The notes under the pieces: model-generated | Database searches by the model: none | Told to the model about the DNA's origin: nothing | The model's input: only the letters and a program-made list of their open reading frames with translations | Shown here: positions 1 through 64,000 of the stretch, in pieces | How the letters are laid out: every line of letters begins with the position of its first letter | Numbering within the stretch: the stretch's first letter is position 1 | Translations under genes and position numbers: made by a program | Assembly: GCA_018650085.1 (NCBI GenBank) | Contig: JABIGQ010000038.1 | Span: forward strand, 4,388-68,387 | Reading direction: 5' to 3' | DNA from: Candidatus Magasanikiibacteriota bacterium | GTDB taxonomy: Bacteria > Patescibacteriota > Patescibacteriia > Magasanikbacterales > UBA922 | Length of the DNA stretch: 64,000 nt

Positions 1-720
1 TTAGATGGAGATGTGATTAGTGCTCCTACGGTGCAAGCAGTTATTACTGGTGGAGAAGCCGTGATTAGTGGGAGTTTTTCTTTACTAGAAGCGCGTGAAT
101 TGGCACAGAGATTAAATACTGGTGCGCTTCCTGTACCAATTCATCTTATTTCACAACAATCTATCGGAGCAAGCTTAGGGGCAGAATCATTGTCAAAGAG
201 TTTGTATGCAGGAATAGCAGGAGTGCTGATTGTCATGTTATTTATGCTACTCTATTATAGATTACCTGGATTGCTGGCTGTATTGTCATTATCAATGTAT
301 ATTATCTTTACATTAGCAATATTTAAGTTAATTCACGTGACACTGACATTGGCTGGTATTGCTGGATTTATCTTATCTATTGGTATGGCTGTAGATGCCA
401 ACGTTCTTATATTTGAACGATTAAAAGAAGAATTACGTGAAGGGAAGAGTCTAAAAGCAGCAGTAGAAGAAGGATTCCTTCGTGCATGGACATCTATTCG
501 TGATGGGAACATTTCTACACTTATTACTTGTGCATTGCTTATCTGGTTTGGATCTAGTTTTGTCCAAGGGTTTGCAGCGACACTTGCTATTGGTATTTTA
601 CTGAGCATGTTTACAGCAATTACTATTACAAGATTTATGTTACGTTATATTGTCCCATGGTTTGGTCAATATGGGAATAAATTATTCTTAGGGTATTCTT
701 CTCATGAAAAAGAACAATAA
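1..720 (+). CDS. secD: Protein-export membrane protein SecD, C-terminal part. The 5' end lies upstream of the window.
   Basis: The frame is open from base 1. Conserved SecD C-terminal TM block motifs are present: 'LSIGMAVDANVLIFERLKEE', 'DGNISTLITCALLIWFGSSFVQGFAATLAIGIL'. It sits directly upstream of, and overlaps, secF. Confidence 0.85.
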   Translation, partial: LDGDVISAPTVQAVITGGEAVISGSFSLLEARELAQRLNTGALPVPIHLISQQSIGASLGAESLSKSLYAGIAGVLIVMLFMLLYYRLPGLLAVLSLSMYIIFTLAIFKLIHVTLTLAGIAGFILSIGMAVDANVLIFERLKEELREGKSLKAAVEEGFLRAWTSIRDGNISTLITCALLIWFGSSFVQGFAATLAIGILLSMFTAITITRFMLRYIVPWFGQYGNKLFLGYSSHEKEQ

Positions 721-1765
721 GCATATGATTAATATTATAGAAAATAGACGCATTCCATTTATTATTTCAGGTATTGTATTTGTAGCAAGTCTTATTGCTC
801 TTGTGACATTACAATTAAAACCAGGGATTGATTTTACTGGTGGATCACTGCTAGAAGTGCAATTTACTGGTGAACGTCCAACGATTGATCAAGTAGAAGA
901 GGTTATTGCTTCTGCAGATCTGGGGAATGTAGTCATTCAACCTGCTGGAGATGATGGCATGATATTAAAAATGCGTTTTATTTCAGAAGAAGAACATCAA
1001 CAATTGTTTACTGTATTAAAAGAAACATTTGAAAAAGTAGAAGCTGTAGAGCTTATTACAGAAGAAGGAGAAGATGTGGTTGATGGTTCTACTGGTCTAG
1101 AAGTGTTGACAGTAGAAGGGGACAGTGAAGTTGTTATGCTAGATATTGAAACAGAACTTCCAGATGATGCTCTTTCTGCACGTGTGCTAGAAAAACGATT
1201 TGAAACTATTGGAAGTGTGATTAGTAATGAGCTGCGTGAACGATCATGGCAAGCTGGTATTGCTGTGGTATTAGCGATTGTCTTTTTTGTAGCATATGCG
1301 TTTAGACGAGTGTCAAAACCAGTATCTTCATGGAAATATGGGATTACTGCTATTATTGCACTTGTGCATGATGTGACTATCACTATGGGTATCTTTGCAC
1401 TATTAGGGTATTTTTACGGCATAGAAATTGATGTTCCGTTTGTGGTCGCCATGCTTACTATTTTAGGATATTCGGTCAATGATACTATTGTTGTGTTTGA
1501 TCGTGTTCGTGAAAAACTTATAAAACGTGGGCGAGATAAATTTGCTGAAACAGTAAATATGGGAGTAAATGAAACGCTTATTCGTTCTATAAATACATCA
1601 GTAACAACATTACTTGTATTAACAGCCTTATTCTTATTTGGTGGTGAATCTATTCATTATTTTTCACTTGCCCTTATGATAGGTATAGTATTGGGAACAT
1701 ATTCTTCTATATTCCTTGCAAGTCCGTTGTTGGTTGTCTGGGAAAGAATAGCAAACAAACGATAG
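704..1765 (+). CDS. secF: Protein-export membrane protein SecF, with an acidic insertion in the periplasmic loop.
   Basis: N-terminal TM segment followed by 'GIDFTGGS', and a C-terminal six-TM SecF core ('ILGYSVNDTIVVFDRVRE'). It overlaps secD by 17 nt, the classic secDF arrangement. Confidence 0.85.
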   Translation: MKKNNKHMINIIENRRIPFIISGIVFVASLIALVTLQLKPGIDFTGGSLLEVQFTGERPTIDQVEEVIASADLGNVVIQPAGDDGMILKMRFISEEEHQQLFTVLKETFEKVEAVELITEEGEDVVDGSTGLEVLTVEGDSEVVMLDIETELPDDALSARVLEKRFETIGSVISNELRERSWQAGIAVVLAIVFFVAYAFRRVSKPVSSWKYGITAIIALVHDVTITMGIFALLGYFYGIEIDVPFVVAMLTILGYSVNDTIVVFDRVREKLIKRGRDKFAETVNMGVNETLIRSINTSVTTLLVLTALFLFGGESIHYFSLALMIGIVLGTYSSIFLASPLLVVWERIANKR

Positions 1766-1782
1766 TAAAAAAAATTATTAAA

Positions 1783-1820
1783 AAGAAACACTTCATATAC
1801 TCGAGTGTTTCTTTTTTTTA
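1783..1820 (+). terminator. Rho-independent terminator after secF.
   Basis: Inverted repeat AGAAACACT-N11-AGTGTTTCT followed by a T8 run. Confidence 0.6.
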
Positions 1821-1858
1821 TGGTATAATATAAGTATATAATTTATAGAAAAGTATTT

Positions 1859-2020
1859 ATGTCAGATAAATTTATTCGACATCTTATTTCTGCTATTGTG
1901 TTTATTGTCTCAATACTTATTTATGTGGCTGCATATACGGCAGGAACACATGGATGGTGGTGGACGTCTATAGGGCTTGTAGCAGTTTATTTTATTATCT
2001 ATACACTTGTCGAAGCATAA
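1859..2020 (+). CDS. Small hydrophobic peptide, 53 aa, two predicted TM segments. Not in the ORF track because it is under 60 aa.
   Basis: ATG at 1859 is preceded by an extended -10 'TGGTATAAT' at 1822-1830. Translation: MSDKFIRHLISAIVFIVSILIYVAAYTAGTHGWWWTSIGLVAVYFIIYTLVEA*. The stop abuts the ATG of the next gene at 2022. Confidence 0.35.
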   Translation: MSDKFIRHLISAIVFIVSILIYVAAYTAGTHGWWWTSIGLVAVYFIIYTLVEA

Positions 2021-2021
2021 T

Positions 2022-3455
2022 ATGATAGTGTCTTTTGGAGTGCTTACTATTGATTTTACATCAATTATCTCTTTTTTCCAGTCAAGCTCGACTATTGGTA
2101 TTGTTTGGGCTATTTTTATTATAGCCGGATATTTAGGATTTATTTATGTATTATTATATTTAGGCATTGGGTATTATCAGGGATATCGTGAAGACAAGGC
2201 AACTGCTGATTGGAAATATGTCCTCCTTGCAGTAGATGTTCCCCCTATGAATGTCCAAACACCAAAGGCGGTAGAGCAATTATTTGCACAATTATCGGGT
2301 GCATTTGATTCTCCAGATATAGCAGCTAAATTTCGTGGTGGGTATAAGCAACGCTGGTTTAGTTTTGAAATTGTTAGTGTAGAAGGATATATTCAATTTC
2401 TTATTTGGACAGAAGCGGGTTTTCGTGATTTGGTAGAAGCTTCTGTATATGCGCAGTATCCAGATGCCGAAATTATAGAAGTAGAAGATTATGTAAATAA
2501 TGCACCAGAAACATTCCCAAATGATACACATGATATTTGGGCTGCTGATTTTGGGCTTGCAGAGGATAATGCATATCCTATACGCAATTATCGTGAATTT
2601 GAACATAATATCTCAAAGGATACTATCTTAAAAGATCCTATGGGAGCGTTTCTTGAAAGTTTTAGTCGTATAGGTCCTGGAGAGCAAATGTGGTTCCAAA
2701 TTATTATTGAGCCTATCTCAAATAGTTGGAAAGAAAAGGCTATTAAAAAAATAAAAGAATTAATTGGAGAAAAAGTAAAAGAAAAAGGCACTGGATTTGT
2801 GGGAAAGTATTTTGTAGATAAACCTATTGCTTTAGGCGCTGAATTAGCAAATCATATTACTGGGGCAGAAGCAGGAGATTGGGCTGCTAGTAGTTCAGAT
2901 GATGGGGATAAAAATGAATTGAAATACATGACGCCTGGACAAGTGAAGATATTAGAATCTATGGAACAGAAAATTAGTGCTATTGGATTTAAAACAAAAA
3001 TGCGTGGGGTGTATATAGCAAGAAAAGAAGTTTTTAATCCAAATCGTGGAGTGCATGCTATGATAGGGGCTATCAATCAATTCAATGTACCAACTTCTAA
3101 TTCGATTGTTCCTAAATTTGGTGTGGGTGCTTCTTACTTTTTTACAGAGTATAGAAAAAGAGAAAAGAAAAAGTTAATGATGAAAGCGTATAAAAAAAGA
3201 AAAATAAAACCAGGGGCAAGTTCTTGTATTTTAAATGTAGAGGAACTAGCTACTATTTGGCATTTTCCTATGTCTCATGTACAAACACCTATGGTTCAGA
3301 AAGTGGAAGCAAAACAATCTACTCCTCCTGTGGGATTGCCTGTGGAACAGATTTTGCCTATGGCAGATGTATTGGAAAAAGAAAAGGCTGCACTAGAAGA
3401 GAAAGTATCTGGGACAGATGCATATGGGTATAGTGGAGATATGAAGTTTGGGTAG
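2022..3455 (+). CDS. Hypothetical membrane-anchored protein. N-terminal TM helices, then a large soluble domain and a basic K/R-rich segment.
   Basis: Long ORF. The first ATG is at 2022; the track begins at an in-frame TTG at 2007. No family motif recognised. Confidence 0.55.
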   Translation: MIVSFGVLTIDFTSIISFFQSSSTIGIVWAIFIIAGYLGFIYVLLYLGIGYYQGYREDKATADWKYVLLAVDVPPMNVQTPKAVEQLFAQLSGAFDSPDIAAKFRGGYKQRWFSFEIVSVEGYIQFLIWTEAGFRDLVEASVYAQYPDAEIIEVEDYVNNAPETFPNDTHDIWAADFGLAEDNAYPIRNYREFEHNISKDTILKDPMGAFLESFSRIGPGEQMWFQIIIEPISNSWKEKAIKKIKELIGEKVKEKGTGFVGKYFVDKPIALGAELANHITGAEAGDWAASSSDDGDKNELKYMTPGQVKILESMEQKISAIGFKTKMRGVYIARKEVFNPNRGVHAMIGAINQFNVPTSNSIVPKFGVGASYFFTEYRKREKKKLMMKAYKKRKIKPGASSCILNVEELATIWHFPMSHVQTPMVQKVEAKQSTPPVGLPVEQILPMADVLEKEKAALEEKVSGTDAYGYSGDMKFG

Positions 3456-3478
3456 TTATAGAAAAAAGAGTAAAATAA

Positions 3479-3553
3479 AAAACCGTCCCCTTGTCTCCTC
3501 TTTTATTTGTCGATAATTTCAACAAATAAAAGCGAAGTGGGACGGTTTTTTTA
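3479..3553. terminator. Bidirectional terminator with nested hairpins between two convergent genes.
   Basis: Outer stem AAAAACCGTCCC...GGGACGGTTTTTTT. Inner stem CTTTTATTTGT...ACAAATAAAAG. A-run on the left and T-run on the right. Confidence 0.55.
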
Positions 3554-3633
3554 TTCCATCAGATACCACTTGCAGATTGCCATATATAGAAGACAATCTT
3601 TTTTACCACAGGATGTGGATTTATATATAGTTT

Positions 3634-4302
3634 TTACAGAGACCAATACACTCTTGTGTAAGGGGTTCCATTGCTATATTGGGATTCCCGGACTTGGAAT
3701 GTTTCTATTTTTTTCCATTCGTAAGTTCGGGGGTATTGAACTTCTAAGACACCATAAACATGAAAGTCTATTGTTTTTTTTGGGTCGTCTTGTTCATCCC
3801 AAGTTCCATCTCCATTTGTGTCATTGATTGTTCTTTTTCCAGTATACTTAGGAGTTATAAATGACATGCCAGAATTATAATCATCTCCGGTTCGAGTACC
3901 TTCTATGATTACAGAACAACTGTGCTTAGAATTTTTTGGAGTAAATACATACTGTTCCAATTCTATAGTCATTTCTTGTGATGTAAATTGTTCCCCATCA
4001 CATTGGATTTGGATTTTATATTTAGGCGGATTAAAAATACCACCCCCTATTTCGAGAGTATTTTCAGGGTACTCAGAGATAGTATCATCTTCTAATATAG
4101 GCAATGAGTATCCAAGAGATGTCCGATATGTCCACCTTACAGTGATCTCACTGTTGGGGGGCTCTGCTGGCAGGACAACAGGAGTGGGGTTTTCTTCTGC
4201 CTCTGTTGTGAAGCCTTGTGGCTCACTACACTTGCAGCCTGCCATTAGGCTGGAGAGAATGAACAGAAGGGCACTGATGAGTTGGAAAGAACTGCGGCTC
4301 AT
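3634..4302 (-). CDS. Putative lipoprotein.
   Basis: Signal peptide ending in lipobox 'LMAGC'. Soluble domain with no recognisable motif. The N-terminal coding part is locally GC-rich. Confidence 0.55.
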   Translation of the reverse strand: MSRSSFQLISALLFILSSLMAGCKCSEPQGFTTEAEENPTPVVLPAEPPNSEITVRWTYRTSLGYSLPILEDDTISEYPENTLEIGGGIFNPPKYKIQIQCDGEQFTSQEMTIELEQYVFTPKNSKHSCSVIIEGTRTGDDYNSGMSFITPKYTGKRTINDTNGDGTWDEQDDPKKTIDFHVYGVLEVQYPRTYEWKKIETFQVRESQYSNGTPYTRVYWSL

Positions 4303-4462
4303 GATGGACTCCTATGCTTCACATGTTTGTAAAGCTATAGAGGTGGAATGTTCAGTATGCAGAAACAAGAGTTGATATCTGCATTGAACTAAAGTAAGCT
4401 AGCATAAAAAAAGTATTCTGTCAAGTATGGTGTATGGGTTTTTCATGATAGAGAACGTTATA

Positions 4463-4491
4463 TTGACAGTATCTTAAATAAATGCTATAGT
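4463..4491 (+). promoter_or_regulatory. Sigma70-like promoter: TTGACA-N17-TATAGT.
   Basis: Exact -35 hexamer, 17-bp spacer, 5/6 -10. Lies ~100 nt upstream of the small ORF at 4590. A 7-bp leader hairpin (GAAGCAC...GTGCTTC, 4545-4574) lies between. Confidence 0.4.
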
Positions 4492-4589
4492 TTTTAGTTG
4501 AAAAATAATATGTATTCCAGTATCTATAGATGTAAAAAATATATATATTGAAGCACATATTAACAGCCAGTGCTTCAGGAGGAAAGTGT

Positions 4590-4736
4590 ATGTATCCTGT
4601 AGTAGAGGATGAGTCTGTTTTGGAGAAAGTCGCTCTTTGGATGGGGGCAGTATTGCTGCTCATGGTAGTAGTCCTCGCGGGATACTATTGTGGTGGGTAT
4701 AACGGTCTCTGGACCGTGCACCCATTTTTTCTGTAG
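4590..4736 (+). CDS. Small predicted membrane peptide, 48 aa.
   Basis: ATG is preceded by GGAGG at a 7-nt spacing. Hydrophobic core 'ALWMGAVLLLMVVVLAGYY'. Own promoter upstream. GC-rich relative to its surroundings. Confidence 0.3.
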   Translation: MYPVVEDESVLEKVALWMGAVLLLMVVVLAGYYCGGYNGLWTVHPFFL

Positions 4737-4854
4737 AGAGAAGAATCTCTCTGCAGTCCAACGAACGCCGTCTTTGTACAAGTCAATTTTGACATGTATG
4801 GGGGCGGTTATTTTTATATATACATATTGCTAAAATAGTAAATTTTACGTATAC

Positions 4855-5901
4855 TTGAGCTATATGAAATCTATTGCACTCATAAACAATTTATATGGTA
4901 AGTATGCGAGAGGTGGGGCTGAGAGAGTCGTAGAGCAATTAGCAAGGCATTATCAGGCCGGAGGGAAGCATGTAATTGTCATAAGTTTAGGAAAGAAAAA
5001 TGAACGGATAGAACATGATGGTGTTGTGGTATATTATTATAAAGCACCGCAGATTTTTTCATATGTAGATTTAGACAAGCACGGATTGTTTTTAAAAATG
5101 ATCTGGCATGCTTTTAATATATGTAATATTTTTTCTGCTCTGGGTATTGTAAACATATTAAAAAAAGAAAAAGTATCACTAGTCCATACACATAATCTTA
5201 TGGGATTAGGATTGTGCTTGCCTGTAGCTTTTAGAAAAAGAAATATAAAGCATATACATACTGTGCATGATGTACAGTTGGTGGAGCCTAGTGGAGTATT
5301 GTCATGGGATCATAAAAAAGATAATTTGTTTCAAGTCTGTTATAAGTATATTACTAAATTATTGATGGGGAGTCCTGCAGAAGTAATATTTCCATCGCAG
5401 TATATGTCTGATTTTTATACATCACGTGGTTTTTTTAAGAAGAGTAAAAAAAAGGTATTGTCTATACATAATTCTTACAAACAAAAAACTTCTAAAAAGA
5501 TACAAACATATGTATTTGTAGGAACATTATCAGAGCATAAGGGGGCGCATCTTTTACCAGAGATATGGAATGATATTGATGATAAAACATTAATAATAGT
5601 AGGAGATGGAGAACTTCGAGAGCGTATTTCCTCATGGGCAAAAAAACAAGATACTGTTACGTATCTTGGGAGGTTAGAAAAAGTGGCATTAGAAGAAATT
5701 TATAAAAAAGCGGATTGTCTTATTTTCCCTTCAATTTGTATAGAAAACAGACCAAATGTTTTAGAGGAAGCATTGGCACATGGGCTTTCTATTATTGCTT
5801 CAGATACTGGTGGTGTGCGGGAGGTATTGGCAGAAGTGTCTCAGGCTCATTTAGTTACTCCGGGAGTTGTGGAGGAGTTTAGGGAGCAGATATTATCTTA
5901 G
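4855..5901 (+). CDS. Glycosyltransferase, family 4 (GT-B fold).
   Basis: N-terminal 'GGAERVV' motif. C-terminal 'ADCLIFPS...ENRPNVLEEALAHGLSIIASDTGGVREV' with the E-X7-E signature of GT4. The start may instead be the ATG at 4864. Confidence 0.75.
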   Translation: MSYMKSIALINNLYGKYARGGAERVVEQLARHYQAGGKHVIVISLGKKNERIEHDGVVVYYYKAPQIFSYVDLDKHGLFLKMIWHAFNICNIFSALGIVNILKKEKVSLVHTHNLMGLGLCLPVAFRKRNIKHIHTVHDVQLVEPSGVLSWDHKKDNLFQVCYKYITKLLMGSPAEVIFPSQYMSDFYTSRGFFKKSKKKVLSIHNSYKQKTSKKIQTYVFVGTLSEHKGAHLLPEIWNDIDDKTLIIVGDGELRERISSWAKKQDTVTYLGRLEKVALEEIYKKADCLIFPSICIENRPNVLEEALAHGLSIIASDTGGVREVLAEVSQAHLVTPGVVEEFREQILS

Positions 5902-6005
5902 ATTGAGATTTGTAATTTCACATTATAATTTTTTTCAAAATAATTCGGGCACATTTTTTTCTCAAATATAGCTTTCTCTTCGCTGTATAAGTATATATAG
6001 GTAAG

Positions 6006-8078
6006 TTATCTTACATACTCATATACCCATACTTCATCTGCGCCAAATGTCCACCATGCATTGGCTTCTTTTTTTGCTTCATCTCGCAGGTATGCTGCTG
6101 GTGACCAGTAGCTGGTGTGGATGAAATATGCTTTATTTACGCCTGCATAATCCATGGCTTGAATCATCCATGCTCTTTTTGGTTCATCATATACCATGTG
6201 TGCAAAGTAGCTGTACATTGGGGCGCCTGTGGGGATAGAATAGAAGTATTGTTCTCCATGTGCTACATTGTGATATTTTAGAAATCCAAATTCTTTCATG
6301 GCTGTTACACCGACCATCTGATTTGTTAATACTATGTAGTCTGGAGTATTATCATTTCTTTCATGAATAAAATGTACGGCTTCTTTATCTGCGTTACGGA
6401 TAGATATCCCTGTATAATATGACAGAGCATTTCTGGTAGGGTAGGTAAAAAACCAAGAGATAGTTAATAATATGACAAGAGAGAAAATAGAAATATATTG
6501 GATAATATGTTTTTGTTTTTTTATGTAGTGATATAAATATATCATTGTACTGGCAAATGCTGGAAGTAAAAATAAATATGCCATCATAAGAAGGCGTTTT
6601 GCATAGTTACCGTATTCATAGTTCGCCATATTTGGGAAACGTATGATAGTAGCAATGATTGCTCCAGAAAAAAAGAGCCCAAAAGATGTCGCAAGAAAAA
6701 ACAAGGATCTCTTTTCTTTTTTTGTATAGAAAAGTCCAACCCCCATTATTGTTAATATGATATATGGGATAAGTGCTTTATAATGATAGAGTAATTGTAA
6801 ATGTCTTGGGGCATTATCAAATAATTCCCAATGTGGTTTTTTGAAAAATGAGATAAAAACATCCAGTTCTTCCCACGGCATAATAACACGAAGTTCGCTA
6901 TGCATATATAGGATAAGCCCCAGTGGCAATGCAATGGCAAGTAGGATGCTGTAGAGAGGGTAGAGGTATGTTTTTGTCTGGTTTTTAAAACGCCACGCTA
7001 GGATAATAATTGCGAGTGGAATACCAGCAATGGCATGAGTAATAAGTGTCATGATGGTAAATAGTCCTATGAGTAGGTCATCTTGTTTTCTATGTGGTTT
7101 ATCCCATATATGCCAGATCCATAATGCAACGAGTGTAGAAAAAAGAAGGGTGAGGTTAAATGGGGTGGTAAAAATAAACCAAGAAAGTGGTACAAGTGTT
7201 AAAAGAATTGTTGCCCAGAGTGCTTTATGTTTGTATCCATATGTGTGCCAGAGAAAGAGAGGAATGTATATACTTGCAAGCAGTGGGACAAGTAGGGTGT
7301 CTATGCTAATAATAGATATATGGCTGAGTGCAGAAATAAATAATACAAGCATGTATTGTCCTAGATAATATGGATTTTTTGGTGAGATCATGCCATGATC
7401 TCTAATATAGGTTTCACTTGCTTGGTGAATCACAGGATCATAGCCATAGCCATTTTTAAATAATATAATGGCAACGGACAGTATGAGTATATAATGAATG
7501 ATGCTTCCAAGGAAAAGAAGCATGGGGTGGGTTTTTTGTTTTAATGCAATAAATAGATAAAGTATGGTAGTTATTGCAAATACGGTAAAGAATTTGGGCC
7601 CTACGAGTGTCCATGGGGAATAGAGTGTTCCTCCATATTGTTTTGTATATAATACGCCTAGGAGAAGGAGACTTCCGAGTATTGGTATTATACCCCAGAT
7701 GAGTTTTTTTAAGTCTAATGTATTGCGTTTTATCTTAGCTTTAGTATTTGATTTTTTATGTATGAGATATATGGATAGTATTGAAATAAGGCATATTATT
7801 CCACTTGCCAAAAAATTACTCCACCCAAAAAACCAGTAAACAGGGGTTGCAATGATTGGGATAGAGAGATATAGTAATAGTGATCCAAAGAGGAATTGAG
7901 GGATTGCAGATTGTTTTGGGATCCATGATTTCCCCCAGATATAACCGTGTGTGAGTGTAAATAGGGAGAATATGAGTATTCCTGCTATTTTTGAGATATT
8001 TGTGTATATACTAAAAAGCGCAAGGATTGTCACAAGTGTGAAAGTGGTGATATACTTGATATGTATGGAGTTTTTCAT
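6006..8078 (-). CDS. Large polytopic membrane protein, more than 12 TM helices plus a ~130-aa C-terminal soluble domain. Possibly a GT-C-type glycosyltransferase; speculative.
   Basis: 690-aa ORF, almost entirely hydrophobic helices with an aromatic-rich C-terminal domain. Divergent from a similar gene at 8254. Adjacent to a GT4 gene. Confidence 0.55.
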   Translation of the reverse strand: MKNSIHIKYITTFTLVTILALFSIYTNISKIAGILIFSLFTLTHGYIWGKSWIPKQSAIPQFLFGSLLLYLSIPIIATPVYWFFGWSNFLASGIICLISILSIYLIHKKSNTKAKIKRNTLDLKKLIWGIIPILGSLLLLGVLYTKQYGGTLYSPWTLVGPKFFTVFAITTILYLFIALKQKTHPMLLFLGSIIHYILILSVAIILFKNGYGYDPVIHQASETYIRDHGMISPKNPYYLGQYMLVLFISALSHISIISIDTLLVPLLASIYIPLFLWHTYGYKHKALWATILLTLVPLSWFIFTTPFNLTLLFSTLVALWIWHIWDKPHRKQDDLLIGLFTIMTLITHAIAGIPLAIIILAWRFKNQTKTYLYPLYSILLAIALPLGLILYMHSELRVIMPWEELDVFISFFKKPHWELFDNAPRHLQLLYHYKALIPYIILTIMGVGLFYTKKEKRSLFFLATSFGLFFSGAIIATIIRFPNMANYEYGNYAKRLLMMAYLFLLPAFASTMIYLYHYIKKQKHIIQYISIFSLVILLTISWFFTYPTRNALSYYTGISIRNADKEAVHFIHERNDNTPDYIVLTNQMVGVTAMKEFGFLKYHNVAHGEQYFYSIPTGAPMYSYFAHMVYDEPKRAWMIQAMDYAGVNKAYFIHTSYWSPAAYLRDEAKKEANAWWTFGADEVWVYEYVR

Positions 8079-8132
8079 ATATCCACAGTATAGCGAGTTT
8101 TTTATCTATTTGCAATGTATTGAGTGATTGGG

Positions 8133-8236
8133 TTTGTATAGTATATCTATTTTTTCACTGCATGATTGCTTCTTAAAACGTTCCTTTTGCGGAACTAAAC
8201 ATATCCGTTCAAAAATAAATATACTGCACTCTCTTT
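8133..8236 (+). repeat. Copy 1 of the ~100-bp TIR-flanked repeat family. Its left end is degenerate.
   Basis: Core 'TATCTATTTTTTCACTGCATGATTGCTTCTTAAAACGTTCCTTTTGCGGAACTAAACATATCCGTTCAAAAATAAATATA' shared with the copies at 24467, 56983 and 59344. Ends 18 bp before the ATG at 8254. Confidence 0.7.
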
Positions 8237-8253
8237 AATAGATATTATATATT

Positions 8254-10479
8254 ATGAAAAAACAAATAGTACAATCGAGTATTGCTTTTATATTTTTGTT
8301 AGGGATATTGGGGAATATGTATATTTGGCAGATGCCTTTTGTTGGCACGTTGTTATTTTTTTGTTTTTCTGCAACTATTGCGTGGATGTGGCAGCCGGGT
8401 GTTGCAAAAATATTTCATGTGAAGGTGCATAGTGCTATGACGCATTTGCTTGGGTGGAGTGTCGTATTATTTGGGTATGCGGTATTGTCTAGTGTTTCTG
8501 TAATGATTCATAGGCTGACGATGCATCATGTTTCAGGTATATTGTTGTGTAGTGTATTATTGCCTTTTATTTTTTCTTTTTTATATCATAAAGTAAAGCG
8601 GAAACGGGATAAAGGTGTTCGGACGTTGGTAAGTACAGAGTCTTGTAGTCGTCATGAAATATTTGGTGGAAGTTCGTGGTTTATGGTGGTCTATCTGTTA
8701 TTATGGGCTGCTGGTGTGGCATTGCTTGTTGGATCTACCAGTGATGTGGTCTTGCGTTCTCCATGGCAGGCAATTCATCATGTGTTCCCATATGTATTTT
8801 TCTTTGCCAGTATTGTATTTGGAATTATATTATTTTCTAGGTATAAAGTTCCTGTTATTTTATTTACTCTTATTTTACATACGTTTTTATTACATTTGTT
8901 TGTGCCATTATCCCATGTATTGCCATGGGGAGGAGATGTGTGGCGGCATATTGCTATGGAAGAGCGAGTGGTGGCTTCTGAGTATATACATCCCGTGCTT
9001 ATAGGAGATACTGTAGAGATGATCCCAATGTTTGGTGTGCAAATTCCACGATTGTTTTCTCATCCCCAAAAGCTTGGATATAGTATGCTGTGGGGTATGA
9101 CTTCTTTTATTCAATATATCACAGGGCTATCTTTTGAAATAATACATATTTGTTTGGTGCCATTGTTATTTTCTTTTATGGTGCCTGTACTTTTATTTCG
9201 TTTAGGCGCGGTACTTTTTGGGACTACCAGAAGGGGATTATGGTTGGCAGCTGCTTCTCTTATATTATATCCTATCCAAGCTGCGGGTTCTCTTACTGTT
9301 CCTGTAAGCCTTGGGTTTGTATTTTTCTTATTTGTCCTTACTATTTGGGCAACGTATTTACGTTATGGTTATAGATATATGCGGTGGATGTGGTGGGTGA
9401 CTACGGCATTACTTTTTTTTGGGTATTCTCTTTATGCAGTACTTGGATTATTACTTCTTGTATATACATATGCTTATCGTTATATAAAAGGTATCTCATC
9501 TCTGTGGATAAAAAGAAGTGTGCTTGGGATAGGAATGGGTTTGTCTATCTTTGTTATTCCTGTATTTGAATGGTTAGCGGGGACGTGGCAGATGGGTGGT
9601 GTTGATATCTTAAGAGAAATAAAACAAATACTCGGACAATGGAGTGGATTGTATTATATTTCTCAAATTCGTGATCACGATATTTCAAGTGGAAATATGT
9701 TGATAAATCAAACACCTCTATATGCATATGTGGAGACAGTATTTACGGTATGGCGTTGGTGGATATTGGGAGTATTGTCTGGTGTGTATGCCAGCGTATT
9801 TGTGGCTATGTGGTTTATTATAAAAGATAAAATAGATGATAGATGGCGTATATTATTGTGGTTTGGAATTTCACTTTTTGGTGGGTATCTCATAGGGTGG
9901 CATCTTGGTGGTGGAGATAGGGCTATTATTCGCCGTCTGGATTTGGTGTTGGGCTTATTGATTGTATTATTTGCTTGTTATGGATGGGTAAATATAATGG
10001 ATATGTTATCTATTCGTCTCTCTCGTGTGTGGTATAAAGTTGTGGTAATGGTGAGTGTATTATTTGTTATATTGTTAGGGGTGCAAACATATATAAGTGG
10101 GCCAGATGAATATGTATTACATAAGGATAGTTATGATGCTGCGCGTATTGTGGCTACAGAATTGGAATGGGAAAATCCGCAATGTATTATTGCAGACACA
10201 TGGGAATTACTTGCGTTAGAGCGATTTACTCATGCGTATATTATAGGTGGTGGATTTCCTATGGTACATGGATACGGTCAGCCAGAGCGTGTGCGTCTAT
10301 ATCATCAGTTAACAAGTGATTTTGTAGGAGATGAATTGGAAGTGGCGCATGAGCTTACTGGTGATGATAGTTGTGTGTTTATAACATCTGTGAATAATGT
10401 AGACGTTGAGGGTGTTACTGCATTGTTTGGGAGTGATCCAGAGCGGGTTGGTGGAGTATTTATTTGGAGAGAGGATTAA
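8254..10479 (+). CDS. Large polytopic membrane protein with the same architecture as the 6006..8078 gene. Possibly a paralogous GT-C-like transferase; speculative.
   Basis: 741-aa ORF with many TM helices and a C-terminal soluble domain whose layout parallels the divergent neighbour ('ADTWELLALERF..YIIGGG' vs 'DYIVLTNQMVGVTAMKEFG'). Confidence 0.55.
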   Translation: MKKQIVQSSIAFIFLLGILGNMYIWQMPFVGTLLFFCFSATIAWMWQPGVAKIFHVKVHSAMTHLLGWSVVLFGYAVLSSVSVMIHRLTMHHVSGILLCSVLLPFIFSFLYHKVKRKRDKGVRTLVSTESCSRHEIFGGSSWFMVVYLLLWAAGVALLVGSTSDVVLRSPWQAIHHVFPYVFFFASIVFGIILFSRYKVPVILFTLILHTFLLHLFVPLSHVLPWGGDVWRHIAMEERVVASEYIHPVLIGDTVEMIPMFGVQIPRLFSHPQKLGYSMLWGMTSFIQYITGLSFEIIHICLVPLLFSFMVPVLLFRLGAVLFGTTRRGLWLAAASLILYPIQAAGSLTVPVSLGFVFFLFVLTIWATYLRYGYRYMRWMWWVTTALLFFGYSLYAVLGLLLLVYTYAYRYIKGISSLWIKRSVLGIGMGLSIFVIPVFEWLAGTWQMGGVDILREIKQILGQWSGLYYISQIRDHDISSGNMLINQTPLYAYVETVFTVWRWWILGVLSGVYASVFVAMWFIIKDKIDDRWRILLWFGISLFGGYLIGWHLGGGDRAIIRRLDLVLGLLIVLFACYGWVNIMDMLSIRLSRVWYKVVVMVSVLFVILLGVQTYISGPDEYVLHKDSYDAARIVATELEWENPQCIIADTWELLALERFTHAYIIGGGFPMVHGYGQPERVRLYHQLTSDFVGDELEVAHELTGDDSCVFITSVNNVDVEGVTALFGSDPERVGGVFIWRED

Positions 10480-10535
10480 TTTCTTCTCTTGTTTCCTTTC
10501 CAATTTTACTGTATGATATCCACGTTGTTGTTATA

Positions 10536-13500
10536 ATAAAAGTTATGGATTTCGTCCACTTACATGTACATACAGATTATTCATTTTTAAATGGTTTACC
10601 AAAAGTAAAAGCCTTGGTTAAAGCAGCAAAAAAACAAGGGGCAAAGGCAATTGCTTTAACAGATTATGGTGGTATGTACGGGGCTATTGAATTTTATCAA
10701 GTATGTAAAAAAGAGGGGATAAAACCAATTATTGGATTTGATGCATATGTAGCACCACGAACCATGGCAGATAAAGATTTAGAAAAAGATAAGGCAGTGT
10801 ATAGATTAACACTCTTGGCAAAAGATTATACGGGATATGTGCATCTAATGAAGTTATGTTCAGAAGGGCACCTAGATGGATTTTTTAATGGAAAGCCACG
10901 AATAGATAAAGAAGCAATAAAAAGATATAGTGAAGGAGTTCTAGCATTGTCTGGGACTATTGATGGAGAAGTCTCACAATATCTATTGAAAGATAAATAT
11001 GAAGAAGCAAAAAAAGTTGCATTGGAATATGTAGATATATTTGGGGTAGATAATTTTTATCTTGAATTGCAAGATCACCCAGCAGTAGAAGGACAGATGA
11101 ATGTAAATAGTAAGCTTATTGAGTTATCAAAAGATACAGGTATTCCACTGGTTGTTACTCGTGATGTGCATTATCTAAAACCAGAAGATGCAGAAGCGCA
11201 AGATATTTTACGTTGTATTTCCGAGGGGTGGAAAGTAAATTATACAGATAGAGAAGACATGCGTCATGTGGATCGTTCATTAAATAGTGGAGAAGATATC
11301 TTTGCTCGTTTTCGCCATATCCCAGAGGCATTGGAAAATACAGTGAAAATTGCAGATCGTATCAATATTGAAATTGAATTAGATAATTGGCATTTTGCAC
11401 CAGTAGATAAACCAGATGATAAGACATATGATGATGTGCTTCGTGAGGACTCATATAAATGTGCGCCTGCATTTTATCCAGAGATGGGAAAAGAAATTAC
11501 AGAAAGAATTGAATATGAATTAGATATTATAAAAACAAAAGGGTATTCTCCATACTTTTTATGCGTAGCAGATTATGTAAGATACGCAAAAGATAATGGG
11601 ATCGTGGAATCTACTCGTGGATCTGCAGCAGGTTCTTTGGTCTCTTATGTATTGGGAATTACCACGGTAGATCCTATCCGTTTCAAACTTCCATTTGAAC
11701 GATTTTTAAATCCATTTCGTCCGAGTCCTCCAGATGTAGATACAGATTTTGCAGATGACAGAAGAGAAGAAATGATAGAATATGTTACAAAGAAATACGG
11801 GCAAGATAAAGTAGCACAAATTATCACCTTTGGAACCATGGCTGCACGTGCCAGTGTCAGAGACGTAGGGCGTGCTTTAGCATTATCTTATAGCTTTTGT
11901 GATCAGGTAGCAAAATTAATTCCTCCCGGAGCGCAGGGATTTCCTATGACGCTAGAGAGAGCATTGAAAGAAGAACCAGATTTAAAAGCATTGTATGATA
12001 CAAATGGAGATGTAAAAAAACTTTTAGATCTTGCACAGCAAGTTGAGGGGTGTAATCGTCATACCTCTATTCATGCTGCTGGAGTTGTGATCTCTCCTAC
12101 ACCATTGACTGATTTTACTCCAGTACAGCGAGAAACGGGTGGAGATAAATTGGTGACACAATATAGCATGTACGATGTAGAAGTAGCAGGAGTATTAAAA
12201 AATGATTTTTTAGGAATTCGTAATCTTGCTATTTTAGGAAATGCCGTAAAAATTGTACAAGCAACTACTGGTGTAGAAGTAGATATTTATACTCTTCCAC
12301 TAGATGATAAGAAAACATTTGATATGATTTCTCGTGGTGAGACTATGGGAGTATTTCAGTTTGGTTCTTCTGGAATAACAAAATGGACAAAAGAATTGCA
12401 ACCAACAGTGATAGAAGATATCATGGCTATGGTAGCTCTTTATCGACCAGGTCCAATGGATTTTATTCCAGAATATATTAGAAGGAAGCATAATCCAGAA
12501 GCTATTGATTATCCGCATCCAGATTTGGAAGAAATTTTAGAAAAATCTCTTGGTCTTCTTATTTACCAAGATGACATCATGCTTACAGCTATTAAACTAG
12601 CAGGGTATGATTGGTTAGAGGCAGACAAATTTAGAAAAGCCATGGGAAAAAAAATTCCAGAGTTAATGAAAGAGCAGGAAGAAAAATTTAAAAAAGGATG
12701 TATAAAAAATAATATTAGTACTAGTGTGGTGACTGATCTTTGGGCTAGGATTAAGCCGTTTGCATCGTATGGTTTTAATAAAAGTCATGCAGCAAGTTAC
12801 GGAATGGTTGCCTATCAGACAGCGTACATGAAGGCTAATTATCCGGTACAATACATGACTGCTATTTTACAAGCAGAGTTTGGTGATACAGATAAAGTGG
12901 CAGCTATTGTGGCAGAATGTAGACGTATGGAGATAGATGTATTGCCTCCAGATATCAATGAAAGTTTTAAAAACTTTGCCATGGTTTCAAAGCATGGAGA
13001 ACCTGGACGAATTAGGTTTGGGCTGACCGCTATTAAAAATGTAGGAGAACATATTTGTGAAGTGATTTATAGAGAAAGAAAAGAGCGTGGGTCATTTAAA
13101 GATTTGGAAGATTTACTTCATCGTGTGAATGATAAAGATTTGAGTAAAAGATCATTGCAGAGTTTAGCAGAAGCAGGAGCCATGGATGGCTTTGGTATAG
13201 ATAGGGGAGTGTTTATTGCAAACATGGAAAATATTTTGTTTTTATTAAAACAAATAAAAGAAAAACGAATTAGTAATCAGGCTTCATTATTTGCAGGGAC
13301 AGATATTGTTCTAGATAGTAAAGTGGTATTAAAAAAAGCAGAGAATGCTACTATGGAAGAAAAATTGATATGGGAAAAGAAATTGCTAGGGTTATATATC
13401 TCATCTCATCCTTTTTTATATTTTCAAGAAAAAATGAAAGATGTGTTAACACCCCTAGAAGACGTAGAAGAGGCGCCACGGGACGAATGGACGGTTGTGG

Positions 13501-14039
13501 GGGGCATTGTAGATAAGGTGCAGAAAAAAATCACAAAGCGTGGAGATGTCATGCTATTTGTCACTATTCAAGATACCACACGGGTTATGGAATTATTGGT
13601 ATTTCCAAAGGTGTATAAAAAAACACAGCCACTGTGGGTGGAAGGGAATATCTTATGTATTGTAGGAAAGACTCCTAGAGAAGAAGGAGAAAATAAAGTA
13701 TTTCCAGAAAATGTATATCTTCTTGATAAAGAAAATGCAGAACATATTGCACGGCAGGTGTCTCTGGGCAATAGTATTGGGAAAAAAGAAAAAAAGGAAA
13801 AAGGGGATAGTAATTTGGTATTTAAAGAATTGACTGTGTCTATCACTATGACGCAGGAGGAAGCAGGCAAGCACAGTGATGCACTAAAAACAGTATTTGC
13901 CAGTCACCCGGGGAAGCGTAGAGTCTATATTTGCATTGGAGCAGATACGATAAAGACGGATTTTATGGTTGATTGGAATATTGTGCTAGATAAAGCAATA
14001 GAAGAGATGGTTGGAAGTGGGCGAGTGGTTGTTTCTTAG
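10536..14039 (+). CDS. dnaE: DNA polymerase III alpha subunit.
   Basis: PHP domain at the N-terminus ('MDFVHLHVHTDYSFLNGL'), 'FLCVADYV', and the length and fingers/palm/OB order typical of DnaE. The first ATG is at 10536; the track ORF starts earlier at a non-ATG codon. Confidence 0.9.
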   Translation: MKVMDFVHLHVHTDYSFLNGLPKVKALVKAAKKQGAKAIALTDYGGMYGAIEFYQVCKKEGIKPIIGFDAYVAPRTMADKDLEKDKAVYRLTLLAKDYTGYVHLMKLCSEGHLDGFFNGKPRIDKEAIKRYSEGVLALSGTIDGEVSQYLLKDKYEEAKKVALEYVDIFGVDNFYLELQDHPAVEGQMNVNSKLIELSKDTGIPLVVTRDVHYLKPEDAEAQDILRCISEGWKVNYTDREDMRHVDRSLNSGEDIFARFRHIPEALENTVKIADRINIEIELDNWHFAPVDKPDDKTYDDVLREDSYKCAPAFYPEMGKEITERIEYELDIIKTKGYSPYFLCVADYVRYAKDNGIVESTRGSAAGSLVSYVLGITTVDPIRFKLPFERFLNPFRPSPPDVDTDFADDRREEMIEYVTKKYGQDKVAQIITFGTMAARASVRDVGRALALSYSFCDQVAKLIPPGAQGFPMTLERALKEEPDLKALYDTNGDVKKLLDLAQQVEGCNRHTSIHAAGVVISPTPLTDFTPVQRETGGDKLVTQYSMYDVEVAGVLKNDFLGIRNLAILGNAVKIVQATTGVEVDIYTLPLDDKKTFDMISRGETMGVFQFGSSGITKWTKELQPTVIEDIMAMVALYRPGPMDFIPEYIRRKHNPEAIDYPHPDLEEILEKSLGLLIYQDDIMLTAIKLAGYDWLEADKFRKAMGKKIPELMKEQEEKFKKGCIKNNISTSVVTDLWARIKPFASYGFNKSHAASYGMVAYQTAYMKANYPVQYMTAILQAEFGDTDKVAAIVAECRRMEIDVLPPDINESFKNFAMVSKHGEPGRIRFGLTAIKNVGEHICEVIYRERKERGSFKDLEDLLHRVNDKDLSKRSLQSLAEAGAMDGFGIDRGVFIANMENILFLLKQIKEKRISNQASLFAGTDIVLDSKVVLKKAENATMEEKLIWEKKLLGLYISSHPFLYFQEKMKDVLTPLEDVEEAPRDEWTVVGGIVDKVQKKITKRGDVMLFVTIQDTTRVMELLVFPKVYKKTQPLWVEGNILCIVGKTPREEGENKVFPENVYLLDKENAEHIARQVSLGNSIGKKEKKEKGDSNLVFKELTVSITMTQEEAGKHSDALKTVFASHPGKRRVYICIGADTIKTDFMVDWNIVLDKAIEEMVGSGRVVVS

Positions 14040-14063
14040 TTGCGGAATTAAGTAGAATATAAA

Positions 14064-14100
14064 TAAAAAAACAGCAATGATATGTGCTGTTTTTTTATTC
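14064..14100 (+). terminator. Rho-independent terminator after dnaE.
   Basis: AACAGCA-N8-TGCTGTT followed by T7. Confidence 0.6.
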
Positions 14101-14160
14101 TCAGATATATTTTTTATGTAACAATATATCTGGGAGGTGCAAGGAGGCCTGATGCGCTAG

Positions 14161-14394
14161 TTAATGGCTAGGCCTGCTCTTGCGGTTGGTGGGGGATACA
14201 TGGTAGGAAGGAAGGGTTGGCATATCATCCTCCTCAGGAGGATGTTGTATGCGTATGCAACATTGAGTGCATCTTAGATTTCCTCCTTCTTTAATAAATT
14301 CGCTTTTCGCAAATTCAGTAGGATAGGGATACTCTTTGCCACAGTCTGGGCAAATCATAGGTTTTCTCTCGAGGGGGGAAGTTGAGCCCCTCAT
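14161..14394 (-). CDS. Small zinc-ribbon protein (CxxC...CxxCC), uncertain.
   Basis: 'MICPDCGKEYPYPTEFAKSEFIKEGGNLRCTQCC' is a four-Cys ribbon. The likely start is the internal Met at 14358. The ORF lies in a GC-rich patch, and the C-terminal part overlaps a near-perfect palindrome CATCCTCCT(C)AGGAGGATG. Confidence 0.3.
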   Translation of the reverse strand: MRGSTSPLERKPMICPDCGKEYPYPTEFAKSEFIKEGGNLRCTQCCIRIQHPPEEDDMPTLPSYHVSPTNRKSRPSH

Positions 14395-14457
14395 TATATA
14401 TTCAATAATTTCAATATATTACATATATAATGAGAGGATCAACAAAAAATCCTCAAA

Positions 14458-14490
14458 AAAAAGAAACCCAACTAGGGTTCCCTCCTTATA
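14458..14490 (-). terminator. Rho-independent terminator for tsaD on the - strand.
   Basis: On the - strand: GGAACCC-TAGTT-GGGTTTC followed by T8. Confidence 0.5.
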
Positions 14491-14538
14491 TTTTCAATGA
14501 ACAAATTATAAAAAGTGTACATCTATTTTTTATTTCAG

Positions 14539-15615
14539 TCAAGATTTGTCTGTTAATAACCACTGTGGATCTGCCACAATATCTTGCCATGTAGTGTACT
14601 CTTTTTTCTTTGCATGATAATACCCCGCTAGTGCAATCATCGCTGCATTATCCATAGAGTACCCAGATTTGGGTATACGCACTTCCAATGTTTGATCTTG
14701 TTTTTTTATTTCATCTTGTAGTGTTTTTTGTAATTTTTTATTTGCAGAAACTCCACCACCTAGGATAATTGTTTTTGGATTATATTTTTTTGTAGCTCGA
14801 AGTGTTTTTATAACTAACACATCTATAATTGCCTGCTCAAAGCTGGCACAAAAATCTTGTCGTGTTACCGCTTGTCTACCAAATAATTTTTTTATGTTAG
14901 CCATACATGGTTTTTCTAATCTATGATCTTGTAACCAGTAAAGTGCTGCTGTTTTTAATCCAGCAAAACTAAAATCTTCTGTATCTTTTTTTAGCATTGG
15001 GCGTGGAAAGGGGATTGCTTTTTCATTTCCAGTTTTTGCCAATGCAGATATTTGTGGCCCACCTGGGTATGGGAGACCAAGCATCTTTGCTACTTTATCA
15101 AAAGTTTCCCCGGCTGCATCATCTCTTGTAGCTCCTATTTGTACATATTCTCCATGATTTTTCATAAGGGTAAGAGAAGTATGACCTCCACTGACAGTGA
15201 GGCATAGTGCTGGAAATGTTATATCTGGGAGTGGTGTTTGGGTTCCTTTTTCTGGAAGGAGTACTGAATAGATATGCCCTTCCATATGATGTGTGCGGAC
15301 TAGAGGAATGTCTAATAGAAAAGAAAGGGACTTAGCAGCTTCCACACCCACGAGAAGGCCTGTAATGAGCCCAGGGCCTGCAGTAACTGCCAGAGCATCT
15401 GGTTTTGCTTGTCCTTTTAATACTTCTTCTATGACAGGTAATATTTGCTCTGCATGCTTTCTTCCGGCTAACTCTGGGATAACGCCACCATATTTTTTAT
15501 GTATCTCAATTTGGCTGGCAGTTTTTTCTGCAAGGATAGTTATATTGTTATTTTTTATCTGAAGTAATGCTACGCTGGTATCATCACAAGAAGATTCAAT
15601 TCCAAGGATAATCAT
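14539..15615 (-). CDS. tsaD: tRNA N6-adenosine threonylcarbamoyltransferase TsaD (Kae1/Gcp family).
   Basis: 'MIILGIESSCDDTSVAL' N-terminus, 'GPGLITGLLVG', 'GGVSANKKL'. Typical length of 358 aa. Confidence 0.85.
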   Translation of the reverse strand: MIILGIESSCDDTSVALLQIKNNNITILAEKTASQIEIHKKYGGVIPELAGRKHAEQILPVIEEVLKGQAKPDALAVTAGPGLITGLLVGVEAAKSLSFLLDIPLVRTHHMEGHIYSVLLPEKGTQTPLPDITFPALCLTVSGGHTSLTLMKNHGEYVQIGATRDDAAGETFDKVAKMLGLPYPGGPQISALAKTGNEKAIPFPRPMLKKDTEDFSFAGLKTAALYWLQDHRLEKPCMANIKKLFGRQAVTRQDFCASFEQAIIDVLVIKTLRATKKYNPKTIILGGGVSANKKLQKTLQDEIKKQDQTLEVRIPKSGYSMDNAAMIALAGYYHAKKKEYTTWQDIVADPQWLLTDKS

Positions 15616-15650
15616 AGAGTTTGCTCTTATTGTATGTATATTATCATAAC

Positions 15651-15679
15651 AAAAAAATGGCTTCTACGCCATTGTTTTT
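15651..15679 (-). terminator. Hairpin plus T-run downstream of tRNA-Glu. It reads as a terminator on both strands.
   Basis: AATGGC-TTCTAC-GCCATT flanked by A7 on the left and T5 on the right. Confidence 0.4.
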
Positions 15680-15735
15680 GTCTTTAAAGATTGTGCTTGC
15701 TAGGCGCAACTTGCCGAAGGACAAGTGGAGACTAG

Positions 15736-15807
15736 TATCGCCACGGGGAATCGAACCCCGATTACCAGGATGAAAACCTGGTGTCCTAACCATTAGACGA
15801 TGGCGAC
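15736..15807 (-). tRNA. tRNA-Glu, anticodon UUC.
   Basis: The reverse complement folds as a cloverleaf: GTCGCCA/TGGCGAT acceptor; D-arm GTCT..GGAC with an 'AATGGTTA' loop; anticodon stem CCAGG/CCTGG with loop TTTTCAT; T-arm CGGGG-TTCGATT-CCCCG. The D-arm resembles bacterial tRNA-Glu. No CCA is encoded. Confidence 0.85.
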
Positions 15808-16019
15808 TTGTATAACGAGAATATTATATAGTATCTGTATATAAAAGTCAAGGCATAGTCATCGCAGAACGAAAGTTGATATTGTAAGTTGGAGAATTTA
15901 ATTCAGATTATGCCTTAAAAAAATGAAGTCTAGCCTTAGCTACAGTGAACTTTTTTAAGGTATGAGATGGATAAAATTATATGCTTACGATGTTAAGTTT
16001 TGTTTTGTGGTGACTATAG

Positions 16020-18179
16020 TTATGTGGAAAACGAAATATCTATACTATAGACCTTTTTATCATCTAAAAGATATAGTATTTCTTTCTCTAAATCAATAGT
16101 AAACGATTGCGGAGATTCCCACATATCGCTTTGGTATTGGCGGATTAATTTGCCATCTTTCGTAATTTCTACAATTCGTTTTTCTCCACGATCAAGGATA
16201 TAAATATGATCATGTTCATATCGAACCCAGAGTTCTACCGGTTCTGCGAGTACTGGCTTTATGCTATCTGTATGAAATGATACAGGTTTTCCTCTTTCAA
16301 ATACGAGGACTTCTCCTGTTTGTTTTAAAATATAAATACGCCCATCTATCCCAATATCAATAGCTCCTGTAATATCTACATCTGTGGCTAACCATGCACT
16401 CCCTCTATCATATCCGCTCACAGTAGGATTATGTTTAAAGATTTGATTATGAATAGGATCTAGAGTATAAAGTCGTTTATTATATGTGGCAATAGCAGTA
16501 ATAGTTGTTTCTTCTGTTGGGTAAGAAATATCTTGTGATTTCACTCCTTTTGTCTCTACATCCCAAGATACAATGCTATTTTGATTGGTAACAAAAATAA
16601 TGTTTTCTTCTTCTTTTGGGACATAACTATGAATCATTGCAGGGACACTATCATAGTGTTTTGTTTCTATAGATTTAGTAGATGGATTTAGTAATAAAAC
16701 ATCTTTACTGTCATCTGTATAGAGAAATAATCCTCCATCTGCATAAGCAATTCTCGTAAGAGAACCGTAAGATCCAAGATCTTCAATAAGCATTGGATTT
16801 GCATCTTCTATCTTTTGGAGTTTTCGCTGAAGGGTTTTTGTTTTTTCTTCTACATTTGTACGGATGTCATTTATTTCTGCTCCTTCTGGAAGGCCTTCGA
16901 TAAGTGTTTGTATTTCTTCAAGCAATCGGAGTGCCTTTGATTCATTCCCATAGAGCATGCTTGCCTCTGCTGTTTCATATCGCTCTTGGATATCTGTGAG
17001 TGTTTGCTCTTGTATTGTTGCGATTTGTGCTTGTTCTTTTTTATATTTTACTCCCCATATACTCACACTAAATATAATGATGAGCCCCAGTGCGCTAACA
17101 AATAATATTTTACTTAGAAGAGAAAGACTGGTGATATATTGTTTTTTTCTGTAAATACTTTGTTTGTATTGGTCAAGAATGGTCTTTCTTTGATTCCCAT
17201 GATTTGTAGTAATAAGAAAGAGCACAAGTAATTGTTTCCAAATACCAATAACAATATGTTTTAAAAGCAAGGCAAACTGTACCAGCATCATCACCAATAT
17301 TTTTCCTACCATAATTAATATACGATTCCACAATGGTTCATCGGATTTTTTTTGGGATGGGCGTGGGCGATAATTTGTTTCTGAACGTGAAGTAGATTTT
17401 TTACTTTCTTGTGCAGTTATTTTTTGTTTATTTGAGGGTATGTTTTTTTTATGTGTTTCTGGAATAATAAGTGGAAGTTCTTTTTCTTTAAATGGACGTT
17501 TCTTTTTTGGTTGGTGGATAAGTAGCCCGCCAAAAGACCTGTCGCTGCGTTGGCTGTCTAGTGTTTTTTGGACATAGGCTATGGCACTTGCTGGTGGGCG
17601 AGAGGTAAAAATATGTTGGAGACGTCCTTCTGGGAATACTTGTGCTATTCCAGGAGTTCCTATAAATAATAAATCATCATCAGCCAAGCTGCCTTCTGTC
17701 ACACGAGAAAAAAGTTTTTCTGTATGATTCGTTTTTTTCCCTTCAAGCAAATTCATGATATTCCATGATTTTTCTTCATGGTACATAAGAACGGATTGTG
17801 GGGTTCCATGTGCTGCAAAATAGAGTGTATTGTCTTCTATGACTCCTACAAAACAATCAATCTCCCCACCATCTTTCCCTAAAACATGATGTCCTCTATG
17901 ATTTATAAATTCTAGTGCGCATTCAAAGGCGTGCTTTTTATCATCATTATTTGATTCATAATATCCAGATTCTAGGTCATCTATCATGCGTTGAACATGT
18001 TCTATTTGGTCTACAGTGCCTTCTTGTATTTCACAGATAGCAAAAAATGAGCCCTTCCCTTCTTCCTCGGGGGCGTTTTCTGTAATATGCAAAAGGACAT
18101 GCGACTGTGCTAGTCGTTTTCCTTCTGAAAAAAATTCATATAGTTCAAACGGTTCTCTCATAAATTTTGACTTCATCAT
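16020..18179 (-). CDS. Hypothetical bitopic membrane protein: N-terminal cytoplasmic domain, two TM helices, a coiled-coil, then a C-terminal beta-propeller-like repeat domain.
   Basis: 719-aa ORF. TM region 'ILIMVGKILVMMLVQFALLL' and 'LLSKILFVSALGLIIIFSVSIWGV'. Heptad-rich segment. C-terminal repeats with recurring 'YTLD/YILD/LYLLD' strands. Confidence 0.55.
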   Translation of the reverse strand: MMKSKFMREPFELYEFFSEGKRLAQSHVLLHITENAPEEEGKGSFFAICEIQEGTVDQIEHVQRMIDDLESGYYESNNDDKKHAFECALEFINHRGHHVLGKDGGEIDCFVGVIEDNTLYFAAHGTPQSVLMYHEEKSWNIMNLLEGKKTNHTEKLFSRVTEGSLADDDLLFIGTPGIAQVFPEGRLQHIFTSRPPASAIAYVQKTLDSQRSDRSFGGLLIHQPKKKRPFKEKELPLIIPETHKKNIPSNKQKITAQESKKSTSRSETNYRPRPSQKKSDEPLWNRILIMVGKILVMMLVQFALLLKHIVIGIWKQLLVLFLITTNHGNQRKTILDQYKQSIYRKKQYITSLSLLSKILFVSALGLIIIFSVSIWGVKYKKEQAQIATIQEQTLTDIQERYETAEASMLYGNESKALRLLEEIQTLIEGLPEGAEINDIRTNVEEKTKTLQRKLQKIEDANPMLIEDLGSYGSLTRIAYADGGLFLYTDDSKDVLLLNPSTKSIETKHYDSVPAMIHSYVPKEEENIIFVTNQNSIVSWDVETKGVKSQDISYPTEETTITAIATYNKRLYTLDPIHNQIFKHNPTVSGYDRGSAWLATDVDITGAIDIGIDGRIYILKQTGEVLVFERGKPVSFHTDSIKPVLAEPVELWVRYEHDHIYILDRGEKRIVEITKDGKLIRQYQSDMWESPQSFTIDLEKEILYLLDDKKVYSIDISFST

Positions 18180-18257
18180 GCATAGGTATTATACTATATT
18201 TACTTTAATGATGGAAGCCCCAAGATTGTTTCCTTATATTTTATAATTATTAGACAT

Positions 18258-18848
18258 ATGCTTGAACATTTATTTGGCTCAAAAACCCGTTATCGACTAC
18301 TGAGATTGTTTTTTCGTGAACCAACGAGGAAGTGTTATGTGCGTGAATTAACTCGTGAGCTAGATACACAGATAAATGCAGTTCGTCGTGAATTGGAACT
18401 TTTGCATAAAGCGGGGATTGTCGAGCTTGTGGATAAAGAACAATTACTGGATGCAGAAAAAACAGAGCGTAGAAAATATTATCGCCTCAATATGTCTTCT
18501 ATCTTTTATACAGATTTACAAGCATTGTTACTAAAAGAACATATGCTTGGTGAAGAGGACTTTGTTATAGAATTAGGACAAAAGTGTGGTGATATTAAAT
18601 TATTGTTATTGACAGGTGTTTTTTCTGGGGAAAAGAGAGCCCCAACAGATATTTTATTTGTGGGGGAAACAAAGGAAAGAGTAATTAATCGGATGATCAC
18701 AAAGCATGAAAAAGAATTTGGATCTACTATTCGATTTACTTGTATGACAGAACAAGAATTTTTTGATAGACGACATGTGATGGATAAATTTTTATTTGGT
18801 ATTTTTGAAGGGAAACATAGAAAAGTTGTGAATGAATTAGATATTTAA
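18258..18848 (+). CDS. Winged-helix DNA-binding protein, putative transcriptional regulator with a C-terminal domain of unknown function.
   Basis: N-terminal 'SKTRYRLLRLFFREPTRKCYVRELTRELDTQINAVRRELELLHKAGIV' is a typical wHTH. Confidence 0.45.
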   Translation: MLEHLFGSKTRYRLLRLFFREPTRKCYVRELTRELDTQINAVRRELELLHKAGIVELVDKEQLLDAEKTERRKYYRLNMSSIFYTDLQALLLKEHMLGEEDFVIELGQKCGDIKLLLLTGVFSGEKRAPTDILFVGETKERVINRMITKHEKEFGSTIRFTCMTEQEFFDRRHVMDKFLFGIFEGKHRKVVNELDI

Positions 18849-18860
18849 GTAAGTTGTATT

Positions 18861-19250
18861 ATGCACATTATTATTGACTCTTCAAAAAAAGATATTATTC
18901 GTGTAGGGGAGTGTGGCAATGATTTAGAAGAATATGCCTATAAAAATAGAGATATCTTGCAAGCAGTCCATGAGTATCTAGAATCACAGAAAAAAACAAA
19001 AAAAGATGTTTCGGGAATTGCTGTAGTTATTGGATCAGGAAGTTTTACAGCGACTCGTCTGGCAGTAACCCTTGCAAATACCTGGGGATATGTGTTAGAT
19101 ATTCCTGTTATGGGAGTATCTCTGGAGGATATAGATCATCCTAAACGTATTATTTTTGCATTAGAGGCACACCCAAAAGGACAATATATTTCAGCAACAT
19201 ACAGTGGAATGCCACATATTGGCCCACCAAAGAACTCTGTGGTACAATAA
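18861..19250 (+). CDS. tsaB: TsaB/YeaZ-like protein, short form with the N-terminal domain only.
   Basis: 'IAVVIGSGSFTATRLAVTLANTWGYVLDIPVMGVS' matches the TsaB GPGSFTG(L/V)R core. 129 aa, against ~230 aa for a full TsaB. Confidence 0.55.
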   Translation: MHIIIDSSKKDIIRVGECGNDLEEYAYKNRDILQAVHEYLESQKKTKKDVSGIAVVIGSGSFTATRLAVTLANTWGYVLDIPVMGVSLEDIDHPKRIIFALEAHPKGQYISATYSGMPHIGPPKNSVVQ

Positions 19251-19325
19251 TAGCTCGTGTATAAGTATGGGTTTGTTTTTTATTACATCATCATTAATTT
19301 ACATTATTTTTTATTATAATAATAT

Positions 19326-19916
19326 ATGTCTCGAGAGATTGTTTTTGATATTGAAACCATTGGTGATATAAAGAATTTATCAACAATGAAAGTAACCGTG
19401 GTGTCTATTTATGAATATGAATCAGATTCATATAGATCATTTGAAGAACATGAATTAAAAGATTTGTGGCCAATACTTGAGAAAGCAGAACGGATCATTG
19501 GGTATAATAGTGAGCATTTTGATGTGCCAATTTTAAATAGATATTATGCTGGCGATTTGACAATCATCCCACATTTAGATTTGTTAAAAGTGATAAAAGA
19601 ATCTTGTGGAAAAAGGTTTAAATTAGATGATGTAGCACAAGCAACTTTGCAGATGAAAAAAAGTGCAGATGGATTAATTGCAATGGAATGGTTTAAAAAT
19701 GGAGAAATTCAGAAAGTAAAAGATTATTGTGAGCAAGATGTGAAAGTCACAAAAGAGGTGTATGATCATGGAAAGAAAAATAGTATGATTTACTATCCTA
19801 CTATTCAGGGAGATATTATGCCTATTTCTGTAAATTTCGCATCATTTCCAGTAGCAGAAGGTGCTTCGCAGTCTGGTGCGGTTGGTGGTGGAATTAATTT
19901 GACTTTGCCGATATAG
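19326..19916 (+). CDS. DEDD-family 3'-5' exonuclease (DnaQ-like fold).
   Basis: Exo I 'VFDIETIG', Exo II 'IGYNSEHFDVPIL', Exo III 'YCEQDVKVTKEVYDHG' (DEDD-h). Confidence 0.65.
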   Translation: MSREIVFDIETIGDIKNLSTMKVTVVSIYEYESDSYRSFEEHELKDLWPILEKAERIIGYNSEHFDVPILNRYYAGDLTIIPHLDLLKVIKESCGKRFKLDDVAQATLQMKKSADGLIAMEWFKNGEIQKVKDYCEQDVKVTKEVYDHGKKNSMIYYPTIQGDIMPISVNFASFPVAEGASQSGAVGGGINLTLPI

Positions 19917-19923
19917 AATCGTT

Positions 19924-21261
19924 TTGCTGGCGTCAACAAAATGGTTTCTTGAAAAAATAAATAGTTACATTATGCCCATAACATTTTCAAAAAAAGCACA
20001 ACTTGCAATAGATAAGGTTCAAGAGACCAATGATAATATCTTTGTCACAGGAAAAGCGGGGACTGGAAAGTCTACGCTTTTAGAATATATAAGAAACTAT
20101 ACATCAAAAAAAATAATCCTTCTTGCGCCTACAGGGATATCTGCTATAAATATAAATGGAGATACTATCCATTCATTTTTTAAACTTAAACCAGGGTTTG
20201 AAAAGGCAGAGGCTGAGAAAATGAGAATAGATGAAAAAAAAGAAAAGAAATTTAAGCGAATAGAAACTATTGCTATAGATGAGATTTCTATGGTAAGGGC
20301 AGATCTGCTCGATGCTATAGATATAGTACTTCGGCGTACCAGAAAAAATGATCAACCATTTGGAGGAGTACAGATGGTGTTTTTTGGGGATTTATATCAG
20401 CTTCCTCCTGTAGTCACTAGCGTGGATAGAGAAAAGTTTTTTTCTGAATATACCTTACCTTATTTTTTTGGGGCAGAAGTTTTTAAAACGCGGTTTGATT
20501 TATTTTCTACAAAATTTGAATTAGAGATAATTGAACTGACAGAAATGTATAGACAAAAAGACATGGATTTTATTCATGTTCTAAATGCTGTACGAAATAA
20601 TTCTGTAGATCATAATCATCTAAATACATTGAACACTCGATTTTTCCCAGATTTCACGCCAGAAGATAAGGATAATTATATTTATCTCATGACCACAAAT
20701 GCGAGTGCACGGAAGGTGAATGATGAAAAGTTAGCGCAACTTCCAGAGGAAGAAAGGATGTATTTGTCAGAAAAAACAGGAGATATTGCAAAAAATCTTC
20801 ACCCAAATGATGAAATGATAACTATAAAAGTAGGAGCGCAGGTGATGTTTATTTGTAATGATGCAGAGAGAAAATGGGTAAATGGAACCATAGGGAAAGT
20901 GATTGAAATAAATGGGGATCGTGTCTTGGTAGAAAAAACAAATGGGGATATGGTAGATGTAAAAAAGCATACGTGGGAGATATCTCGTTATACATTTGAT
21001 AAAGGACAGTTTGAACGAGAGATTATAGGAAGTTTTACTCAGATGCCAATGAAACTTGCTTGGGCAATCACTATACATAAAAGTCAGGGGAAAACCTTTG
21101 ATAAGGTTATAATTGATTTGGGACGAGGAAGTTTTGCACATGGACAAACGTATGTAGCGTTAAGTAGATGTACGACGCTTGAGGGAGTTATCTTAAAAAA
21201 ACGTATGTATAAATCAAGTATTATTATGGATACGAGAATAAGGAATTTTGAGGTGAAATAA
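19924..21261 (+). CDS. PIF1-like SF1B DNA helicase (RecD/Dda-like).
   Basis: Walker A 'GKAGTGKSTLL', 'LLAPTGISAININGDTIHSFF', 'IAIDEISMV', 'FGDLYQLPPV', C-terminal 'MPMKLAWAITIHKSQGKTFDKV...ALSRC'. Typical bacterial Pif1 size. The start could be the ATG at 19969. Confidence 0.75.
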   Translation: MLASTKWFLEKINSYIMPITFSKKAQLAIDKVQETNDNIFVTGKAGTGKSTLLEYIRNYTSKKIILLAPTGISAININGDTIHSFFKLKPGFEKAEAEKMRIDEKKEKKFKRIETIAIDEISMVRADLLDAIDIVLRRTRKNDQPFGGVQMVFFGDLYQLPPVVTSVDREKFFSEYTLPYFFGAEVFKTRFDLFSTKFELEIIELTEMYRQKDMDFIHVLNAVRNNSVDHNHLNTLNTRFFPDFTPEDKDNYIYLMTTNASARKVNDEKLAQLPEEERMYLSEKTGDIAKNLHPNDEMITIKVGAQVMFICNDAERKWVNGTIGKVIEINGDRVLVEKTNGDMVDVKKHTWEISRYTFDKGQFEREIIGSFTQMPMKLAWAITIHKSQGKTFDKVIIDLGRGSFAHGQTYVALSRCTTLEGVILKKRMYKSSIIMDTRIRNFEVK

Positions 21262-21308
21262 AAATACTTATGGTGATGTATTTTTTGGTTTAGTAAAAAT
21301 TAGTAATT

Positions 21309-21782
21309 ATGTCACTTGATATTGATAATTTTGAAGAAGTAAGAGTAAAAGCAGAAGATTTTTATAAAGGTTTGTCTCAAGTGTATTGTCCTTATTTAAA
21401 AGATAAAATTTCTTTTAATAGTTCAGGATTACGACATATAAAATTTAAAAGGCAGAGACAATCTCGTTCTCGGCAGGATCAGTATATGCGTTTTAAATTA
21501 TTACATTTAGCGCCTAAGGTAATAAGTGCAAGTGCTACATTACAAGGAATTTTAGAAAGTAATAATTTTGAACGTGTAAGAGTAAATAGTAAAACTCAAA
21601 ATATAATGAAATTTGTTACGTATTATGAGTTTATTGCAGTGATTGATTCTATTCGTGTAAAGGTAATATTAAAACAAATTGAAGATGGTGAATGTTTTTT
21701 TTGGAGTATTATCCCATATTGGGGTGTTGATAAGGAACATAGAAGAAAAAAGTTGCATAGTGGGTATCCTGCGAACGATTAA
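21309..21782 (+). CDS. Hypothetical protein, 157 aa.
   Basis: ORF co-directional with and tightly spaced to the helicase. No motif recognised. Confidence 0.4.
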   Translation: MSLDIDNFEEVRVKAEDFYKGLSQVYCPYLKDKISFNSSGLRHIKFKRQRQSRSRQDQYMRFKLLHLAPKVISASATLQGILESNNFERVRVNSKTQNIMKFVTYYEFIAVIDSIRVKVILKQIEDGECFFWSIIPYWGVDKEHRRKKLHSGYPAND

Positions 21783-21917
21783 AAACAAAAAATCTACCAG
21801 ATGGTAGATACTTTGTAGGTATTTGGTTACAGCTTATGTATTAGCCGTGAGAGGGCGAACCCTCCAAACACCTATAAAAATAATAGCATAAAAATATATA
21901 TTTGTCAATAAAATATT

Positions 21918-23141
21918 ATGTCAGATCAACATATCGTATGTCCTAGTTGCAGTGTGAGTATTCCACTTTCAGAAGCACTGAGAAAACAAGTGACAGAACA
22001 ATTAGAAGTGAATTTTAGAAAAAAAGTGGAAAAGCAAATGGAAGAGGTAGCACTTCAGAAAAAAGAATTAGAAAAACAAAAACGAGAAGTAGAAAAATCT
22101 GTAGAAGTAAGATTACAAGCAGAAAAAGAAAAGATGTGGCTTGTAGCGCAAGAAAAAGCAAAGGAGAAAATGAATATTGAACTAAAAGATTTAGAAAAAA
22201 TAAATCAAGAAAAAGAAGTGAAGATACGAGAGATGCAAGAAAAGGAATTGGAATTGCGGAAACAAAAGCGTGAAATAGAAGAAAAAGAAAAAAGTCTTGT
22301 ACTAGAAATGGAAAGAAAGTTAGATGAAGAAAGAGAAAAAGTGTCAAAGCAAGTAAAAGAAGAAGCATTTGTAGAAAGCAGGCTAAAGATAGCAGAAAAA
22401 GACAAGCAAATGGAGCAAATGCGTTCAACGATTGAAGAGTTAAAAAGAAAAAGTGAACAAGGCTCCATGCAAATACAAGGGGATGTGCAAGAAAATGATT
22501 TGAAAGTATTATTACAGCAACATTTCCCAATGGATACTATTGATGATGTTCCTACTGGAATTAGAGGTGCGGATCTCGTACAAACAGTTCATGCACAATT
22601 TGGGAAAAAAACGGGAATTATTCTCTGGGAATCAAAAAACACAAAGGCATGGAGTAGTGACTGGATAAAAAAATTAAAAGATGATCAAGCAGCGGTAAAA
22701 GCAGATGTGTGTATTTTAGTTTCTCAATCTTTGCCAAGTGATATTCAAACGTTTGGATTAAAAAATGGCGTGTGGATTTGTCATTATAAATTTGCATTTG
22801 CGCTGGCATCTACGCTTCGTCTTCATTTAGAAGAATTATCAAAGGCAAAGCAGTCTCTGGTGGGGAAGGATCAGAAGATGGAGTATTTGTATGATTATTT
22901 GTGTGGAAATGAATTTAGAAATAAAATAGAAAATATAGTATCTGCTTTTTCTAGTATGAAGGAAGGATTAGAGACAGAAAAGCGTTCTATGCAGCGTATT
23001 TGGAGTAAAAGGGAAAAAGAAATAGAGCGTGTAATTTTAAACACGTCTGGTATGTATGGGGATCTGCAGGGGATTGTGGGGGCGAGTTTACCTACTGTGG
23101 ATGCATTGGAATTACCTGGTGGAGAAGAGGAAGAAGATTAA
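21918..23141 (+). CDS. DUF2130-like protein: N-terminal CxxC, a long K/E coiled-coil, and a C-terminal PD-(D/E)xK-like (restriction-endonuclease fold) domain.
   Basis: 'CPSCS' at the N-terminus. ~180 aa of heptad-rich E/K repeat. C-terminal 'GADLVQ...GIILWESKNTKAWSSDWIKKL' resembles the D...E-x-K pattern of DUF2130 proteins. Assignment from memory of the family architecture. Confidence 0.5.
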   Translation: MSDQHIVCPSCSVSIPLSEALRKQVTEQLEVNFRKKVEKQMEEVALQKKELEKQKREVEKSVEVRLQAEKEKMWLVAQEKAKEKMNIELKDLEKINQEKEVKIREMQEKELELRKQKREIEEKEKSLVLEMERKLDEEREKVSKQVKEEAFVESRLKIAEKDKQMEQMRSTIEELKRKSEQGSMQIQGDVQENDLKVLLQQHFPMDTIDDVPTGIRGADLVQTVHAQFGKKTGIILWESKNTKAWSSDWIKKLKDDQAAVKADVCILVSQSLPSDIQTFGLKNGVWICHYKFAFALASTLRLHLEELSKAKQSLVGKDQKMEYLYDYLCGNEFRNKIENIVSAFSSMKEGLETEKRSMQRIWSKREKEIERVILNTSGMYGDLQGIVGASLPTVDALELPGGEEEED

Positions 23142-23821
23142 AACACTTCTATATGTATCTGCGTTTTATCAACATTATTTTTTAAAAAAGCATTTCTTAC
23201 ATCTGCAACCATATGTGGGTTTCCGCAGATATAGATTTGTTCATCTGCTGCGATGTTTTCTGGGATGTGTTTTGTGACACGTCCTTTTATTCCACCCCAA
23301 CTATCATGAGCTTGTGATAGTGTTATTGTATATGAAAAGTTTGTGTAATTGTTTGCGAGTTCTTCTAACTTTTCTACCCAAAACAAATCTTTTTCTTCAC
23401 GCACGCCAAATAATAGTCGAATAGGAAGAGGATTGTTTTTTGTTGTGAGTTCATCATAAATAAGACTCATGTTTGGGGCAATACCAACTCCTGTCGCTAT
23501 GCAAGTGATTGGTTTTTTTTCTTTTGAAATATAATGTCCTATAGGTCCTCTTATTTCTAGTTTGTCTCCTATATTCATTTTATGTAGATATGTTGTGGCA
23601 ATACCGTTTGGGATAATTTTTATAGAAAAAATAAGATGAGTATTTGTTGGGTTGGATGCTATAGAATAGGAGCGGGGGACGATTGCTCCTTCATGTGGAA
23701 TCATTGTTTGTATAAATTGTCCTGCTATAAATGTAAATTCTTTTGGTTTAGAAAAATGAAACTCAAATACATCCTCACAAAGGTTTGTTTTTTTTAAAAG
23801 TGTTGTGGTGAAAGTGTTCAT
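23138..23821 (-). CDS. FAD/NAD(P)-binding oxidoreductase of the ferredoxin-NADP reductase superfamily.
   Basis: FAD-binding 'RSYSIAS' (RxYS). NAD-binding 'CIATGVGIAPNMS'. C-terminal 'ICGNPHMV'. Confidence 0.7.
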   Translation of the reverse strand: MNTFTTTLLKKTNLCEDVFEFHFSKPKEFTFIAGQFIQTMIPHEGAIVPRSYSIASNPTNTHLIFSIKIIPNGIATTYLHKMNIGDKLEIRGPIGHYISKEKKPITCIATGVGIAPNMSLIYDELTTKNNPLPIRLLFGVREEKDLFWVEKLEELANNYTNFSYTITLSQAHDSWGGIKGRVTKHIPENIAADEQIYICGNPHMVADVRNAFLKNNVDKTQIHIEVF

Positions 23822-23875
23822 AGTGTAGTATTTGGGGGGTATAATAAGTTCACACAGTATATCTATTTTTTTGTT

Positions 23876-23949
23876 CCTCCCCTATCAGGGGAGGCTAGGA
23901 GGGGTCTGTTTTGTAGAAGCCCCCCTCTAACTCCCCCTGGTAGGGGGAG
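23876..23949. repeat. Cluster of GC-rich palindromic hairpins in an AT-rich spacer.
   Basis: CCTCCCC-TATCA-GGGGAGG at 23876-23894 and CTCCCCC-TGGTA-GGGGGAG at 23931-23949, with a G4/C6 stem between. Preceded at 23860-23873 by 'TATATCTATTTTTTT', which is the left-end motif of the 100-bp repeat family. Confidence 0.45.
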
Positions 23950-23987
23950 GATAACTTAATGGAAGTTTAAATAGTATTAATATTTAC

Positions 23988-24016
23988 TTGACAGAGGAGT
24001 GATAATGTAATATCAT
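23988..24016 (+). promoter_or_regulatory. Sigma70-like promoter TTGACA-N17-TATCAT upstream of iscR.
   Basis: Exact -35, 17-bp spacer, 5/6 -10. 30 bp before the iscR ATG. Confidence 0.4.
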
Positions 24017-24046
24017 ACCACCTAGGTATGAATTATAACATTTTTT

Positions 24047-24460
24047 ATGATTTCTTTAAATAAGCAAGTGGATTATGGGGTGCAATTCCTTATAACTCTA
24101 TCACAGCTGGAGGAAAAACAACAAATAAGTTTACGTACATTCACTAATGAGCATAACATGTCATTTCTTTTTTTGCAACGCATTGCGGCATTGTTAAAAG
24201 GGGCTGGATTAATCACTGCAACAAAGGGGGCGCATGGGGGGTATACTTTAGCAAAGAAAGCTGAAGATATTACATTTTTAGATATATATGAGGCTATAGA
24301 AGGGGCATATGGAGCGGCGACCTGTCTGAAAAAAGGGTGTAGTTGTCCCCGCGAGCAGGCGTGTGATTCTCGTATGTTTTTTTCTGTATTACAAAAAGAT
24401 TTGCGTGTATTTATGAAGGGGTATACATTGGCGGATATGGCGGATTTGTCTCGTGCTTAA
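24047..24460 (+). CDS. iscR: Rrf2-family transcriptional regulator (IscR-like).
   Basis: 'KGAGLITATKGAHGGYTLAK' Rrf2 signature. Cys triad 'CLKKGCSCPREQAC'. Directly upstream of the cysteine desulfurase. Confidence 0.75.
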   Translation: MISLNKQVDYGVQFLITLSQLEEKQQISLRTFTNEHNMSFLFLQRIAALLKGAGLITATKGAHGGYTLAKKAEDITFLDIYEAIEGAYGAATCLKKGCSCPREQACDSRMFFSVLQKDLRVFMKGYTLADMADLSRA

Positions 24461-24466
24461 TAAATT

Positions 24467-24569
24467 TGTTCGTACAATATATCTATTTTTTCACTGCATG
24501 ATTGCTTCTTAAAACGCTCCTTTTACGATCTGAAGCATCTCCGTTCAAAAATAAATATATTGTACTCTC
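24467..24569 (+). repeat. Copy 2 of the ~100-bp TIR-flanked repeat family.
   Basis: TIRs 'TCGTACAATATAT...ATATATTGTACTC' and the shared core. The internal hairpin region is degenerate in this copy. Ends 51 bp before the iscS ATG. Confidence 0.75.
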
Positions 24570-24619
24570 GTATAGTTTTATTCATAATTATAGTAGTGAT
24601 AATTAATTTTTAAATAAAT

Positions 24620-25885
24620 ATGTTTCCAACAAAACCAGAAAATAAAAGAGTGATTTATTTAGATCATGCGGCTACTACTGCGACGGATGAAGAAGTATTT
24701 GAGGTGATGAGGCCGTATTTTAGTGAGCATTTTGGGAATCCTTCTGCTCTGTATAGTATTGGGCGGGAAGTAAAGGATGCGGTGGATAAGGCTAGAAGGA
24801 GTATTTCAAATATACTTGCAATTCAAGGTGGGGATAGTATTATTTTTACAGGTGGTGGGACAGAGTCAGATAATATGGCTATTTTTGGTATTGCATACAA
24901 GCATAGTAAAAATGGAAAAGGTCATATTGTTACGACAAAGATTGAACATCATGCTGTTCTTCATCCGTGTGAAAGGTTAGAAAAAGAAGGATTTGATATT
25001 ACGTATTTAGAACCAAATGAAGCAGGATTGGTGACAGAAAAACAAGTAAAAGAATCGTTACGAGAAGATACAATACTTGTATCAGTGATGTATGCAAATA
25101 ATGAGATGGGGGCAGTAGAACCTATTGCAGATATTGGAAGGGAAATATTAAAATGGAGAAAAAATAATAATACAAAATATCCATATTTTCATACAGATGC
25201 TTGCCAAGCTGCAGGAGTTTTAGATTTGAACGTGGAAAAATTACACGTAGATCTTATGACAATAAACGGAAGTAAGATGTATGGCCCAAAGGGGATTGGA
25301 ATATTATATAAAAGACGTGGGGTTTCTATTCAGCCATTGATTATAGGTGGTGCGCAAGAAATGAAATTACGTGCAGGGACAGAAAATGTGCCATCAATTA
25401 TTGGGTTTGCTCGTGCGTTGGAATTGGTTAATGAACATCGTAAAAAAGAAAACGCACGTCTGATAGAACTACGACAATATTTTTTCAATGGGTTAGAAAA
25501 ACGTATTGATAAAATTCAGATTAATGGACCAGAACTTGGGAATGAAACAGTGCGCCTTCCAAACAATTTAAATGTATCTATTTTAGATATAGAGGGAGAG
25601 GCATTGCTTCTTTATTTAGATGAGTATGGCATAGTATGTTCTACTGGTTCTGCGTGTACAGCTGAATCTTTAGATCCTTCTCATGTATTACTTGCTTGCG
25701 GATTGCCGTATGAATATGCGCATGGAAGTTTGCGCTTTACTCTAGGGAAAACAACGACAAAAGAAGATATAGATTATGTATTGGAATATTTACCAGGTAT
25801 AGTAGAAAAGCTTCGGGAAATGTCTCCTGTAAAATTATCTACAAATAAAAAAAACAACACACATCCTAAATATTTACAACGATAA
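24620..25885 (+). CDS. iscS: Cysteine desulfurase (NifS/IscS, class V aminotransferase).
   Basis: 'IYLDHAATT', 'GNPSALYSIGRE', PLP-Lys region 'DLMTINGSKMYGPKGIG', active-site loop 'STGSACT'. Confidence 0.9.
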   Translation: MFPTKPENKRVIYLDHAATTATDEEVFEVMRPYFSEHFGNPSALYSIGREVKDAVDKARRSISNILAIQGGDSIIFTGGGTESDNMAIFGIAYKHSKNGKGHIVTTKIEHHAVLHPCERLEKEGFDITYLEPNEAGLVTEKQVKESLREDTILVSVMYANNEMGAVEPIADIGREILKWRKNNNTKYPYFHTDACQAAGVLDLNVEKLHVDLMTINGSKMYGPKGIGILYKRRGVSIQPLIIGGAQEMKLRAGTENVPSIIGFARALELVNEHRKKENARLIELRQYFFNGLEKRIDKIQINGPELGNETVRLPNNLNVSILDIEGEALLLYLDEYGIVCSTGSACTAESLDPSHVLLACGLPYEYAHGSLRFTLGKTTTKEDIDYVLEYLPGIVEKLREMSPVKLSTNKKNNTHPKYLQR

Positions 25886-25886
25886 T

Positions 25887-26546
25887 ATGACACAAGAAGC
25901 AAAGATTAAAGATGACAAAGGGAATTCTTGGCTGTATACGGATACAGTAAAAGAACATTTTTTTAATCCAAAAAATATTTTAAAAGCAGGGGAAGAAGAT
26001 GCATATAAAGCAGATGCTATGGGAAGAGTGGGGTCTCCAGCTTGTGGGGATGAAATGGTATTGTGGCTAAAGATAGATAAAGAGACAGAGAAAATCCTTG
26101 ATTGCAAATGGCAAACATTTGGTTGTGGATCAGCAATTGCTTCTACGTCTATGTTATCTGTCATGCTTATAGAAAATGATGGAATGACTATTACGCAAGC
26201 ACTAAAGATTAAACCTCAAGATATCATAGCTCGCTTAGGTGGTTTACCAAACAGAAAAATTCATTGTTCAGTATTGGGGGACAAGGCACTTCATGCGGCA
26301 ATAAATGATTGGTTTAGAAATACAGATCAGCATGATAGAATTATGGTAGCTGGTGCAAAGGTTATTGACCAGGACTCAAATGTTACAGATAAAGATATAG
26401 AGGAGGCAGTACTAGAGGGAGCGCAAACTGTGGGGGATGTTGAAAAAAAGTTAAAAGTGAGTAAAATAAATGAGGATTCTGTTCCAGAAGTAGAGCAGTT
26501 GATTCGGTTTTATTCAGAGAAGTATTATGGAGAAAGTGTGATCTAG
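25887..26546 (+). CDS. nifU: Fe-S cluster scaffold NifU/IscU with a C-terminal extension.
   Basis: 'GSPACGDEM', 'KWQTFGCGSAIASTS', 'IHCSVLGDKALHAAINDW' are the three conserved Cys regions of IscU/NifU-N. Confidence 0.8.
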   Translation: MTQEAKIKDDKGNSWLYTDTVKEHFFNPKNILKAGEEDAYKADAMGRVGSPACGDEMVLWLKIDKETEKILDCKWQTFGCGSAIASTSMLSVMLIENDGMTITQALKIKPQDIIARLGGLPNRKIHCSVLGDKALHAAINDWFRNTDQHDRIMVAGAKVIDQDSNVTDKDIEEAVLEGAQTVGDVEKKLKVSKINEDSVPEVEQLIRFYSEKYYGESVI

Positions 26547-26561
26547 GATAAGATATAAAGT

Positions 26562-26849
26562 ATGCTTAAAAAAGAACAAATTATAGAGGCGTTAAAGACT
26601 GTGATGGATCCGCATATTGGGTTAGATGTTTGGACGCTTGGGTTTATCTATGAGATAGATATTTGTGATGAAAAAACTGTGTCTATACTTATGACGCTGA
26701 CTACTCCGGCGTGTCCTTTGGAATCTAATCTAAAAGAAGATATCCGTGAGTCTATTCATGCGCTTGGAGTGGAAAAGGTGGAAATAGAAATGACGTATGA
26801 TCCGCCATGGCAGCTTCCGGAGAGTGTTCGTGAACAAATGGGTTTTTAG
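26562..26849 (+). CDS. DUF59 / MIP18-family Fe-S assembly protein (SufT-like).
   Basis: 'VMDPHIGLDVWTLGFIYEI', 'TLTTPACPLES'. Position in the isc operon. Confidence 0.7.
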   Translation: MLKKEQIIEALKTVMDPHIGLDVWTLGFIYEIDICDEKTVSILMTLTTPACPLESNLKEDIRESIHALGVEKVEIEMTYDPPWQLPESVREQMGF

Positions 26850-26998
26850 ATTATCCTGTGACAGGCTCATGATATATTTATTTAATTTCTCATAAACTCA
26901 CGTAGCTGTCGCTCGCTCGGCCTAGGGCGGCAGCAGCTCAAAATTAAATAACCATATCAGGAGCCTTATTAGAATAATAAAAATTTAACTTGTGTTAT

Positions 26999-27304
26999 AT
27001 GAAAAAAATACGTGTTTGTCGTGGGAAAGTATGTCAGTCATTTGGGGCTGATAGAATTATGGATGAAATTGTAAAGTCTACGGGGGTAAAGCCAGGGCAG
27101 TCTGATGATAAACATGATGTGGATTTTTGTGGGTGTTTAGGATATTGTGGATATGCTCCAAATGTAGAAGTAGATGAAGAGCATATTGTTTGTCAGTGTG
27201 AAGCAGATACTGTGATGGAACGTATAGAGCATGCAGAAGATGAGAATTGTATTCCTTCTGCGGAGGATGTGAAAATTGAAGATACATTTCTGGGGGATAT
27301 ATAG
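26999..27304 (+). CDS. Thioredoxin-like [2Fe-2S] ferredoxin.
   Basis: Cys pattern 'RVCRGKVCQS...DFCGCLGYCGYAPNVEVD', as in NuoE-type 2Fe-2S ferredoxins. Start placed at the Met of 'MKKIRVC'; the track ORF begins 9 nt earlier. Confidence 0.5.
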   Translation: MKKIRVCRGKVCQSFGADRIMDEIVKSTGVKPGQSDDKHDVDFCGCLGYCGYAPNVEVDEEHIVCQCEADTVMERIEHAEDENCIPSAEDVKIEDTFLGDI

Positions 27305-27374
27305 TAGACTTGTTGTATATATTCTCTTGTTTTAGATAATATATGTGTGCTACTATATCTAGGTATTTATTAAT

Positions 27375-28397
27375 TTGTTTTCTATGGGGCACACTATTGC
27401 TGAGTATATTTGGGTGGATGGAGGGCAACCAACAAAAAAGTTGCGTTCAAAGACAAAAGTTTTACGTCATGATGTTAATAATTTAGAAGATATCCCAGAT
27501 TGGTCTTTTGATGGATCAAGTACATATCAAGCGACAGGGAAGGATAGTGATTGTGTATTGCGTCCTGTGTATCATATCCAAGATCCTATCAGGGGAAAAG
27601 CACATATTTTAGTATTGTGTGAAGTGTTACTTGCAGACGGTTCCCCACATATATCAAATACAAGGGCAGAATTACGGACTGTGGCTGCACGTTATGAATC
27701 ACAAGGGTCATTATTTGGTATTGAACAAGAATATACATTATTAAAAGGGAATCGCCCCCTAGGTTGGCCAGACAATGGTTTCCCTGCACCACAGGGAGGG
27801 TATTATTGTGGTATTGGAGCAGATGAAGTATTTGGACGCCCAATTGTAGAAGAACATATGCAAGCATGCTTATTTGCAGGTATTTCTTTTGAGGGTATTA
27901 ATTCAGAAGTTATGCCTTCGCAATGGGAATTTCAAGTTGGGACACTTGATCCATTGTCTGTTTCAGATCAATTATGGATGAGTCGTTGGTTGCTTTATCG
28001 TATTGCAGAAAAATATGGTGTATATGCAACACTTTATCCAAAACCAGTGAAAGGAGATTGGAATGGAGCCGGAGCGCATACGAATTTTAGTACAAAATTA
28101 ATGCGAGAAGAAGGTGGGCTTAACTACATTCAGTTTGCGATTGAAAAATTAGAAAAAAAACATACCGAAATGATAAAAGTATATGGCGCACATAATGAAG
28201 AACGATTGACTGGTTTACATGAGACTTGCCATATTGGAGAATTTCGTTATGGTGTAAGTGATAGAGGTGCCTCTATTCGTGTACCAGCACACGTAGCTGC
28301 AGAGGGAAAGGGATATCTGGAAGATAGGCGGCCTGCTGCAAATATGGATCCGTATGAGGTTTGTACTGCGATTGTTAAGACGGTTTGTGGGGAGTAG
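27375..28397 (+). CDS. glnA: Glutamine synthetase, type II (GSII, eukaryote-like short form).
   Basis: 'AEYIWVDG', 'DGSSTYQA', 'MPSQWEFQVG', 'GAGAHTNFS', 'DRGASIRVP'. ~340 aa is GSII length. The stop codon lies inside direct repeat A. Confidence 0.85.
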   Translation: MFSMGHTIAEYIWVDGGQPTKKLRSKTKVLRHDVNNLEDIPDWSFDGSSTYQATGKDSDCVLRPVYHIQDPIRGKAHILVLCEVLLADGSPHISNTRAELRTVAARYESQGSLFGIEQEYTLLKGNRPLGWPDNGFPAPQGGYYCGIGADEVFGRPIVEEHMQACLFAGISFEGINSEVMPSQWEFQVGTLDPLSVSDQLWMSRWLLYRIAEKYGVYATLYPKPVKGDWNGAGAHTNFSTKLMREEGGLNYIQFAIEKLEKKHTEMIKVYGAHNEERLTGLHETCHIGEFRYGVSDRGASIRVPAHVAAEGKGYLEDRRPAANMDPYEVCTAIVKTVCGE

Positions 28398-28448
28398 GTG
28401 GTGAATATTATTTCCTTCCGTAGGAATCTGTCCTTACATAAATTGGTG
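28384..28448 (+). repeat. Direct repeat A: GTTTG..GGAGTAGGTGGT...TCCGTAGG..CTGTCCTTACATAAATTG.
   Basis: ~65% identical to repeat B at 29766-29825. Overlaps the last codons and stop of glnA. Confidence 0.5.
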
Positions 28449-28484
28449 TATTTAACCTAAAAATAATTTCGAAAAAAGCGGATA

Positions 28485-29675
28485 ATGACTTTTATGAATT
28501 ATAAAAAAGGACTTGAAAGAAATCTGTGGTTATATGCATTGATACGTATTTTTCGTAAAAGAGCATATATTGCGGTGATTATTATTTATGCTGTTACATA
28601 TGCAAATATAACAGTTGAACAATTTGGAGTCATCGCCGCCATTTCTGCTTTTTTTGTGATGGTTTTAGAAATCCCAAGTGGATATATTTCTGATAAGATT
28701 GGTCATAAAAAGGCTATTACTCTGGGGTCTTTTTTTATGATGATTGCACCACTTGGATTTGTAATTGCACCAAATTTTTATGGAGTGCTATTTGCATCTC
28801 TCGCATATTTCGGTGGTGAAGCATTTCATTCTGGTACGATGCAGGCATTTTTACATGAAACTCTTATTGAGCTTGGGAGAGATGGTGAATTTGGTAAAAT
28901 GACAGCGCGTGCACAGAGGTGGGGAATATTTGGAAATATTTTTCTTGTAGGACTTGTTACGTTAACATATTCCATTGATCCACGACTCCCTTTTCTTATT
29001 GGATTTTTGTTGCAATCCATGATATTGATTATTTCTTTATTGTTTGTAACACCTCGTAAAGAACATCAAAAAATAACTGAAAGAATTCATGATGGTTTTT
29101 TTGCTCTTTTAAAGACTGTGCGGCACAGAAACGAGATTTTTTTATTTTTCTTTTTAGGTTTTATAGCAGCAGTTCACAATAAAATACCAGAGTATAAAGA
29201 ATTATATTTTCAAGATATTGGTGTACCCATGTGGTTTTTTGGGTTAGTGTATTCTCTTATGGGTGTTGTTGGTATTATTTTTACATATCAAATACATAAA
29301 TTTGAAAAATATAAAGCCAAGACATTTTATATGGTTGATTTTTTGATTGCATGTAGTGCGAGTATTATGGTAGGTATAGTATCAAATGTGTTTGTAGGCG
29401 TTGGTATATTTGTATTGTTAGGAGGTTATTATAGAATTCGTAGAATTTTGACTGATGTATATTTACTTAAAACCTGCCCCACTTCGAATTTGAAAGCAAC
29501 ATATTTATCAGTGTATGCATTTTTTGCTTCTTTAAATGCCATATGGGTGCCATTGGTTTTGGGGTATTTCATAGGACGTTTTGGTGTACAACAAGGGTAT
29601 CTGGCATTTGGATTTGGAGCTTTGATTATTTCAATAATCTCATATCTTTTGATTTTTAGAAAAATAAATAAATAA
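28485..29675 (+). CDS. Major facilitator superfamily transporter.
   Basis: 12-TM profile. 'EIPSGYISDKIGHKKAITLG' is an MFS loop 2-3 type motif. Confidence 0.7.
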   Translation: MTFMNYKKGLERNLWLYALIRIFRKRAYIAVIIIYAVTYANITVEQFGVIAAISAFFVMVLEIPSGYISDKIGHKKAITLGSFFMMIAPLGFVIAPNFYGVLFASLAYFGGEAFHSGTMQAFLHETLIELGRDGEFGKMTARAQRWGIFGNIFLVGLVTLTYSIDPRLPFLIGFLLQSMILIISLLFVTPRKEHQKITERIHDGFFALLKTVRHRNEIFLFFFLGFIAAVHNKIPEYKELYFQDIGVPMWFFGLVYSLMGVVGIIFTYQIHKFEKYKAKTFYMVDFLIACSASIMVGIVSNVFVGVGIFVLLGGYYRIRRILTDVYLLKTCPTSNLKATYLSVYAFFASLNAIWVPLVLGYFIGRFGVQQGYLAFGFGALIISIISYLLIFRKINK

Positions 29676-29692
29676 TTTATAATATAATTACT

Positions 29693-29764
29693 ATGAAAAA
29701 AGATATTAAAAAACATTTTTCAAAAACAGTAGGAGATTATGATACGGTTGTTGATAAAGACTGA
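29693..29764 (+). pseudogene. 23-codon remnant resembling the N-terminus of a class I SAM-dependent methyltransferase.
   Basis: MKKDIKKHFSKTVGDYDTVVDKD* resembles methyltransferase N-termini of the '...HFD.IA..YD' type. It stops immediately before direct repeat B. Confidence 0.3.
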
Positions 29765-29765
29765 C

Positions 29766-29825
29766 TGTTTGGAGTAGGTGGTCTTCCGTAGGGACAGGTC
29801 GCGACCTGTCCCTACATAAATTGTA
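29766..29825 (+). repeat. Direct repeat B, containing a perfect 28-bp palindrome GTAGGGACAGGTCGCGACCTGTCCCTAC at 29788-29815.
   Basis: Shares GGAGTAGGTGGT...TTCCGTAGG...CTGTCCCTACATAAATTG with repeat A. Repeat A carries only half of the palindrome. Confidence 0.5.
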
Positions 29826-29858
29826 AATAACTTCTCATTTAGTATATACATAAAACAT

Positions 29859-30212
29859 ATGAGTAAAAATAAAACAATAATTAACGATATTGTTAAAGTG
29901 CAAGAAAAGATAGTTGGCGCCTATATAGAAAATACAGAAGGTACTACTGAAATATTGAAAACAATGTCTGATACTATGGATAAAATAGTTGATAAATTAA
30001 TATTTTTATTTAGGTTATTACAAACTATAGTTTTTATTGTTACTTTAATTGTTTGGAAAGTTTTTTTATCAGAACCGTTTAATGGATTTTTATCTGGATT
30101 TATTGAATGGTGGCCAAGTTTATCAGAAGCGTGGAAAATATTTATTATAAGTATACCCACTTTAATATTAATTCAAATTATAGGAAGTTTAATAGTGAAA
30201 AAAATTAGATAA
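29859..30212 (+). CDS. Small membrane protein, hypothetical.
   Basis: ORF with two hydrophobic helices in the C-terminal half. Confidence 0.4.
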   Translation: MSKNKTIINDIVKVQEKIVGAYIENTEGTTEILKTMSDTMDKIVDKLIFLFRLLQTIVFIVTLIVWKVFLSEPFNGFLSGFIEWWPSLSEAWKIFIISIPTLILIQIIGSLIVKKIR

Positions 30213-30229
30213 CTCATAACACCATTACT

Positions 30230-30664
30230 ATGAAAAAAGAAAGATTAAAAATAATTCCAGGCATATATCTTGTTTTATTTAAAGAGAATGACGTTCTTTT
30301 ACTTCGACGATATAATACAGGATATGAAGATGGTAATTATAGTTTAGTTGGAGGTCATTTAGATGATAATGAATCTTATGAAAATGCAATTATCCGAGAA
30401 GCAAAAGAAGAAGCAGGAATTGATTTGGAATCTAAAGATATAAAGGCACTTCATGTTTTGCATAGAAATCAGGATGGGAATAGAATAGATATTTTCTTTA
30501 CAGCGAGTAAATGGGTAGGGGAGCCAAAAACTATGGAGCCTGAAAAATGTGACGATGTAAGTTGGTTTCCTATAGATAATTTACCTACAAATATAATTCC
30601 ATTTATTAAGCAAGCACTGGAAAAAAGTAAAGAAAAAACATTGTATAGTGATTTTGGGTTTTAA
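30230..30664 (+). CDS. NUDIX hydrolase.
   Basis: Nudix box 'GGHLDDNESYENAIIREAKEEAGI' (GX5EX7REUXEEXGU). Confidence 0.75.
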   Translation: MKKERLKIIPGIYLVLFKENDVLLLRRYNTGYEDGNYSLVGGHLDDNESYENAIIREAKEEAGIDLESKDIKALHVLHRNQDGNRIDIFFTASKWVGEPKTMEPEKCDDVSWFPIDNLPTNIIPFIKQALEKSKEKTLYSDFGF

Positions 30665-30758
30665 TGTGAATAAAAGTTTGTTTAAAAATTAGTTATTTGA
30701 TATATTACTAGGGCTGATCTTTAGAAATATTTAAGTAGAATACTCAACTTTTTTATAT

Positions 30759-31373
30759 ATGAAAATTACTACATTAATCTTTGATCTTGGACATGTTGTT
30801 TTAACAAATGATTGGCATGATGATTGTCCTGAAAAATTTCAAGCATATTCAGATTACTTTGGCATAACTTATGATGATATGGAAAGAGGCTGGGATGCTT
30901 TTTGGCCTCAATTTTCTACAGGAAAAGTTACTGAAGATGAATTTTGGAATGGATTTTTAAAAATTGCTGGTGCTAAAAAGATTGATATTAAACAGGCCAA
31001 AAAGCTTTGGAAAGAGTACCAAAAACCTATTGAGGATATGCTTGGTTTGTTGCAAAAGTTGAAAAAACATAATAGGCTTGCGGCTTTAACAACTCTCAGC
31101 AGAGAATGGCTTGATTACAAGAGGAAAAAATATGATCTTGACTCATATTTTGAAGTTATTGTTAGTTCTGGTTATTCAGGGTTAGTCAAACCTGATCCGA
31201 AGATTTATAAAATGGTTGTTAAACAATTAAATGTAAAACCGGGAGAGTGTTTGTTTATTGATGATGCTCAAAGAACCCTGCCGCCAGCCGGAGAATTAGG
31301 TATGAAAACTATTTTGTTTTCAGGACAATCTGAGTTAGAAAGAAATCTTCAAGAATTGGGCATAAAATATTGA
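30759..31373 (+). CDS. HAD-superfamily hydrolase.
   Basis: Motif I variant 'LIFDLGHVV'. Motif III Lys 'SSGYSGLVKPDPKIY'. Motif IV 'LFIDDA'. Confidence 0.6.
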   Translation: MKITTLIFDLGHVVLTNDWHDDCPEKFQAYSDYFGITYDDMERGWDAFWPQFSTGKVTEDEFWNGFLKIAGAKKIDIKQAKKLWKEYQKPIEDMLGLLQKLKKHNRLAALTTLSREWLDYKRKKYDLDSYFEVIVSSGYSGLVKPDPKIYKMVVKQLNVKPGECLFIDDAQRTLPPAGELGMKTILFSGQSELERNLQELGIKY

Positions 31374-31447
31374 GGTTAGTCTTGCGTTATACGCAAGTGG
31401 GCGTTGCATTTTGCTCTAGACAAACTTTAGATAGACTGAAACATTAA

Positions 31448-32125
31448 ATGAAATCTTATAAAAGGAATCTAAACTATAATTCTATGGTCAAACTAATTAT
31501 TTTCGATTACGATGGAGTAATAGTAGACAGCTTCCCTAATGTGCATTCTGTCTATCAGATCATTTGTGAAAAATTAGGAAAATCATGTCCTGATAATCTT
31601 GAAGATTTTAAAAAAGTTTATGGTCATTCTTCTTTGGAATGTTATGCTAATCTTAGTTTTACAGAAGAAGAAAGGGTTAAGGGGAACATGATGTTTAAAG
31701 AAGAAATATTAAAGAAAGACGCAAAACCTTTTGACGGAATAATAGAAGTTTTAAAAGAACTTCATAAAAGTTACAAACTTGTAGTGATTTCTTCTAGTTA
31801 CAAAGAAGAAGTCGAACAAAAATTGGAAAAATTTGGGATTTTGAATCTTTTTGATTTTATCCTGGCAAAAGAAAATCATATAGGAAGATTTGAAAAAACA
31901 GGATCAATAAAAAAAGTAATGGAAAATTTAGCAATAAAATCAAATGAGGTTTTACTTATAGGAGATAGAAATGTTGATTTTATTGAAGGAGAAAAAGCTG
32001 GTTTAAACAATATTCTTCTTGTAGAGTATGGTTGGGGTTATGATTTGAAAGAAATTCCCGAATATACACAAAAGGTGTTGATTAAAAATCCAATTGATCT
32101 TTTGGATTTTGTTAGTCTTAATTAA
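31448..32125 (+). CDS. HAD-superfamily hydrolase, subfamily IA-like.
   Basis: Motif I 'LIIFDYDGVIVDS'. Motif II 'VISSS'. Motif IV 'LLIGDRNVDFIEG'. The real start may be the Met of 'MVKLIIFDYDG' at 31481. Confidence 0.7.
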   Translation: MKSYKRNLNYNSMVKLIIFDYDGVIVDSFPNVHSVYQIICEKLGKSCPDNLEDFKKVYGHSSLECYANLSFTEEERVKGNMMFKEEILKKDAKPFDGIIEVLKELHKSYKLVVISSSYKEEVEQKLEKFGILNLFDFILAKENHIGRFEKTGSIKKVMENLAIKSNEVLLIGDRNVDFIEGEKAGLNNILLVEYGWGYDLKEIPEYTQKVLIKNPIDLLDFVSLN

Positions 32126-32145
32126 GGAATATTTTTTTAAATTCT

Positions 32146-32571
32146 ATGAATACACATATAGCTCAAGTTGAAATAATTGTATATAAAATCGTTAATGCTG
32201 AGCCACAATTTTTGCTATTAAAGCGTGTTCCAGAAAGAGGAAGTTTTTGGCAACCGGTTACTGGGGGTGTTCATAAAAATGAAGATTTGCTTAGTGCAGC
32301 TAAAAGAGAATTGTTTGAAGAAACACAAATAAAGGATTATATTAATTTTTTAAATGATGTGCATTATTTTGAGTTTCATGATGATGAACAAGGTATGCTA
32401 AAAGAATACGTTTATGGGGTTGAAGTGAATGAAAAAATTGACGTTAAACTTTCTCTGGAACATTCTGAAAAAAAGTGGTGCACAATAAATGAAGCTTTAG
32501 AGCTATTAAAGTTTGATACTAATAAAGACGCATTCAAAAAACTTTATAAATTATTAACAATAAAAGATTGA
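32146..32571 (+). CDS. NUDIX hydrolase.
   Basis: Nudix box 'GGVHKNEDLLSAAKRELFEETQI'. Confidence 0.7.
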   Translation: MNTHIAQVEIIVYKIVNAEPQFLLLKRVPERGSFWQPVTGGVHKNEDLLSAAKRELFEETQIKDYINFLNDVHYFEFHDDEQGMLKEYVYGVEVNEKIDVKLSLEHSEKKWCTINEALELLKFDTNKDAFKKLYKLLTIKD

Positions 32572-32613
32572 TAATGTACAAAAAACGATATATGAAGTCG
32601 TGTAATACAAAAC

Positions 32614-33987
32614 ATGAAAGTAAAAAATAATTTAACAGAAGGATCAATTCTAAGTTCATTACTAGCATTATCTGTCCCAATCATATTTGCTAATCTTTTA
32701 CAAACCGCTTATCAATTGACGGATACTTTTTGGGTTGGAAGATTAGGAACAGTTGCTGTAGCCGCTGTTTCAATTAGTTTTCCAATTATTTTCTTTATCA
32801 TTTCTCTTGGTGGTGGACTGGCAATGGCAGGGACTATTCTTGTTGCCCAATACAAAGGAAGAGAAAATAAAAAAGCAGTAGATCATGTCACATCTCAAAC
32901 AATGGTATTAGTTGTGTTTATCTCAATCATTCTTGCTACGTTGGGTTATGTCTTATCCCCATTTCTCATTAGCTTGATGGGAGCTGAACCCAGTGTTTTT
33001 TCAAGTGCTGTTTCATATATAAAAATATCTTTTATTGGGATGATTTTCATGTTTACGTACATGGCTTTTCAATCTTTAATGAGAGGAGTAGGGGATGTGA
33101 AGACTCCAATGTATATTGTTTTTGGGACGGTTTTATTAAATCTGATTTTAGATCCTTTGTTTATTTTTGGGTATGGTGTTATCCCAGCATTTGGTGTTTC
33201 TGGGGCGGCGGTCGCTACTATTGGAACACAAGGATTAGCCTCAATAATTGGGATAGTATTACTCATAAGAGGAAAGTATCAGATTCAATTGCACTTGAAT
33301 GATTTAAAACCTGATTGGGTATTGATAAAAAAAATGTGTACCATTGGGTTTCCAGCATCAATTGATCAATCGACGAGGGCTCTTGGAATGGTAGTTATGA
33401 CATTTTTGGTTACTACTTTTGGAACAATGACTCTTGCCGCTTATGGTATTGGAAGCAGAATACTAAGTTTTGTTATCATCCCGGCATTAGGATTATCAAT
33501 TGCTACCTCTACTATAACAGGACAAAATATAGGGGCAGGGAAGATAGATAGAGCAGAAAAGATAACAAAATTAAGTGCATTTGTTGGTTTTATTATTTTG
33601 ACAATCGTAGGTATTATAATGTTTTTATTTGCAAGTCAAATTTCTGCAATATTTATTCCTGGAGAAATAGAAACAATTCAATCAAGTGCGTTATTTATAA
33701 AGATCATGGCGTTAACTTTTGGTTTTATTGGAATTCAAATGTCTTTGAACGGATTGTTTAGAGGATCTGGAAATACGATGATCCCTATGATATTAACCAT
33801 AGTCTCATTATGGGTTTTACGATTTCCTTTAGCATATATATTATCAAAGCATACGGCACTTGCAGAAATTGGTTTGTGGGTATCTTTTCCAATAGCAAAT
33901 GTTATTGCAGCGGTGATAACGATAATTTGGTTTATGAAAGGGACATGGAAACACAAACAAATAACAGAAGAAACAGTTATTATATAA
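32614..33987 (+). CDS. MATE-family efflux transporter.
   Basis: 12-TM, 457 aa. N-terminal 'PIIFANLLQTAYQLTDTFWVGRLG' is typical of the NorM/MATE first repeat. Confidence 0.8.
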   Translation: MKVKNNLTEGSILSSLLALSVPIIFANLLQTAYQLTDTFWVGRLGTVAVAAVSISFPIIFFIISLGGGLAMAGTILVAQYKGRENKKAVDHVTSQTMVLVVFISIILATLGYVLSPFLISLMGAEPSVFSSAVSYIKISFIGMIFMFTYMAFQSLMRGVGDVKTPMYIVFGTVLLNLILDPLFIFGYGVIPAFGVSGAAVATIGTQGLASIIGIVLLIRGKYQIQLHLNDLKPDWVLIKKMCTIGFPASIDQSTRALGMVVMTFLVTTFGTMTLAAYGIGSRILSFVIIPALGLSIATSTITGQNIGAGKIDRAEKITKLSAFVGFIILTIVGIIMFLFASQISAIFIPGEIETIQSSALFIKIMALTFGFIGIQMSLNGLFRGSGNTMIPMILTIVSLWVLRFPLAYILSKHTALAEIGLWVSFPIANVIAAVITIIWFMKGTWKHKQITEETVII

Positions 33988-34048
33988 CTTTTTATATGCG
34001 CTACCTTTTGTGGAGGGTATGAAAAAGTATTTTAATGAATTTTAGTAT

Positions 34049-34417
34049 ATGAAGAAGAAAACACATCAAATTTTACCTAATTGGGAATTTTCAATTGAAA
34101 CTATAGAATCAGTAACTAAAAGGTATAATGGATTTGGGTATAAATTATTTCAAAAATTAAAACAATATCACCCAAATATTTATTCTAAAGTAGTATTTTA
34201 CAGATCTAAAACATATCAATCAGAAGATGTTTATGCAGTATGTGAAGGGATCCCCAATGAATTTATGATACAATTAGATCCAGATTGTGAAGTGATAGTA
34301 TTGAGTAATGGGAAAAATACTGTTGAAATTGGTAGTTGGTCAGATGATGAATATATAGAGGCAATAGAATGTATAATACGGCTCTATAGTTCCTCTATGG
34401 CTGTGAAGCCAGCGTAG
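34049..34417 (+). CDS. Hypothetical protein, 122 aa.
   Basis: ORF only. Confidence 0.35.
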   Translation: MKKKTHQILPNWEFSIETIESVTKRYNGFGYKLFQKLKQYHPNIYSKVVFYRSKTYQSEDVYAVCEGIPNEFMIQLDPDCEVIVLSNGKNTVEIGSWSDDEYIEAIECIIRLYSSSMAVKPA

Positions 34418-34512
34418 GCTAGGTGAAATCTCTCCATCCAGTATATAATAAAAAAAGATATTTCTGTGTGATATTAATATCCTATTACCAATAATTATAT
34501 TAAGTAATTTTT

Positions 34513-34553
34513 AATAAAAAAAATGGGCGCTGATTACTTTAGTAATCAGCGCC
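34513..34553 (-). terminator. Rho-independent terminator for clpB on the - strand, ~200 nt after its stop.
   Basis: Perfect hairpin GGCGCTGATTACT-TTAG-AGTAATCAGCGCC followed on the - strand by T8. Confidence 0.5.
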
Positions 34554-34756
34554 TGAGCACCTCCATAAGCGTGAGCCTTTTTTGGGGGGATTCCCCCAAA
34601 GGTGGTTCCCGTTTACATCAAAGGGCGGATGTTTATCTTATATCAAAATATCAAGAGTAATTGTGAGGAAACTGTGCATAAATCATTATTTTAGCTATTC
34701 TAAAATATATATAACAAAAAAAACAAGGGTTTTTATACCTTGTCCTTTTTTATATA

Positions 34757-37402
34757 TTATCGTTTCTTAATCACAATCACATCACCACTAACCACAATCT
34801 TCACAACATCCCCCTCACCAATAGTATTATCAATAATCTGCAAAGCAAGAGGATTTAAAAGTTCAGTCTGAAGGAGCCGTTTTAGTGGACGGGCACCAAA
34901 TAGGGGATCGTAGCCTTTTTTCGCTAACCAATCTTTTGCTTTCATACTTATCTCAAGTGTGATTTTTTGTTCCGCAAGTCGTTTCTCAATATGTACTAAT
35001 TGTAAATCCACAATAGCACGAATCTGCTTTTCCTCCAGAGGATGAAACATGATAATGTCATCTATACGGTTTAAAAATTCTGGCTTGAAGTGTTCTTGGA
35101 GAGTATCCATTACTTTTTTCTTAATCACAGTTTCATTTTCTTTCATTCCTTCTTTTCTCTCTGTACCAAACCCAAATTCACCTTTTTTACTCATATTCAT
35201 AATCATGCTAGAGCCCACATTGCTGGTCATGATGATCACAGTATTTTTAAAGTTTACTTTTCTTCCCTTTGCATCGGTGAGTTGTCCATCGTCTAAAATC
35301 TGTAACATAACATTAAACACATCTGGATGTGCTTTTTCTATTTCATCAAACAATACTACAGAATACGGACGGCGACGGATTTTTTCTGTTAGCTGTCCAC
35401 CTTCTTCATAACCAACGTATCCGGGAGCAGAACCTATCATCTTACTTACGGCGTGCTTTTCCATGTATTCACTCATGTCTACACGCACTATCGCTTCCTC
35501 ATCATTAAATAATATTTCTGCCAAAGCTTTTGCTAATTCTGTTTTCCCAACTCCAGTTGGCCCCATGAAAATAAAAGAACCAATAGGGCGTTTTTCTTCA
35601 GAAATTCCAGCTCGTGATCTTCGGATTGCATGAGAGACAGACTCCACTGCTTCTTCTTGGCCTATGACTCGTTTTCCCAATTCACTTTCCATATTTGCCA
35701 GCTTTTCTGTTTCTGTGCGGAGCATTTTTGACACGGGCACTCCTGTCCAGCGGGCAACTACCCCTGCTATATCTTCATCTGTGACTTCCTCTTTTAGAAT
35801 GCCACGTCCTTTCTGGATGCTCACTAATTTTTTTTCTAATACTCCTATTTCCTCTTCTTTTTTTGGAATTCTATCATAGCGAATTTCTGCTACCTTCTGT
35901 AGATCTCCACGTCTTTCTGTAATATCTGCTTCTTGTTTCAATTCTTCCATTTCTTTTTTTACCCCGCGAATGCTCGTAATAATTTCTTTTTCATTTTTCC
36001 AATGCATTTCTAGTTCATTACTTTCTTCACGGATATTTTCTAATTCTTTTTTAATATTTTTCAATCGTTCTTTCGAATCAGTATCTTTTTCTTTTTTTAA
36101 TGCTTCCACTTCAATCTCATACTTCATCATTTGCCGTTTCATTTTATCTAGCTCATCTGGCATAGAATCTATTTCCATACGAAGTGCAGAAGTAGCTTCA
36201 TCTATTAGGTCTATTGCTTTATCTGGTAAAAAGCGATCAGTAATATAGCGGCTAGAAAGTTCTACCGCTGCTATAATTGCAGGATCAGTAATACGGACTC
36301 CGTGATGCACTTCATATTTTTCTTTTATACCACGAAGAATAGCAATGGCATCATCCTTGTCTGGCTCTAGCACCATGATAGGTTGGAATCGTCGCTCAAA
36401 GGCAGCATCTTTTTCTATATATTTCTGATATTCTTTCAATGTCGTTGCCCCTATAGTGTGAAGTTTTCCACGTGCAAGCGCGGGCTTTAGCATATTACTT
36501 GCGTCTACCGCACCTTCCGTTGCCCCAGCACCCATAATGGTATGAAGCTCATCTATAAATAAAATAATCTTTCCGTCAGATTTTTCCACTTCTTTTATTG
36601 TTGCTTTAAATCTTTCTTCAAATTCTCCACGAAACTTTGTCCCTGCAACTAGTGCTCCTATATCTAGCCCTATGATTTCTTTCCCAACAAGAGATTCTGG
36701 AACATCTCCATTTACTATCCGTTGCGCCAATCCTTCTGCAATAGCAGTTTTCCCAACCCCGGGTTCTCCTATTAATACTGGATTATTTTTTGTCCTTCTG
36801 GTAATTACCTGCATTACACGGCGGATTTCATCGTCTCTTCCTATGACAGGATCTAGTTTTTCTTTGCGAGCAAGTTCTGTAAAATTTAATCCATATTTTT
36901 CTAGTGCCTGGTATGTGCTCTCTGGACTAGGGGAGTCTACCTTTTGGCTTCCACGCACTTCTGCTAATACCTTTAATACAGATTCATGCGTGACTTTTTC
37001 TGTAGCTAATATATCGCTAATTGGGTTTTTGTTTTTTAAATAAGATAACAAGATATGCTCTACACTAATATATTCATCTCCCATTGCCTTTGACTCATCG
37101 TGTGCTTGTTTTAATAAAAACATCATCGCTTGCCCCATCATAATTTGACCCATCCCAGTACTTGGCATATTCCCAAATTGTTTTGGAAGCATCTGGATCA
37201 TTTGCATGATAGTTTGTTTTATCTGGTCAATATTGACATCGAGTTTTTGTAATATAGAAATAACAACCCCATCAGTTTGCTCTAGTAATGATAAGAAAAG
37301 ATGTGGTGGTTCTATCTGAGGCTGCCCATGCTCATTTGCAAGCGCACTTGCTTGCTGGAGGGCTTCTTGTGATTTGTGGGTAAATTGTTGAGGGTTAAAC
37401 AT
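34757..37402 (-). CDS. clpB: ATP-dependent chaperone ClpB (Hsp100 class 1).
   Basis: Two AAA+ modules: '[18 protein letters not shown]...[11 protein letters not shown]' and '[19 protein letters not shown]...[14 protein letters not shown]'. Long coiled-coil M-domain between them. 881 aa. Confidence 0.9.
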
Positions 37403-37424
37403 ATAATTCTTGTAATTTATAAAT

Positions 37425-37523
37425 TGACGTCATTGCGAGCTGCCGTTAGGACAGCGCGGCAATCCCAGGCTTTATTGTGCTAAACTCTGGGATTGCTTCG
37501 TCGTACCTCCTCGCAATGACGTA
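37425..37523. promoter_or_regulatory. Nested inverted repeats in the clpB upstream region.
   Basis: Outer stem TGACGTCATTGCGAG (37425-37439) with CTCGCAATGACGT (37510-37522). Inner stem GCAATCCCAG (37459-37468) with CTGGGATTGC (37487-37496). Confidence 0.4.
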
Positions 37524-37541
37524 TTTAATTGTAGATTTAAT

Positions 37542-37568
37542 TTATCACTCACATACTTAGAGTGATAA
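37542..37568. promoter_or_regulatory. CIRCE-like palindrome TTATCACTC-N9-GAGTGATAA.
   Basis: Matches the HrcA operator consensus TTAGCACTC-N9-GAGTGCTAA except for one compensated position per arm. Lies in the divergent spacer between clpB (-) and the tagA-like gene (+). Confidence 0.4.
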
Positions 37569-37638
37569 TCATACTATACCATATTGAAAAGAACTGTCAA
37601 CTATGCTAAAGTTACACCATGTTTAGCTAAAATTATCT

Positions 37639-38373
37639 ATGTATTGTCTAGGTATCCGCATTAATTCATATAAAAAAGAAACGGTTATAGAACATATCCG
37701 TGGATTATTGCGTGATAATGAACAACATACCATTTTTACCCCAAATCCAGAAATGCTCGTAGACGCAAAAAAAGATGCTTATTTTACAGAAGTATTAAAC
37801 AGTAGTGATTTAAATATTTGTGATGGGTTTGGTATAAGACTTGTAAGTAAATTTCATATAGAAAGAATTACAGGAGTGGATCTTATGCAAGACATTTGCA
37901 ATGTAGCGGCAGAAGAAGGAAAGACAGTATATTTATTAGGATCAGGAGATGAGGATGTATTAAAAAAAGTAAAAGAGAAATTAGAAAAGAAAAAAGTAAA
38001 TATAGCAGGCATGCATGCAGGAGTAAAGATAACGACACGAGATGATGGCAGTATAGATTATGATGAAGAAGAACATGATGCTATGATAGATGATATTATT
38101 GTCTGTGCGCCAGATATATTGTTTGTAGCGTTTGGGCATGGAAAGCAGGAAAAGTGGATTTATGAACAGCTCCCACATCTCCCAAGTGTGAAACTCGCCA
38201 TGGGAGTGGGGGGGACATTTGATTTTATAGCAGGAAAAGCAAAACGAGCCCCTAAACTATTGCGAGTGCTTGGGCTGGAGTGGGCGTGGAGATTACTCTT
38301 GGAGCCTAGCCGTTTTAAAAGAATATGGAAAGCGACCGTTGTATTTTTATTTTTAGTATTAAAAAACAGATAA
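37639..38373 (+). CDS. WecB/TagA/CpsF-family glycosyltransferase (GT26).
   Basis: C-terminal 'GVGGTFDFIAGKAKRAPKLLRVLGLEWAWRLLLEPSRFKR' is the TagA family signature. Confidence 0.7.
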   Translation: MYCLGIRINSYKKETVIEHIRGLLRDNEQHTIFTPNPEMLVDAKKDAYFTEVLNSSDLNICDGFGIRLVSKFHIERITGVDLMQDICNVAAEEGKTVYLLGSGDEDVLKKVKEKLEKKKVNIAGMHAGVKITTRDDGSIDYDEEEHDAMIDDIIVCAPDILFVAFGHGKQEKWIYEQLPHLPSVKLAMGVGGTFDFIAGKAKRAPKLLRVLGLEWAWRLLLEPSRFKRIWKATVVFLFLVLKNR

Positions 38374-38383
38374 TTAACTATAT

Positions 38384-38929
38384 ATGAAACACCTAAAGAC
38401 CATAAAAGAAATAAGTTATTTTATACTAGATATGTTTGTGTTTTATACAGGATTTCATGTAATAAGTAGTTTTTTATCTAGTTATATCATTGATAATTTA
38501 GCTTTATCTCCGGAGGCTTTGTATTTTGGAGAAATGTTATGGACGAGTAGTTTTGTTCTTGTGCCTACAGTATTGTCTATTTATTTTATATTAATAAAGA
38601 AAAAAGTAAATGAAAAATATGTGTCTGTTATTTTTGCTGTATTGGGGAGTACATTGATGCTTGTGTTTTTAGAATTATTGAGAGAAGTTTATATGATTTC
38701 TTCAAATATGAGATCAGATACATGGTTGCATCATGTGAGTAATTTTTTTGAAGTAGGTATTGTATCATTTTTATTTCCAATAATATTTGTTATGATAAGT
38801 GCTAGCCTACTGATTTGGTATACAAAACAATCTAAGAGCATTGCACGATATATAGCAAGAGTAATTATGGGGGCTATATTTCTAAATATGCTGTATATTA
38901 TGAAACAGTTTTTGATGTTATATTTTTAA
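38384..38929 (+). CDS. Hypothetical membrane protein with 4-5 TM helices.
   Basis: ORF with hydrophobic helices. No motif. Confidence 0.4.
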   Translation: MKHLKTIKEISYFILDMFVFYTGFHVISSFLSSYIIDNLALSPEALYFGEMLWTSSFVLVPTVLSIYFILIKKKVNEKYVSVIFAVLGSTLMLVFLELLREVYMISSNMRSDTWLHHVSNFFEVGIVSFLFPIIFVMISASLLIWYTKQSKSIARYIARVIMGAIFLNMLYIMKQFLMLYF

Positions 38930-38941
38930 ACATAGAATAGT

Positions 38942-39670
38942 ATGATAAAAAGCATAAAGAAACTACAGCAAAAAAAGTATAGAAAAGAATACCAGCAATT
39001 TTTTGTAGAAGGGGTAAAGGGAGTGACAGACTTGCTCAATTCTTCATATGAAGCAGCTGCAGTATGTATAGAAAGTGGTAGAGAAAAAGATGAAGACATC
39101 ATAGCGATTATTGATATTGCAAAAGAAAAAAAAGTCCCTGTACAAGTATTGCCGGAAAAAGATATAAAACAAATAAAAAGTACAGATACTTTTCCTGGAG
39201 TGATGGGAATTGCAAATATGAAAGAAAAGCAAGGACTAGGGGAAGGACATGTTATTTGCCTAGATGGTGTCATGGATCCTGGGAATTTAGGGACAATTAT
39301 TCGTACAGCAGATTGGTTTGGTATTACAAATATTGTCTTATCAGAAAATTGTGTTGATCCATATAATCCAAAGGTAGTTAGAAGTACTATGGGGTCACTG
39401 TTTCATGTACAGCTTATACGAGATGATTTGGAAACTCGTATTGGAGAGTTAAAAGAAAAAGGATATAAAACTATTGGGCTTACTCTAGATGGAGAATCGC
39501 TTGATAAACTCCCAGAAGGATTGCTCTGTCTTGTGCTAGGGAGTGAATCACATGGAGTGTCAAAAGAGGTAAAACCACTGCTAGATGCAAGCTACACAAT
39601 ACCAGGAAAAGGGGAAGCGGAATCGCTCAATGTGGCGGTTGCTGGGGGAATTGTTATGTCAAAATTATGA
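38942..39670 (+). CDS. SpoU/TrmH-family RNA 2'-O-methyltransferase (RlmB-like).
   Basis: 'LDGVMDPGNLGTIIRTADWFG', 'CLVLGSESHGVS', 'SLNVAVAGGIVM' are SPOUT motifs I-III. Confidence 0.75.
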   Translation: MIKSIKKLQQKKYRKEYQQFFVEGVKGVTDLLNSSYEAAAVCIESGREKDEDIIAIIDIAKEKKVPVQVLPEKDIKQIKSTDTFPGVMGIANMKEKQGLGEGHVICLDGVMDPGNLGTIIRTADWFGITNIVLSENCVDPYNPKVVRSTMGSLFHVQLIRDDLETRIGELKEKGYKTIGLTLDGESLDKLPEGLLCLVLGSESHGVSKEVKPLLDASYTIPGKGEAESLNVAVAGGIVMSKL

Positions 39671-39721
39671 ATGATAAATGATGAATGATAAATTAATTTG
39701 TAATTAAGTTTTTTTGTATAT

Positions 39722-40084
39722 ATGGGGGATAATATAATAAAAACAAAGTCATTTTCTTTTGCAATTAGAATAATAAAGCTTTCCCAATTTTTGAAGGAAG
39801 AACGAGAATATGTATTGTCAAAACAGATTTTACGTAGTGGTACTGCAGTAGGTGCTTTGATAAGAGAATCTGAACATGCAGAAAGTACCTTAGATTTCAT
39901 TCACAAATTTGCAATTGCCCAAAAAGAAGCAAATGAAACAATGTATTGGTTAGAATTATTATGTGAGTCAGATTATATAAATAAAAATCAATTTGAATCT
40001 TTGGAAAAAGATTTAGTAGAAATTAGAAAAATAATAGCATCAATAATTATTTCATCAAAACAAAAAATTAAAAAAAAGGTATGA
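39722..40084 (+). CDS. Four-helix-bundle protein (the family often encoded in 23S rRNA intervening sequences).
   Basis: 'SFAIRIIKLSQFL...EREYVLSKQILRSGTAVGALIRESEHAES..DFIHKFAIAQKEANETMYWLELL' matches the family pattern. Confidence 0.55.
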   Translation: MGDNIIKTKSFSFAIRIIKLSQFLKEEREYVLSKQILRSGTAVGALIRESEHAESTLDFIHKFAIAQKEANETMYWLELLCESDYINKNQFESLEKDLVEIRKIIASIIISSKQKIKKKV

Positions 40085-40132
40085 GTTATAAAAATTCATA
40101 ATTAATAACTCATAATTTATAATTAAATACGT

Positions 40133-41764
40133 ATGATCAAAACAAGATTTGCACCATCACCAACAGGATTTTTACATGTAGGGAGTTTACGTACAGCACT
40201 TTATGCGTATTTGTATGCAAAAAAACACAATGGAAGCTTTATTTTGCGAGTAGAAGATACAGATAGAGCGAGACTAGTAGAAGGAAGTGTAGAAGCTATG
40301 GTTCGCTCACTTGCTTGGGGTGGAATTGATATTGATGAAGGTGTGAAATTTGATGATGCTGGAGATATTACACAAGTGGGGGAGAATGGGCCATATATTC
40401 AGTCAGAAAGGCTAGATATTTATAAAAAGTACATGGATGAACTCTTGGAAAAAGAACATGCATATCATTGTTTTTGTACAAGAGAGCGATTGGATGATTT
40501 GCGAAAAATGCAAGAGACAAATAAAATGCCTACAGGGTATGATGGACATTGCAGAGAAATGAGCAAAGAAGAAGTTCAAGTAAAGATTGATGCAGGGGAG
40601 AAATATGTTATTCGCCTAAAGATGCCAAAGGAAGGGGTAACGAGTTTTGATGATTTAGTTCGTGGAAAAGTTGAATTTAAAAATGAATTGGTGGATGATC
40701 AAGTACTTATGAAGTCAGATGGTTTCCCTACGTATCATTTTGCAGTAGTGGTGGATGATCACCTTATGGAAATTACGCATGTTATCCGTGGCGAGGAATG
40801 GATTTCTTCTACTCCTAAGCATATTATGCTTTATGAAATGTTTGGTTGGGATAAACCACAATTTGCACATCTTTCTCTTCTCGTAAATGAGAAAAAAGCA
40901 AAATTATCTAAACGTCATGGAGATGTAGCGGTAGAGGATTTCAAAGAAAAAGGATATTTGCCAGAAGCTCTTATAAATTTTATTTCTTTTCTTGGTTGGA
41001 ATCCCGGTGACGAGAGAGAGATATTTAGTTTGAAAGAATTAGAAAAAGAATTTGATTTTGATAAAGTTGCAAAGTCTGCGGCAGTGTTTAATCGTGAGAA
41101 ATTGGCTTGGTATAATAATGAATGGATGAGAAAGTTAGATAAAGATGAGCTTGCAAAAAAATATAGAGATTATCTTGTCAAACCACGAAAAGATATACAT
41201 ATTAATGAATTAACAGATGAAGAGAGTCAAGATCAATATGCTACAGAAGGAAACTCAATATATTATACTTGGTCTGATAAAGAAAATGCTTTACAAGTTA
41301 CTGAAAGTATAGAATCTGAAAATAATAGAAAAATAACAGAAAGTAAATATATAAATTTAGATAAACTTAAAAAGATTTTAGAAATGGGAATGGATAGGGA
41401 TACTTATTTTATGGCTATTGAAATGAATAGTAGATATTTATTTACTACTCAATTAAAATATGAGCCAGAGCTTCTGGTGTGGAAAAAAAGTACTCGGGAA
41501 GGTTCAAAGGAAAAATTAGAATTATTACATGCATTTTTGTCAAATATTTCTGAGGATGATTGGAATGAAAAGTATTTGGAAGAAAATCTCATCGCTTGGA
41601 TAAAGGAAAATGAATATGGTGTGGGAGATGTGCTTTGGCCAATGCGGACTGCTTTGTCTGGACGGAAGAATTCTCCGGGGCCGTTTGAGATTGCGGGGGT
41701 GCTTGGGAAGGGTGTTGTGCTTGAGAGGGTGTTGAGGGGGAGTGATAACATTAAAATAATTTGA
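40133..41764 (+). CDS. gltX: Glutamyl-tRNA synthetase, with an extended C-terminal region.
   Basis: HIGH motif 'PSPTGFLHVGSLRTALYAY', 'RVEDTDRAR', KMSKS motif 'KLSKRHG'. 543 aa. Confidence 0.9.
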   Translation: MIKTRFAPSPTGFLHVGSLRTALYAYLYAKKHNGSFILRVEDTDRARLVEGSVEAMVRSLAWGGIDIDEGVKFDDAGDITQVGENGPYIQSERLDIYKKYMDELLEKEHAYHCFCTRERLDDLRKMQETNKMPTGYDGHCREMSKEEVQVKIDAGEKYVIRLKMPKEGVTSFDDLVRGKVEFKNELVDDQVLMKSDGFPTYHFAVVVDDHLMEITHVIRGEEWISSTPKHIMLYEMFGWDKPQFAHLSLLVNEKKAKLSKRHGDVAVEDFKEKGYLPEALINFISFLGWNPGDEREIFSLKELEKEFDFDKVAKSAAVFNREKLAWYNNEWMRKLDKDELAKKYRDYLVKPRKDIHINELTDEESQDQYATEGNSIYYTWSDKENALQVTESIESENNRKITESKYINLDKLKKILEMGMDRDTYFMAIEMNSRYLFTTQLKYEPELLVWKKSTREGSKEKLELLHAFLSNISEDDWNEKYLEENLIAWIKENEYGVGDVLWPMRTALSGRKNSPGPFEIAGVLGKGVVLERVLRGSDNIKII

Positions 41765-41765
41765 T

Positions 41766-42080
41766 ATGAAATTTATAAAAAGTATTTTAGGATATTTTAT
41801 TGAAATTATACTAGCTATAATAATTTTATATGTCATTAAAGACATTAATTTATTTTTATTATATGCTTTTATCATTTATTTAATTAGTTCAGAAAAAAGA
41901 ATTGATTATATTAGAAAGTTAATTCGTGTATATCAGGTGGGAAATGAAGTAAAATTATTATCTATTATAAAAAAGTTAAAAATAACAGATGAAGAAATAG
42001 AAAATATTTTTGAAAATACTGTAACTGAAGAAGAAAAAAATAATTTAGATAAGGAGTTTAATGATTTGAAAAAGGAATAA
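41766..42080 (+). CDS. Small membrane protein, hypothetical.
   Basis: ORF with an N-terminal TM pair and a charged C-terminus. Confidence 0.35.
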   Translation: MKFIKSILGYFIEIILAIIILYVIKDINLFLLYAFIIYLISSEKRIDYIRKLIRVYQVGNEVKLLSIIKKLKITDEEIENIFENTVTEEEKNNLDKEFNDLKKE

Positions 42081-42096
42081 GATTTTTTTGGTTATT

Positions 42097-42123
42097 GTAG
42101 AGACGCAGCAATGCTGCGTCTAC
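42097..42123. repeat. GC-rich palindromic hairpin GTAGAGACGCAGCA-A-TGCTGCGTCTAC, REP/IS200-end-like.
   Basis: Near-perfect 13-bp stem, 66 bp upstream of the HUH transposase ATG. A second copy lies inside the gene at 42588-42610. Confidence 0.55.
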
Positions 42124-42191
42124 ATCAACAAACAATTCTATGTATAAACAAATAATATCATCTTTATCTAACCCATAAATCACAAAACCCC

Positions 42192-42866
42192 ATGCAACCC
42201 ACCACCCAAAACTTCCTATATAAAAACAAATACAAAACAAACACAATTCGCCTAAAAAATTGGGATTATTCAAAAGACGCATTTTATTTTATAACCATAT
42301 GTACAAAAAATAAACAAAATTTATTTGGAAAAATTGAAAATGATGAAATGGTTTTAAATTCATTTGGGGAAATAATAAAAAAATATTGGTTTGAAATCCC
42401 AAAACATTTTGAAAACGTACGATTGGATGAATTTATTGTCATGCCAAATCATGTACATGGAATTTTGATAATTGATGATGGAAATGGTGGTGGAAATGGT
42501 GGTGGAAATGGTGGTGGAAATGGTGGTGGAAATGGTGGTGGAAATGGTGGTGGAAATGGTGGTGGAACAAAGAACAATGCAAAGATGGAGACGCAGCAGT
42601 GCTGCGTCTCTACAAACAAAATAGACGAAAAGATTCAAAAATCAAATACATTTTATAAATTGAAATCTGGTTCATTACCTGTTATAATTCGTTCATATAA
42701 ATCAATTTGTACAAAAACAATAAATAAATTTCAAGATAATATTCGTTTTGCCTGGCAACCAAGATTTTATGAAAGAATCATTAGAAATCAAAAAGAATTT
42801 TTTAATATAAAATATTATATAATTAATAATCCCGCTAATTGGAGGGATGATAAAAATTTTAAATAA
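42192..42866 (+). CDS. IS200/RAYT-family HUH (Y1) tyrosine transposase, with an in-frame ~60-aa insertion.
   Basis: 'FYFITICTKN', HUH motif 'VMPNHVHGILII', 'SLPVIIRSYKSICTKTINK', catalytic-Tyr region 'FAWQPRFYERIIRNQKEFFNIKYYIINNPANW'. Between the HUH motif and the 'IIRSYKS' helix lie (GNGG)x7 and a hairpin-encoded segment. Confidence 0.6.
   Translation: MQPTTQNFLYKNKYKTNTIRLKNWDYSKDAFYFITICTKNKQNLFGKIENDEMVLNSFGEIIKKYWFEIPKHFENVRLDEFIVMPNHVHGILIIDDGNGGGNGGGNGGGNGGGNGGGNGGGNGGGTKNNAKMETQQCCVSTNKIDEKIQKSNTFYKLKSGSLPVIIRSYKSICTKTINKFQDNIRFAWQPRFYERIIRNQKEFFNIKYYIINNPANWRDDKNFK
42481..42564 (+). repeat. Perfect tandem repeat (GAAATGGTGGTG)x7 inside the transposase ORF.
   Basis: Seven identical 12-bp units encoding GNGG repeats. 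In-frame. Confidence 0.9.
42588..42610. repeat. Second copy of the palindromic hairpin GAGACGCAGCA-G-TGCTGCGTCTC, inside the transposase ORF.
   Basis: Perfect 11-bp stem immediately after the tandem repeat. Confidence 0.55.
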
Positions 42867-42874
42867 AAAACAAT

Positions 42875-43567
42875 ATGAAACTCAAACAAATAAAATCGAC
42901 ATACTTCAAAGAAAACCAAAAGTATGATTTTCTTTTTCCTATTGGTTCTACTGAACAACATGGAGCATTTATTCCATTTGGGACAGATACATATATTACA
43001 GATTATTTAGTTGATAAAATTTCTAAAGAATTTCCAGAATTAATTGTTTTACCAACTTTAGAAGTTTCAAGATCAGAAGAACATAGAGGTTTTTATGGTA
43101 GTCTTTGGATAACAGAAGAAACATTAAAAGCTGTAATGTTTGATATTTGTAATTCACTTAAAGATAGGGCAAGAAATATCTTTATTACATCTTTTCATGC
43201 CAATGGTTCATATATTGAAAGTTTTATTAAAGAAAATAATTTTGATGGTGTAAATATTGTTCATCTTGAAATAGAACATGAAGAAGATGATAAGGTAATA
43301 GAGCAAATTCTTGGAGGAGAAATGGATAATCATGCTGGAAATTCAGAAATATCAAATATGCTCGTAATTGATGAAAAATTAGTAAAAGTTCCTTCCGAGA
43401 ACGAGCCTAAAACACAAGTAGACAATCCTTTTGAAACAGATAAATTGATAGAGAAGTGTCCAAACGGAATAGCAGATAATCATCCAAAATGGATAGTAGA
43501 TAAAGAAATTGGGAAGAAAATTCTTGATATTTATGTTGCTAGGATGATTGAGAATTTGAATATATGA
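42875..43567 (+). CDS. Creatininase-family amidohydrolase.
   Basis: 'FLFPIGSTEQHGAFIPFGTDTYI' matches the creatininase-fold metal-binding signature (GSxEQHG...D). Confidence 0.65.
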   Translation: MKLKQIKSTYFKENQKYDFLFPIGSTEQHGAFIPFGTDTYITDYLVDKISKEFPELIVLPTLEVSRSEEHRGFYGSLWITEETLKAVMFDICNSLKDRARNIFITSFHANGSYIESFIKENNFDGVNIVHLEIEHEEDDKVIEQILGGEMDNHAGNSEISNMLVIDEKLVKVPSENEPKTQVDNPFETDKLIEKCPNGIADNHPKWIVDKEIGKKILDIYVARMIENLNI

Positions 43568-43860
43568 CAAACCTACAAAAAATCCAAAAACAAATATACC
43601 AAAATAAAATAGATAAAGGATTTAATATAACAGATATTCCTTTACAATTTTGTCTTACACAAGGGGAACTTGCAGAGGCTTTTGAAGCATATAGAAAAAA
43701 ACTTCCAAGTGTAGGTGAAGAATTGTCAGATGTTGCAATATATTTGTTTGGATTAGCTGAAATTCTAGGAGTAGATTTGGAGGAAGAGATTTTGAAGAAG
43801 ATGGAAAAGAATTCGAAGAGAGTATATGAAAAGGTGGATGGGGTATTGAAAAGAGTATAA
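43564..43860 (+). CDS. MazG-like nucleotide pyrophosphohydrolase (small all-alpha NTP-PPase).
   Basis: 'GELAEAFEAYRK...GEELSDVAIYLFGLAEILGVDLEEEI' has the EExxE/D metal-binding helices of MazG-type NTP-PPases. Confidence 0.6.
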   Translation: MTNLQKIQKQIYQNKIDKGFNITDIPLQFCLTQGELAEAFEAYRKKLPSVGEELSDVAIYLFGLAEILGVDLEEEILKKMEKNSKRVYEKVDGVLKRV

Positions 43861-43906
43861 TAATTAAAAAACTGTTACCAGTGGTTGCATAAATAAACAA
43901 AAACAT

Positions 43907-44923
43907 ATGACAAAAACCCTTCAACAATTTTCAAATTTCGTTATATTCAAAACATCTACAGGGAAAATAAATATAGATGTATTTTTTCAGGATGACACAC
44001 TTTGGCTCACACAAAAGAAGATTGCAGAGCTTTTTGAAACCACAACTCAAAATATAACATTGCATTTGAAAAATATATTTCAAGAAGGAGAACTTATTAA
44101 AGATTTAACTTGTAAGGAATTCTTACAAGTTCAAAAAGAAGGTAATAGAGAAGTAAAAAGAAAATATAAATACTATAACCTAAAAGCAATCACAGCTGTA
44201 GGATATCGTGTAAATTCTACTCGAGCAACAGAATTTAGAAAATGGGCAAGTGAGATTTTAAATGAGTATATTGTAAAAGGATATGCCATGGATGATGAAC
44301 GCCTTAAAAATATAGAAAATTTTGGTATTGATTATTTTGACGCCATGCTTGAGAGGATTCGAGAAATTCGCATGAGTGAACGGCGTTTGTATCAAAAAAT
44401 TACCGATATTTATGCTCTTTCAGCAGATTATAGTACACAATCAGATATTACAAAACATTTTTTTGCTACTGTACAAAATAAATTGCATTGGGCTATTACA
44501 GGAAAAACAGCAGCAGAAATTATTTATAATGAAGTTGATGCAAAAAAGATTTATATGGGTTTAAAGACATGGAAGAACGCTCCAGATGGTAAAATTTTGA
44601 AAAGTGATGTAACTATTGCAAAAAATTATTTGAATGAAAAACATATTGACGCACTTAATCGTATTGTAAATAGTTATCTTGATATTGCAGAAAATAAAGC
44701 TCGAAATGGTAAGGTTATGAATATGACAGATTGGGATATTTATTTAGAACAATTTTTGGAACTTTCTAATTATCCACTTTTGAAAGATGCTGGAAAAATA
44801 TCTATGTTTGAAGCAAAGTTAAAAGCAGAGTCAGAATATGACGTTTTTCGTGTTGAACAAGACAAAAATTACATTTCAGATTTTGACAAAGAAGTACAAA
44901 AGATGCTTGATGTAAAAGAATAA
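43907..44923 (+). CDS. RhuM-family protein (Virulence_RhuM).
   Basis: 'YYNLKAITAVGYRVNSTRATEFRKWASEILNEYIVKGYAMDDERLKN' closely matches the conserved RhuM core. Recalled from memory, not searched. Confidence 0.55.
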   Translation: MTKTLQQFSNFVIFKTSTGKINIDVFFQDDTLWLTQKKIAELFETTTQNITLHLKNIFQEGELIKDLTCKEFLQVQKEGNREVKRKYKYYNLKAITAVGYRVNSTRATEFRKWASEILNEYIVKGYAMDDERLKNIENFGIDYFDAMLERIREIRMSERRLYQKITDIYALSADYSTQSDITKHFFATVQNKLHWAITGKTAAEIIYNEVDAKKIYMGLKTWKNAPDGKILKSDVTIAKNYLNEKHIDALNRIVNSYLDIAENKARNGKVMNMTDWDIYLEQFLELSNYPLLKDAGKISMFEAKLKAESEYDVFRVEQDKNYISDFDKEVQKMLDVKE

Positions 44924-44944
44924 TATATTAATAGAATAAACCAT

Positions 44945-45490
44945 ATGAAAAAAACATTCACCACAACTCTCTTAATAGCACTTTGTTTTATTACAATAGG
45001 ATGTACAAAAACTGATGTAAAAAATAATACAGAACAAGAAGAAACCGATACAATAGAGATTATCGATGAGGTGGAAGATATGGATGTGAAAGAAACTGAA
45101 ATAAATATAGAAAAAGTAGTATATGATTGGGAAGGAGATTTAGAAGATGTAACAAAAGGAAAAACAATACTTGGAGTAAACACGGAAGGAACCTCATCTG
45201 GATTTGCTCAAGCAGTATTTAATAATACATATACATTGCAAGCGGTATTTGAAGGATTACCAGATCCAGAAGGAACAGATTTTTATGAAGGATGGATTGT
45301 GCGGAGAGAAGGGAGTTTTAATGTTATTAGTACAGGAAAAGCAAGCAAAATTGATGGGGTGTATAAAAATGTCTATGAATCTGAGAAAGATCTAAGCGAT
45401 CATACATTTTATGTGCTTACTATTGAACCAGATGATGGAGATCCCGCACCTGCAGAGCATATATTAGAAGGAGTATTGATGAGAAATTAA
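44945..45490 (+). CDS. Lipoprotein, paralog set A.
   Basis: Signal peptide 'MKKTFTTTLLIALCFITIGC' with lipobox ITIGC. Acidic mature domain. Confidence 0.6.
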   Translation: MKKTFTTTLLIALCFITIGCTKTDVKNNTEQEETDTIEIIDEVEDMDVKETEINIEKVVYDWEGDLEDVTKGKTILGVNTEGTSSGFAQAVFNNTYTLQAVFEGLPDPEGTDFYEGWIVRREGSFNVISTGKASKIDGVYKNVYESEKDLSDHTFYVLTIEPDDGDPAPAEHILEGVLMRN

Positions 45491-45491
45491 T

Positions 45492-46160
45492 TTGTTTAAA
45501 AATATGTCACAAAAAAACACACAAGAATACTGGGACACTGTGTATAAAAAAGTAGACACCGTACTTGGGCCAACATTATTTGTAAAAAAAGTGAGTACAT
45601 ATTTCAGTCCACCAAAACATATTTTGGATGTGTGTTGTGGAGATGGAAAAGATTCTCTTTATTTTGCTACACTTGGATATACTGTTACTGCGACAGACAT
45701 TTCTGCTGTGGCACTTTTTGATAATTTACAAAAAAACAATTTAGATATAGAACGTATACAAAGTGATGTTCGTGAACTTGTTCTTGATGCAAATATATAT
45801 GATGTTGTATACTCTTGTTTAGGATTACATTATTTTTCATGGGAGGAAACAAAAAAGATTTTTGCAAACCTTGTACAATCGCTTAAACTAGATGGATATA
45901 TTTGTGTCAGAGTCAAATCTATATATGATGCTGATTATGGAAAAGGAGAAAAACAAGAGGGTAATTTGTTTATTTCAAACAGAAAACAAAGATATTTTTT
46001 TTCTAAAGAAGAAATGGAGAAGTTATTTTTTGAAAATAATATAGAAATAATATGTTCGGAATATGTAGAAGATGTCTTGAAACGATTTGATAAAACAGAA
46101 TATACTGCAAATTTTGTAGATATTATAGGAAAAAAATTAATGAATAATACATTATATTAA
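45492..46160 (+). CDS. Class I SAM-dependent methyltransferase.
   Basis: Motif I 'ILDVCCGDGKDSLYFATLGYTVTATDIS'. Motif II 'YDVVYSCLGLHYF'. Confidence 0.7.
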   Translation: MFKNMSQKNTQEYWDTVYKKVDTVLGPTLFVKKVSTYFSPPKHILDVCCGDGKDSLYFATLGYTVTATDISAVALFDNLQKNNLDIERIQSDVRELVLDANIYDVVYSCLGLHYFSWEETKKIFANLVQSLKLDGYICVRVKSIYDADYGKGEKQEGNLFISNRKQRYFFSKEEMEKLFFENNIEIICSEYVEDVLKRFDKTEYTANFVDIIGKKLMNNTLY

Positions 46161-46173
46161 TATAAAAGAACAT

Positions 46174-46746
46174 ATGAAAAAAACACTTACAACAACTCTT
46201 CTCATCGCACTTTGTTTCATTACCATAGGATGTACAAAAACAGATGTAGAAAATGACTTAGAAAAAGAACGAGGAAATCAAGAACTTTTGACCCAAGAAG
46301 AATTTGATGCGCTTCGAGCAGATGGAGATATTGAATTTGAAGAAGATTATATTCGAGAACTTGATGATGCAACAGAAGAAAGACGTGTAAATGATGCTTT
46401 AGAACTTATTGATGATATAGAAGGATCAAAAGCAGATAAACTTGCTGGAAAAGGCGCTGTAGGAAGTTGTGAGGCTATTGCAGAAAGTTCAACATGTGTT
46501 GAATATCATGGTTCATTTTGGACAAAAGAATCAGCACGATTGAATTGTAGCGATACAGGCAAGTTTTCTACAGAATCATGTCCTACTGATCATGCAGGTG
46601 GATGTAATACTGGTGTGGGAACTATGGCAGATATGGTTTCTTGGATGTATCTTCGTGGTGATGGAGGCATAACAGCAGAATCACTGAAATATGCAAAAAT
46701 GGTTTGTGATGCAACTATGGCGTCACAGTGGATTGTGAGTAAATAA
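46174..46746 (+). CDS. Cys-rich lipoprotein, paralog set A.
   Basis: Signal peptide 'MKKTLTTTLLIALCFITIGC', near-identical to that of 44945. The mature domain carries 8 Cys. Confidence 0.6.
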   Translation: MKKTLTTTLLIALCFITIGCTKTDVENDLEKERGNQELLTQEEFDALRADGDIEFEEDYIRELDDATEERRVNDALELIDDIEGSKADKLAGKGAVGSCEAIAESSTCVEYHGSFWTKESARLNCSDTGKFSTESCPTDHAGGCNTGVGTMADMVSWMYLRGDGGITAESLKYAKMVCDATMASQWIVSK

Positions 46747-46786
46747 AAAAAAGCACGGTATTTGTAGATGCTTTTTTTATCCTCTG

Positions 46787-47032
46787 TTATCCTCGAATTG
46801 TTATAATTTTTATAGAGTCAATATCTGTAAAACGGATAAATCCGTCTATGTCTTCTATTTGGAAGCCATCATCCCTTAGGAATGATATATCATCCAGATT
46901 ATTTAACAGGTATGGATGTTTTATCCCTTCTCCATTTTCGTGGAGTGTGATTTTAAGTTGTTCTGCGCCGTATCGTAGCTCTTCTAAAAGAGCTTTGAGT
47001 CTACTAAGAGTAATCTTTCTTTTTCTTGCCAT
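46787..47032 (-). CDS. Hypothetical small protein, 81 aa.
   Basis: ORF convergent with the lipoprotein gene. No motif. Confidence 0.35.
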   Translation of the reverse strand: MARKRKITLSRLKALLEELRYGAEQLKITLHENGEGIKHPYLLNNLDDISFLRDDGFQIEDIDGFIRFTDIDSIKIITIRG

Positions 47033-47126
47033 GAGTGTTCTCCTTGAGTTGTGCTGTAGTTCAAATACCGTGCATTGCTAAAAGATCATAGCATAGATAT
47101 TTAATTTATTCAATTATATAGATTAT

Positions 47127-47155
47127 ATTGACGAAATGACAGTATACTAGTATAA
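47127..47155 (+). promoter_or_regulatory. Sigma70-like promoter TTGACG-N17-TATAAT driving tRNA-Thr.
   Basis: 5/6 -35, 17-bp spacer, perfect -10. ~95 nt upstream of the tRNA. Confidence 0.45.
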
Positions 47156-47253
47156 TATTGTCTATAAGATTATACGCCATCATAGCTTCCTACCATATAC
47201 TCACTATCGTTCGTATTGGGCGGACAAGCTGTATGTGCTAAAATAATTTACAC

Positions 47254-47326
47254 GCCATCATAGCTCAGTTGGTAGAGCGCAGCCATGGTAAGGCTGAGGT
47301 CTCCAGTTCAATCCTGGATGATGGCT
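47254..47326 (+). tRNA. tRNA-Thr, anticodon GGU.
   Basis: Acceptor GCCATCA/TGATGGC. D-arm GCTC-AGTTGGTA-GAGC. Anticodon stem CAGCC/GGCTG with loop ATGGTAA. T-arm TCCAG-TTCAATC-CTGGA. Discriminator T. No CCA encoded. Followed by a terminator at 47335-47367 (AACAGTTT..AGCTGTT plus T7). Confidence 0.9.
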
Positions 47327-47518
47327 CATTAGTAAAAAACAGTTTCAGAAGAGCTGTTTTTTTATTATCATAGACATACCATACTTGACAAAAATCTTAT
47401 TTTGTTCTAGGCTGATTTACTCATTAACCTAAGTAGACCAAGTCGAGCCTATATCATATAGGTGGTTTACACCTCTCTGGCAGGGAGGTAATTCGAAGAG
47501 CCTGGGAGGGCTTATATC

Positions 47519-48367
47519 ATGGCAGAACTGATACTTAGTGCTAAAGAGAGGACATTGCTTACAGCAATGCAGGACATGGGTGGGTATGCATCAACTTTGG
47601 ATTTGAAAGGAATCCTTGGTATAGAAAGTTCTTCAAATATAGATGCAGTCAGAAGAATAAAGGCAGTCATAGAAAGGATTGGGGAAGCATGTGAGGATGT
47701 GGGAATGGAGAACCCACTTCACGCTTGTTGGTTTCAGGAAGAAGGGGAACGCCATAGGGGGTATAGACTGGCAACTCCTTTGGATAAATTGCTCGTTGCA
47801 GGAGTACTTCCTAGACCATCACAGCGATTCATCAGGGAGCTTCAACGGCGTCAAGCTGTTGGAATCCACTGGGTCATGAAGACCTTTGGGTTTAGCAGAA
47901 AGATAGCTGTTGGTTCAGTCATTGAGCCCATAGTCAGGATTGCTGGTGAACTTGGAATCACACCTTTTGACATAGGTGTGCTGAAGGTGGATGGGGATCC
48001 GCACTGTAGAGTGTGGTTTTTGCACGGTTCCGAAAATCCAGATCCAAAGTGGATCCAGGGTCCTAAGTACTCTCCTCGTCACCCAAAAAAGAAAAAGCCA
48101 TCTCGTCCTCGGAGTACTTCGCAACCTGTAGTGATACGCCGACCAAGCAGGCAGCGTACCAAAGGTAGTGAGTTGAGAGGAAGGATCTTTGATGCGCTTA
48201 AGAGTAGCGGCACTCTTACCATCTTGGAGATTTTTGATCTAACTGGATTAGATGGAAATGAAGTTGTTGGACTACTCAAGCAAGCTAAACCTCCAGAGAG
48301 CGGCGATTTTCGCTGGGCTACTGGTCCTATGGGGCATGAGTACTTACGCTGGATTGGGCCTAGGTAA
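47519..48367 (+). CDS. Hypothetical protein encoded in a compositionally atypical (GC-rich) island. Basic Pro/Arg/Lys-rich linker; possible wHTH.
   Basis: 282-aa ORF in a ~1-kb segment much more GC-rich than its flanks. GGGAGGG lies upstream of the ATG. No family motif. GC-rich DNA yields long ORFs by chance, so coding status is not certain. Confidence 0.45.
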   Translation: MAELILSAKERTLLTAMQDMGGYASTLDLKGILGIESSSNIDAVRRIKAVIERIGEACEDVGMENPLHACWFQEEGERHRGYRLATPLDKLLVAGVLPRPSQRFIRELQRRQAVGIHWVMKTFGFSRKIAVGSVIEPIVRIAGELGITPFDIGVLKVDGDPHCRVWFLHGSENPDPKWIQGPKYSPRHPKKKKPSRPRSTSQPVVIRRPSRQRTKGSELRGRIFDALKSSGTLTILEIFDLTGLDGNEVVGLLKQAKPPESGDFRWATGPMGHEYLRWIGPR

Positions 48368-48449
48368 GTAAAAAATTATTTTGTTTTAGTATAGGAGATT
48401 TTAATGGTCCAATACGCTATAGCGTATGGAACATTACGAAAGTGACTTT

Positions 48450-48489
48450 CAGCGGTTTTTCATTAGGAGATCCCGCTGTATTTTTTTTT
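48450..48489 (+). terminator. Rho-independent terminator after the GC-rich island.
   Basis: CAGCGG-N16-CCGCTG followed by T9. Confidence 0.55.
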
Positions 48490-48500
48490 GGAAATTATTC

Positions 48501-48529
48501 TTGACAAAACAGGTATATTCGTGTATAAT
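48501..48529 (+). promoter_or_regulatory. Consensus sigma70 promoter TTGACA-N17-TATAAT for typA.
   Basis: Both hexamers perfect, 17-bp spacer. ~58 nt upstream of the typA ATG at 48588. Confidence 0.6.
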
Positions 48530-48587
48530 ACTGCATCGAACACTCTCTCAAGTGGGGGAGCGTTTTTTATTTAAATCAATCTCTTGT

Positions 48588-50378
48588 ATGGAAATTAGAA
48601 ATATAGCGATTATCGCTCATGTAGATCATGGAAAAACAACGCTTACAGATGCACTTATGCGTCAAACAGGCATGGTAAGTGAAGACGATACAGTAAGTAT
48701 GGATAGCAATGCGCTAGAACAAGAGCGTGGTATTACTATTTACGCTAAAAATACATCAGTTTTTTATAAAGATACAAAAATCAATATCGTAGATACACCA
48801 GGGCATGCTGACTTTGGGTCAGAGGTAGAGCGTGTACTTCGTTCTATTGATTCTGTATTACTTATTGTAGATGCACAGGAAGGGCCTATGCCACAGACGA
48901 AATTTGTATTAAAAAAATCTCTAGAATTAGGACTAAAACCAATCCTTATTTTAAATAAAATAGATAAACCAGCTGCAGATGTAGAAAGATCACATGATCA
49001 AGTATTAGAGTTATTCATGGATCTAGGAGCAAATGATGAACAGCTTGAATTCGTCACTATTTACGCAAACGGAAAAGATGGCTTGGCAAAAAAAGACATG
49101 GCAGATGAAGCAACAGATCTTATGCCTATCTTAGATGCAATTTTAGAACATGTTCCACCAGCTCCTGCAAATATAGACCTTCCATTTCGCATGCAACCAT
49201 TTAATCTAGGATATGATAATTACCTAGGGCGTTTAGCTATTGGTCGTGTATATGAAGGAACAGTAAAAGCAGGAAGTAAAGTAATGATTAGAAAACCAGA
49301 TGGTGAAACACGAACAGGAAGCATTACAAAAATCCAAACATTTAGAGGTATAGTAAAAGAAGACGTAAAAGAAGCTTTCGCTGGAGATTTGGTTATGATT
49401 GCTGGAATCCCAGATATCTACATTGGAGAAACAATTTGTGAAAAAGCAGACCAAGAACCATTGCCAGCTATTACTATAGATGAGCCAACTATTTCTATGA
49501 ACTTGCTTGTAAATAGTTCACCATTTGCAGGACGTGATGGAAAATTTGTTACTACTCGTCAGATAAAAGAAAGACTAGAAAAAGAATTAGAAGTAAATGT
49601 AGGATTGAAAATTAATTTTGATGCTATAGATTACTATAAAATATATGGTCGTGGAGAAATGCATATCGCAGTATTGCTAGAAAATATGCGTCGTGAAGGA
49701 TTTGAAATGCAAGTATCTCAACCACAAGTTATTATAAAAGAAGTGGATGGAAAAAAACACGAGCCATTTGAAGAAGTAACAGTAGATGTACCAGATGCAT
49801 CTGCAGGAGTAGTAATAGAAAAATTAGGAAAAAGAAAAGGAATTACTACAAACATGATGACAAAAGATGGTCAAACTCGTATTATGTTTGAAATTCCATC
49901 TCGTGGACTTCTAGGATATCGTGGACAATTTGTCATGGATACAAAAGGGGAAGGAATTCTCTGTAGTCAAGTATTGGGATTTAAACCGTATGCTGGAGAA
50001 ATTAAAAAGAGAAGTGTAGGGTCTATGATTTCTGGAGAAACAGGAAAAGCACTTGGATATTCACTTGCAAATTTGCAAGATCGTGGTGTCTTATATATAG
50101 GACCAAATACAGAGGTATATACTGGAATGGTTATAGGAAATACTGCAAAAGGTGAGGATATGAGTGTAAATGCTATCAAAGGAAAGCAACTTACAAACAT
50201 GCGTGCAAGTGGTGCAGACGATGCATTGAATCTTACTCCACCTATTTTAGTTACACTTGAGCGTGGACTTGAAATTATTGCAAATGATGAGTATCTAGAA
50301 ATCACACCAAATAATATTCGTATTAGGAAGCAACTTCTTACAGAAAATGAAAGAAAAAGAGCAGGACGAAAAGCGTAA
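48588..50378 (+). CDS. typA: Translational GTPase TypA/BipA.
   Basis: '[21 protein letters not shown]' G1, 'DTPGHADF' G3, 'NKIDK' G4. EF-G-like domain order. The start is placed at the Met of '[11 protein letters not shown]'; the track ORF starts upstream, within the promoter region. Confidence 0.9.
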
Positions 50379-50388
50379 GAATACATAA

Positions 50389-50549
50389 TAGACCTGTTGC
50401 ATAATAAGCATCTGCTGCAATTTCCATATATTTGGACAGCTTTCATAAAATTTTCCTCTACGTAGCATGGCTATGTATCAAAAAATATTTATAAAATCTG
50501 CCTCAAAATCTGAAAATTTCGCAACGAAGCTTATTATGCAACAGGTCTA
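50389..50549. repeat. 161-bp element bounded by perfect 21-bp inverted repeats TAGACCTGTTGCATAATAAGC / GCTTATTATGCAACAGGTCTA.
   Basis: The inverted repeats are at 50389-50409 and 50529-50549, enclosing 119 bp of AT-rich sequence immediately after the typA stop. Confidence 0.55.
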
Positions 50550-50553
50550 ATAA

Positions 50554-50592
50554 ATAAAAAATCATCTTGATAAATTCAAGATGATTTTTTTA
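50554..50592. terminator. Bidirectional terminator between typA (+) and the chorismate mutase gene (-).
   Basis: ATCATCTTGA-TAAAT-TCAAGATGAT flanked by A6 on the left and T7 on the right. Confidence 0.6.
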
Positions 50593-50593
50593 T

Positions 50594-50872
50594 CTATCTA
50601 TAAATATGTTGTAGCATATCTTGTTTGGATTGTTCAATCACTTCTTGAAATATAGATTCTATAATATGTATATCTATATGATATTTGTTAGCCAAATGTT
50701 TACGCAGTTGTTTCATTTCTTCTTCTCTGGGGATATCCACAATGGGAAGGCCAATTTTTTGTTTTGATTGACCAATATTTCGAGTAGTTTGAAAACGTTT
50801 AGCTAGAAGAGAAATTATTTTTTTATCTATTGAGTTAATCTTCTTGCGCATAGATGCAATGTCTTTTTTCAT
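50594..50872 (-). CDS. Chorismate mutase, AroQ class.
   Basis: 'MRKKINSIDKKIISLLAKRFQTTRNIGQSKQKIGLPIVDIPREEE' matches the AroQ helix-1 Arg and ligand-binding pattern. 92 aa. Confidence 0.65.
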   Translation of the reverse strand: MKKDIASMRKKINSIDKKIISLLAKRFQTTRNIGQSKQKIGLPIVDIPREEEMKQLRKHLANKYHIDIHIIESIFQEVIEQSKQDMLQHIYR

Positions 50873-50881
50873 AATTATATA

Positions 50882-51340
50882 TCAATGGACAGTAATAGTA
50901 ATATCTTCCTCTCCATCTGTATCTGTGTATATGGTTTTCATAGAAAAAAATCTGTCCTCATCCATCAACGGGAGAAAACGACGATTATCTTCCCAAAGGT
51001 TTAAATCTAGGAGTTCTTCATCTGGAATCCACGAAAGTGTTCCTTCTGCACATGTGCTTAATTCTCCTGTGTAGTCACATGCACTAAATATAAAAATCAT
51101 CCAATCTTTCCCTTTGAAATTTAGAGACGTGAGTAGTCCGCTCAATTTTGGATTTTCAATCTCTAGTCCAGTTTCTTCTTTTACCTCTCTTATAATACAT
51201 TCTTCTGGCGATTCTCCCGGTTCAAATTTTCCTCCAAGTCCTACCCATTTTCCTTCATGAATATCTCCTTTACGTGTATTTCTGTGTATCATGAGTGTTT
51301 TTCCATCCTTTTTTATGTAGCAGACTGTTGCGAGTTTCAT
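50882..51340 (-). CDS. NUDIX hydrolase (MutT-like).
   Basis: Nudix box 'GGKFEPGESPEECIIREVKEETGL'. Confidence 0.75.
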   Translation of the reverse strand: MKLATVCYIKKDGKTLMIHRNTRKGDIHEGKWVGLGGKFEPGESPEECIIREVKEETGLEIENPKLSGLLTSLNFKGKDWMIFIFSACDYTGELSTCAEGTLSWIPDEELLDLNLWEDNRRFLPLMDEDRFFSMKTIYTDTDGEEDITITVH

Positions 51341-51452
51341 ATAATGGGTACTTTATTAATGCTCTAGAGCCTATAATAGCAAGTTTGTGCTTCCTTTGCA
51401 ATCGTATTGCAAAAATAGCCTAAATTATGCTATATTTAGACAAAACTATCCT

Positions 51453-52688
51453 ATGAAAAAAGATACGCTCACAGCAAGACTTTCTCAATTACCAAGTAGC
51501 CCAGGGATCTACTTATTTTTTAATATCAAAAGAGAACTAATTTATGTAGGAAAAGCAACTTCTCTAAATAATAGAGTGAAGAGTTATTTTCGTGGTGCAC
51601 GGACAAGTCGCCCCATAGAACAGATGATTCATACCGTAGAGGATATAAAATGGATAGAAACAGATTCTGTATTGGAAGCAATTATATTAGAAGGAACATA
51701 TATAAAAAAATACCGCCCAAAGTATAATATAGATTGGAAAGACGATAAAAGCTGGAACTATATTGTTATTACAAATGACACATATCCACGAGTACTTACT
51801 ATTCGTCAGCATGAGCTAGACGCTATCACACATGAATTCAAATATGTATTTGGGCCGTTTCCAGGATTAAATACAAAAGCAACTATGAGATTATTATCTC
51901 AATTATTTTATATATCTTCTTGTACCCCAAAAGCAAAACGACCTTGCCTTTATTATCAGATGGGGCAGTGCCTAGGCGTGTGTACTGGAAATATTAGCGC
52001 AACAGAATATAAGAGAAAAGTAATACAGCCATTGATTGCTTTTTTAAAGGGAGGAAAAAAAAGAGTTCTCTCTACATTGAAACGGAGAATGAAAAAAGCC
52101 TCAAAAGAACATGATTTTGAAGAAGCGGCTAGACTGAGAGATCAAATAAATAAATTACAGAGAATACATGATATTGCATTATTAAATAAAAGTTTCATAT
52201 CTGACATCTCTGAGAAAAAAGATACAAACAGAAATAGAATAGAAGGATACGATATTTCGAATCTAGGAGCTACAGGAAAAGTAGGATCTATGGTAGTAGC
52301 CGAATATGGGGAGCAAAAGAAAAGTGATTATAGAAAATTTAAAATAAAAACAGTAAAAGGACAAAGTGATGTAGATTGTTTAGATGAAGTAATAAGAAGA
52401 AGGCTAAAACATTCGGAATGGCCATTTCCTGCGTTATTTCTTATAGATGGTGGAAAGCCACAAGTAAATCGTGTCGTGCGTATATTAAAAGAAAAAGGGA
52501 TTGCTATTCCAGTCGTAGGAATTGCAAAAGGAAAAGAAAGGAAAAAGAATGAATTTATAGTAGGGGAGGGAGTGGGCGCAAAGAAAATTCATTGGATAGA
52601 ACGGCATAAGGTGCTCTTGACACAAGTCAGAGACGAAGCACACAGATTTGCTATTTCTTATCAGAGAAAATTAAGGAAAATAAAATAA
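51453..52688 (+). CDS. uvrC: Excinuclease ABC subunit C, short form lacking the C-terminal HhH domain.
   Basis: GIY-YIG 'PGIYLFFNIKRELIYVGKATSLNNRVKSYF'. Cys motif 'CLYYQMGQCLGVC'. UVR domain 'DFEEAARLRDQINKLQ'. RNase H-like endonuclease 'IEGYDISNLGATGKVGSMVV'. Start at the Met of 'MKKDTL'. Confidence 0.75.
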   Translation: MKKDTLTARLSQLPSSPGIYLFFNIKRELIYVGKATSLNNRVKSYFRGARTSRPIEQMIHTVEDIKWIETDSVLEAIILEGTYIKKYRPKYNIDWKDDKSWNYIVITNDTYPRVLTIRQHELDAITHEFKYVFGPFPGLNTKATMRLLSQLFYISSCTPKAKRPCLYYQMGQCLGVCTGNISATEYKRKVIQPLIAFLKGGKKRVLSTLKRRMKKASKEHDFEEAARLRDQINKLQRIHDIALLNKSFISDISEKKDTNRNRIEGYDISNLGATGKVGSMVVAEYGEQKKSDYRKFKIKTVKGQSDVDCLDEVIRRRLKHSEWPFPALFLIDGGKPQVNRVVRILKEKGIAIPVVGIAKGKERKKNEFIVGEGVGAKKIHWIERHKVLLTQVRDEAHRFAISYQRKLRKIK

Positions 52689-52694
52689 TAATAT

Positions 52695-53696
52695 ATGTGG
52701 TTTAAAAATATTTTAGATAACAATAAAAAAATCCTTGCACTTGCCCCTATGGCAGACATGACAGACTCACCATTTTGCCAAACAGTAAAGCATATTGGTG
52801 GGTGTGATATTGTATTTAGAGAAATGGTATCTAGTGAAGCTATTGTTCGAGAGAATGAAAAGACACTCTACATGACAGATATAGAAAAAAGTGAACGCCC
52901 TATTGTCCAGCAAATATTTGGCGCAGACCCAAAAATAATGGCACATGCCGCAGCATTAATTGTAGAGAGAACAGCACCAGATGGTATTGATATAAATATG
53001 GGATGCCCTGTCCATAAAATTACGAGCAATTTTAATGGATGCGCCCTTATGAAAGATCCAGATAATGCTGCTGCAATTGTTCAGGAAGTAAAACGAGCAA
53101 TAGGGGACACCCCATTATCTGTAAAAATCCGTCTGGGGTGGAATGATCCAGATACATTTAAAGAATTTATACCAGTACTAGAAGATGCTGGGGCAGAGCT
53201 TATCACTGTACATGGAAGAACGAGATCAGATGGATATAGTGGGCAAGCAGACTGGCAACGTATAGCAGAAGCAAAACGTATTGCCACTGTACCACTTCTG
53301 GCAAATGGAGATATTTCTACCCCTGATCTTGTTTCAAAAGCGCTCGATGTTACAGGTGCAGATGGAGTTATGATAGGACGTGGGGCACTTGGGAATCCAT
53401 GGTTTTTTTCATTGGCGAGTGCTTGTAAAAGTAATGATAGTATTTCATGGGAAGAACGAATAAAGATTATCATGTATCATCTAGATCTACATCTAGCGCA
53501 TTATGGAGAAAAGGCGATAGTGACATTTAGAAAACATATTGGATGGTATTTGAAAACACAATCACTTGGACGAGTGGTTCCTGGTATAAAACAATGGCGT
53601 ATGAAATTGGTGCAGGTTTCTTCTAGGGAGGAAGTGGCGGAGTGTCTGTGGGAGATGAAAGTACTGCTACTTGAAAATAGAGAACCTTTAGGGTAA
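52695..53696 (+). CDS. dus: tRNA-dihydrouridine synthase.
   Basis: 'LAPMADMTDSPFC', 'DINMGCPV', 'VKIRLGW', 'ITVHGRTR', 'ANGDI' are Dus TIM-barrel motifs. Confidence 0.85.
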   Translation: MWFKNILDNNKKILALAPMADMTDSPFCQTVKHIGGCDIVFREMVSSEAIVRENEKTLYMTDIEKSERPIVQQIFGADPKIMAHAAALIVERTAPDGIDINMGCPVHKITSNFNGCALMKDPDNAAAIVQEVKRAIGDTPLSVKIRLGWNDPDTFKEFIPVLEDAGAELITVHGRTRSDGYSGQADWQRIAEAKRIATVPLLANGDISTPDLVSKALDVTGADGVMIGRGALGNPWFFSLASACKSNDSISWEERIKIIMYHLDLHLAHYGEKAIVTFRKHIGWYLKTQSLGRVVPGIKQWRMKLVQVSSREEVAECLWEMKVLLLENREPLG

Positions 53697-53709
53697 GATA
53701 CATTCATAT

Positions 53710-55500
53710 ATGTCAGACATCCCAGATATAAAAGAAAAAATAGATATTGTGGATCTCATGAGCGAATATTTGCAAGTGAAACCCGCAGGAACATATCATA
53801 AAGCATGTTGTCCATTTCATAATGAAAAGACACCGTCTCTTATGATTAGCAGAGAAAGGCAACGGTTCCATTGTTTTGGGTGTAATGCAGATGGAGATAT
53901 CTTTACCTTTATAGAACATATGGAGGGGATGGAATTTGTGGAAGCATTGAAATATCTGGCAGATAGGGCAGGAGTTCAACTTTCCCAAAGAAAATCAGAT
54001 CCAAATAAAAATCAAAAAAATAGAATAAAAGATATCAATGCAGCAGCTGCACGGTTTTTTCATCAATTCCTTTTACAAATGCCAGGAGCAAAACCAGCGA
54101 GAGAATATATAGCGAATCGTGGATTAAAAGAAGAAACAATTGAATCTTGGCAAATAGGGTTTATATCGGATCAATGGGATTTACTTACAAAATATTTATT
54201 AAAAAAAGGACATGCTATTGACGATTTAGTCGCTGCAGGATTAACCATAAAACGAGATAATGCAAACTCAAGTACTGGAAAGGGATTTTATGATAGATTT
54301 CGCGGAAGGATTATGTTTCCTATTTGGGATATTCATGGATATGTGGTTGGGTTTACTGGAAGAGTCCTTGTAGAAACAGAAAAATCTGGTGGAAAATATG
54401 TGAATACACCTCAGACCATTGTTTATGATAAATCACGAGTTGTGTTTGGATTAAATAAAGCAAAACAATCTATAAAAAAACAAGATCAAATAGTGATGAC
54501 AGAAGGGCAAATGGATGTTATAGCTTGTCATCAGGCGGGGATGGAGCATGTGGTTGCTAGTAGTGGGACCGCTCTTACAGAGCATCAAGTCGCATTATTA
54601 AAAAGATATAGCAGTCATATGCGCATTGCATTTGATGCAGATGATGCAGGGCAAAAGGCTGCAAAGCGGGGGATAGATATTGCCCTAGAAGCGGGGATGA
54701 GTGTAAAAGTTATTTGTATTCCAGAAGGTCAAGGAAAAGATCCGGATGAGTGTATAGAGCAAAATAAGGATAATTGGTTTACTGCAGTAGAAAATGCACA
54801 AGATGTTATGGATTGGTATATAGATAAAGCATTTGCAGGAAGATCACTTACAGATCCAAAGGAAAAACAAGCCATAGCAGAAGAAATTTTACCAGAGATT
54901 GCTCGTGTACCATTTGCCATAGAAAAAGATCATTGGTTGCAAATTGTGGCAGATAAGCTGGGAGTAGAGAGTAGGGTATTACGAGAGGATATGGCAAGGA
55001 TAAAGAAGCAAACACCAGAAAAAAAACAACAAATAGTGAAAAAAGAGGTAAAATCAGTGAATACTGAGCAAAAGACAGCAGTACCTACTTCACGAGTTTT
55101 ACAGATAGCGGAACAGTTTTTTTGCCTTATTTTAGCAAAGAATATAGAAGGAGCACCTCAATTATTTGATGAAATTGCTCCTGTATTATCCAACCACCCT
55201 CTTTACGAACCGCTAAAAAACACGTATAATGCTGGGAGAGATATAGAGGCATTGCGTGCATCTGTTTCTTTAGATACGCAGGTGATGATAGATAATTTAC
55301 TTATGCAAGCTGAATTAACGTTTTTATCTTTATCAGATAAAGAGGCGCAGAAAGAAGCAAGTAATTTGGCTACACAGGTAGTGCATATTTGGAAAAAAGA
55401 ACAGCGTACCACTTTACAACAACAAATAGAGGTTGCAGAAAAAGTAGGAAATATAGAACAAGTGAATACTTTATTAAAACAATATCAACAATTAGGCTAA
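53710..55500 (+). CDS. dnaG: DNA primase.
   Basis: Zinc-binding 'CCPFHNEKTPSLMIS...FHCFGCNADGDIFTF'. RNA-polymerase domain. TOPRIM 'MTEGQMDVIA...FDADDAGQKAAKR'. Confidence 0.9.
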   Translation: MSDIPDIKEKIDIVDLMSEYLQVKPAGTYHKACCPFHNEKTPSLMISRERQRFHCFGCNADGDIFTFIEHMEGMEFVEALKYLADRAGVQLSQRKSDPNKNQKNRIKDINAAAARFFHQFLLQMPGAKPAREYIANRGLKEETIESWQIGFISDQWDLLTKYLLKKGHAIDDLVAAGLTIKRDNANSSTGKGFYDRFRGRIMFPIWDIHGYVVGFTGRVLVETEKSGGKYVNTPQTIVYDKSRVVFGLNKAKQSIKKQDQIVMTEGQMDVIACHQAGMEHVVASSGTALTEHQVALLKRYSSHMRIAFDADDAGQKAAKRGIDIALEAGMSVKVICIPEGQGKDPDECIEQNKDNWFTAVENAQDVMDWYIDKAFAGRSLTDPKEKQAIAEEILPEIARVPFAIEKDHWLQIVADKLGVESRVLREDMARIKKQTPEKKQQIVKKEVKSVNTEQKTAVPTSRVLQIAEQFFCLILAKNIEGAPQLFDEIAPVLSNHPLYEPLKNTYNAGRDIEALRASVSLDTQVMIDNLLMQAELTFLSLSDKEAQKEASNLATQVVHIWKKEQRTTLQQQIEVAEKVGNIEQVNTLLKQYQQLG

Positions 55501-55539
55501 TAAGTCTTTTTATATATTTATTTGGGTAATACATTTACC

Positions 55540-56928
55540 ATGCCACGTAAAAAAGTGACAACTAAAAAAAGTGCGCCTAAAAAACGTACAACAAAGAAAA
55601 CAGCAGTGAAAAAAACTGCTGTAAAAAAACGCAGTGTTAGCGCTAAAAAACCTAGTACAAAAAAAGTAAAAGGTACAGCGAAAAAAATAACTAAAACAAC
55701 TGCAAAGAAAAAAGTAGCCGTTAAAAAAAAGACAAAGACAATTAAAAAAACAACACCAAAACAAAAAGAACTGAAAACAAAGAAAAAGAAGAAACAAGTA
55801 TTTGCTTCACTAAAAGAACCATTTGATTACCCTACAAAAGAACAAATTAATAAACTTCTCCAAAAAGGGCGTGGTCGTGGATTTCTTACAGAATCAGAAA
55901 TATTTTATACATTTACAAGATTAGAAGAATATACACATTATTACGATGGATTTCTTGATCTGCTTGATGCAAATAGTGTAGGAGTTGTGGAACAAAAAGC
56001 CACAGGATTACTAGGAGCGCAAGTAGAAAGAAAAGAAATTCTTACTTTTGTCCAAGGAGAACAACCAGATGTAAGCAGTGGTTCATTTGATCTTGCAAAG
56101 ATTTCTCAAGATTCTATTCAAATGTATTTGCGTGAAATTGGGAAAATTCCATTATTAAAAGCAGAAGAAGAAGTCACATTGGCAAAAGCAAAAGAACGTG
56201 GTGACAAGTTATCTGAACAGAAAATGGTAGAAGCAAATTTACGTTTAGTTGTATCTATTGCAAAGAAATTTGTAGGAAAACAATTGACCTTACTTGATTT
56301 AATTCAAGAAGGGAATATTGGATTGTTCCGTGCTGTGAGAAAGTTTGATTATAGAAAAGGATATAAATTTTCAACCTATGCTACATGGTGGATTCGTCAA
56401 GCAATTACTCGTGCGCTAGCAGATCAATCTAGAACTATCCGTATTCCGGTGCACATGGTAGAGACGATCAATAGATTTAAACAAATTCAAAGACGACTTT
56501 TACAAGATCTTGGGCGTGATCCTACTCCAGAGGAATTGGCAGCAGAAATGGGAGAAGAATTACCAAAGGTTAAGCAAATTATAAAAATTTCTCAAGAAAC
56601 TATTTCACTGGAAACATCTGTAGGTGATGATGACGATGATGATTCACCATTGTCTGATTTTATTGAAGATGTAAAAAATGTAAGTCCATCTCAGGTAGCG
56701 GGTGTAGAGTTATTGAGAGAATATATCAATGAAGCGATTACACAATTATCTGAACGTGAACAAAAGATTTTAGAAATGCGTTTTGGGCTTTGTGATGGAG
56801 TGACGCATACGTTAGAAGAAGTTGGACGTGAGTTTGATGTTACTCGTGAACGTATTCGTCAGATTGAAGCAAAAGCGTTGGAAAAGATAAAAAAATTCCA
56901 AGTGATTACAAAGTTACGAGATTATTAA
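55540..56928 (+). CDS. rpoD: RNA polymerase sigma-70 factor RpoD with a Lys-rich (histone H1-like) N-terminal extension.
   Basis: Region 2 '[40 protein letters not shown]'. Region 3. Region 4 '[24 protein letters not shown]'. The N-terminal ~90 aa is KKxA/KKT repeats. First ATG at 55540; the track begins at a TTG at 55522. Macromolecular-synthesis operon order dnaG-rpoD. Confidence 0.9.
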
Positions 56929-56947
56929 AGAACAATATATCTTAAAA

Positions 56948-56978
56948 GAATCCAAGTGAATAACTTGGGTTCTTTTTA
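56948..56978 (+). terminator. Rho-independent terminator after rpoD.
   Basis: AATCCAAGT-GAATA-ACTTGGGTT followed by CTTTTT. Confidence 0.5.
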
Positions 56979-56982
56979 ATTT

Positions 56983-57085
56983 TGTTCGTACAATATATCT
57001 ATTTTTTCTCTGCATGATTGCTTCTTAAAACGTTTCTGTTTCGTGACTAAACATATCCGTTCAAAAATAAATATATTGTACTCTC
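56983..57085 (+). repeat. Copy 3 of the ~100-bp TIR-flanked repeat family.
   Basis: TTCGTACAATATATCTATTTTTTCTCTGCATGATTGCTTCTTAAAACG...CTAAACATATCCGTTCAAAAATAAATATATTGTACTC. Ends 68 bp before the pilM ATG. Confidence 0.75.
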
Positions 57086-57152
57086 ATGTATTATTTAAAA
57101 AATTATGAGAGACTTACATTTTTTATAGATTATATGGTATAATATAATTACT

Positions 57153-58262
57153 ATGGCATTATTTCAAAAAACTGAAGGAAGTGTGGGAGTAGACATTGGT
57201 GCGCATGGCATCAAATTAGTTGAACTTCACAAGGCAAAAGGCCGCCCACAACTCTGGACTTACGCAATGGTAAAAGAATCTATTCCTATTCATCAGGTGT
57301 CTGTTTTTGATAACCAAACTCCTATAGAAATAGGAGCCAGAAGTAAAGATCTAGAGCCTCCTAAATTTGATGTGATGGCACAGGTAGATCATTATGCGTC
57401 ATTGCTTTCTCTGGCAGTAAAACAAGCAAAAGTAACCACACGTAGAGTGACTGCTAGTTTGCCAGTATCTCAAGTATTTCATACATTGATTACTTTACCA
57501 ATGGTGCCTGAAAAAGAAATAGAGTATCATGTGCGTGCAAAGGTAGCAAAAATGCTTCCACAACCTATAGAAGAAATGCAAGTAGTACAACAAGTGGTAA
57601 ATAATGAAACAATGAAGCAAGATAATTATCTACGCATTTTAGTCACTGCTGCCCCAAAGAAATTAATTACATTTTATACGCGTATTTTTCAGAAAGCAGG
57701 ATTGCAGTTAGAAGAATTAGAAACAGAGGCATTTGCATTGGAACGTTCACTTATAGGAAATGATAAAGCAACTGTCATGCTAGTAGATATTGGAGTTGAA
57801 AGAACAAATCTATTTATTGTAGATGGTGGTGTTCCTATTACTCATAGAAGTATTCATATAGGTGGAAAGCAATTTGACCGTGTGGTGCAAGAATATTTAG
57901 GGGTAGAAGATGTATATGTAGAGCAAATAAAAAAAGACATGTCATCATATAATAAAGTTATTGTACCGGAATTATTTGAAAGTGTTATGGCTCCTATATT
58001 AAAAGAAATAGAATATAGCATGGATATGTTTTTACACCAGACAGGAAATGAAAAAAAACGTGTAGAAAAGATTATGTTAACTGGTGGTGGTTGTCTTGCA
58101 AATCCGGTAAGTTATATGATAAAGCAAGCATTTTCATTAAATGTATTTGTAGGAGATCCTTGGGCACGAGTTGTCTACCAACAGGGGCTTAAGAAAATAC
58201 TTGATAGTATAGGGCCGAGAATGTCAGTGAGTATTGGTTTAGCCATGCGCCATATTGGATAA
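57153..58262 (+). CDS. pilM: Type IV pilus assembly protein PilM (actin-like ATPase fold).
   Basis: N-terminal 'VGVDIGAHGIKLVELHK' and C-terminal 'IMLTGGGCLANPVSYMIKQAF' match the PilM/FtsA-like fold. Lies in a pilin/pilD cluster. Confidence 0.65.
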   Translation: MALFQKTEGSVGVDIGAHGIKLVELHKAKGRPQLWTYAMVKESIPIHQVSVFDNQTPIEIGARSKDLEPPKFDVMAQVDHYASLLSLAVKQAKVTTRRVTASLPVSQVFHTLITLPMVPEKEIEYHVRAKVAKMLPQPIEEMQVVQQVVNNETMKQDNYLRILVTAAPKKLITFYTRIFQKAGLQLEELETEAFALERSLIGNDKATVMLVDIGVERTNLFIVDGGVPITHRSIHIGGKQFDRVVQEYLGVEDVYVEQIKKDMSSYNKVIVPELFESVMAPILKEIEYSMDMFLHQTGNEKKRVEKIMLTGGGCLANPVSYMIKQAFSLNVFVGDPWARVVYQQGLKKILDSIGPRMSVSIGLAMRHIG

Positions 58263-58336
58263 GTATATTTGTCTTTTATATATAAAATAGTGTATAATAG
58301 ATTTATAATAAAGTAATTTGTTTAATTTTTTAACCT

Positions 58337-58720
58337 ATGTCAGAAAAACAGATTCTCGTTCTATTGGTAGAAGATGATACATTCCTCGCCAATATTTATA
58401 AAACAAAATTTGAAATGGAAGGGTTTAAAGTTATTGTTGCAGAAAATGGTGAGTTAGGATTGAAAGAAGCAAAAAAGAAAAAACCTAATATTATATTACT
58501 TGATATCTTATTACCAAAGATGGATGGATTTACTGTTTTAGAGCATTTGAAAGAAGAAGATGATTTAAAAGAGATTCCTGTAATATTACTAACAAACTTA
58601 GGACAAAAAGACGATGTAGAAAAAGGATTAGCGCTTGGCGCAATAGATTATTTAATCAAGGCACATTTTAAACCATCTGAAACAGTAGGAAAAGTAAAGA
58701 AAGCACTGGACATGTCCTAA
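58337..58720 (+). CDS. Single-domain response regulator (CheY-like receiver).
   Basis: 'ILVLLVEDD', phospho-acceptor 'ILLDILLPKMDG', 'LLTNLG', 'YLIKA'. 127 aa. Confidence 0.8.
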   Translation: MSEKQILVLLVEDDTFLANIYKTKFEMEGFKVIVAENGELGLKEAKKKKPNIILLDILLPKMDGFTVLEHLKEEDDLKEIPVILLTNLGQKDDVEKGLALGAIDYLIKAHFKPSETVGKVKKALDMS

Positions 58721-58781
58721 TCAACTATAGCATTAATATACTTATGTATAAAAAACATAGCGGAGAGGGGGTGAGACACGT

Positions 58782-59225
58782 ATGAATAAAAAAGGTTTTA
58801 CTTTAATCGAGTTGCTTGTTGTAATTGCCATTATTGGTTTATTATCAACACTTGCAGTTGTGGCATTGGGATCTGCCCGTGAAAAGGCACGAGATTCAAA
58901 ACGATTATCAGATTTGAAACAAATGCAAACAGCGCTTGAACTATATTACACAGATGTAGGATCATACCCAACAGCTGCGGCTGGTGTGGTACTTGGTGTA
59001 GAAGCAAATGATACTGTTTGTTTAGATCAAGATGGTGATTTTGAAGATAGAGCAGCTTGTGCGGCTGATGCATATATGGCATTGGTACCTGCTGATCCAG
59101 GATCTACTAGTTACACATATACATCTGCTGCTGGAGCTACATATGCAGTTGTGGCTACATTAGAAGGTACTATGAGTAGTTTAGGCCCAGGTAACGTAAC
59201 TCTCAGCCCGTCAGGAATCCAATAA
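58782..59225 (+). CDS. Type IV pilin / pseudopilin (prepilin-type N-terminal cleavage/methylation domain).
   Basis: '[29 protein letters not shown]' is a class III signal with Gly at -1 and Glu at +5. RBS GGAGAGGGGG. Confidence 0.85.
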
Positions 59226-59245
59226 TATCTTGTCGTGGTTATAGA

Positions 59246-59274
59246 AACACTCACTTTTGTGAGTGTTTTTTTTT
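59246..59274 (+). terminator. Rho-independent terminator after the pilin gene.
   Basis: AACACTCAC-TTTT-GTGAGTGTT followed by T9. Confidence 0.65.
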
Positions 59275-59343
59275 ATGAATGTGTTATAATAGTAGAGGTG
59301 TTTAATCTGGGATATAGTTTTGTGAATTTTTGAAAAATAGATA

Positions 59344-59452
59344 TTCGTACAATATATTTATTTTTTCACTGCATGATTGCTTCTTGAAACGTTCCTTTTA
59401 CGGAACTAAACATATCCGTTCAAAAACAAATATATTGTACTCATCGTAATAA
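59344..59452 (+). repeat. Copy 4 of the ~100-bp TIR-flanked repeat family.
   Basis: TTCGTACAATATATTTATTTTTTCACTGCATGATTGCTTCTTGAAACGTTCCTTTTACGGAACTAAACATATCCGTTCAAAAACAAATATATTGTACTC. Ends 12 bp before the pilD ATG. Confidence 0.75.
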
Positions 59453-59463
59453 TTTGAAAGAAT

Positions 59464-60237
59464 TTGTTTAATATTAATATTTATATGATACATATCCTCA
59501 TATTGTTTATTATTGGTGTATTGCTAGGTAGTTTTCTCAATGCATGGATCTGGAGGACAAGAGAAAAAAAGTCTATTGTGCGTGGTAGGTCTATTTGTCC
59601 TTTATGTGGAGCAAGTATTATGTGGTTTGATAATATTCCTGTGATAAGTTTTTTGATTCTCGCTGGAAAATGTAGGGCGTGTAAAAAACCAATTGCTTTA
59701 CGCTATCCTATAGTAGAATTATTTGTAGGAATTGTATTTGCATATACTTATTGGAAACATGGGATGATATCGTTGGAGCTTATCCGTGATCTTTTTATTA
59801 TATTTTTTCTTACCTTTGTTTTTGTTTATGATTTATTCTATAAAGAAATTTGGGATCGTGCCAGTACTATTCCTGCAATTATCCTTGCATTGTTTACGTT
59901 AATATATGGATGGATGGCGTGGCAATCTATGCTTATTGGGGCTTTGGTTGGAGCTGGATTTTTTTTATTACAATTTGTCATTTCAAAAGGAAAATGGATT
60001 GGAGGAGGGGATATTCGATTGGGATTATTTATGGGAGTTATTTTAGGATGGCCACATATTTTAGTAGCACTTATGATTGCATATGTTGTAGGTGCTGTGA
60101 TAAGTATAATACTTATGGCATTAAAAAAGAAAACATTGGCGAGTGAAACTCCATTTGGTACGTATCTAGCATTTGCTACCGTTCTGACTATGTTTTGGGG
60201 AGAGCAAATTATGAGTTGGTATATTGGGTTGTTATAA
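59464..60237 (+). CDS. pilD: Prepilin peptidase (A24 family).
   Basis: Zn-binding 'CPLCGASIMW...CRAC'. 8-TM aspartic peptidase core ('GGGDIRLGLFMG'). Confidence 0.85.
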   Translation: MFNINIYMIHILILFIIGVLLGSFLNAWIWRTREKKSIVRGRSICPLCGASIMWFDNIPVISFLILAGKCRACKKPIALRYPIVELFVGIVFAYTYWKHGMISLELIRDLFIIFFLTFVFVYDLFYKEIWDRASTIPAIILALFTLIYGWMAWQSMLIGALVGAGFFLLQFVISKGKWIGGGDIRLGLFMGVILGWPHILVALMIAYVVGAVISIILMALKKKTLASETPFGTYLAFATVLTMFWGEQIMSWYIGLL

Positions 60238-60243
60238 TAGTAT

Positions 60244-62274
60244 ATGAATAATATAAAAGAAAAAATACAAAATTTAAGAAAACAAATAGATGAACTCAGG
60301 TACAAATACCATGTACTTAACGATCCAGAAGTAACGGATGCTATGTATCAGGGACTTATGGATGAGCTTATCAAACTGGAAGAAGAGTATCCAGAATATA
60401 AAACAGCAGATTCTCCTACACAAAGAGTAGCAGGGGCTGTTTTAGATTCATTTGAAAAAGTTCCGCATAGTGTACAACAATGGTCTTTTGGGGATGCATT
60501 TAATGAAGAAGATTTGAAAAATTGGGAAGAGAGAAATATTCGTATTTTAGAAAAAGAATTAGGTCATGTTCCTGAAGATTTAGATTATACGGTTGAGTTA
60601 AAAATTGATGGGCTTCATGCAGTGTTAACTTATAAAAAAGGGTTATTAGAAGTAGCGGCAACTCGTGGAGATGGAAAAGTCGGAGAAAATATAACAGAGC
60701 ATATAAAAATGATGCCAACGGTTCCTATCCGCCTTTCCGAAGATGTAGATATAATCGTAGAGGGAGAAATCTGGATGAATGAAGAAATCATGAAAGAACT
60801 AAATAAAAAGCGCGCTAAAGAAGAAAAACCTCTTTTTGCAAATCCAAGAAACGCTGCAGCAGGAACTGTTCGTCAATTGGATTCAAACATGGTAAAAGAA
60901 AGAAAGCTTGCTTGTACGGTTTATGATATTTCTAAGTATGATGAATCTCAAGATTCGAATGTGGATATTACTTCACAAGCAGTAGAATTAAAAAGTCTTG
61001 AAAATTTAGGTTTTCTTACGGATCATCATTGGAAAGTGTGTAAAAATGTTTCTGAGATCATTGCGTTTTATGATACATGGACAGGGAAGCAACGAAGCTT
61101 GGATTTTTGGATTGATGGGCTGGTAGTAAAGGTAAATAAAAAGAAGTATCAAGATATATTGGGGTATACAGGAAAATCTCCACGTTGGGGGATTGCCATG
61201 AAATTTCCAGCAGAGCAGGGGACAACACGCATTAAAGATATTTATGTGCAAGTAGGGCGTACAGGTGCGCTAACTCCTGTAGCACATATGGATCCTGTAG
61301 CACTTGCGGGAACCACGGTTACTCATGCGACATTACATAATTTTGAAGAGATTTCACGTTTGGATGTGCGAGTAGGAGATGTGGTTGTGGTAGAAAAGGC
61401 AGGAGACATTATCCCAAAAGTAGTTCGAGTGCTCACAAAAATGCGTACAGGAGAAGAAAAGAAAATTGAAGCTCCAGAGATTTGTCCAATTTGTCATGCA
61501 GAAGTATCTCAAAGAGAAATTCAAGGTAAAAAAGAAAAATCAGTCGCATACTTTTGTACAAATAAAAAATGTTTTTCTAAAGAGTTGAAAAATATTATTC
61601 ATTTTGTTTCTAAAAAAGCTTTTAATATAGATGGATTTGGGAAAAGAATTGTAGAACAGTTTCTCGAGTTGGGACTTATAAAAAACATAGCAGATATATT
61701 TACCTTATCAGAAGGAGATATTTCAGTTCTTGAAGGATTTGGAGAAAAATCTGCTATAAAACTTATTTCAGCAATAAAAAAAGCAAGACAAGTTGCTTTT
61801 GATAAATTTTTATTTTCACTTGGGATTCATCATGTAGGAGAAGAAAGTGCAGTGCTTCTTGCAAATACTTTTGAAAATATAGAAGCCTTGCAGATTGCTA
61901 GTCAAGAAGAAATTGAAGAAATAAATGAACTAGGGCCAAAGATGGCAGAATCACTTTTTCAATATTTTCGAGATGAAGAAAATGTAGAACTTCTAAAAGA
62001 ATTGTTTGAAAATGGAGTAGAAATTGTTTATGAAAAGAAAAAAGAAAAAGGGGAGCTTCCTTTTGAAGGAAAAACTTTTGTCATCACAGGAACGCTTGAA
62101 GGAATGAGTAGAGATGAAGTAAAAGAAAAAATCAGAACTTATGGCGGAAGCATTTCTTCTTCTGTGAGTAAAAAGACAGATTATTTACTTGCAGGAGAGA
62201 GTGCTGGGAGTAAATTGGAGAAGGCGAAGAAGCTTGGGGTTGCGGTTGTGGGGTTGGAAATTTTTGGTGTATAA
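60244..62274 (+). CDS. ligA: NAD+-dependent DNA ligase.
   Basis: Adenylation 'KIDGLHAVLTY' (KxDG). 'VVKVN'. Zn finger 'CPICHAEV...CTNKKC'. HhH and C-terminal BRCT ('GKTFVITGTLEGMSRDE'). Confidence 0.9.
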   Translation: MNNIKEKIQNLRKQIDELRYKYHVLNDPEVTDAMYQGLMDELIKLEEEYPEYKTADSPTQRVAGAVLDSFEKVPHSVQQWSFGDAFNEEDLKNWEERNIRILEKELGHVPEDLDYTVELKIDGLHAVLTYKKGLLEVAATRGDGKVGENITEHIKMMPTVPIRLSEDVDIIVEGEIWMNEEIMKELNKKRAKEEKPLFANPRNAAAGTVRQLDSNMVKERKLACTVYDISKYDESQDSNVDITSQAVELKSLENLGFLTDHHWKVCKNVSEIIAFYDTWTGKQRSLDFWIDGLVVKVNKKKYQDILGYTGKSPRWGIAMKFPAEQGTTRIKDIYVQVGRTGALTPVAHMDPVALAGTTVTHATLHNFEEISRLDVRVGDVVVVEKAGDIIPKVVRVLTKMRTGEEKKIEAPEICPICHAEVSQREIQGKKEKSVAYFCTNKKCFSKELKNIIHFVSKKAFNIDGFGKRIVEQFLELGLIKNIADIFTLSEGDISVLEGFGEKSAIKLISAIKKARQVAFDKFLFSLGIHHVGEESAVLLANTFENIEALQIASQEEIEEINELGPKMAESLFQYFRDEENVELLKELFENGVEIVYEKKKEKGELPFEGKTFVITGTLEGMSRDEVKEKIRTYGGSISSSVSKKTDYLLAGESAGSKLEKAKKLGVAVVGLEIFGV

Positions 62275-62327
62275 TAAAAATATTGGAGTATGTTTAATCA
62301 TGTATATCTATTTATAAATTATTTTTT

Positions 62328-64000
62328 ATGGATTTAAAAAGAAAACAAGATATTCGTAGTTTTTCTATTGAACATGGTCAAGAACGGAGAAATAAAGTTG
62401 CTGGAGAGATACGAGAGCAAAGAAAAAAAAATTTTGATAGGAAACAGCAGCTTCATGATGCGATTGAAGAATTATTAGAAAAAATAAAAGAAAAAGAATT
62501 AGATGTAGAACAGGTTGTGGAAGAAATTAGTGGGTTTCAGGAATATATTTTAAATATGGAAAGTTTTCTTATTCAAAAATTTCTTAAGTATTTTGAAATA
62601 AAGCATATTCAAGAGACTCTTCAAGAGAAAGAGGAACAAAAAAGTGAGTTGGTAGAATCCTATACCCAAATGAAAATGTTATTAGATGAATTGCAGATGC
62701 AGAGAGAAAATAGGAGTGAACTTGAGGAAGCAAAAAATATATTAGATAAATTTTATCATGAAGAGAATGAGCGTTGGGGAGAGTATAAAGAAGAAGAAAA
62801 AGCAAGGAGTGTAGAAGAAATTATCCGAGAATATGATAATTTTTTTGTCCATGGAATTAATCCAAAATATGTTCCATTACTTAATTCTATGTTAAATAGA
62901 GGAGTGGAATGGCAAAAAAAATTAAGAATTCTTTTAAGTTTAGAGCCATCATTATCCACATCTACGATAGAAAGTGGGGATGATTATACAAATATATGGT
63001 CTCGTATGGGTGTTGTTTTAAATGGAGGGCGTGTTGCAGGAGCACACCCGTTAGATGCTGGGACACAGGCAACTTCGTTAAATAATAGAATTGGGATTAC
63101 AGGGAATAGTGCAGATATTGAAAAAGATATCAAACGAGCTATTTCTGAAAAAAATAGATATAATGAATTCGTATTAGAGCAACCACAAGTAGCAGGTTTT
63201 TATGTTTGTATAGAAGATATAGGTGGTGAACAAAAGGATCTAGTCGATTTTTCTGAAATTTATTTAGAAACACAAGAGCTTGATATGCCTTTATTTGTAT
63301 TAGAACATGGTGAAATGTATGAGGCTATATATGATGAACAAAGCAATAGGCTTACCCCGGGGAAAAAAGTTTCTCCACAAGAAATGCTTACTACTCAATA
63401 TGATTTATCTGAAGATAGAAGAAATGAATTAGTAGATGAAATTCTCACAGATTCTCCATTTAAGATTAAATCTCCTGAACTACAGTATATTGATAGTCGT
63501 TCGACAGGTCAGCAAACATATTTAGAACTTTTACAACCAAAAGATGGTAATGAAGTTGTATATGAACAAGATAAAAGAAATGTTGGAACAGCTCGTTTAG
63601 AACAAGGAGATTCTTTAACATTGATATCAAAGGTAGAAGGTCCTTCAGAGGTAGTAAGATATTTTTCCCAAGATGGAAAAATAATAAGAGAACGAGTGTA
63701 TAGAGGGAAGGAGGAGGCTATTATTGACATACTTGATAGGAAAGAATCTTTATCTAGTGTAAAATTAGGTATTTTTTTTATAGAGCCTTTTGAAAGAGGA
63801 TTGAAAACAACGGATGATTATTTACAAGGGATGAGAGAAAAATTAATAGAGCTAAGAAAAGAAATAGAGGAAGAGGATGAAGATGCATTTAGAAAAAAAT
63901 TATTGGGAATGTATGCTTTTCATATTTATGGATTTATGGAAGAAGCCAAAAAACATAGCGATGAAGATGCTGTCCAAAAGGCCTTTGTTCTTGCTAATGA
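62328..64000 (+). CDS. Hypothetical protein, over 557 aa. The 3' end lies beyond the window.
   Basis: Long ATG-initiated frame that I translated by hand to the window edge without meeting a stop. It is absent from the ORF track, presumably because no stop lies inside the window. No motif recognised. Confidence 0.45.
   Translation, partial: MDLKRKQDIRSFSIEHGQERRNKVAGEIREQRKKNFDRKQQLHDAIEELLEKIKEKELDVEQVVEEISGFQEYILNMESFLIQKFLKYFEIKHIQETLQEKEEQKSELVESYTQMKMLLDELQMQRENRSELEEAKNILDKFYHEENERWGEYKEEEKARSVEEIIREYDNFFVHGINPKYVPLLNSMLNRGVEWQKKLRILLSLEPSLSTSTIESGDDYTNIWSRMGVVLNGGRVAGAHPLDAGTQATSLNNRIGITGNSADIEKDIKRAISEKNRYNEFVLEQPQVAGFYVCIEDIGGEQKDLVDFSEIYLETQELDMPLFVLEHGEMYEAIYDEQSNRLTPGKKVSPQEMLTTQYDLSEDRRNELVDEILTDSPFKIKSPELQYIDSRSTGQQTYLELLQPKDGNEVVYEQDKRNVGTARLEQGDSLTLISKVEGPSEVVRYFSQDGKIIRERVYRGKEEAIIDILDRKESLSSVKLGIFFIEPFERGLKTTDDYLQGMREKLIELRKEIEEEDEDAFRKKLLGMYAFHIYGFMEEAKKHSDEDAVQKAFVLAN

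Follow-up and report, generated by a model that had tools for sequence, protein, structure and literature searches.

Organisation of the four-gene row

Four open reading frames lie on the + strand between positions 19326 and 23141 of the window, the 64-kb stretch of DNA analysed here, encoding in order an exonuclease (EXO, 19326-19916, 196 aa), a PIF1 helicase (19972-21261, 429 aa), a protein of 157 aa termed UNK157 (21309-21782) and a DUF2130 protein (21918-23141, 407 aa). All four were verified at these coordinates and match the deposited gene calls of the Ca. Magasanikbacteria MAG GCA_018654465.1. The initial annotation had described a tightly spaced + strand row with only 7 bp separating the exonuclease from the helicase. 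The co-directional arrangement holds, but the 7-bp gap does not, since PIF1 starts at ATG 19972 rather than at TTG 19924, which is merely a mechanical ORF start, making the real gap 55 bp. Both the deposited 429-aa protein (P0001, 100% identical) and all orthologues begin at this ATG. PIF1 and UNK157 are separated by 47 bp, with a further 135 bp between UNK157 and DUF2130, this last spacer (21783-21917, without strand) being the largest gap in the row and containing a perfect hairpin with a 7-bp stem at 21792-21809.

Scanning the sequence between the four genes revealed no convincing + strand terminator, a terminator-like site scoring on the minus strand only, while a promoter scan was uninformative, yielding 25 promoter-like sites vs 25.3 in shuffled sequences. 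Rfam gave no match in the region. As the four genes all run in one direction with only 47-135 bp separating neighbours, their co-transcription in this organism is conceivable from the sequence. The exonuclease, PIF1 and DUF2130 genes are backbone-like in GC and GC3, with UNK157 a compositional outlier of anomalously low GC3.

The exonuclease and the Pif1 helicase

The exonuclease is a member of the PF13482/PF10108 'PolB-exo-like' family, matching PF13482 RNase_H_2 (1.2e-12) and PF10108 PolB-exo-like (2.2e-10), both above the Pfam threshold, together with phrog_403, 'DNA polymerase exonuclease subunit' (1.3e-15). Across 17 sequences the invariant residues are D8/E10 in Exo I (DxE), N61/D66 in Exo II (NxxxFD) and Y134-x3-D138 in Exo III. 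The enzyme had initially been assigned to the DEDD-h type; because Exo III reads Y134-C-E-Q-D138, also invariant in the 17 sequences, instead of H-x4-D, it is in fact a DEDD-y exonuclease, differing in this respect from the DnaQ/epsilon-type DEDD-h enzymes and sharing all three Exo motifs (D-E-D-D plus Y-x3-D) with the stand-alone DEDD-y exonucleases of PF13482/PF10108, phage phrog_403 included. A sequence search of the PDB detected no solved structural relative. Orthologues are present across Magasanikbacteria at 66-86% identity with a constant length of ~195 aa, and the gene belongs to the conserved backbone of this group. The protein is likely to be a Mg2+-dependent DEDD-y 3'-5' DNA exonuclease, trimming or proofreading 3' ends.

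The identification of the second gene as a PIF1-type SF1B helicase was confirmed by a match to PF05970 (1.2e-32), by the alignment of residues 3-427 to solved bacterial Pif1 proteins in a phmmer search of the PDB (8BNS, 9.7e-120; BaPif1 5FHD, 1.2e-87; ToPif1 6S3E, 3e-67) and by the SF1B motifs, with Walker A GKAGTGKST, the Walker B segment IDEISMVR and the Pif1 signature PFGGVQ...GDxxQLPPV invariant in 16 orthologues. The homology to characterised Pif1 helicases is full-length and spans both RecA-like domains. Compared with the bacterial structures (5FHD, 6S3E and the thermophile 8BNS/8BNV) the window protein aligns end to end, has the same length of ~430 aa and possesses all SF1B motifs, without architectural difference or fused accessory domain. 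It is a canonical compact bacterial Pif1, simply the CPR orthologue, with identities across CPR of 57-80%. Judged by homology it is likely to act as a 5'-3' ssDNA translocase clearing G-quadruplexes and other fork obstacles, like characterised bacterial Pif1.

The DUF2130 protein

The DUF2130 assignment, originally made on the basis of an N-terminal CxxC, a coiled coil of ~180 aa and a C-terminal PD-(D/E)xK-like domain, is borne out by a match to PF09903 at 3e-67 (227 bits vs a cut-off of 26.7) covering model positions 3-253 of 255. DUF2130 (PF09903, COG4487) is a functionally uncharacterised family within PD-(D/E)XK (Steczkiewicz et al., 2012, PMC3424549), and the window protein has no feature that distinguishes it from other members, its identity across CPR being 51-79%. 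At the N-terminus C8-x-x-C11 is invariant in 31 homologues. The C-terminal domain has a restriction-endonuclease-like fold with E...D...ExK, comprising both the PD-(D/E)xK core fold and the catalytic set E192, D219 (GADL) and E238-S-K240, which is invariant in the homologues, and with these residues intact the objection that the domain might lack catalytic residues falls. The intervening coiled coil was upheld in part: residues 18-185 do form a long charged helical region, free of proline and 68% E/K/Q/R/L, but the heptad signal is weak and the region could instead be an ER/K single helix.

Searching the PDB with the DUF2130 sequence gave nothing but a spurious coiled-coil match to MOM1 (E 0.047). 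A 'recombination-limiting' protein, RmuC (PF02646), likewise combines an N-terminal coiled coil with a C-terminal PD-(D/E)xK domain. The likeness is confined to this overall architecture, a PD-(D/E)xK domain preceded by an N-terminal region that is long and helical, with RmuC carrying an N-terminal membrane anchor where DUF2130 carries CxxC. Homology between the two was rejected, hhalign profile comparison with E. coli RmuC giving a probability of 0.2%, with no PF02646 match up to E 10 and no Pfam cross-match. DUF2130 is likely to be a metal-dependent DNA endonuclease mounted on a long helical stalk, with the CxxC at the stalk tip possibly binding Zn and potentially mediating dimerisation, and it probably functions in recombination or repair.

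UNK157 and its LPD3-like family

The description of the 157-aa product as an unknown protein stands, its sole Pfam signal being a sub-threshold match to LPD3 (PF18798; E 0.003, 18.1 bits vs a 27-bit cut-off). Within the UNK157 family the LPD3 model is matched by 14 of 43 members over nearly the full length of the model (best E 1.7e-6), and the window copy is a divergent stand-alone LPD3-like protein. A PDB sequence search with UNK157 gave no match, no significant structural similarity to BECR/RelE-fold RNase toxins was found, and searches of phage records and PHROG showed the family to be absent from both. LPD3 occurs in polyvalent proteins of phages and conjugative elements (Iyer et al., 2017, PMC5512222), from which the UNK157 family differs in being stand-alone, chromosomal and often located within type I R-M operons.

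The link to R-M systems emerged from 80 UNK157-family loci collected in a metagenome scan with a tight 8-sequence alignment. R-M genes were present in 19/80 of these vs 1/80 control loci (Fisher p = 1.3e-5; CPR metagenomes), with HsdM ending 20-52 bp upstream of the family gene in 11 loci. In many the gene directly follows hsdM and precedes hsdS, and the neighbours, sometimes AbiTii or Fic, also include NucS-like genes. A PIF1-like gene was present in 2/80, in the opposite order, and DUF2130 or EXO in 0/80. UNK157 is probably a recently acquired accessory gene, and its product is likely to be an accessory protein like those encoded within R-M operons. PrrC is an anticodon nuclease embedded in the type I R-M EcoprrI locus, and in lying inside type I R-M operons the UNK157 family resembles it; UNK157 shares neither sequence nor significant fold similarity with PrrC/RloC, however, and the window copy has no R-M genes nearby. 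By analogy the LPD3-like family might comprise effectors or regulators working with Patescibacteria type I R-M, perhaps as a divergent BECR-like RNase that is PrrC-like in logic, a speculative proposal that is rather unlikely to be correct.

Neighbourhoods of the four families in other genomes

Conservation of the gene row was assessed in a genome scan using a PIF1 alignment, which gave, among the matches listed, 80 PIF1 loci of 43-50% identity in species-representative genomes from many phyla, and in close relatives, of which ~10 neighbourhoods were sampled. The 80 distant loci and four close PIF1 loci (61-74% identity) constitute a sample independent of the sister genome. EXO or UNK157 was found in none of the 80 distant loci listed and DUF2130 in one (L075), located 6 kb away. 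The four close loci have unrelated neighbours, with no EXO, UNK157 or DUF2130 in the available sequence, L084 ending just after PIF1 and being uninformative downstream.

In two other Magasanikbacteria (L092 and the P0275 contig) EXO directly abuts FNR(-)-Rrf2-NifS. Unrelated genes surround the DUF2130 orthologues of 59-65% identity, none of these genes being related to UNK157, and no PIF1 was found near three other DUF2130 orthologues. Other nucleic-acid enzymes do lie near DUF2130 orthologues elsewhere: L089 has topoisomerase I there, and L175 has RadC and a ResIII protein. Small ORFs beside DUF2130 or PIF1 in other loci were considered as cryptic UNK157 relatives and rejected (best hmmsearch E 0.25).

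The sister genome is collinear with the window on both flanks, yet both the EXO-PIF1 and the PIF1-DUF2130 junctions are broken, the former by ~13 kb of other genes (RecQ, TrmB paralogues, FAD enzyme and others) and the latter, within 2 kb, by two unrelated ORFs; PIF1 and DUF2130 have stayed this close although indels lie between them and to both sides. Each of the four families is strongly conserved as a single gene whose neighbours vary. The same gene order was not found across several independent lineages, the sister alone keeping PIF1 near DUF2130, without an adjacent exonuclease.

Defence and mobile element content

A search of PADLOC-DB 2.0 gave no system-specific match, in agreement with the earlier view that the combination is not a named anti-phage system; there were only generic helicase (partial PDC-S68, RecD-like) and weak DEDDh matches, with none for UNK157 and only a noise-level LmuB match for DUF2130 (E 0.003). 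Genes for R-M, Abi, integrases or any further defence function are absent from the 64-kb window, which is otherwise occupied by housekeeping genes (DnaE, TsaD/B, Fe-S assembly, GlnA, ClpB, GluRS, BipA, DnaG, sigma-70 and LigA). Searches for att-like flanking repeats revealed only short AT-rich chance repeats, and neither tRNA targets nor phage structural genes were found. PIF1 relatives are present in 546 phage records, the best phage match being only 44% identical, and the window proteins match phrog_325 (PIF1) and phrog_403 (EXO). Among the matches listed, members of the PIF1 clade are scattered patchily across phyla. In phage records DUF2130 is limited to seven Helicobacter heilmannii prophage-type records, which are unannotated prophage predictions without functional context.

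Origin of the gene arrangement

The four genes are, with good confidence, independently conserved genes for nucleic-acid enzymes that have become adjacent through lineage-specific rearrangement in a compact CPR chromosome and do not form a system. Weighing against this are the closely spaced, co-directional genes, the PIF1-DUF2130 proximity kept in the sister and the nucleic-acid enzymes near DUF2130 in L089 and L175. The initial annotation had suggested an operon-like module for defence, phage replication or repair, a proposal that fails because related genomes do not share the synteny and every one of the four genes is an orthologue well conserved in its lineage. EXO belongs to a conserved backbone block of TsaD, a 719-aa protein, HTH, TsaB and EXO, and elsewhere in Magasanikbacteria it directly adjoins FNR, which is convergent, and the Fe-S operon Rrf2-NifS-NifU. 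In the common ancestor of the sister and the window genome, PIF1 and DUF2130 would have arrived in the EXO-FNR junction, which then presumably gained and lost genes, the sister coming to hold the ~13 kb between EXO and PIF1 and the two ORFs between PIF1 and DUF2130, and the window genome its low-GC3 LPD3-like gene.

A lineage-restricted helicase-nuclease module is an unlikely alternative to this rearrangement. As in helicase-nuclease pairs of repair or defence, Pif1 would unwind or translocate and DUF2130 would cut, with the small gene between them swappable and EXO a bystander. Such a module is consistent with PIF1 and DUF2130 staying close in the sister despite the different genes between them and the ~13 kb inserted upstream, with the order of ResIII helicase-like gene, small ORF and DUF2130 in L175, with the 6-kb spacing in L075 and with the intact nuclease residues of DUF2130. 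The PIF1-DUF2130 arrangement is, however, common to the sister only, where common descent explains the closeness, since unrelated genes for Fe-S and tRNA modification are collinear as well. Moreover, DUF2130 is missing from the available sequence at the four other close PIF1 orthologues (L084 being uninformative downstream) and occurs at only one of the 80 distant loci listed, PIF1 is not near three other DUF2130 orthologues, and the intervening small ORFs are mutually unrelated.

It is more doubtful still that the EXO-FNR junction serves as a small hotspot for defence or accessory genes, with UNK157 and perhaps DUF2130 acting as anti-phage or anti-plasmid effectors. The content of the slot does differ among close relatives, UNK157 is anomalous in GC3 and members of its family lie within R-M or Abi operons (R-M genes in 19/80 loci vs 1/80), and LPD3 is known from phage and conjugative-element polyvalent proteins (PMC5512222). 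Against this, the window lacks any known defence gene, R-M, Abi and integrase genes included, no PADLOC model matches UNK157 or DUF2130 above noise, PIF1 and DUF2130 are backbone-like in composition and the extra genes of the sister (RecQ, TrmB, FAD enzyme) are not defence genes. It is highly improbable that the three inserted genes are what remains of the replication module of a phage or another mobile element. Phages do commonly carry Pif1/Dda-like helicases and PolB-exo-like exonucleases, as the 546 PIF1 records and the two phrog matches attest, and the listed PIF1 clade is patchy across phyla, but the best phage PIF1 is only 44% identical vs 57-80% for CPR orthologues, DUF2130 is restricted to the seven H. 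heilmannii records, UNK157 is in none, and integrase, structural genes, tRNA targets and flanking repeats are all lacking.

The row is thus an ordinary juxtaposition of members of known families rather than a new system, and recording it as lineage-specific prevents a false defence-system call. For DUF2130, a widespread family, the intact PD-(D/E)xK, long charged helix and invariant CxxC provide a clean structural and catalytic assignment, and nuclease assays are therefore straightforward. Should UNK157 prove to be an R-M effector, the window copy would point to the PIF1-DUF2130 junction as a small site at which defence or accessory genes insert; in a weaker variant of this unlikely reading, Pif1 and the DUF2130 nuclease would cooperate as a clade-restricted helicase-nuclease pair. 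In CPR metagenomes the LPD3-like family is significantly associated with operons of type I R-M, which offers a testable lead on the LPD3 domain of polyvalent proteins.

Gene content and coordinates

The four + strand ORFs of the initial annotation are present, comprising an exonuclease gene (EXO, 19326-19916), a helicase gene (PIF1, ending at 21261), the gene for a 157-aa protein (UNK157, 21309-21782) and that for a 407-aa protein (DUF2130, 21918-23141). The window containing them is chromosomal and comes from a Candidatus Magasanikbacteria (Patescibacteria/CPR) MAG, with identical proteins and gene order in GCA_018654465.1 and two ENA assemblies. Pfam searches on each protein supported the domain-level interpretation, with EXO matching PF13482 RNase_H_2 (1.2e-12) and PF10108 PolB-exo-like (2.2e-10), the helicase PF05970 PIF1 (1.2e-32) and the DUF2130 protein PF09903 DUF2130 (3e-67), and with UNK157 giving as its sole match a sub-threshold one to LPD3 (PF18798; E 0.003). 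The original observation is confirmed with minor corrections. The 7 bp reported between EXO and the helicase was wrong, TTG 19924 being a mechanical ORF start only; the deposited helicase protein (429 aa) and all orthologues start at ATG 19972, such that the intergenic gaps in the row are 75, 55, 47 and 135 bp. Promoter-like sites in the row did not exceed chance level, and judged from the sequence the four genes could conceivably be co-transcribed in this organism. A perfect 7-bp-stem hairpin (ATCTACC-AGAT-GGTAGAT) is located at 21792-21809, just 3′ of the UNK157 stop, with a T-run following on the minus strand only, where no gene ends. Elsewhere in the window ORFs of 719, 690 and 741 aa (16020-18179 (-), 6006-8078 (-) and 8254-10479 (+)) are without Pfam match, the 719-aa ORF, beside TsaD, being 53% identical and syntenic in the sister genome GCA_018823045.1.

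The encoded enzymes

EXO had been classed as DEDD-h, an assignment overturned by alignment of 17 orthologues in which D8/E10, N61/D66 and Y134-x3-D138 are invariant, a DEDD-y signature of the PolA/PolB/WRN-exo type. It is a stand-alone DEDD-y enzyme with 66-86% identity across Magasanikbacteria, its best phage-family match being phrog_403 ‘DNA polymerase exonuclease subunit’ (1.3e-15). The PIF1 product is a typical bacterial Pif1 of compact, canonical form, residues 3-427 aligning with solved bacterial Pif1 structures (8BNS, 1e-119; BaPif1 5FHD, 1e-87; ToPif1 6S3E, 3e-67), with every SF1B motif and the Pif1 signature invariant and identities of 57-80% across CPR. The Pif1 clade was also observed at 43-50% identity in far-removed lineages, namely DPANN archaea, Omnitrophota, Saprospiraceae, Dehalococcoidia, Nitrospirota and deltaproteobacteria (loci L004-L083), a patchy distribution suggesting that the helicase by itself has been transferred horizontally several times.

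The DUF2130 protein is 51-79% identical across CPR. The coiled coil of ~180 aa proposed for it stands as a long charged helical region, residues 18-185 (window 21969-22472) lacking Pro, having a single Gly and being 68% E/K/Q/R/L. Heptad autocorrelation is almost nil, and the segment may be an ER/K single helix spacer rather than a classical coiled coil. This region varies in length among homologues (whole proteins 370-508 aa) and, with the invariant N-terminal CxxC, recalls a zinc-hook-on-a-stalk design.

Conservation of the neighbourhood

Synteny was checked in neighbourhoods anchored separately on PIF1, EXO, DUF2130 and UNK157, with only ~10 sampled from close relatives. The PIF1-anchored set held 80 loci among the matches listed, from species-representative genomes of many phyla and DPANN archaea (43-50% identity); EXO and UNK157 were absent from all 80 of these listed matches and DUF2130 was present in one, 6 kb off with membrane-protein genes between. 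At four closer PIF1 orthologue loci (74, 69, 65 and 61% identity) the neighbours were unrelated, the 74% locus (L084), apparently that of the sister genome, stopping just past PIF1 and giving nothing on the downstream side. In GCA_001782825.1 (L092) and the P0275 contig, EXO is directly followed by a convergent FNR gene and then Rrf2-NifS, the same EXO-FNR junction holding PIF1-UNK157-DUF2130 in the window. The contexts of DUF2130 orthologues at 61, 59 and 65% identity were likewise unrelated, and no small ORF beside them was related to UNK157 or to one another. Other nucleic-acid enzymes are found close to some DUF2130 orthologues, with RadC and a 663-aa ResIII+Sigma70_r4 protein in L175 (2831-7218) and a divergent topoisomerase I in L089 (211-6865), where HsdM/HsdS are ~5 kb off, but there is no recurring partner. 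Among 80 metagenomic UNK157-family loci a PIF1-like gene was found in two, downstream and hence in the opposite order, and DUF2130 and EXO in none. At L103 (8001-10006) both the homologue of UNK157 and the PIF1-like gene beside it look fragmented under translation table 11, which may reflect a pseudogene or an alternative genetic code, for instance the UGA recoding of some CPR.

By a test set beforehand, a module would be refuted if synteny were missing and each gene were a conserved single orthologue; the neighbours vary, and each gene is strongly conserved. The proposal of a four-gene defence, phage-replication or repair operon is thus not supported, synteny being lacking in related genomes and each gene being a conserved orthologue.

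UNK157 and restriction-modification operons

UNK157 is the compositional outlier among 14 genes (GC 0.291; GC3 0.158 versus 0.22-0.34 in the others). HsdM, HsdS or a Mod-like methylase was found in 19/80 UNK157-family loci (585 kb) compared with 1/80 PIF1-anchored controls (1,159 kb; Fisher p = 1.3e-5). At 11 loci HsdM ends 20-52 bp upstream of the UNK157-family gene on the same strand, and HsdS is downstream in seven. Genes of this UNK157/LPD3-like family often lie inside type I R-M operons (hsdM-UNK-...-hsdS; noted at L125, L133, L137, L152, L159, L161, L165, L166, L171 and L172), sometimes with AbiTii (HsdM-UNK-AbiTii-HsdS, L133), Fic (Fic-HsdM-UNK, L152) or a NucS-like gene (NucS-like-HsdM-UNK, L161). 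No R-M partner of UNK157 was found in the window. Polyvalent proteins of phage and conjugative elements carry LPD3, a domain of unknown function (PMC5512222).

Origin of the gene row

The sister genome is the only sampled genome keeping PIF1 near DUF2130, and a clade-restricted Pif1-DUF2130 helicase-nuclease pair would account for this. Its left flank (TsaD, a 705-aa protein, HTH, TsaB, EXO) and right flank (DUF2130, FNR, Rrf2, NifS, NifU, on to GlnA) are collinear with the window, and the proximity is attributed to shared descent, which explains the shared Fe-S genes equally well, leaving such a pair unlikely. Two unrelated ORFs (150 and 321 aa) replace UNK157 in the sister, and ~13 kb separates EXO from PIF1; its genes are RecQ, several paralogues of TrmB, three unknown genes, one Rce1-like gene and an FAD enzyme. 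Across L091 (6673-8820) and L088 (1-3924) of this genome at least four TrmB-family HTH paralogues (~265 aa each) lie in tandem, together with RecQ, the Rce1-like gene and the FAD enzyme, and none of these occurs in the 64-kb window.

A hotspot for accessory or defence genes, in keeping with the R-M embedding of the UNK157 family, is slightly less probable still if small in extent, and a mobile-element remnant is very improbable. Several results speak against a defence or mobile module. The PADLOC check for a defence system returned only generic partial helicase matches and a weak DEDDh match, with noise-level matches for DUF2130 and none for UNK157. Near the cluster the window showed neither an integrase nor an R-M gene, and neither att-like repeats nor non-coding RNAs; EXO, PIF1 and DUF2130 have backbone-like GC and GC3, promoter-like sites are at chance level as noted, and the rest of the window consists of housekeeping genes (DnaE, ClpB, GluRS, BipA, DnaG, sigma-70, LigA). 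Among phage records DUF2130 occurred in only seven, of Helicobacter heilmannii prophage type, PIF1 relatives reached at most 44% identity, and UNK157 matched neither a phage record nor a PHROG.

Most probably the row consists of nucleic-acid-enzyme genes, each conserved independently, that have come to lie side by side at a variable junction in a compact CPR chromosome. Given its composition, the R-M embedding of its family and the LPD3 context, UNK157 is plausible as a gene with an accessory or defence-associated role that came in between two residents of the junction.

Follow-up and report, generated by a model that had tools for sequence, protein, structure and literature searches.

A probable subclass 2.4 REPtron in a Candidatus Magasanikbacteria population, with a cognate REP hairpin in frame inside the RAYT gene

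RESULTS

Overview of the locus

The locus described here is probably a REPtron, made up of a subclass 2.4 RAYT gene and two cognate "double-foot" REP hairpins, one upstream of the gene and one inside it that is tolerated in frame. It lies in a stretch of 64 kb, called the window throughout, from a MAG of a Candidatus Magasanikbacteria (Patescibacteria) population. All the sequence features reported in a preliminary description of this DNA were confirmed, with coordinates that were exact or off by a few bases. All features listed below are on the + strand.

42097..42123, +, upstream REP, GTAGAGACGCAGCA-A-TGCTGCGTCTAC, with the 5' GTAG foot intact and the 3' CTAC foot 2 nt shorter
42192..42866, +, tnpA-REP / RAYT gene, 224 aa, ATG start, fitting TnpAY1 subclass 2.4 (Bertels Group 4)
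42450..42458, +, HUH motif H87-V88-H89 inside MPNHVHGI, read from the sequence and aligning to H59-M60-H61 of 4ER8
42479..42567, +, perfect tandem repeat of TGGAAATGGTGG, x7.4, encoding (GNGG)n (TRF: period 12, 100% matches, score 178)
42585..42613 including feet, +, internal REP, ATGGAGACGCAGCA-G-TGCTGCGTCTCTAC, read in frame as METQQCCVST
42753..42785, +, W-Q motif WQPRFYERIIR, W188-R198, from the HMM alignment to 4er8_A
42816..42833, +, catalytic Tyr motif YIINNP (within KYYIINNP), from the alignment to 4ER8 and alignment A1

The RAYT gene is present in a single copy in the window, as judged by tblastn, and sits at the same site in every assembly of the population. Its neighbors are housekeeping genes, and tnpB is absent. 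The ORF that precedes it (41766-42080) is on the same strand, and the upstream REP begins 17 nt past the stop codon of that ORF and ends 68 nt before the RAYT ATG, a spacing previously given as 66. A promoter/terminator scan of 41700-43000 returned no terminator-like site, and promoter-like sites there were at chance level. An Rfam search over the window found two tRNAs only, with no match at either hairpin.

Family identity and catalytic motifs

The identification of the gene as a RAYT of the Y1-HUH type, proposed in the preliminary description from its motifs, was upheld by profile and structure searches. The RAYT family profile matched E. coli TnpAREP (4ER8) with E = 6.7e-7, and Foldseek with the model of the protein returned 4ER8 as its best match, followed by the TnpA proteins of IS608 and ISDra2 (probability 1.00 and E ~2e-5 for the matches 4ER8, 2A6M, 2VJU, and 2XMA). 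The native protein scored 17 bits against Pfam Y1_Tnp (PF01797), below the gathering score of 23; with residues 98-155 deleted in silico, it scored 28.7 bits in one stretch spanning positions 7-120 of the 121 in the profile. NCBIfam REP_Tyr_transpos (NF047646) matched with E = 3.9e-16, at 59.2 bits for the native and 70.3 bits for the loop-deleted protein, neither reaching the curated cut-off of 80; the window protein is kin of the E. coli-type family modeled by NF047646 but not its equivalog.

The HUH motif had been assigned correctly; its full form is N86-H87-V88-H89, and H87 and H89 are invariant across alignment A1. The region first taken to hold the tyrosine, FAWQPRFYERIIRNQ, is instead the W-Q motif that recognizes GTAG, and the catalytic tyrosine is Y209 in YIINNP. 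In E. coli TnpAREP, residues W94, Q95, E100, H101, and R104 contact the GTAG tetranucleotide (PMC6006769, PMC3479197), and in the alignment to 4ER8 the window W-Q motif is the counterpart of this segment. The same alignment pairs Y209 with E. coli Y115, N213 with the metal ligand N119, and P214 with P120. Y209, I210, and N213 are invariant in alignment A1, in which an N-terminal segment, NKYR..S.RL.NWDY, is also conserved. The catalytic and GTAG-recognition residues H87, H89, W188, Q189, E194, R198, Y209, and N213 are all intact.

TnpAY1 subclass 2.4, equivalent to the Group 4 RAYTs of Bertels, Gallie and Rainey (2017, GBE 9:2110) (PMC6006769), has the motifs NH[IFV]H, WQ, and YIxNNP, the class 2 signature being Y---NP (PMC6006769, Table 1). 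By its motifs, its loop insertion, its adjoining REP, and its in-frame internal REP, the window gene fits this subclass. An IS200/IS605 insertion sequence was ruled out by the Y---NP signature (in place of Y---Q), the single copy in the window, and the lack of tnpB.

The two REP hairpins

In the 64-kb window there are exactly two matches to the core common to both hairpins, GACGCAGCA-N-TGCTGCGTC, both at the RAYT gene, compared to 0 expected from 100 shuffles. The arms of the internal REP (42588-42598 and 42600-42610) are 11 nt long and 100% complementary. Its 5' foot is degenerate (ATGG), and its 3' CTAC foot is intact and reads as GTAG on the bottom strand. Folded as single-stranded DNA, the upstream REP has an energy of -11.9 kcal/mol (z = -5.3) and the internal REP -12.2 kcal/mol (z = -6.1). 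The two match each other best as an inverted pair, over 32 nt at 94%. The upstream REP is identical in sequence in L001, L200, and L201. The other REP in the window (29788-29815, GTAGGGACAGGTCGCGACCTGTCCCTAC) had no match in any retrieved locus.

Cognate REPs of subclass 2.4 are long hairpins of the double-foot form GT[AG]G...C[TC]AC that border the gene and also occur as in-frame insertions in its coding sequence (PMC6006769). There is no REP downstream of the window RAYT gene, and this one-sided flanking is a departure from the canonical REPtron. The earlier picture of a gene both flanked and invaded by its own hairpin thus holds for the upstream and internal copies but not for the downstream side. 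The same combination of upstream and internal REPs, with the same asymmetric feet, is found at L199, a relative whose RAYT protein is 63% identical and which lies in a different genomic neighborhood; the neighboring genes differ, and the only common neighbor is a weak MazG-like one.

Among GTDB genomes, at least 117 loci carry the REP core, with the host itself not among the matches listed, and at least 22 genomes have 2-6 exact copies each. Among the 121 copies listed, the 5' foot is seen in 60, the 3' foot in 62, and both feet in 40. A RAYT is encoded at 8 of the at least 117 core loci listed, and most copies are far from any RAYT. In related CPR genomes the core lies in frame inside the genes for RsmA, a class I aminoacyl-tRNA synthetase, UvrB, RecG, and ComEC; the REP is read as "VETQ[QH]CCVST" and is spread over several phyla. 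The multi-copy character expected of REP families was found in other genomes, where the core forms a dispersed and apparently mobile family; the window itself has only the two copies.

The insertion loop and its tandem repeat

In the AlphaFold model the core of the protein has pLDDT values above 90, and residues 99-155, a stretch of 57 residues between strand 87-94 and helix 162-179, have values below 50 and are modeled as disordered. These are the roughly 60 extra residues past the HUH motif that the preliminary description had pointed out. Alignment A1 is heavily gapped across the insertion region. The (GNGG)n segment, which adjoins the internal REP, is likewise modeled as disordered, and according to the model the whole insertion is a disordered surface loop outside the core. 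Subclass 2.4 proteins carry an insertion between beta3 and alphaC that is variable in length and sequence and contains short repeated DNA sequences, as well as an 8-aa insertion at the end of alphaB and a short conserved N-terminal motif (PMC6006769). The HuH-to-Y distance in the window protein is 118 aa, compared to a median of 89 aa among 74 homologues and the 88 reported in PMC6006769; the window loop is unusually long because of the perfect 12-bp x7 VNTR. The core has a dN/dS of 0.20 against the 63%-identical L199 relative with the same REP arrangement, which argues for a functional gene under purifying selection.

No other tandem repeat in the 64 kb comes close to the (GNGG)n tract, whose TRF score is 178 compared to 61 for the runner-up. 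Among near-identical assemblies of the population, whose DNA is otherwise ~99.9% identical, alleles of 2, 5, and 7 units were found, with sizes taken from assemblies of short reads, where a tandem repeat may come out too short. The length differences among the alleles seen are all multiples of 12 bp, and every allele keeps an open frame. The tract is a true length polymorphism (VNTR) in frame, and a repeat number that varies within the population, as had been anticipated, was observed.

Survey of homologues

We surveyed RAYT homologues from metagenomes, using 72 genes for the hairpins and 74 for the tandem repeats. In 55 of the 72, the segment from the HUH to the Tyr motif holds a GC-rich hairpin; the other 17 lack it, and some homologues carry two or three. 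Hairpin density is 3.27/kb in the HUH-Y segment, 0.94/kb in the remainder of the gene, 1.51/kb in flanks up to 300 bp, and 0.44/kb farther away. A covariation test on the internal hairpins was rejected, since the set had been chosen for palindromes, and density enrichment relative to other regions was used instead. GTAG or CTAC feet are present on 64/72 of the HUH-Y hairpins. At five loci (L172, L146, L143, L138, and L197) the sequence of the internal hairpin is that of the hairpins flanking the gene at the same locus. The reading frame of the GTAG foot is "GTA GAG" in 40 cases and "xGT AGA" in 8, and the frame in which TAG is a stop is not used (0 cases). Tandem repeats occur in the same loop in 29/74 homologues, with periods that are almost all multiples of 3. 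In alignment A1 the internal REP stands at varying distances from the conserved segments on either side. The impression of a one-off invasion of this gene by a REP, given in the preliminary description, has to be abandoned, the feature being a published hallmark of TnpAY1 subclass 2.4 (PMC6006769).

DISCUSSION

How the locus may work

The experimental work on TnpAREP that we found in the literature, also after 2018, concerns groups 2 and 3 only, and so we infer the activity of the window enzyme from its relatives. On the model of its homologue E. coli TnpAREP, the enzyme would bind REP hairpins in single-stranded form, with the W-Q motif reading the GTAG foot and Y209, together with the HUH-bound metal, cleaving and rejoining ssDNA. 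REPs would pile up near the gene as a result of the enzyme acting locally, and selection would then purge intragenic REPs except for those in the permissive loop between the HUH motif and the following helix. Even that loop can accommodate a REP in only two frames, those in which the TAG of GTAG is not read as a stop (VET... or xRD...). The (GNGG)7 tract is probably a slipped-strand VNTR; it changes the length of the loop by 4 residues per step and cannot act as an off-switch. The preference for one frame (40 versus 8) and the nearly fixed place of the internal REP may also stem from an old insertion that was inherited or selected, instead of from repeated local insertion.

Alternative explanations

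The internal REP may be doing something rather than being merely tolerated. It could serve as a cis-acting site through which the RAYT regulates itself, whether at the level of enzyme, mRNA, or ssDNA hairpin, or it could be the right end of the REPtron, forming with the upstream copy a REPIN-like inverted pair (42097-42123 and 42585-42613) that spans the 5' half of the gene. The inverted match and the lack of a downstream REP suit such a pair, and a functional site is also favored by the strong frame bias, by hairpins in 55/72 homologues that always come from the REP family of their own locus, and by an arrangement that is kept at L199, feet included, at 63% protein identity and among different neighbors. 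However, 17 of the homologues do without the hairpin and others have two or three, its spacing to the conserved flanks is variable, and the same REP sits in unrelated housekeeping genes, where regulation of a RAYT is implausible. We regard a function of this kind as having a small but appreciable chance. The more general form of the idea, in which the internal REP is a selected working part of subclass 2.4 REPtrons (either a self-recognition site for sensing, nicking, or regulation on the lagging-strand template or mRNA, or the right partner of an inverted pair) and the VNTR tunes the length of its linker, seems unlikely. The upstream hairpin could, for its part, be mainly a 3'-end element of the 41766-42080 ORF, an mRNA stabilizer or terminator like those among the E. 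coli REPs, with only a secondary link to the RAYT. REPs are located mostly downstream of coding regions (PMC3733652), and this one is a stable stem-loop close behind the stop codon of a same-strand ORF. Yet it has no T-run and was not called as a terminator-like site, at L199 the same hairpin stands upstream of the RAYT behind an unrelated gene, and the internal copy would be left unexplained. We consider this role improbable as the principal one, although it is compatible with the REPtron explanation.

The remaining alternatives concern the state of the gene. The preliminary description left two options, a domesticated RAYT with a tolerated insertion or a gene inactivated while still open, and the evidence favors the former: the insertion is modeled as a disordered loop, the core dN/dS is low, and 55/72 homologues share the feature. 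An inactivated relic, with its enzyme destroyed by the inserted REP and the expanded repeat and its frame still open by chance, would account for the native Y1_Tnp score below the gathering score, for the 57 residues that split the catalytic domain, and for the lack of any additional copy of this REP in 64 kb, and hence of any sign of ongoing activity. Against this, the residues for catalysis and GTAG recognition are all in place, the core evolves at a dN/dS of 0.20 and is modeled with high confidence with the insert as an external loop, every allele seen is open, and an insertion of this architecture is usual in the family (PMC6006769); a relic is distinctly improbable. The tract had also been proposed as a contingency locus that toggles the frame in 12-bp steps. 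A phase-variation switch, with slipped-strand mispairing turning the transposase on or off, would be in keeping with a perfect tract whose copy number is 2, 5, or 7 across near-identical genomes, but the 12-bp unit amounts to 4 codons, so a change in copy number cannot shift the reading frame. Every observed allele is in frame, the disordered loop that the tract encodes is remote from the active site, and the periods in homologues point the same way. Toggling of the frame is contradicted by these data, and a switch is hardly credible. The account that we prefer is still the REPtron whose internal REP is tolerated.

Comparison with known systems

The closest counterpart is subclass 2.4 as described by Quentin, Siguier, Chandler and Fichant (2018, BMC Genomics 19:475; PMC6006769), with which the window gene shares the motifs, the beta3-alphaC insertion, the lack of a C-terminal extra domain, and short repeats in the loop. 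The subclass median of 194 aa and the 224 aa of the window protein are in the same size class. The subclass has a low gene copy number, and the 64-kb window holds one copy. The hosts given in PMC6006769 are Cyanobacteria, Bacteroidetes, and "various phyla," and the host here is a Patescibacteria MAG. Unlike in the published description, the window gene has no downstream REP, its internal REP has lost the 5' foot, and its loop is long through a VNTR with population alleles.

The E. coli TnpAREP (YafM) REPtron (4ER8; Messing et al. 2012; Ton-Hoang et al. 2012) belongs to subclass 2.2 / Group 2. It has in common with the window locus the Y1 HUH fold, counterparts of W94/Q95/E100/R104/Y115/N119, a hairpin with a 5' GTAG, and a gene of the domesticated type in a single copy (here, one in the window). 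The two proteins have ~14% sequence identity, and in the E. coli enzyme the motifs are of the DHLH/YIHYNP type and a C-terminal extension covers the active site. In contrast to the window REPs, those of E. coli are imperfect, bulged, and single-footed, and they lie on both sides of the gene as BIMEs, never inside it, with hundreds per genome. The IS200/IS605 TnpA proteins (IS608 and ISDra2; subclass 1.1) share the HUH/Y1 fold and also recognize ssDNA hairpins, as is predicted for the window protein. They belong to true insertion sequences with Y---Q, subterminal hairpins at the left and right ends, identical copies in large number, and in many cases tnpB, none of which is seen in the window. 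The intragenic REPs of Di Nocera et al. (2013, BMC Genomics 14:522) and the rickettsial palindromic elements resemble the internal REP in being short GTAG-tagged palindromes carried in frame in genes and tolerated in loops; compared with those intragenic REPs, the host gene here is the REP's own putative transposase.

The phenomenon itself was published in 2018, and the window case is well explained and mostly ordinary. It adds a clear example from the CPR/Patescibacteria of a RAYT carrying its own REP in frame, population evidence (2, 5, and 7 units) for an in-frame VNTR in a permissive loop, and the presence of the same REP across several phyla and in frame within essential genes of related CPR bacteria (those for RsmA, a class I aminoacyl-tRNA synthetase, UvrB, and RecG). 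With a small protein and a defined 29-nt substrate, the locus would be a handy model for asking whether an internal REP is neutral or regulatory. It also rediscovers, from sequence alone, a published yet little-known family of domesticated ssDNA transposases whose genes habitually hold their own target hairpin in frame.

The RAYT gene and its two REP hairpins

The RAYT (REP-associated tyrosine transposase) gene lies in a window of 34.6% G+C, with one copy of a REP hairpin ahead of it and a second, next to a perfect tandem repeat, inside its reading frame:

42097-42123, upstream REP, GTAGAGACGCAGCA-A-TGCTGCGTCTAC, 17 nt past the stop of the preceding ORF and 68 nt ahead of the RAYT ATG
42192-42866, + strand, RAYT ORF, 224 aa
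42479-42567, perfect tandem repeat, period 12, 7.4 copies, 100% matches, score 178 (Tandem Repeats Finder), encoding (GNGG)7
42585-42613, internal REP, ATGGAGACGCAGCA-G-TGCTGCGTCTCTAC, read in frame as METQQCCVST

Exactly two matches to the 19-nt core GACGCAGCA-N-TGCTGCGTC are present in the window (42102-42120 and 42590-42608), and 100 shuffles gave none; within the 64 kb, this REP family is found only at the RAYT gene. Both copies fold strongly as ssDNA (upstream, -11.9 kcal/mol, z = -5.3; internal, -12.2 kcal/mol, z = -6.1), and their best mutual match, 32 nt at 94%, is in inverted orientation. The upstream REP retains the top-strand GTAG foot, and the internal REP retains only the bottom-strand one. 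The runner-up among tandem arrays in the 64 kb has a score of 61. With the repeat array, the two cores, and the strong folds all present, the preliminary description of a repeat and two palindromes is therefore confirmed.

The window holds other palindromes. A second double-foot palindrome, GTAGGGACAGGTCGCGACCTGTCCCTAC (29788-29815), is a perfect 28 nt, occupies the intergenic space separating ORFs 28485-29675 and 29859-30212, and folds as ssDNA at -13.4 kcal/mol (z = -6.5). It resembles a REP from a different family; no second RAYT was found in the window, and no copy of this palindrome was found in any fetched locus. Two GC-rich perfect palindromes, GGCGCTGATTACTTTAGTAATCAGCGCC (34526-34553) and TTTGGGGGGATTCCCCCAAA (34581-34600), separate the convergent ORFs 34049-34417 (+) and 34757-37402 (-), the latter a ClpB homologue by comparison with L001 (a near-identical assembly of the same population), and may be bidirectional terminators. 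Two related short hairpins, CCTCCCCTATCAGGGGAGG (23876-23894) and CTCCCCCTGGTAGGGGGAG (23931-23949), with starts 55 nt from each other, occupy the space separating the divergent ORFs 23138-23821 (-) and 24047-24460 (+).

Protein fold and the position of the insertion

The native protein matches Pfam Y1_Tnp over its N-terminal half only, at 17 bits (gathering score, 23), and NCBIfam REP_Tyr_transpos at 59 bits (E = 3.9e-16), below the equivalog cut-off of 80. When residues 98-155 were removed in silico, the Pfam match became one stretch covering 7-120 of 121 positions, above threshold at 28.7 bits, and the NCBIfam score rose to 70.3 bits. The AlphaFold2 model, calculated from the alignment, has pLDDT of >90 over the core and <50 at residues 1-18 and 99-155, and the insertion is accordingly modeled as a disordered loop between the HUH-bearing strand (87-94) and the helix at 162-179. 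A Foldseek search of the PDB with this model returned E. coli TnpAREP (4ER8) at the top, followed by the IS608, ISDra2, and IS200 transposases.

A profile of 36 family members had a single match in the PDB, again 4ER8 (E = 6.7e-7). In E. coli TnpAREP the catalytic tyrosine is Y115 and the metal ligands are H59, H61, and N119 (PMC3479197), and the GTAG-contacting region comprises W94, Q95, E100, H101, and R104 (PMC6006769). The alignment places W94, Q95, E100, H101, R104, Y115, and N119 at W188, Q189, E194, R195, R198, Y209, and N213. The stretch FAWQPRFYERIIRNQ, previously taken as the Tyr region, is instead the W-Q motif, since the GTAG-contacting residues align there and Y115 aligns with Y209; the catalytic Tyr is in KYYIINNP. 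The protein thus has both the fold and the residues conserved for catalysis and for GTAG recognition.

The neighbors of the gene include GltX and creatininase, and a look-up of these proteins by exact sequence identifies the organism as a Candidatus Magasanikbacteria MAG. The exact 224-aa protein was not found in a collection of 15 billion proteins, in which both flanking proteins were found, from NCBI MAG records (MBT4071742 and MBT4071745); in the deposited record the repeat allele or the start may differ, or the RAYT gene may be uncalled.

An in-frame VNTR

Over 13 kb, other assemblies from this population show about 99.9% identity but differ in repeat number: the window has 7 units, L200 has 5, L001 and L201 have 2, and L202, whose contig begins within the repeat, has at least 4. 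These allele sizes come from short-read assemblies, in which repeat collapse is possible. Both hairpins are invariant across these assemblies. The contig of L204 begins within the internal hairpin's loop. These contig ends (L202:1-60, about 42515-42567 in the window; L204:1-12, about 42603) fit assembly-graph breaks from repeat-length heterogeneity.

The tract is an in-frame VNTR within the disordered loop. It had been proposed as a contingency tract that toggles the frame, which it is unable to do because every allele difference is a multiple of 12 bp, i.e., of 4 codons. Of 74 homologues, 29 have tandem repeats in this loop, with periods that are nearly all multiples of 3.

In-frame REPs are a family trait

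Among 92 homologues, nearly every aligned member has a variable G/N/D-rich stretch and then a REP-type peptide in the same loop, e.g., VETQQCCVST, VETLHCNVST, VETRHALSL, GRDKALPCLY, or CRDVACNVST, all of which back-translate to GTAG...CTAC palindromes. We scanned the DNA of 80 metagenomic loci for hairpins, 72 of whose genes have recognizable HUH and Y motifs. At least one GC-rich hairpin lies between the motifs in 55 of the 72 genes, and hairpin density per kb is 3.27 between the motifs, 0.94 elsewhere within the gene, 1.51 over the 300-bp flanks, and 0.44 beyond them. A GTAG or CTAC foot is present on 64 of the 72 hairpins located between the motifs, and internal and flanking hairpins have the same sequence within a locus (e.g., L172, L146, L143, L138, and L197). 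Cognate REPs are thus enriched in and near the gene throughout the family.

In 40 cases the GTAG foot falls in the frame GTA-GAG and in 8 in xGT-AGA; the TAG-giving frame is never used, as expected for intact genes, and its absence explains why the peptides are all of the VET/VGA or xRD/xRG type. The loops of L163, L190, L194, L151, and L185 contain tandem arrays of half-REP or whole-REP units, e.g., (VETQNI)x5 and (HGRAPL)x5, those of the first three being built of half-REPs; REP arms have therefore been amplified in frame inside the transposase gene.

Dispersal of the REP in other genomes

A scan for the exact core in one genome per species (GTDB) gave at least 117 loci, and at least 22 genomes have 2 to 6 exact copies on different contigs. 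The loci listed do not include the window's own host genome. Among the matches listed are members of Moranbacteria, Paceibacterota, Gracilibacteria, Omnitrophota, Terriglobia, Chloroflexota, and Cyanobacteria; 121 copies among them carry a 5' GT[AG]G foot in 60 cases, a 3' C[TC]AC foot in 62, and both in 40, and a RAYT is encoded nearby at only 8 of the loci listed. In a Moraniibacteriota MAG (L032), REPs lie on both sides of the RAYT as well as within it. In these other genomes the hairpin forms a genuine, mobile REP family.

Copies also lie inside other genes. In low-GC genomes among the matches listed, stop-free frames of 150 codons or more enclose about 20 of 45 copies, and six genes that we checked each have a VETQ[QH]CCVST insert: RsmA/KsgA (three genomes, identical site), a GT1 glycosyltransferase (two genomes), a class I aminoacyl-tRNA synthetase, UvrB, RecG, and ComEC. 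These in-frame REPs in housekeeping genes of Moranbacteria and Parcubacteria MAGs are as follows:

L025:3656, L045:4566, L112:1263, L080:1662, L082:454, L094:6407, L068:4783, L110:4871, and L034:5116

Intragenic REPs, notably in repair genes, were described by Di Nocera et al. 2013 (PMC3733652). The 19-nt core is identical, often with its GTAGA/TCTAC feet, across very distant phyla (L002-L118), including Patescibacteria, Terriglobia, Chloroflexota, Omnitrophota, Cyanobacteria, and Neomarinimicrobiota. This identity suggests that the REPtron has spread horizontally or that the recognized sequence is under strong constraint.

Origin of the insertion and relation to TnpAY1 subclass 2.4

The arrangement recurs in P0002/L199, a comparison locus whose RAYT is 63% identical and has the same upstream and internal REPs, with the same feet intact, no GNGG repeat, and neighbors unrelated to those in the window. 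Between the two genes, core dN/dS is 0.20 (dN 0.16, dS 0.80; Nei-Gojobori), and the window gene is under purifying selection. Together with the catalytic residues, which are all intact, and the repeat alleles, every one of which is open, this value argues against a relic, a reading that we disfavor. The main competing reading gives the internal REP a function of its own, in autoregulation or as the REPtron's right end, and we regard it as improbable. We favor invasion of the RAYT by its own REP: the enzyme would nick and join ssDNA at REP hairpins, like E. coli TnpAREP, and deposition would favor the vicinity of the gene, so that the only surviving copies would be those in the permissive loop and in a stop-free frame. 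The VNTR would have arisen by slippage and would be near-neutral.

The pattern of insertions and REPs found here is what has been described for TnpAY1 subclass 2.4, equivalent to Bertels' Group 4 RAYT (Quentin, Siguier, Chandler and Fichant 2018, PMC6006769). Members have the motifs NH[IFV]H, WQ, and YIxNNP, a median length of 194 aa, and an insertion between beta3 and alphaC that varies in length and sequence, is peripheral in the published model, and owes its heterogeneity to "short repeats" in the DNA (PMC6006769). The published median HuH-to-Y distance is 88 aa (PMC6006769); our median over 74 genes is 89 aa, and the distance in the window gene is 118 aa. In the literature we found no experimental work on subclass 2.4, a 2021 biochemical study being of groups 2 and 3 only. 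The self-REP within a RAYT is already known as the hallmark of this subclass, and the original proposal of a RAYT invaded by its own REP and tolerating it in frame was right. To this the window adds a case of subclass 2.4 from a CPR bacterium, with a well-documented VNTR.

Follow-up and report, generated by a model that had tools for sequence, protein, structure and literature searches.

Homologous 5′ regions and leader peptides on otherwise unrelated lipoproteins are a textbook theme of surface biology in Borrelia and Mycoplasma. The Mycoplasma vsp, vlp and vsa systems are multi-gene clusters that work with site-specific recombinases, invertible elements or phase-variable repeats, and their mature regions are repetitive. 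In Borrelia, the Erp/"upstream homology box" (UHB) group is made up of OspE-related proteins, OspF-related proteins and Elp ("OspE/F-like leader peptide") proteins. The Erp/UHB lipoproteins of Borrelia burgdorferi combine homologous operon 5′ ends and leader peptides with mature lipoproteins that are evolutionarily unrelated (PMC9060444). More than 17 of these genes are present per strain, carried on the cp32 prophage plasmids of the pathogen (PMC9060444). A literature search returned nothing comparable described for Patescibacteria.

The stretch of DNA analysed here, 64 kb long and hereafter called the window, contains a three-gene locus with this kind of build (Table 1). In a marine Candidatus Magasanikbacteria population, it appears to comprise three envelope genes packed closely together in one orientation; the first would bear, as a secondary copy, the 5′ module that belongs to the third. 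The probable explanation is an old partial copy, in which the leader module of lipo2 was captured by the neighbouring lipo1 and kept by selection, with an occasional recombination junction at the module and no surface-variation system.

Table 1. Features of the three-gene locus and its flanks (window coordinates).
Feature	Position	Strand	Description
Variable accessory genes upstream	42192..44923	+	RAYT-like HUH/Y1 transposase homologue, creatininase-family amidohydrolase, MazG-like pyrophosphatase, RhuM
Module copy A	44924..45040	+	21 nt upstream with TATATTAATA at -21..-12, signal peptide and lipobox (codons 1-20), first ~12 mature codons of lipo1
lipo1, 181-aa predicted lipoprotein	44945..45490	+	Acidic linker, C-terminal RskA_C-like (PF10099) extracytoplasmic domain
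Class I SAM methyltransferase, 218 aa	45504..46160	+	Methyltransf_25/11, TehB-like fold
Module copy B	46153..46269	+	On lipo2; its first 8 nt belong to the 3′ end of the methyltransferase gene (final codons and stop)
lipo2, 190-aa predicted lipoprotein	46174..46746	+	Acidic helical linker, C-terminal ~95-aa alpha/beta domain with 6 invariant Cys, without named family
Weak A-run/hairpin/T-run 3′ of lipo2, facing a convergent 81-aa ORF	46746..46778	.	MFE -7.7 kcal/mol, z -1.5, not significant

The initial annotation described two near-identical leaders preceded by similar DNA, and the alignment bears this out. The first 25 residues of both proteins read MKKT[F/L]TTTLLIALCFITIGCTKTDV, with F5L as the sole change. 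BLASTN returns a single ungapped 117-nt match (44924-45040 against 46153-46269, 82.9% identity) that spans -21 to +96 relative to each ATG, so that the homology reaches in register 21 nt beyond the start codon on its 5′ side. No stretch of identical bases shared by the two copies is longer than 17 nt. The TATATTAATA element, at -21..-12 of both copies, occurs only once more on the same strand of the 64 kb. The upstream bases of copy A begin directly after the RhuM stop codon, and those of copy B double as the end of the methyltransferase gene (TTA TAT TAA). Within the first 75 nt the two genes differ at 10 nucleotides; seven codons differ synonymously, and codon 5 (F/L) alone non-synonymously. 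Counted by the Nei-Gojobori method, there are 8 synonymous differences over 17.8 sites and 2 non-synonymous differences over 57.2 sites, giving a dS of 0.68, a dN of 0.036 and a dN/dS (omega) of ~0.05 (Fisher p 8.8e-5). Omega is 0.05-0.10 for the leader versus ~0.2 for mature lipo2 (0.21; dS 0.71). The low omega, the high dS and the presence of the same shared leader in a sister lineage together indicate that the leader peptide is under selection and that no recent duplication took place, as the annotation had proposed. Moreover, the dS between the two copies is close to that between orthologues of the two lineages (0.53 for the leaders, 0.71 for lipo2), which makes the module copy old and its peptide one held by selection.

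Beyond the leader, the two lipoproteins are unrelated, again as first described. The mature part of lipo1 aligns with positions 47-130 of the 135 in the PF10099 model; its Pfam RskA_C score of 20.6 bits (E 5.7e-4) lies below the 29.4-bit gathering threshold, and a PF10099 match was found in 15/18 close homologues (E up to 0.001; best 1.8e-9). The search for homologues of the mature domains, which the annotation had suggested, recovered 368 for the lipo1 mature-part family, mostly from Patescibacteria and including one named archaeon. Among the 120 homologues listed, most have a precomputed PF10099 match, and fusions with cupredoxin or thioredoxin domains occur among some lipo1 relatives. In the mycobacterial anti-sigma-K factor, RskA_C forms the C-terminal, extracytoplasmic domain. 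Lipo1 likewise carries an RskA_C-like domain, sub-threshold on its own score, but differs from the anti-sigma-K factor in having no zinc-finger/transmembrane N-terminal part, its domain standing alone on a predicted lipoprotein anchor.

The eight Cys ascribed to one mature domain do occur in lipo2; two of them, C14 and C20, belong to the leader, and the six of the mature domain are invariant. Relatives of lipo2 and its 6-Cys domain occur across Patescibacteria. Sequence searches of the PDB with profiles of the lipo1 and lipo2 families returned no match, nor did either lipoprotein match PHROG. Both mature domains belong to conserved families, and purifying selection acts on them (omega 0.13-0.21). 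The gene between them, annotated as a class I SAM methyltransferase, matches Pfam Methyltransf_25 with 57.7 bits (cut-off 27). Its start is most likely ATG 45504, as annotated in public contigs, rather than TTG 45492, and 13-nt spacers separate it from both lipo1 and lipo2. Identity with the TehB tellurite-resistance methyltransferase was rejected (best score 47 bits against NCBIfam equivalog cut-offs of 218-303 bits), and judged by its domain content the middle gene is a generic class I SAM methyltransferase, that domain being the only one established. A metal or metalloid function, suggested by the methyltransferase fold (TehB-like), the Cys-rich domain of lipo2 and the fusion of RskA_C homologues to cupredoxin domains, was also rejected, the methyltransferase not lying beside lipo2 in distant relatives.

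Both leaders, read from the sequence, satisfy the PROSITE PS51257 rule for prokaryotic lipoproteins. This rule asks for K/R in the first 7 residues, an uncharged h-region and the pattern [LIVMFWSTAG]2-[LIVMFYSTAGCQ]-[AGS]-C, where the Cys falls within positions 15-35. Here, K2 and K3 supply the charge, residues 10-15 (LIALCF) are uncharged, and the lipobox is I16-T17-I18-G19-C20, with T at position -3, where L, V or I is usual. According to such sequence rules alone, both proteins would be exported by Sec, acylated at Cys20 and anchored at the membrane's outer face via the acidic linker. No Lgt or LspA domain was found among the 40 window ORFs scanned, and lipidation of lipo1 and lipo2 is for this reason given as a prediction.

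A Shine-Dalgarno site precedes 3/46 genes and is absent from the other 43, and TATAAT-like boxes stand shortly 5′ of the ATG in many genes. By this count the genome dispenses with Shine-Dalgarno sites, and given these two features the AT-rich TATATTAATA may serve as a -10-like element of transcripts with short leaders. In a consensus promoter scan, sites were no more numerous than in shuffled sequence, and the scan lends no support to TATATTAATA as a promoter. The hairpin downstream of lipo2, which a terminator scan did not report, may terminate transcription in both directions and would then close the three-gene unit.

Age and fixity of the arrangement can be judged from related contigs. NCBI names the public copies of lipo1 and lipo2 as hypothetical proteins, from a MAG of Candidatus Magasanikbacteria (Patescibacteria/CPR). 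The contigs stem from marine metagenomes, one of them a 200-m sample of Saanich Inlet (contig SI53jan11_200m). The order RhuM-lipo1-MT-lipo2-(81 aa, minus strand)-[tRNA-Thr]-282 aa-BipA, where MT is the methyltransferase, recurs in ~20 contigs from several sample sets and in one NCBI MAG. In the sister lineage the order is gltX-236 aa-His_Phos_1-lipo1-MT-lipo2-DUF378...BipA. Its lipo1 (173 aa) and lipo2 (189 aa) carry the same leader and are 86% and 78% identical, respectively, to those of the window. A 236-aa gene and a histidine phosphatase (His_Phos_1) stand there in place of the RAYT-like, creatininase, MazG and RhuM genes. More distant relatives have lipo2 alone, in other contexts and without an adjoining methyltransferase.

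These comparisons redraw the accessory island that the initial annotation had placed at 42192-46746. The four upstream genes are missing from the sister lineage, so that only those four (42192-44923) look accessory and specific to the window lineage. The lipo1-MT-lipo2 block is fixed and syntenic in the strain contigs and in the sister lineage, which puts 44945-46746 outside the accessory insertion. Among the variable genes, the RAYT-like transposase homologue (42192-42866) carries a (GNGG)n repeat, RhuM corresponds to the PADLOC candidate defence PDC-S05, and one strain haplotype (L010) has an internal deletion in RhuM. The stretch between gltX and the 6-Cys lipoprotein gene is thus a hot spot for variable, partly defence-like genes. 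The comparison across strains and bins, proposed as a check for cassette shuffling, shows a fixed order of the three genes in the ~20 contigs and the sister lineage, together with one deletion or absence variant at the module (contig L025, discussed below) and a few mosaic contigs that could be strain chimeras.

The direction of copying can be read from distant homologues. Lipo2 orthologues at 53-63% identity retain GC-TKTDVEN[DE]L after the lipobox, and one orthologue (P0005) has a recognisable but diverged form of the whole leader, MKKTLTTLCILALCFVTVGCNKTEI. The lipo1 homologues outside the clade begin with unrelated transmembrane or lipobox N-termini. The retention of CTKTDVEN[DE]L in distant lipo2 orthologues makes copy B probably the original. 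Together with the unrelated N-termini of outside lipo1 homologues, it suggests that the module is native to lipo2 and secondary on lipo1.

The copying event would predate the split between the window lineage and its sister, and two routes can be envisaged. In one, a segment comprising the RskA_C part and the methyltransferase would have inserted in the 5′ end of the Cys-rich gene, duplicating the module; in the other, partial gene conversion would have copied the module. Either way the outcome would be a 1,229-bp unit flanked by 117-nt direct repeats, in which synonymous sites later drifted almost to the level of orthologues and the peptide was held nearly constant. The simplest reason for this constancy may be that both proteins need the same signal for export, lipidation and tethering. 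The fallback offered by the annotation, ordinary paralogs sharing a generic leader, does not describe the locus, as the two proteins are not paralogs and both the other lipobox ORF of the window and the outside lipo1 homologues have unrelated leaders.

Ongoing concerted evolution, in which gene conversion between the paralogues and among co-occurring lineages keeps the modules alike beyond what selection on the peptide alone would achieve, is an unlikely alternative with some evidence in its favor. The leaders do not sort into clean lipo1 and lipo2 orthologue groups but are related as a network. The lipo1 leader of haplotype L010 differs from window lipo2 at 6 positions and from window lipo1 at 10, and has the lipo2 base at 7/10 of these; the lipo2 leader of contig L025 shows 6 differences from lipo1 leaders versus 9-12 from lipo2 leaders. 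Furthermore, in strains that are otherwise at least 99.5% identical, SNPs pile up inside the module (17/18 in L010, 3/4 in L007). A divergent tract at 44897-45013, shared by L010 and L012 along with the RhuM deletion, ends in the invariant lipobox-coding core. Three further contigs (L004, L023, L024) combine window-type with divergent sequence in mosaics that could be strain chimeras.

Against this, the window copies differ at 44% of synonymous sites, which argues that no recent conversion took place in the window genome, and their longest identical run is short. Conversion alone would not produce the 8:2 ratio of synonymous to non-synonymous differences. SNP clusters of a similar kind occur elsewhere, for example at 53419-53793, and patchy recombination therefore appears general in the population rather than specific to the module. 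The variant signals also stem from short-read metagenome assemblies, and several of the tracts lie at contig ends, where assembly is least reliable. On these two grounds the strain SNP clusters were discarded as proof of module-specific conversion. Judged from the leader sequences, purifying selection and repeated gene conversion are not fully separable, these sequences being a network.

A recombination or indel junction at the module is seen in contig L025 (995 nt, recorded in three samples), where the 3′ end of RhuM is joined directly to lipo2. Its module is a hybrid: the last 15 upstream bases and leader codons 1-17 are lipo1-type, and lipo2 begins from ~codon 23. This junction shows the 1,229-bp unit (module, RskA_C mature part and methyltransferase) as a presence/absence indel bounded by the module. 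A deletion derivative is slightly favoured over a pre-insertion state by the sequence comparison, because the lipo2 of L025 is nearer to that of the window than sister lipo2 is. The exact presence or absence of the unit at the module, along with divergent tracts that end in the lipobox-coding core, has suggested a DNA-level role. Beyond its service in export, the leader module might be a portable junction for the gain, loss and exchange of envelope segments among co-occurring Magasanikbacteria, and/or a tag, specific to the lineage, that sorts or tethers proteins to a CPR surface compartment. This proposal is speculative and rather improbable.

More improbable still is the reading, raised in the initial annotation, in which the two genes would serve as expression cassettes for Mycoplasma-type variation of surface lipoproteins by recombination, the conserved 5′ end being the substrate. 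It gains some appeal from a promoter-proximal region and leader shared by unrelated mature domains in a bacterium whose genome is small and which probably depends on a host. A homologue of HUH-type transposases is encoded 2 kb upstream, the L025 hybrid demonstrates recombination at the module, and several mature lipo2 alleles (100, 87, 84 and 78% identity) occur in the same sample sets. Such a system would draw on a silent reservoir, but only two copies and no reservoir were found in the window and the protein-cluster searches. A fuzzy six-frame peptide search, a degenerate DNA pattern and a lipobox scan all recover two module copies in the 64-kb window; the degenerate cassette pattern has exactly two sites there and 0 in 100 shuffles. 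The only other plausible lipobox match of the window, at 4302 on the minus strand, has an unrelated leader.

Wider searches gave a similar picture. A lipo2 query of 5.8 billion protein clusters returned 19 proteins, 17 lipo2 relatives and two lipo1 family members matched through the leader only (E about 3e-7), and no third protein family with this leader. A leader-only profile (A1) gave no candidates in a word-indexed protein search. Against 1.84 billion cluster representatives, the leader profile found generic look-alike leaders only; one member stands for each cluster in this set, and lineage-specific leaders can therefore go unseen. Degenerate cassette DNA patterns had no match in genome, metagenome and viral contig collections, and the methyltransferase query had none in the metagenome contig collection. 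The pattern works on the local sequence, so these empty scans mean that the organism is missing from the collections. A third module copy elsewhere in the genome, beyond the window and the recovered contigs, is unlikely.

The architecture of the locus also speaks against surface variation. The module copies are direct repeats, with no inverted sites, and recombination between them can only delete lipo1 and the methyltransferase. No tandem, homopolymer or phase-variable switch repeats were found in or before the lipoprotein genes. Gene order is fixed in the contigs and in the sister lineage, and both mature domains evolve under purifying selection as conserved families. The sole recombinase-like gene, the RAYT-like homologue, is missing from the sister lineage, where the shared leader persists. 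With neither cassette reservoir nor switching machinery found, the locus would make no programmed surface variation. The surface-variation reading is unsupported, given two copies on fixed, syntenic genes, and the L025 junction is what little truth is left in the idea of a recombination substrate.

Finally, a recent tandem partial duplication with neutral differences, or a chance or convergent likeness of generic leaders, is hardly credible: the two genes, 1.2 kb from each other, do share an orientation, and AT-rich leaders often begin with MKK... (as the look-alikes in the leader-profile search illustrate), but the synonymous/non-synonymous pattern (p 9e-5), unlike neutral drift after a recent copy, and the leader already shared in the sister lineage rule it out, and the homology that runs in register upstream of the ATG and the different leaders of the other window lipobox ORF and of distant homologues of both proteins also stand against it.

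An old leader capture between neighbours is therefore the preferred reading, an ordinary explanation for a real, non-random feature that leaves current understanding unchanged. The locus carries a caution, that a conserved leader alone is no ground for inferring antigenic variation. As a by-product, a Patescibacteria-wide 6-Cys lipoprotein family has been defined, with neither a named family nor a structural relative in the PDB.

Set beside the Mycoplasma vsp, vlp and vsa systems, the locus resembles them in the small genome and in a conserved 5′ untranslated region and prolipoprotein signal peptide before divergent mature regions. It differs in having none of their machinery features and in mature domains that are conserved globular families. 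By analogy, the Borrelia Erp/UHB group is the closest known architecture, with homologous upstream DNA and a leader, here the 117-nt module, placed on unrelated mature lipoproteins. Unlike Erp, the Magasanikbacteria genes show no sequence relationship to that group and no evidence for a host-interaction role. They number two copies in one chromosomal cluster, with a methyltransferase gene between them, in a free-living or episymbiotic marine CPR bacterium. The resemblance is one of build, not of membership. Within that resemblance, this minimal two-copy case from Patescibacteria would represent the first step of such an architecture, a leader capture that leaves direct repeats, standing apart from the machinery of variation.

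In the public contig L025 (995 nt; three samples), a divergent RhuM 3′ end is followed immediately by lipo2, the gene for the 6-Cys lipoprotein (L025:1-420 compared with window 44860-45020 and 46153-46250). The upstream region and early leader (signal-peptide part) of this lipo2 are of the type carried by lipo1, the RskA_C-like lipoprotein gene. This lineage lacks both the RskA_C gene and the gene for the methyltransferase, and the gap lies exactly between the two copies of the module, the 117-nt repeat at the 5′ ends of both lipoprotein genes. The leader region is also the start or end point of several contigs (L005, L012, L014). In one haplotype (L010:1-230 and the start of contig L012; window 44160-45013), RhuM bears an internal, in-frame deletion (window 44160-44889) located at GAAGTAnAAAAGA microhomology and followed by a 120-nt tract of ~15% divergence that ends within the leader.

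Strain differences occur elsewhere as well. In the RAYT-like homologue at window 42192-42866 (RAYT, REP-associated tyrosine transposase; HUH type), positions 42479-42567 are 7.4 perfect tandem copies of a 12-nt unit and encode (GNGG)n. The counterpart of this gene in contig L001 is two units shorter (216 vs 224 aa), and repeat number therefore varies among strains. Dense strain SNPs, ~20-25 in 380 nt, span the Dus/DnaG gene boundary at window 53419-53793 in contigs that are otherwise ≥99.7% identical, which indicates an imported recombination tract unconnected to the lipoprotein genes.

The two ORFs flanking tRNA-Thr have no family match, and GC content reaches 0.44-0.46 in window 47500-48499 against ~0.30 in the flanks. 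In the sister lineage, which keeps both lipoprotein genes and the methyltransferase gene, DUF378 and one DUF8436/FAD protein occupy their place. This region looks like a foreign insertion at a tRNA. Both ORFs are preceded by a Shine-Dalgarno-like site, a motif found at only three of the 46 gene starts across the window. Many of these 46 genes have TATAAT-like boxes 7-15 nt upstream of the ATG, suggesting that mRNAs of this Magasanikbacteria genome are leaderless or have very short leaders.

Features at the tRNA-Thr locus
Feature	Window position	Strand	Remark
81-aa ORF	46787-47032	-	flanks tRNA-Thr
tRNA-Thr	47254-47327		
282-aa ORF	47519-48367	+	flanks tRNA-Thr

The 6-Cys family extends beyond Magasanikbacteria. 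A lipo2 relative with 56% identity over residues 72-190 is encoded on an Absconditabacterales contig (L028; DAOTFU010000012.1), whose genome yields almost no long ORFs with translation table 11. This scarcity is consistent with the UGA-recoded code of Absconditabacterales, and the family would thus span lineages with differing genetic codes.

In PADLOC, RhuM (window 43907-44923) matches PDC-S05, a candidate single-gene defence family (E 1e-140). Gene content between gltX and lipo2 differs in each related lineage compared, and the stretch resembles a small hot spot of defence or accessory genes.

Follow-up and report, generated by a model that had tools for sequence, protein, structure and literature searches.

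A probable moron-like single-gene cassette encoding a predicted multi-winged-helix protein between tRNA-Thr and typA of a Candidatus Magasanikiibacteriota bacterium

Introduction

In a stretch of 64,000 nucleotides from a Candidatus Magasanikiibacteriota bacterium (assembly GCA_018650085.1, contig JABIGQ010000038.1; hereafter the window), the tRNA-Thr(GGU) gene and typA are separated by about 1 kb of strikingly GC-rich DNA with one ORF of 282 aa. This raises the question of what the island is and how it came to lie there. An initial annotation, made from the letters of the window, had offered two answers, namely the remnant of an acquired element beside a tRNA gene, or an unrecognised ncRNA whose ORF is accidental. 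Here, we describe the composition, the boundaries, the relatives and the predicted product of this locus.

Results

The island carries a real gene with foreign-looking codon usage

The GC content was determined in 200-nt windows. Between 47400 and 48300 it amounts to 0.44-0.50, compared to 0.26-0.40 in the flanks on both sides, confirming the GC-rich island of ~1 kb seen before. The background of the 64 kb is 34.6% GC and, the island excepted, the next-richest 1-kb bins reach at most 0.401. The ORF at 47519-48367 has a GC content of 0.471 and a GC3 of 0.399, while the 47 other long ORFs in the window, which served as the comparison set, average 0.347 and 0.233 (z 3.7 and 3.6, respectively). 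About half of the GC excess of the ORF is explained by amino acid content (host codons would give a GC of 0.419): R and P occur at about twice the host frequency, and G and W are also raised. The other half is codon choice. The GC3 expected from the amino acids of the ORF and host codon usage is 0.238 ± 0.024, corresponding to a z of 6.8; no other ORF of the window deviates as strongly in codon usage. Its codon usage is foreign-looking rather than typical of this genome. Similar GC3 values are reached by some other host genes, namely mraY in contig L083 of a related genome (0.373) and the window ORFs 3634-4302 and 6006-8078.

The gene was present with the same flanks in assemblies of three independent samples, and the island is therefore not a chimeric or assembly artefact. 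Among these assemblies a single nucleotide differed over 1260 nt, leading to an R/W change in a basic linker of the protein.

The ORF is a real gene, because it has protein homologs, a codon-type substitution pattern and a Shine-Dalgarno sequence. An exhaustive HMMER scan of 1.84 billion representative proteins revealed P0002 (E 6e-48), which is 46% identical over residues 65-282, together with four weaker matches that aligned to residues ~95-200. The gene of the window and that of P0002 are 55%, 67% and 31% identical at codon positions 1, 2 and 3, as expected for a protein under selection. A good Shine-Dalgarno sequence, GGGAGG, is read 9-10 nt upstream of the ATG, and the calculated chance of a stop-free frame of 282 codons at this composition is ~3e-7 per frame start.

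The gene lies in a promoter-to-terminator unit

The features of the locus are collected in Table 1. The promoters given earlier for tRNA-Thr(GGU) and typA are both present, and the claimed terminators and palindromes fold better than shuffled sequences. A strict terminator scan missed the hairpins at 47330-47367, 48409-48429 and 48450-48489, because G-C pairs are scarce in them or the loop is long. Likewise, the cassette promoter was missed by a promoter scan because only 3/6 positions of its -10 hexamer match. The described copy of the tRNA 5' end does exist in the tRNA leader, a few bases away from where it had been placed; it pairs with 47248-47265. Since the sister genome has it as well, it is ancestral and neither a scar of the island nor an att site.

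Table 1. Features of the tRNA-Thr/typA interval (window positions).
Feature	Position	Strand	Evidence and remarks
tRNA-Thr promoter, TTGACG-N17-TATAAT	47128-47156	+	11/12 match; kept in sister L003; outside cassette
Pseudo-copy of tRNA-Thr 5' end, in tRNA leader	47170-47187	+	17/18 identical; kept in L003 5526-5541
tRNA-Thr(GGU), left neighbour of cassette	47254-47327	+	ARAGORN, Rfam; 100% identical in L003
A/U-flanked hairpin, probable tRNA terminator	47330-47367	+	-10.9 kcal/mol, z -3.7
Putative cassette promoter, TTGACA-N17-TAGGCT	47386-47414	+	Sister equivalent TTGACA-N17-TAGTAT; from conservation
Leader hairpin P1, outer stem GTAGACC/GGTTTAC, inner CCTATAT-CAT-ATATAGG	47433-47470	+	Fold of both copies
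Leader hairpin P2, CCTCTC...GGGAGG	47471-47489	+	Stem kept; loop varies in length and sequence
Leader hairpin P3, contains Shine-Dalgarno GGGAGG (47504-47509)	47498-47513	+	Folds; read from sequence
282-aa ORF, predicted triple winged-helix/HTH protein, unannotated family	47519-48367	+	Homologs, predicted model
N-terminal three-helix HTH-like unit, residues 8-60	47540-47698	+	Model pLDDT 77-87, mainly two sequences
Central winged-helix module, residues 95-180	47801-48058	+	pLDDT 85-95; part common to Myxococcota proteins
Disordered basic linker, residues 181-213	48059-48157	+	12 K+R, 0 D+E; only strain polymorphism (R/W)
C-terminal winged helix, residues 214-282	48158-48364	+	Model H-b-H-H-b-b
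Palindrome CCAATACGCTATAGCGTATGG, 3' of stop codon	48409-48429	+	-12.4 kcal/mol, z -3.7; not kept in sister copy
Cassette terminator, CAGCGG...CCGCTG + T9, right edge of insert	48450-48489	+	-16.3 kcal/mol, z -2.7
typA promoter, TTGACA-N17-TATAAT	48501-48529	+	12/12 match; homology with L003 resumes here

Housekeeping genes neighbour the unit (typA, chorismate mutase, NUDIX, uvrC and dus). Upstream, small unannotated or accessory genes are found (RhuM family, MazG-like, methyltransferase, lipoproteins).

Two sister genomes carry the gene in different slots

All relatives of TypA belong to Patescibacteria/CPR, and the SecA of the window genome carries the NCBI label Candidatus Magasanikbacteria. 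The closest available genome is the MAG GCA_018823045.1, whose TypA is 89% identical. In its locus L003 the tRNA-Thr gene is conserved together with the promoter and leader sequences of both tRNA-Thr and typA; homology with the window stops at the hairpin 47330-47367. The spacer between the two genes measures 351 nt there and has no similarity to the island, so that this relative carries something other than the same gene at the same place. In other relatives the slot holds nothing, a transporter or an ABC system.

The P0002 gene is located on another contig (L083) of the same MAG, between hpf and secA. Similarity between the two copies begins at TACTTGACA in the cassette -35 region, which marks the left edge of the shared unit, and extends from the -35 hexamer (TACTTGACAAA; window 47382) through the stop codon. 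Further 3' the two copies are unrelated (50% identity), with a separate terminator hairpin in each, that of the sister at L083 10819-10857. Both units lie 3' of the terminator of the upstream gene and 5' of the downstream promoter, co-oriented with their neighbours. A contig recovered via SecA (L115) is 100% identical to window positions 1-6445 and extends the window genome upstream. Here, hpf and secA are separated by a spacer of 130 nt without a cassette. The pattern is reciprocal: the window genome is filled at tRNA-Thr/typA and empty at hpf/secA, and the sister MAG has the cassette at hpf/secA and unrelated debris at tRNA-Thr/typA. Since the gene lies in another intergenic slot in each of the two genomes and the slot of the other is empty or otherwise filled, this comparison shows it to be accessory. 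No further copy or paralog was detected in 80 related typA loci, the window or the sister loci.

The coding sequences of the two copies are 54% and the proteins 43% identical, compared to 78-82% for housekeeping coding sequences and 74-89% for housekeeping proteins of the same two genomes. For the cassette pair, the excess identity at four-fold sites of conserved residues is 0.01 (n = 60); by this noisy measure, typA, secA, secD and secF have 0.15-0.20, murB 0.07 and hpf -0.04. This weakly suggests that the cassette copies diverged before their hosts, as xenologs or paralogs. The sister gene has the same GC3 anomaly (z 5.7). Because synonymous sites are saturated and both copies keep a high GC3, a single recent transfer followed by amelioration fits poorly, and the elevated GC3 is not simply the un-ameliorated trace of such an event. 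Either a GC-richer gene pool would host the circulation of the cassette, or its composition would be selected.

These data also bear on an ancestral, vertically inherited family, with paralogs at both slots or one rearrangement, loss of one copy in each lineage, and a composition that reflects functional constraint. The reciprocal loss of two old paralogs would lead to the same slot pattern, and the composition anomaly is indeed common to both copies despite saturated synonymous sites. In addition, the leader upstream of the gene is about as well conserved (71-79%) as orthologous housekeeping DNA, as if it had split with the hosts, the share of the GC excess due to amino acids is about half, and no mobility signature was found. 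Vertical descent attributes the oddity in GC and codons to an R/P/G/W-rich protein and to mRNA structure and not to foreign origin. We nevertheless consider it unlikely. Neither supposed site of loss retains a cassette remnant (the 130-nt hpf-secA spacer; unrelated debris in L003), the protein is far less conserved than housekeeping proteins, and GC3 lies 6-7 SD over expectation. Moreover, outside the two lineages the gene occurs neither in the other 80 relatives nor among 1.8 billion representative proteins.

tRNA-targeted integration of the cassette is not supported

The ORF list and Pfam annotation contained no integrase or recombinase within ~6 kb of the island, and no phage gene was found among its neighbours. 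The insert is not bounded by a direct repeat of the tRNA 3' end. A flank repeat (47391-47410 and 48370-48389; 17/20, p ~0.04 uncorrected) was considered as an att site or target-site duplication and rejected, as it is unrelated to the tRNA and the copy in the sister genome does not show it. Neither cassette contains or adjoins iterons or tandem repeats, and there were no relatives of the protein in INPHARED phages, PLSDB plasmids or IMG/VR. Relocation of the cassette is read from two genomes only, since neither mobility machinery nor a junction signature was found.

A decayed tRNA-targeting integrative element (island or prophage), which lost its integrase and att sites and kept one cargo gene, would account for the atypical composition and for the location adjoining the tRNA 3' end. 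The variability of the tRNA-Thr/typA slot across relatives would fit as well, and the upstream RhuM-family/MazG-like region, with 28-29% GC, also looks accessory. Such an origin is highly improbable given the missing integrase, phage and plasmid genes nearby, the missing copy of the tRNA 3' end downstream, the lack of homologs in phages, plasmids or IMG/VR, and the clean promoter-to-terminator structure of the insert. Furthermore, there is no tRNA within 10 kb of the sister cassette. The adjacency to tRNA-Thr looks incidental, because the sister copy sits at hpf/secA with no tRNA nearby. Thus, of the acquired element first proposed, the accessory nature, the foreign composition and the different placement in sisters hold, but integration targeted to the tRNA does not.

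The gene product is a predicted multi-winged-helix protein

A word-seeded protein search retrieved the 282-aa protein itself as the sole match. Neither for this protein nor for P0002 was a Pfam or NCBIfam family found at E ≤ 1, and PHROGs, PADLOC and PDB sequence searches with the 282-aa protein gave no match, in line with the earlier statement that the ORF has no recognisable family. The best PDB sequence matches were marginal (E 0.43-0.72), that of the profile being the winged-helix protein F-112 of SSV1 (E 0.72). A profile of the module at residues ~95-200 brought 11 further clusters, mostly Myxococcota. In total, ~15 distant relatives with one or two modules each were obtained, all 'hypothetical' and none with a Pfam domain; a sub-threshold HTH_DeoR match (E 0.007) occurred in the relative P0004 only. 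The relatives share the signature LPxxSxRF...GGIxEPIxR...G.R.W.WPG, together with K/A/P-rich or RPGVRVRKR tails. By these searches the family is unannotated and new, and appears to be shared by two Magasanikbacteria lineages and Myxococcota. The literature searches made here brought up nothing relevant.

Structure prediction by AlphaFold without an alignment reached a pLDDT of 38. With a family alignment of 16 sequences, AF2 gave a mean pLDDT of 76.7, with 85-95 at residues 100-170; few sequences underlie this alignment, with ~2 for the N- and C-terminal domains, and pTM is 0.44. In the AF2 model the winged-helix topology H1-b1-H2-H3-b2-b3 is found at residues 99-167 and 214-279, and MAFFT aligned the C-terminal winged helix with module 2 of two-module homologs. 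The model thus shows a winged-helix fold as the predicted structure of the protein. Foldseek matches were generic winged-helix proteins, with RepE at rank 14 (E 0.09).

The only structural matches are tandem winged-helix proteins (ScpB, RepE, TFE/TFIIE-alpha, ESCRT-II, Nse1, MarR-type), which likewise repeat H-b-H-H-b-b domains in one chain. At the sequence level no relation to them was detected, and the cassette protein has no Pfam domain and its own LPxxSxRF...GGIxEPIxR...W.WPG motif. No scpA or smc partner genes lie near the cassette. The neighbourhoods of the Myxococcota homologs had no conserved partner and the homologs are stand-alone chromosomal genes; PHA-related genes adjoin P0004, which was not seen at other homolog loci. 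Linker-histone-like nucleoid-associated proteins combine a winged helix with a K/R/A/P-rich tail. The cassette protein resembles them in its winged helix and basic disordered segment (12 K+R and no D+E in 33 residues), and the likeness extends to the tails of the Myxococcota relatives. To H1/H5 there is no sequence or specific structural match, and the likeness is one of architecture only. From the predicted winged-helix fold and the basic segments we infer a small regulator or a nucleoid-associated protein that would bind nucleic acid, with DNA as the most likely partner.

A Rep-type initiator (RepE/RepA-like, tandem winged-helix) left behind by an integrated plasmid or replicon is scarcely credible. 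It would share the tandem architecture, and RepE is among the Foldseek matches; however, neither cassette has iterons or tandem repeats, no Rep family is matched in Pfam or NCBIfam, no plasmid homolog exists in the set searched, the structural matches are generic, and the Myxococcota relatives are single-module chromosomal genes.

A conserved leader precedes the gene

Measured between the -35 hexamer and the start codon, the identity of the two copies is 71%, and it amounts to 79% in the P1-P2 core. Both values lie far above the 54% of the coding sequence; orthologous promoter-leader regions of the same two genomes reach 62-70%. Both leaders of ~100 nt fold into the same three hairpins. P1 has in both copies an outer stem GTAGACC/GGTYTAC around a CCTAT...ATAGG hairpin, and GCCTATATCATATAGG (47448-47463), one of the palindromes noted before, is this inner hairpin. 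The consensus stem of P2 is CCTCTC/GRGAGG in both copies. P3 presents or sequesters the Shine-Dalgarno sequence and is built from different bases in each copy. In the stems, changes are single-sided only (G-U to G-C, G-U to A-U; n = 2), with no double compensatory change. Compared to shuffled sequences the sister leader in L083 has a z of -3.3; the window copy, taken by itself, does not exceed the stability of shuffles (z -0.9). The stems are kept and the loops vary in length and sequence, and therefore an RNA structure fits better than a DNA operator of fixed spacing. A cis-regulatory role of the leader is likely from this conservation, and autoregulation by the encoded protein is possible.

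A covariance model of the leader, run over 993 kb of related loci, recovered only the two training copies. Searches of metagenomes and IMG/VR with the leader motif ATAGGTGGTNTACACCTC gave 22 and 1 matches, respectively, all of which were rejected as chance matches around the palindrome GGTGTACACC.

GC-rich islands within AT-rich genomes are often structured RNAs, and the first 100 nt at the 5' end do form conserved hairpins. Yet a large structured ncRNA spanning the whole island, in which the ORF would simply result from GC richness, is almost certainly wrong: Rfam, whose families include RNase P, tmRNA, 6S, group I/II introns, OLE, GOLLD and ROOL, had nothing in the island at the gathering threshold, where the tRNA was the sole match, and nothing above 21 bits at E < 10, the fold of the 986-nt island does not stand out from dinucleotide shuffles (z -1.36; 2/20 as stable), and the long stop-free frame, the homologs, the order of conservation (position 2 > 1 > 3) and the confidently predicted protein fold all point to a coding sequence. 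With this, the ncRNA alternative falls for the body of the island, and the ~100-nt leader alone remains a candidate RNA element.

Discussion

Taken as a whole, the locus is probably an autonomous, accessory single-gene winged-helix cassette in the tRNA-Thr/typA gap. The unit would be lodged in the gap between the terminator of tRNA-Thr(GGU) and the promoter of typA. Its own sigma-70-type promoter would drive the ~100-nt leader and the 282-aa gene up to its own terminator, and the last leader hairpin may present or sequester the Shine-Dalgarno sequence. The predicted protein would consist of an N-terminal HTH-like unit, a winged helix, a basic disordered linker of 33 residues and a second winged helix, and would bind nucleic acid, most likely DNA. 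The leader may be the site of post-transcriptional control or autoregulation. As to how the cassette arrived, our guess is that host recombination, for instance after DNA uptake, and not an encoded recombinase, would have placed it.

The comparison with known systems supports a moron-like architecture, since the cassette is an insulated promoter-leader-ORF-terminator unit. A phage moron, in the concept of Hendrix and Juhala, is an autonomous promoter-gene-terminator unit between two phage genes. The cassette is alike in its single co-directional gene with own promoter and terminator, the undisturbed neighbours, the odd composition and a close relative without it at the corresponding position. 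It differs from morons in its chromosomal housekeeping setting without a prophage, in having no match in PHROGs, INPHARED or IMG/VR, and in the conserved structured leader that it carries. With tRNA-linked genomic islands it has the position 3' of a tRNA, the atypical GC and codon usage and the variable slot in common, but it is only ~1.1 kb long, with one gene, no integrase, no att repeat and a homolog away from tRNA. Unlike integron cassettes, it has its own conserved promoter, unrelated 3' regions (50% identity, no shared attC) and no integrase nearby.

A bolder interpretation would take promoter, leader and triple winged-helix gene together as a mobile cassette of a new, minimal kind that does without a recombinase in CPR bacteria. 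The leader and the protein, which may bind it, would then help to maintain or regulate the unit or even to transpose it from one terminator-promoter gap to another, and the persistent ~45% GC would come from circulation in a gene pool other than that of the AT-rich hosts. This we regard as decidedly improbable. The locus is best described as a moron-like, recombinase-less single-gene cassette that probably encodes a member of a new, probably DNA-binding, multi-winged-helix family.

These results do not overturn current understanding, as winged-helix proteins and the insertion of accessory genes are of known kinds. CPR/Patescibacteria genomes are small and half of their genes are without known function, and it is therefore useful to delimit one accessory unit. 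For the present unit the exact boundaries are given, together with an empty site, the second copy at another place in the sister genome, a confidently predicted fold and a conserved leader. In this leader a specific candidate for either a cis-regulatory RNA or an operator is provided, and the two sister genomes document single-gene flux between intergenic slots without a recognisable recombinase.

Repeats and codon-usage outliers

A family of intergenic repeats of ~94 nt, bounded by terminal inverted repeats of 19 nt (GTACAATATATCTATTTTT), is dispersed over the window and occurs once more in a secA-secD spacer of the same genome, on the contig that extends the window upstream (L115). The copies are ~85% identical, and 11 inverted-repeat matches were found vs 0.15 expected by chance. 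Rfam returned no match for the family, which resembles a MITE or REP.

Two further Pfam-less ORFs stand out in codon usage, with GC3 above the value expected from their amino acids and host codon usage. Both are located in the stretch following DUF8128, which lacks synteny to the sister genome (GCA_018823045.1), and may therefore be additional accessory genes.

Coordinates of repeats and genes in the window and on neighbouring or sister contigs
Feature	Location	Strand	Remarks
~94-nt repeat	window 8136-8229, 24472-24565, 56988-57081, 59347-59440		four copies
~94-nt repeat	L115 10791-10890		secA-secD spacer
Half-sites of ~94-nt repeat	near window 4535, 23852, 63150		
Pfam-less ORF	window 3634-4302	(-)	GC3 0.335, z 5.1
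Pfam-less ORF	window 6006-8078	(-)	GC3 0.315, z 5.5
RhuM-family gene	window 43907-44923		Pfam E 4e-108
35-aa ORF	L083 9613-9720	(-)	His/Pro/Arg-rich; preceded by good Shine-Dalgarno

DNA upstream of the sister cassette

On the hpf/secA contig of the sister genome (L083), the GC-rich cassette directly follows a further GC-rich stretch of ~250 nt (9560-9800, GC 0.48-0.49), which contains the 35-aa ORF, is closed by a GC hairpin and has no counterpart at the cassette of the window. This stretch either belongs to the DNA inserted in the sister genome or represents a small gene or RNA of its own.

Leaders of tRNA-Thr and typA

The 5' end of tRNA-Thr is duplicated in its own leader (47170-47187 vs 47248-47265, 17/18 match), 78 nt upstream, or about one tRNA length. 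The sister genome keeps this pseudo-copy on its tRNA-Thr/typA contig (L003 5526-5541), where a GC hairpin comes next. Rather than an att scar, the pseudo-copy probably represents either what is left of a tandem tRNA or a leader element tied to processing.

The typA 5' leader has, downstream of the consensus promoter and ahead of the start codon, a hairpin with a T-run behind it (CTCTCTCAAGTGGGGGAG-CGTTTTTT, 48543-48560). At the equivalent position in L003 (~5958-5975) there is also a hairpin, formed by a different sequence. The element may be attenuator-like.

Apparently variable surroundings of tRNA-Thr

Upstream of tRNA-Thr lies a block of low GC content (~41000-47050, 0.28-0.32). Besides the RhuM-family gene it carries a gene for a methyltransferase, MazG-like and creatininase-family genes and two paralogous lipoproteins with a common N-terminus, MKKT(F/L)TTTLLIALCFITIGCTKTD. 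The block's genes all lack synteny to the sister genome, and contigs assembled from other samples end at ~41-42.5 kb of the window, so that tRNA-Thr appears to be flanked by variable DNA on both sides. We noticed that the sister tRNA-Thr/typA slot (L003 5650-5900) contains short ORF fragments, such as one ending in EAQQYYLPAYMTFAVMDPEEADVLVDSLIWALTDKITLS before a stop and one of 21 aa, MSAKQLEVIDQLIAKLKEYSE. These look like debris from other cargo, which supports the tRNA-Thr/typA gap as a recurrent landing site.
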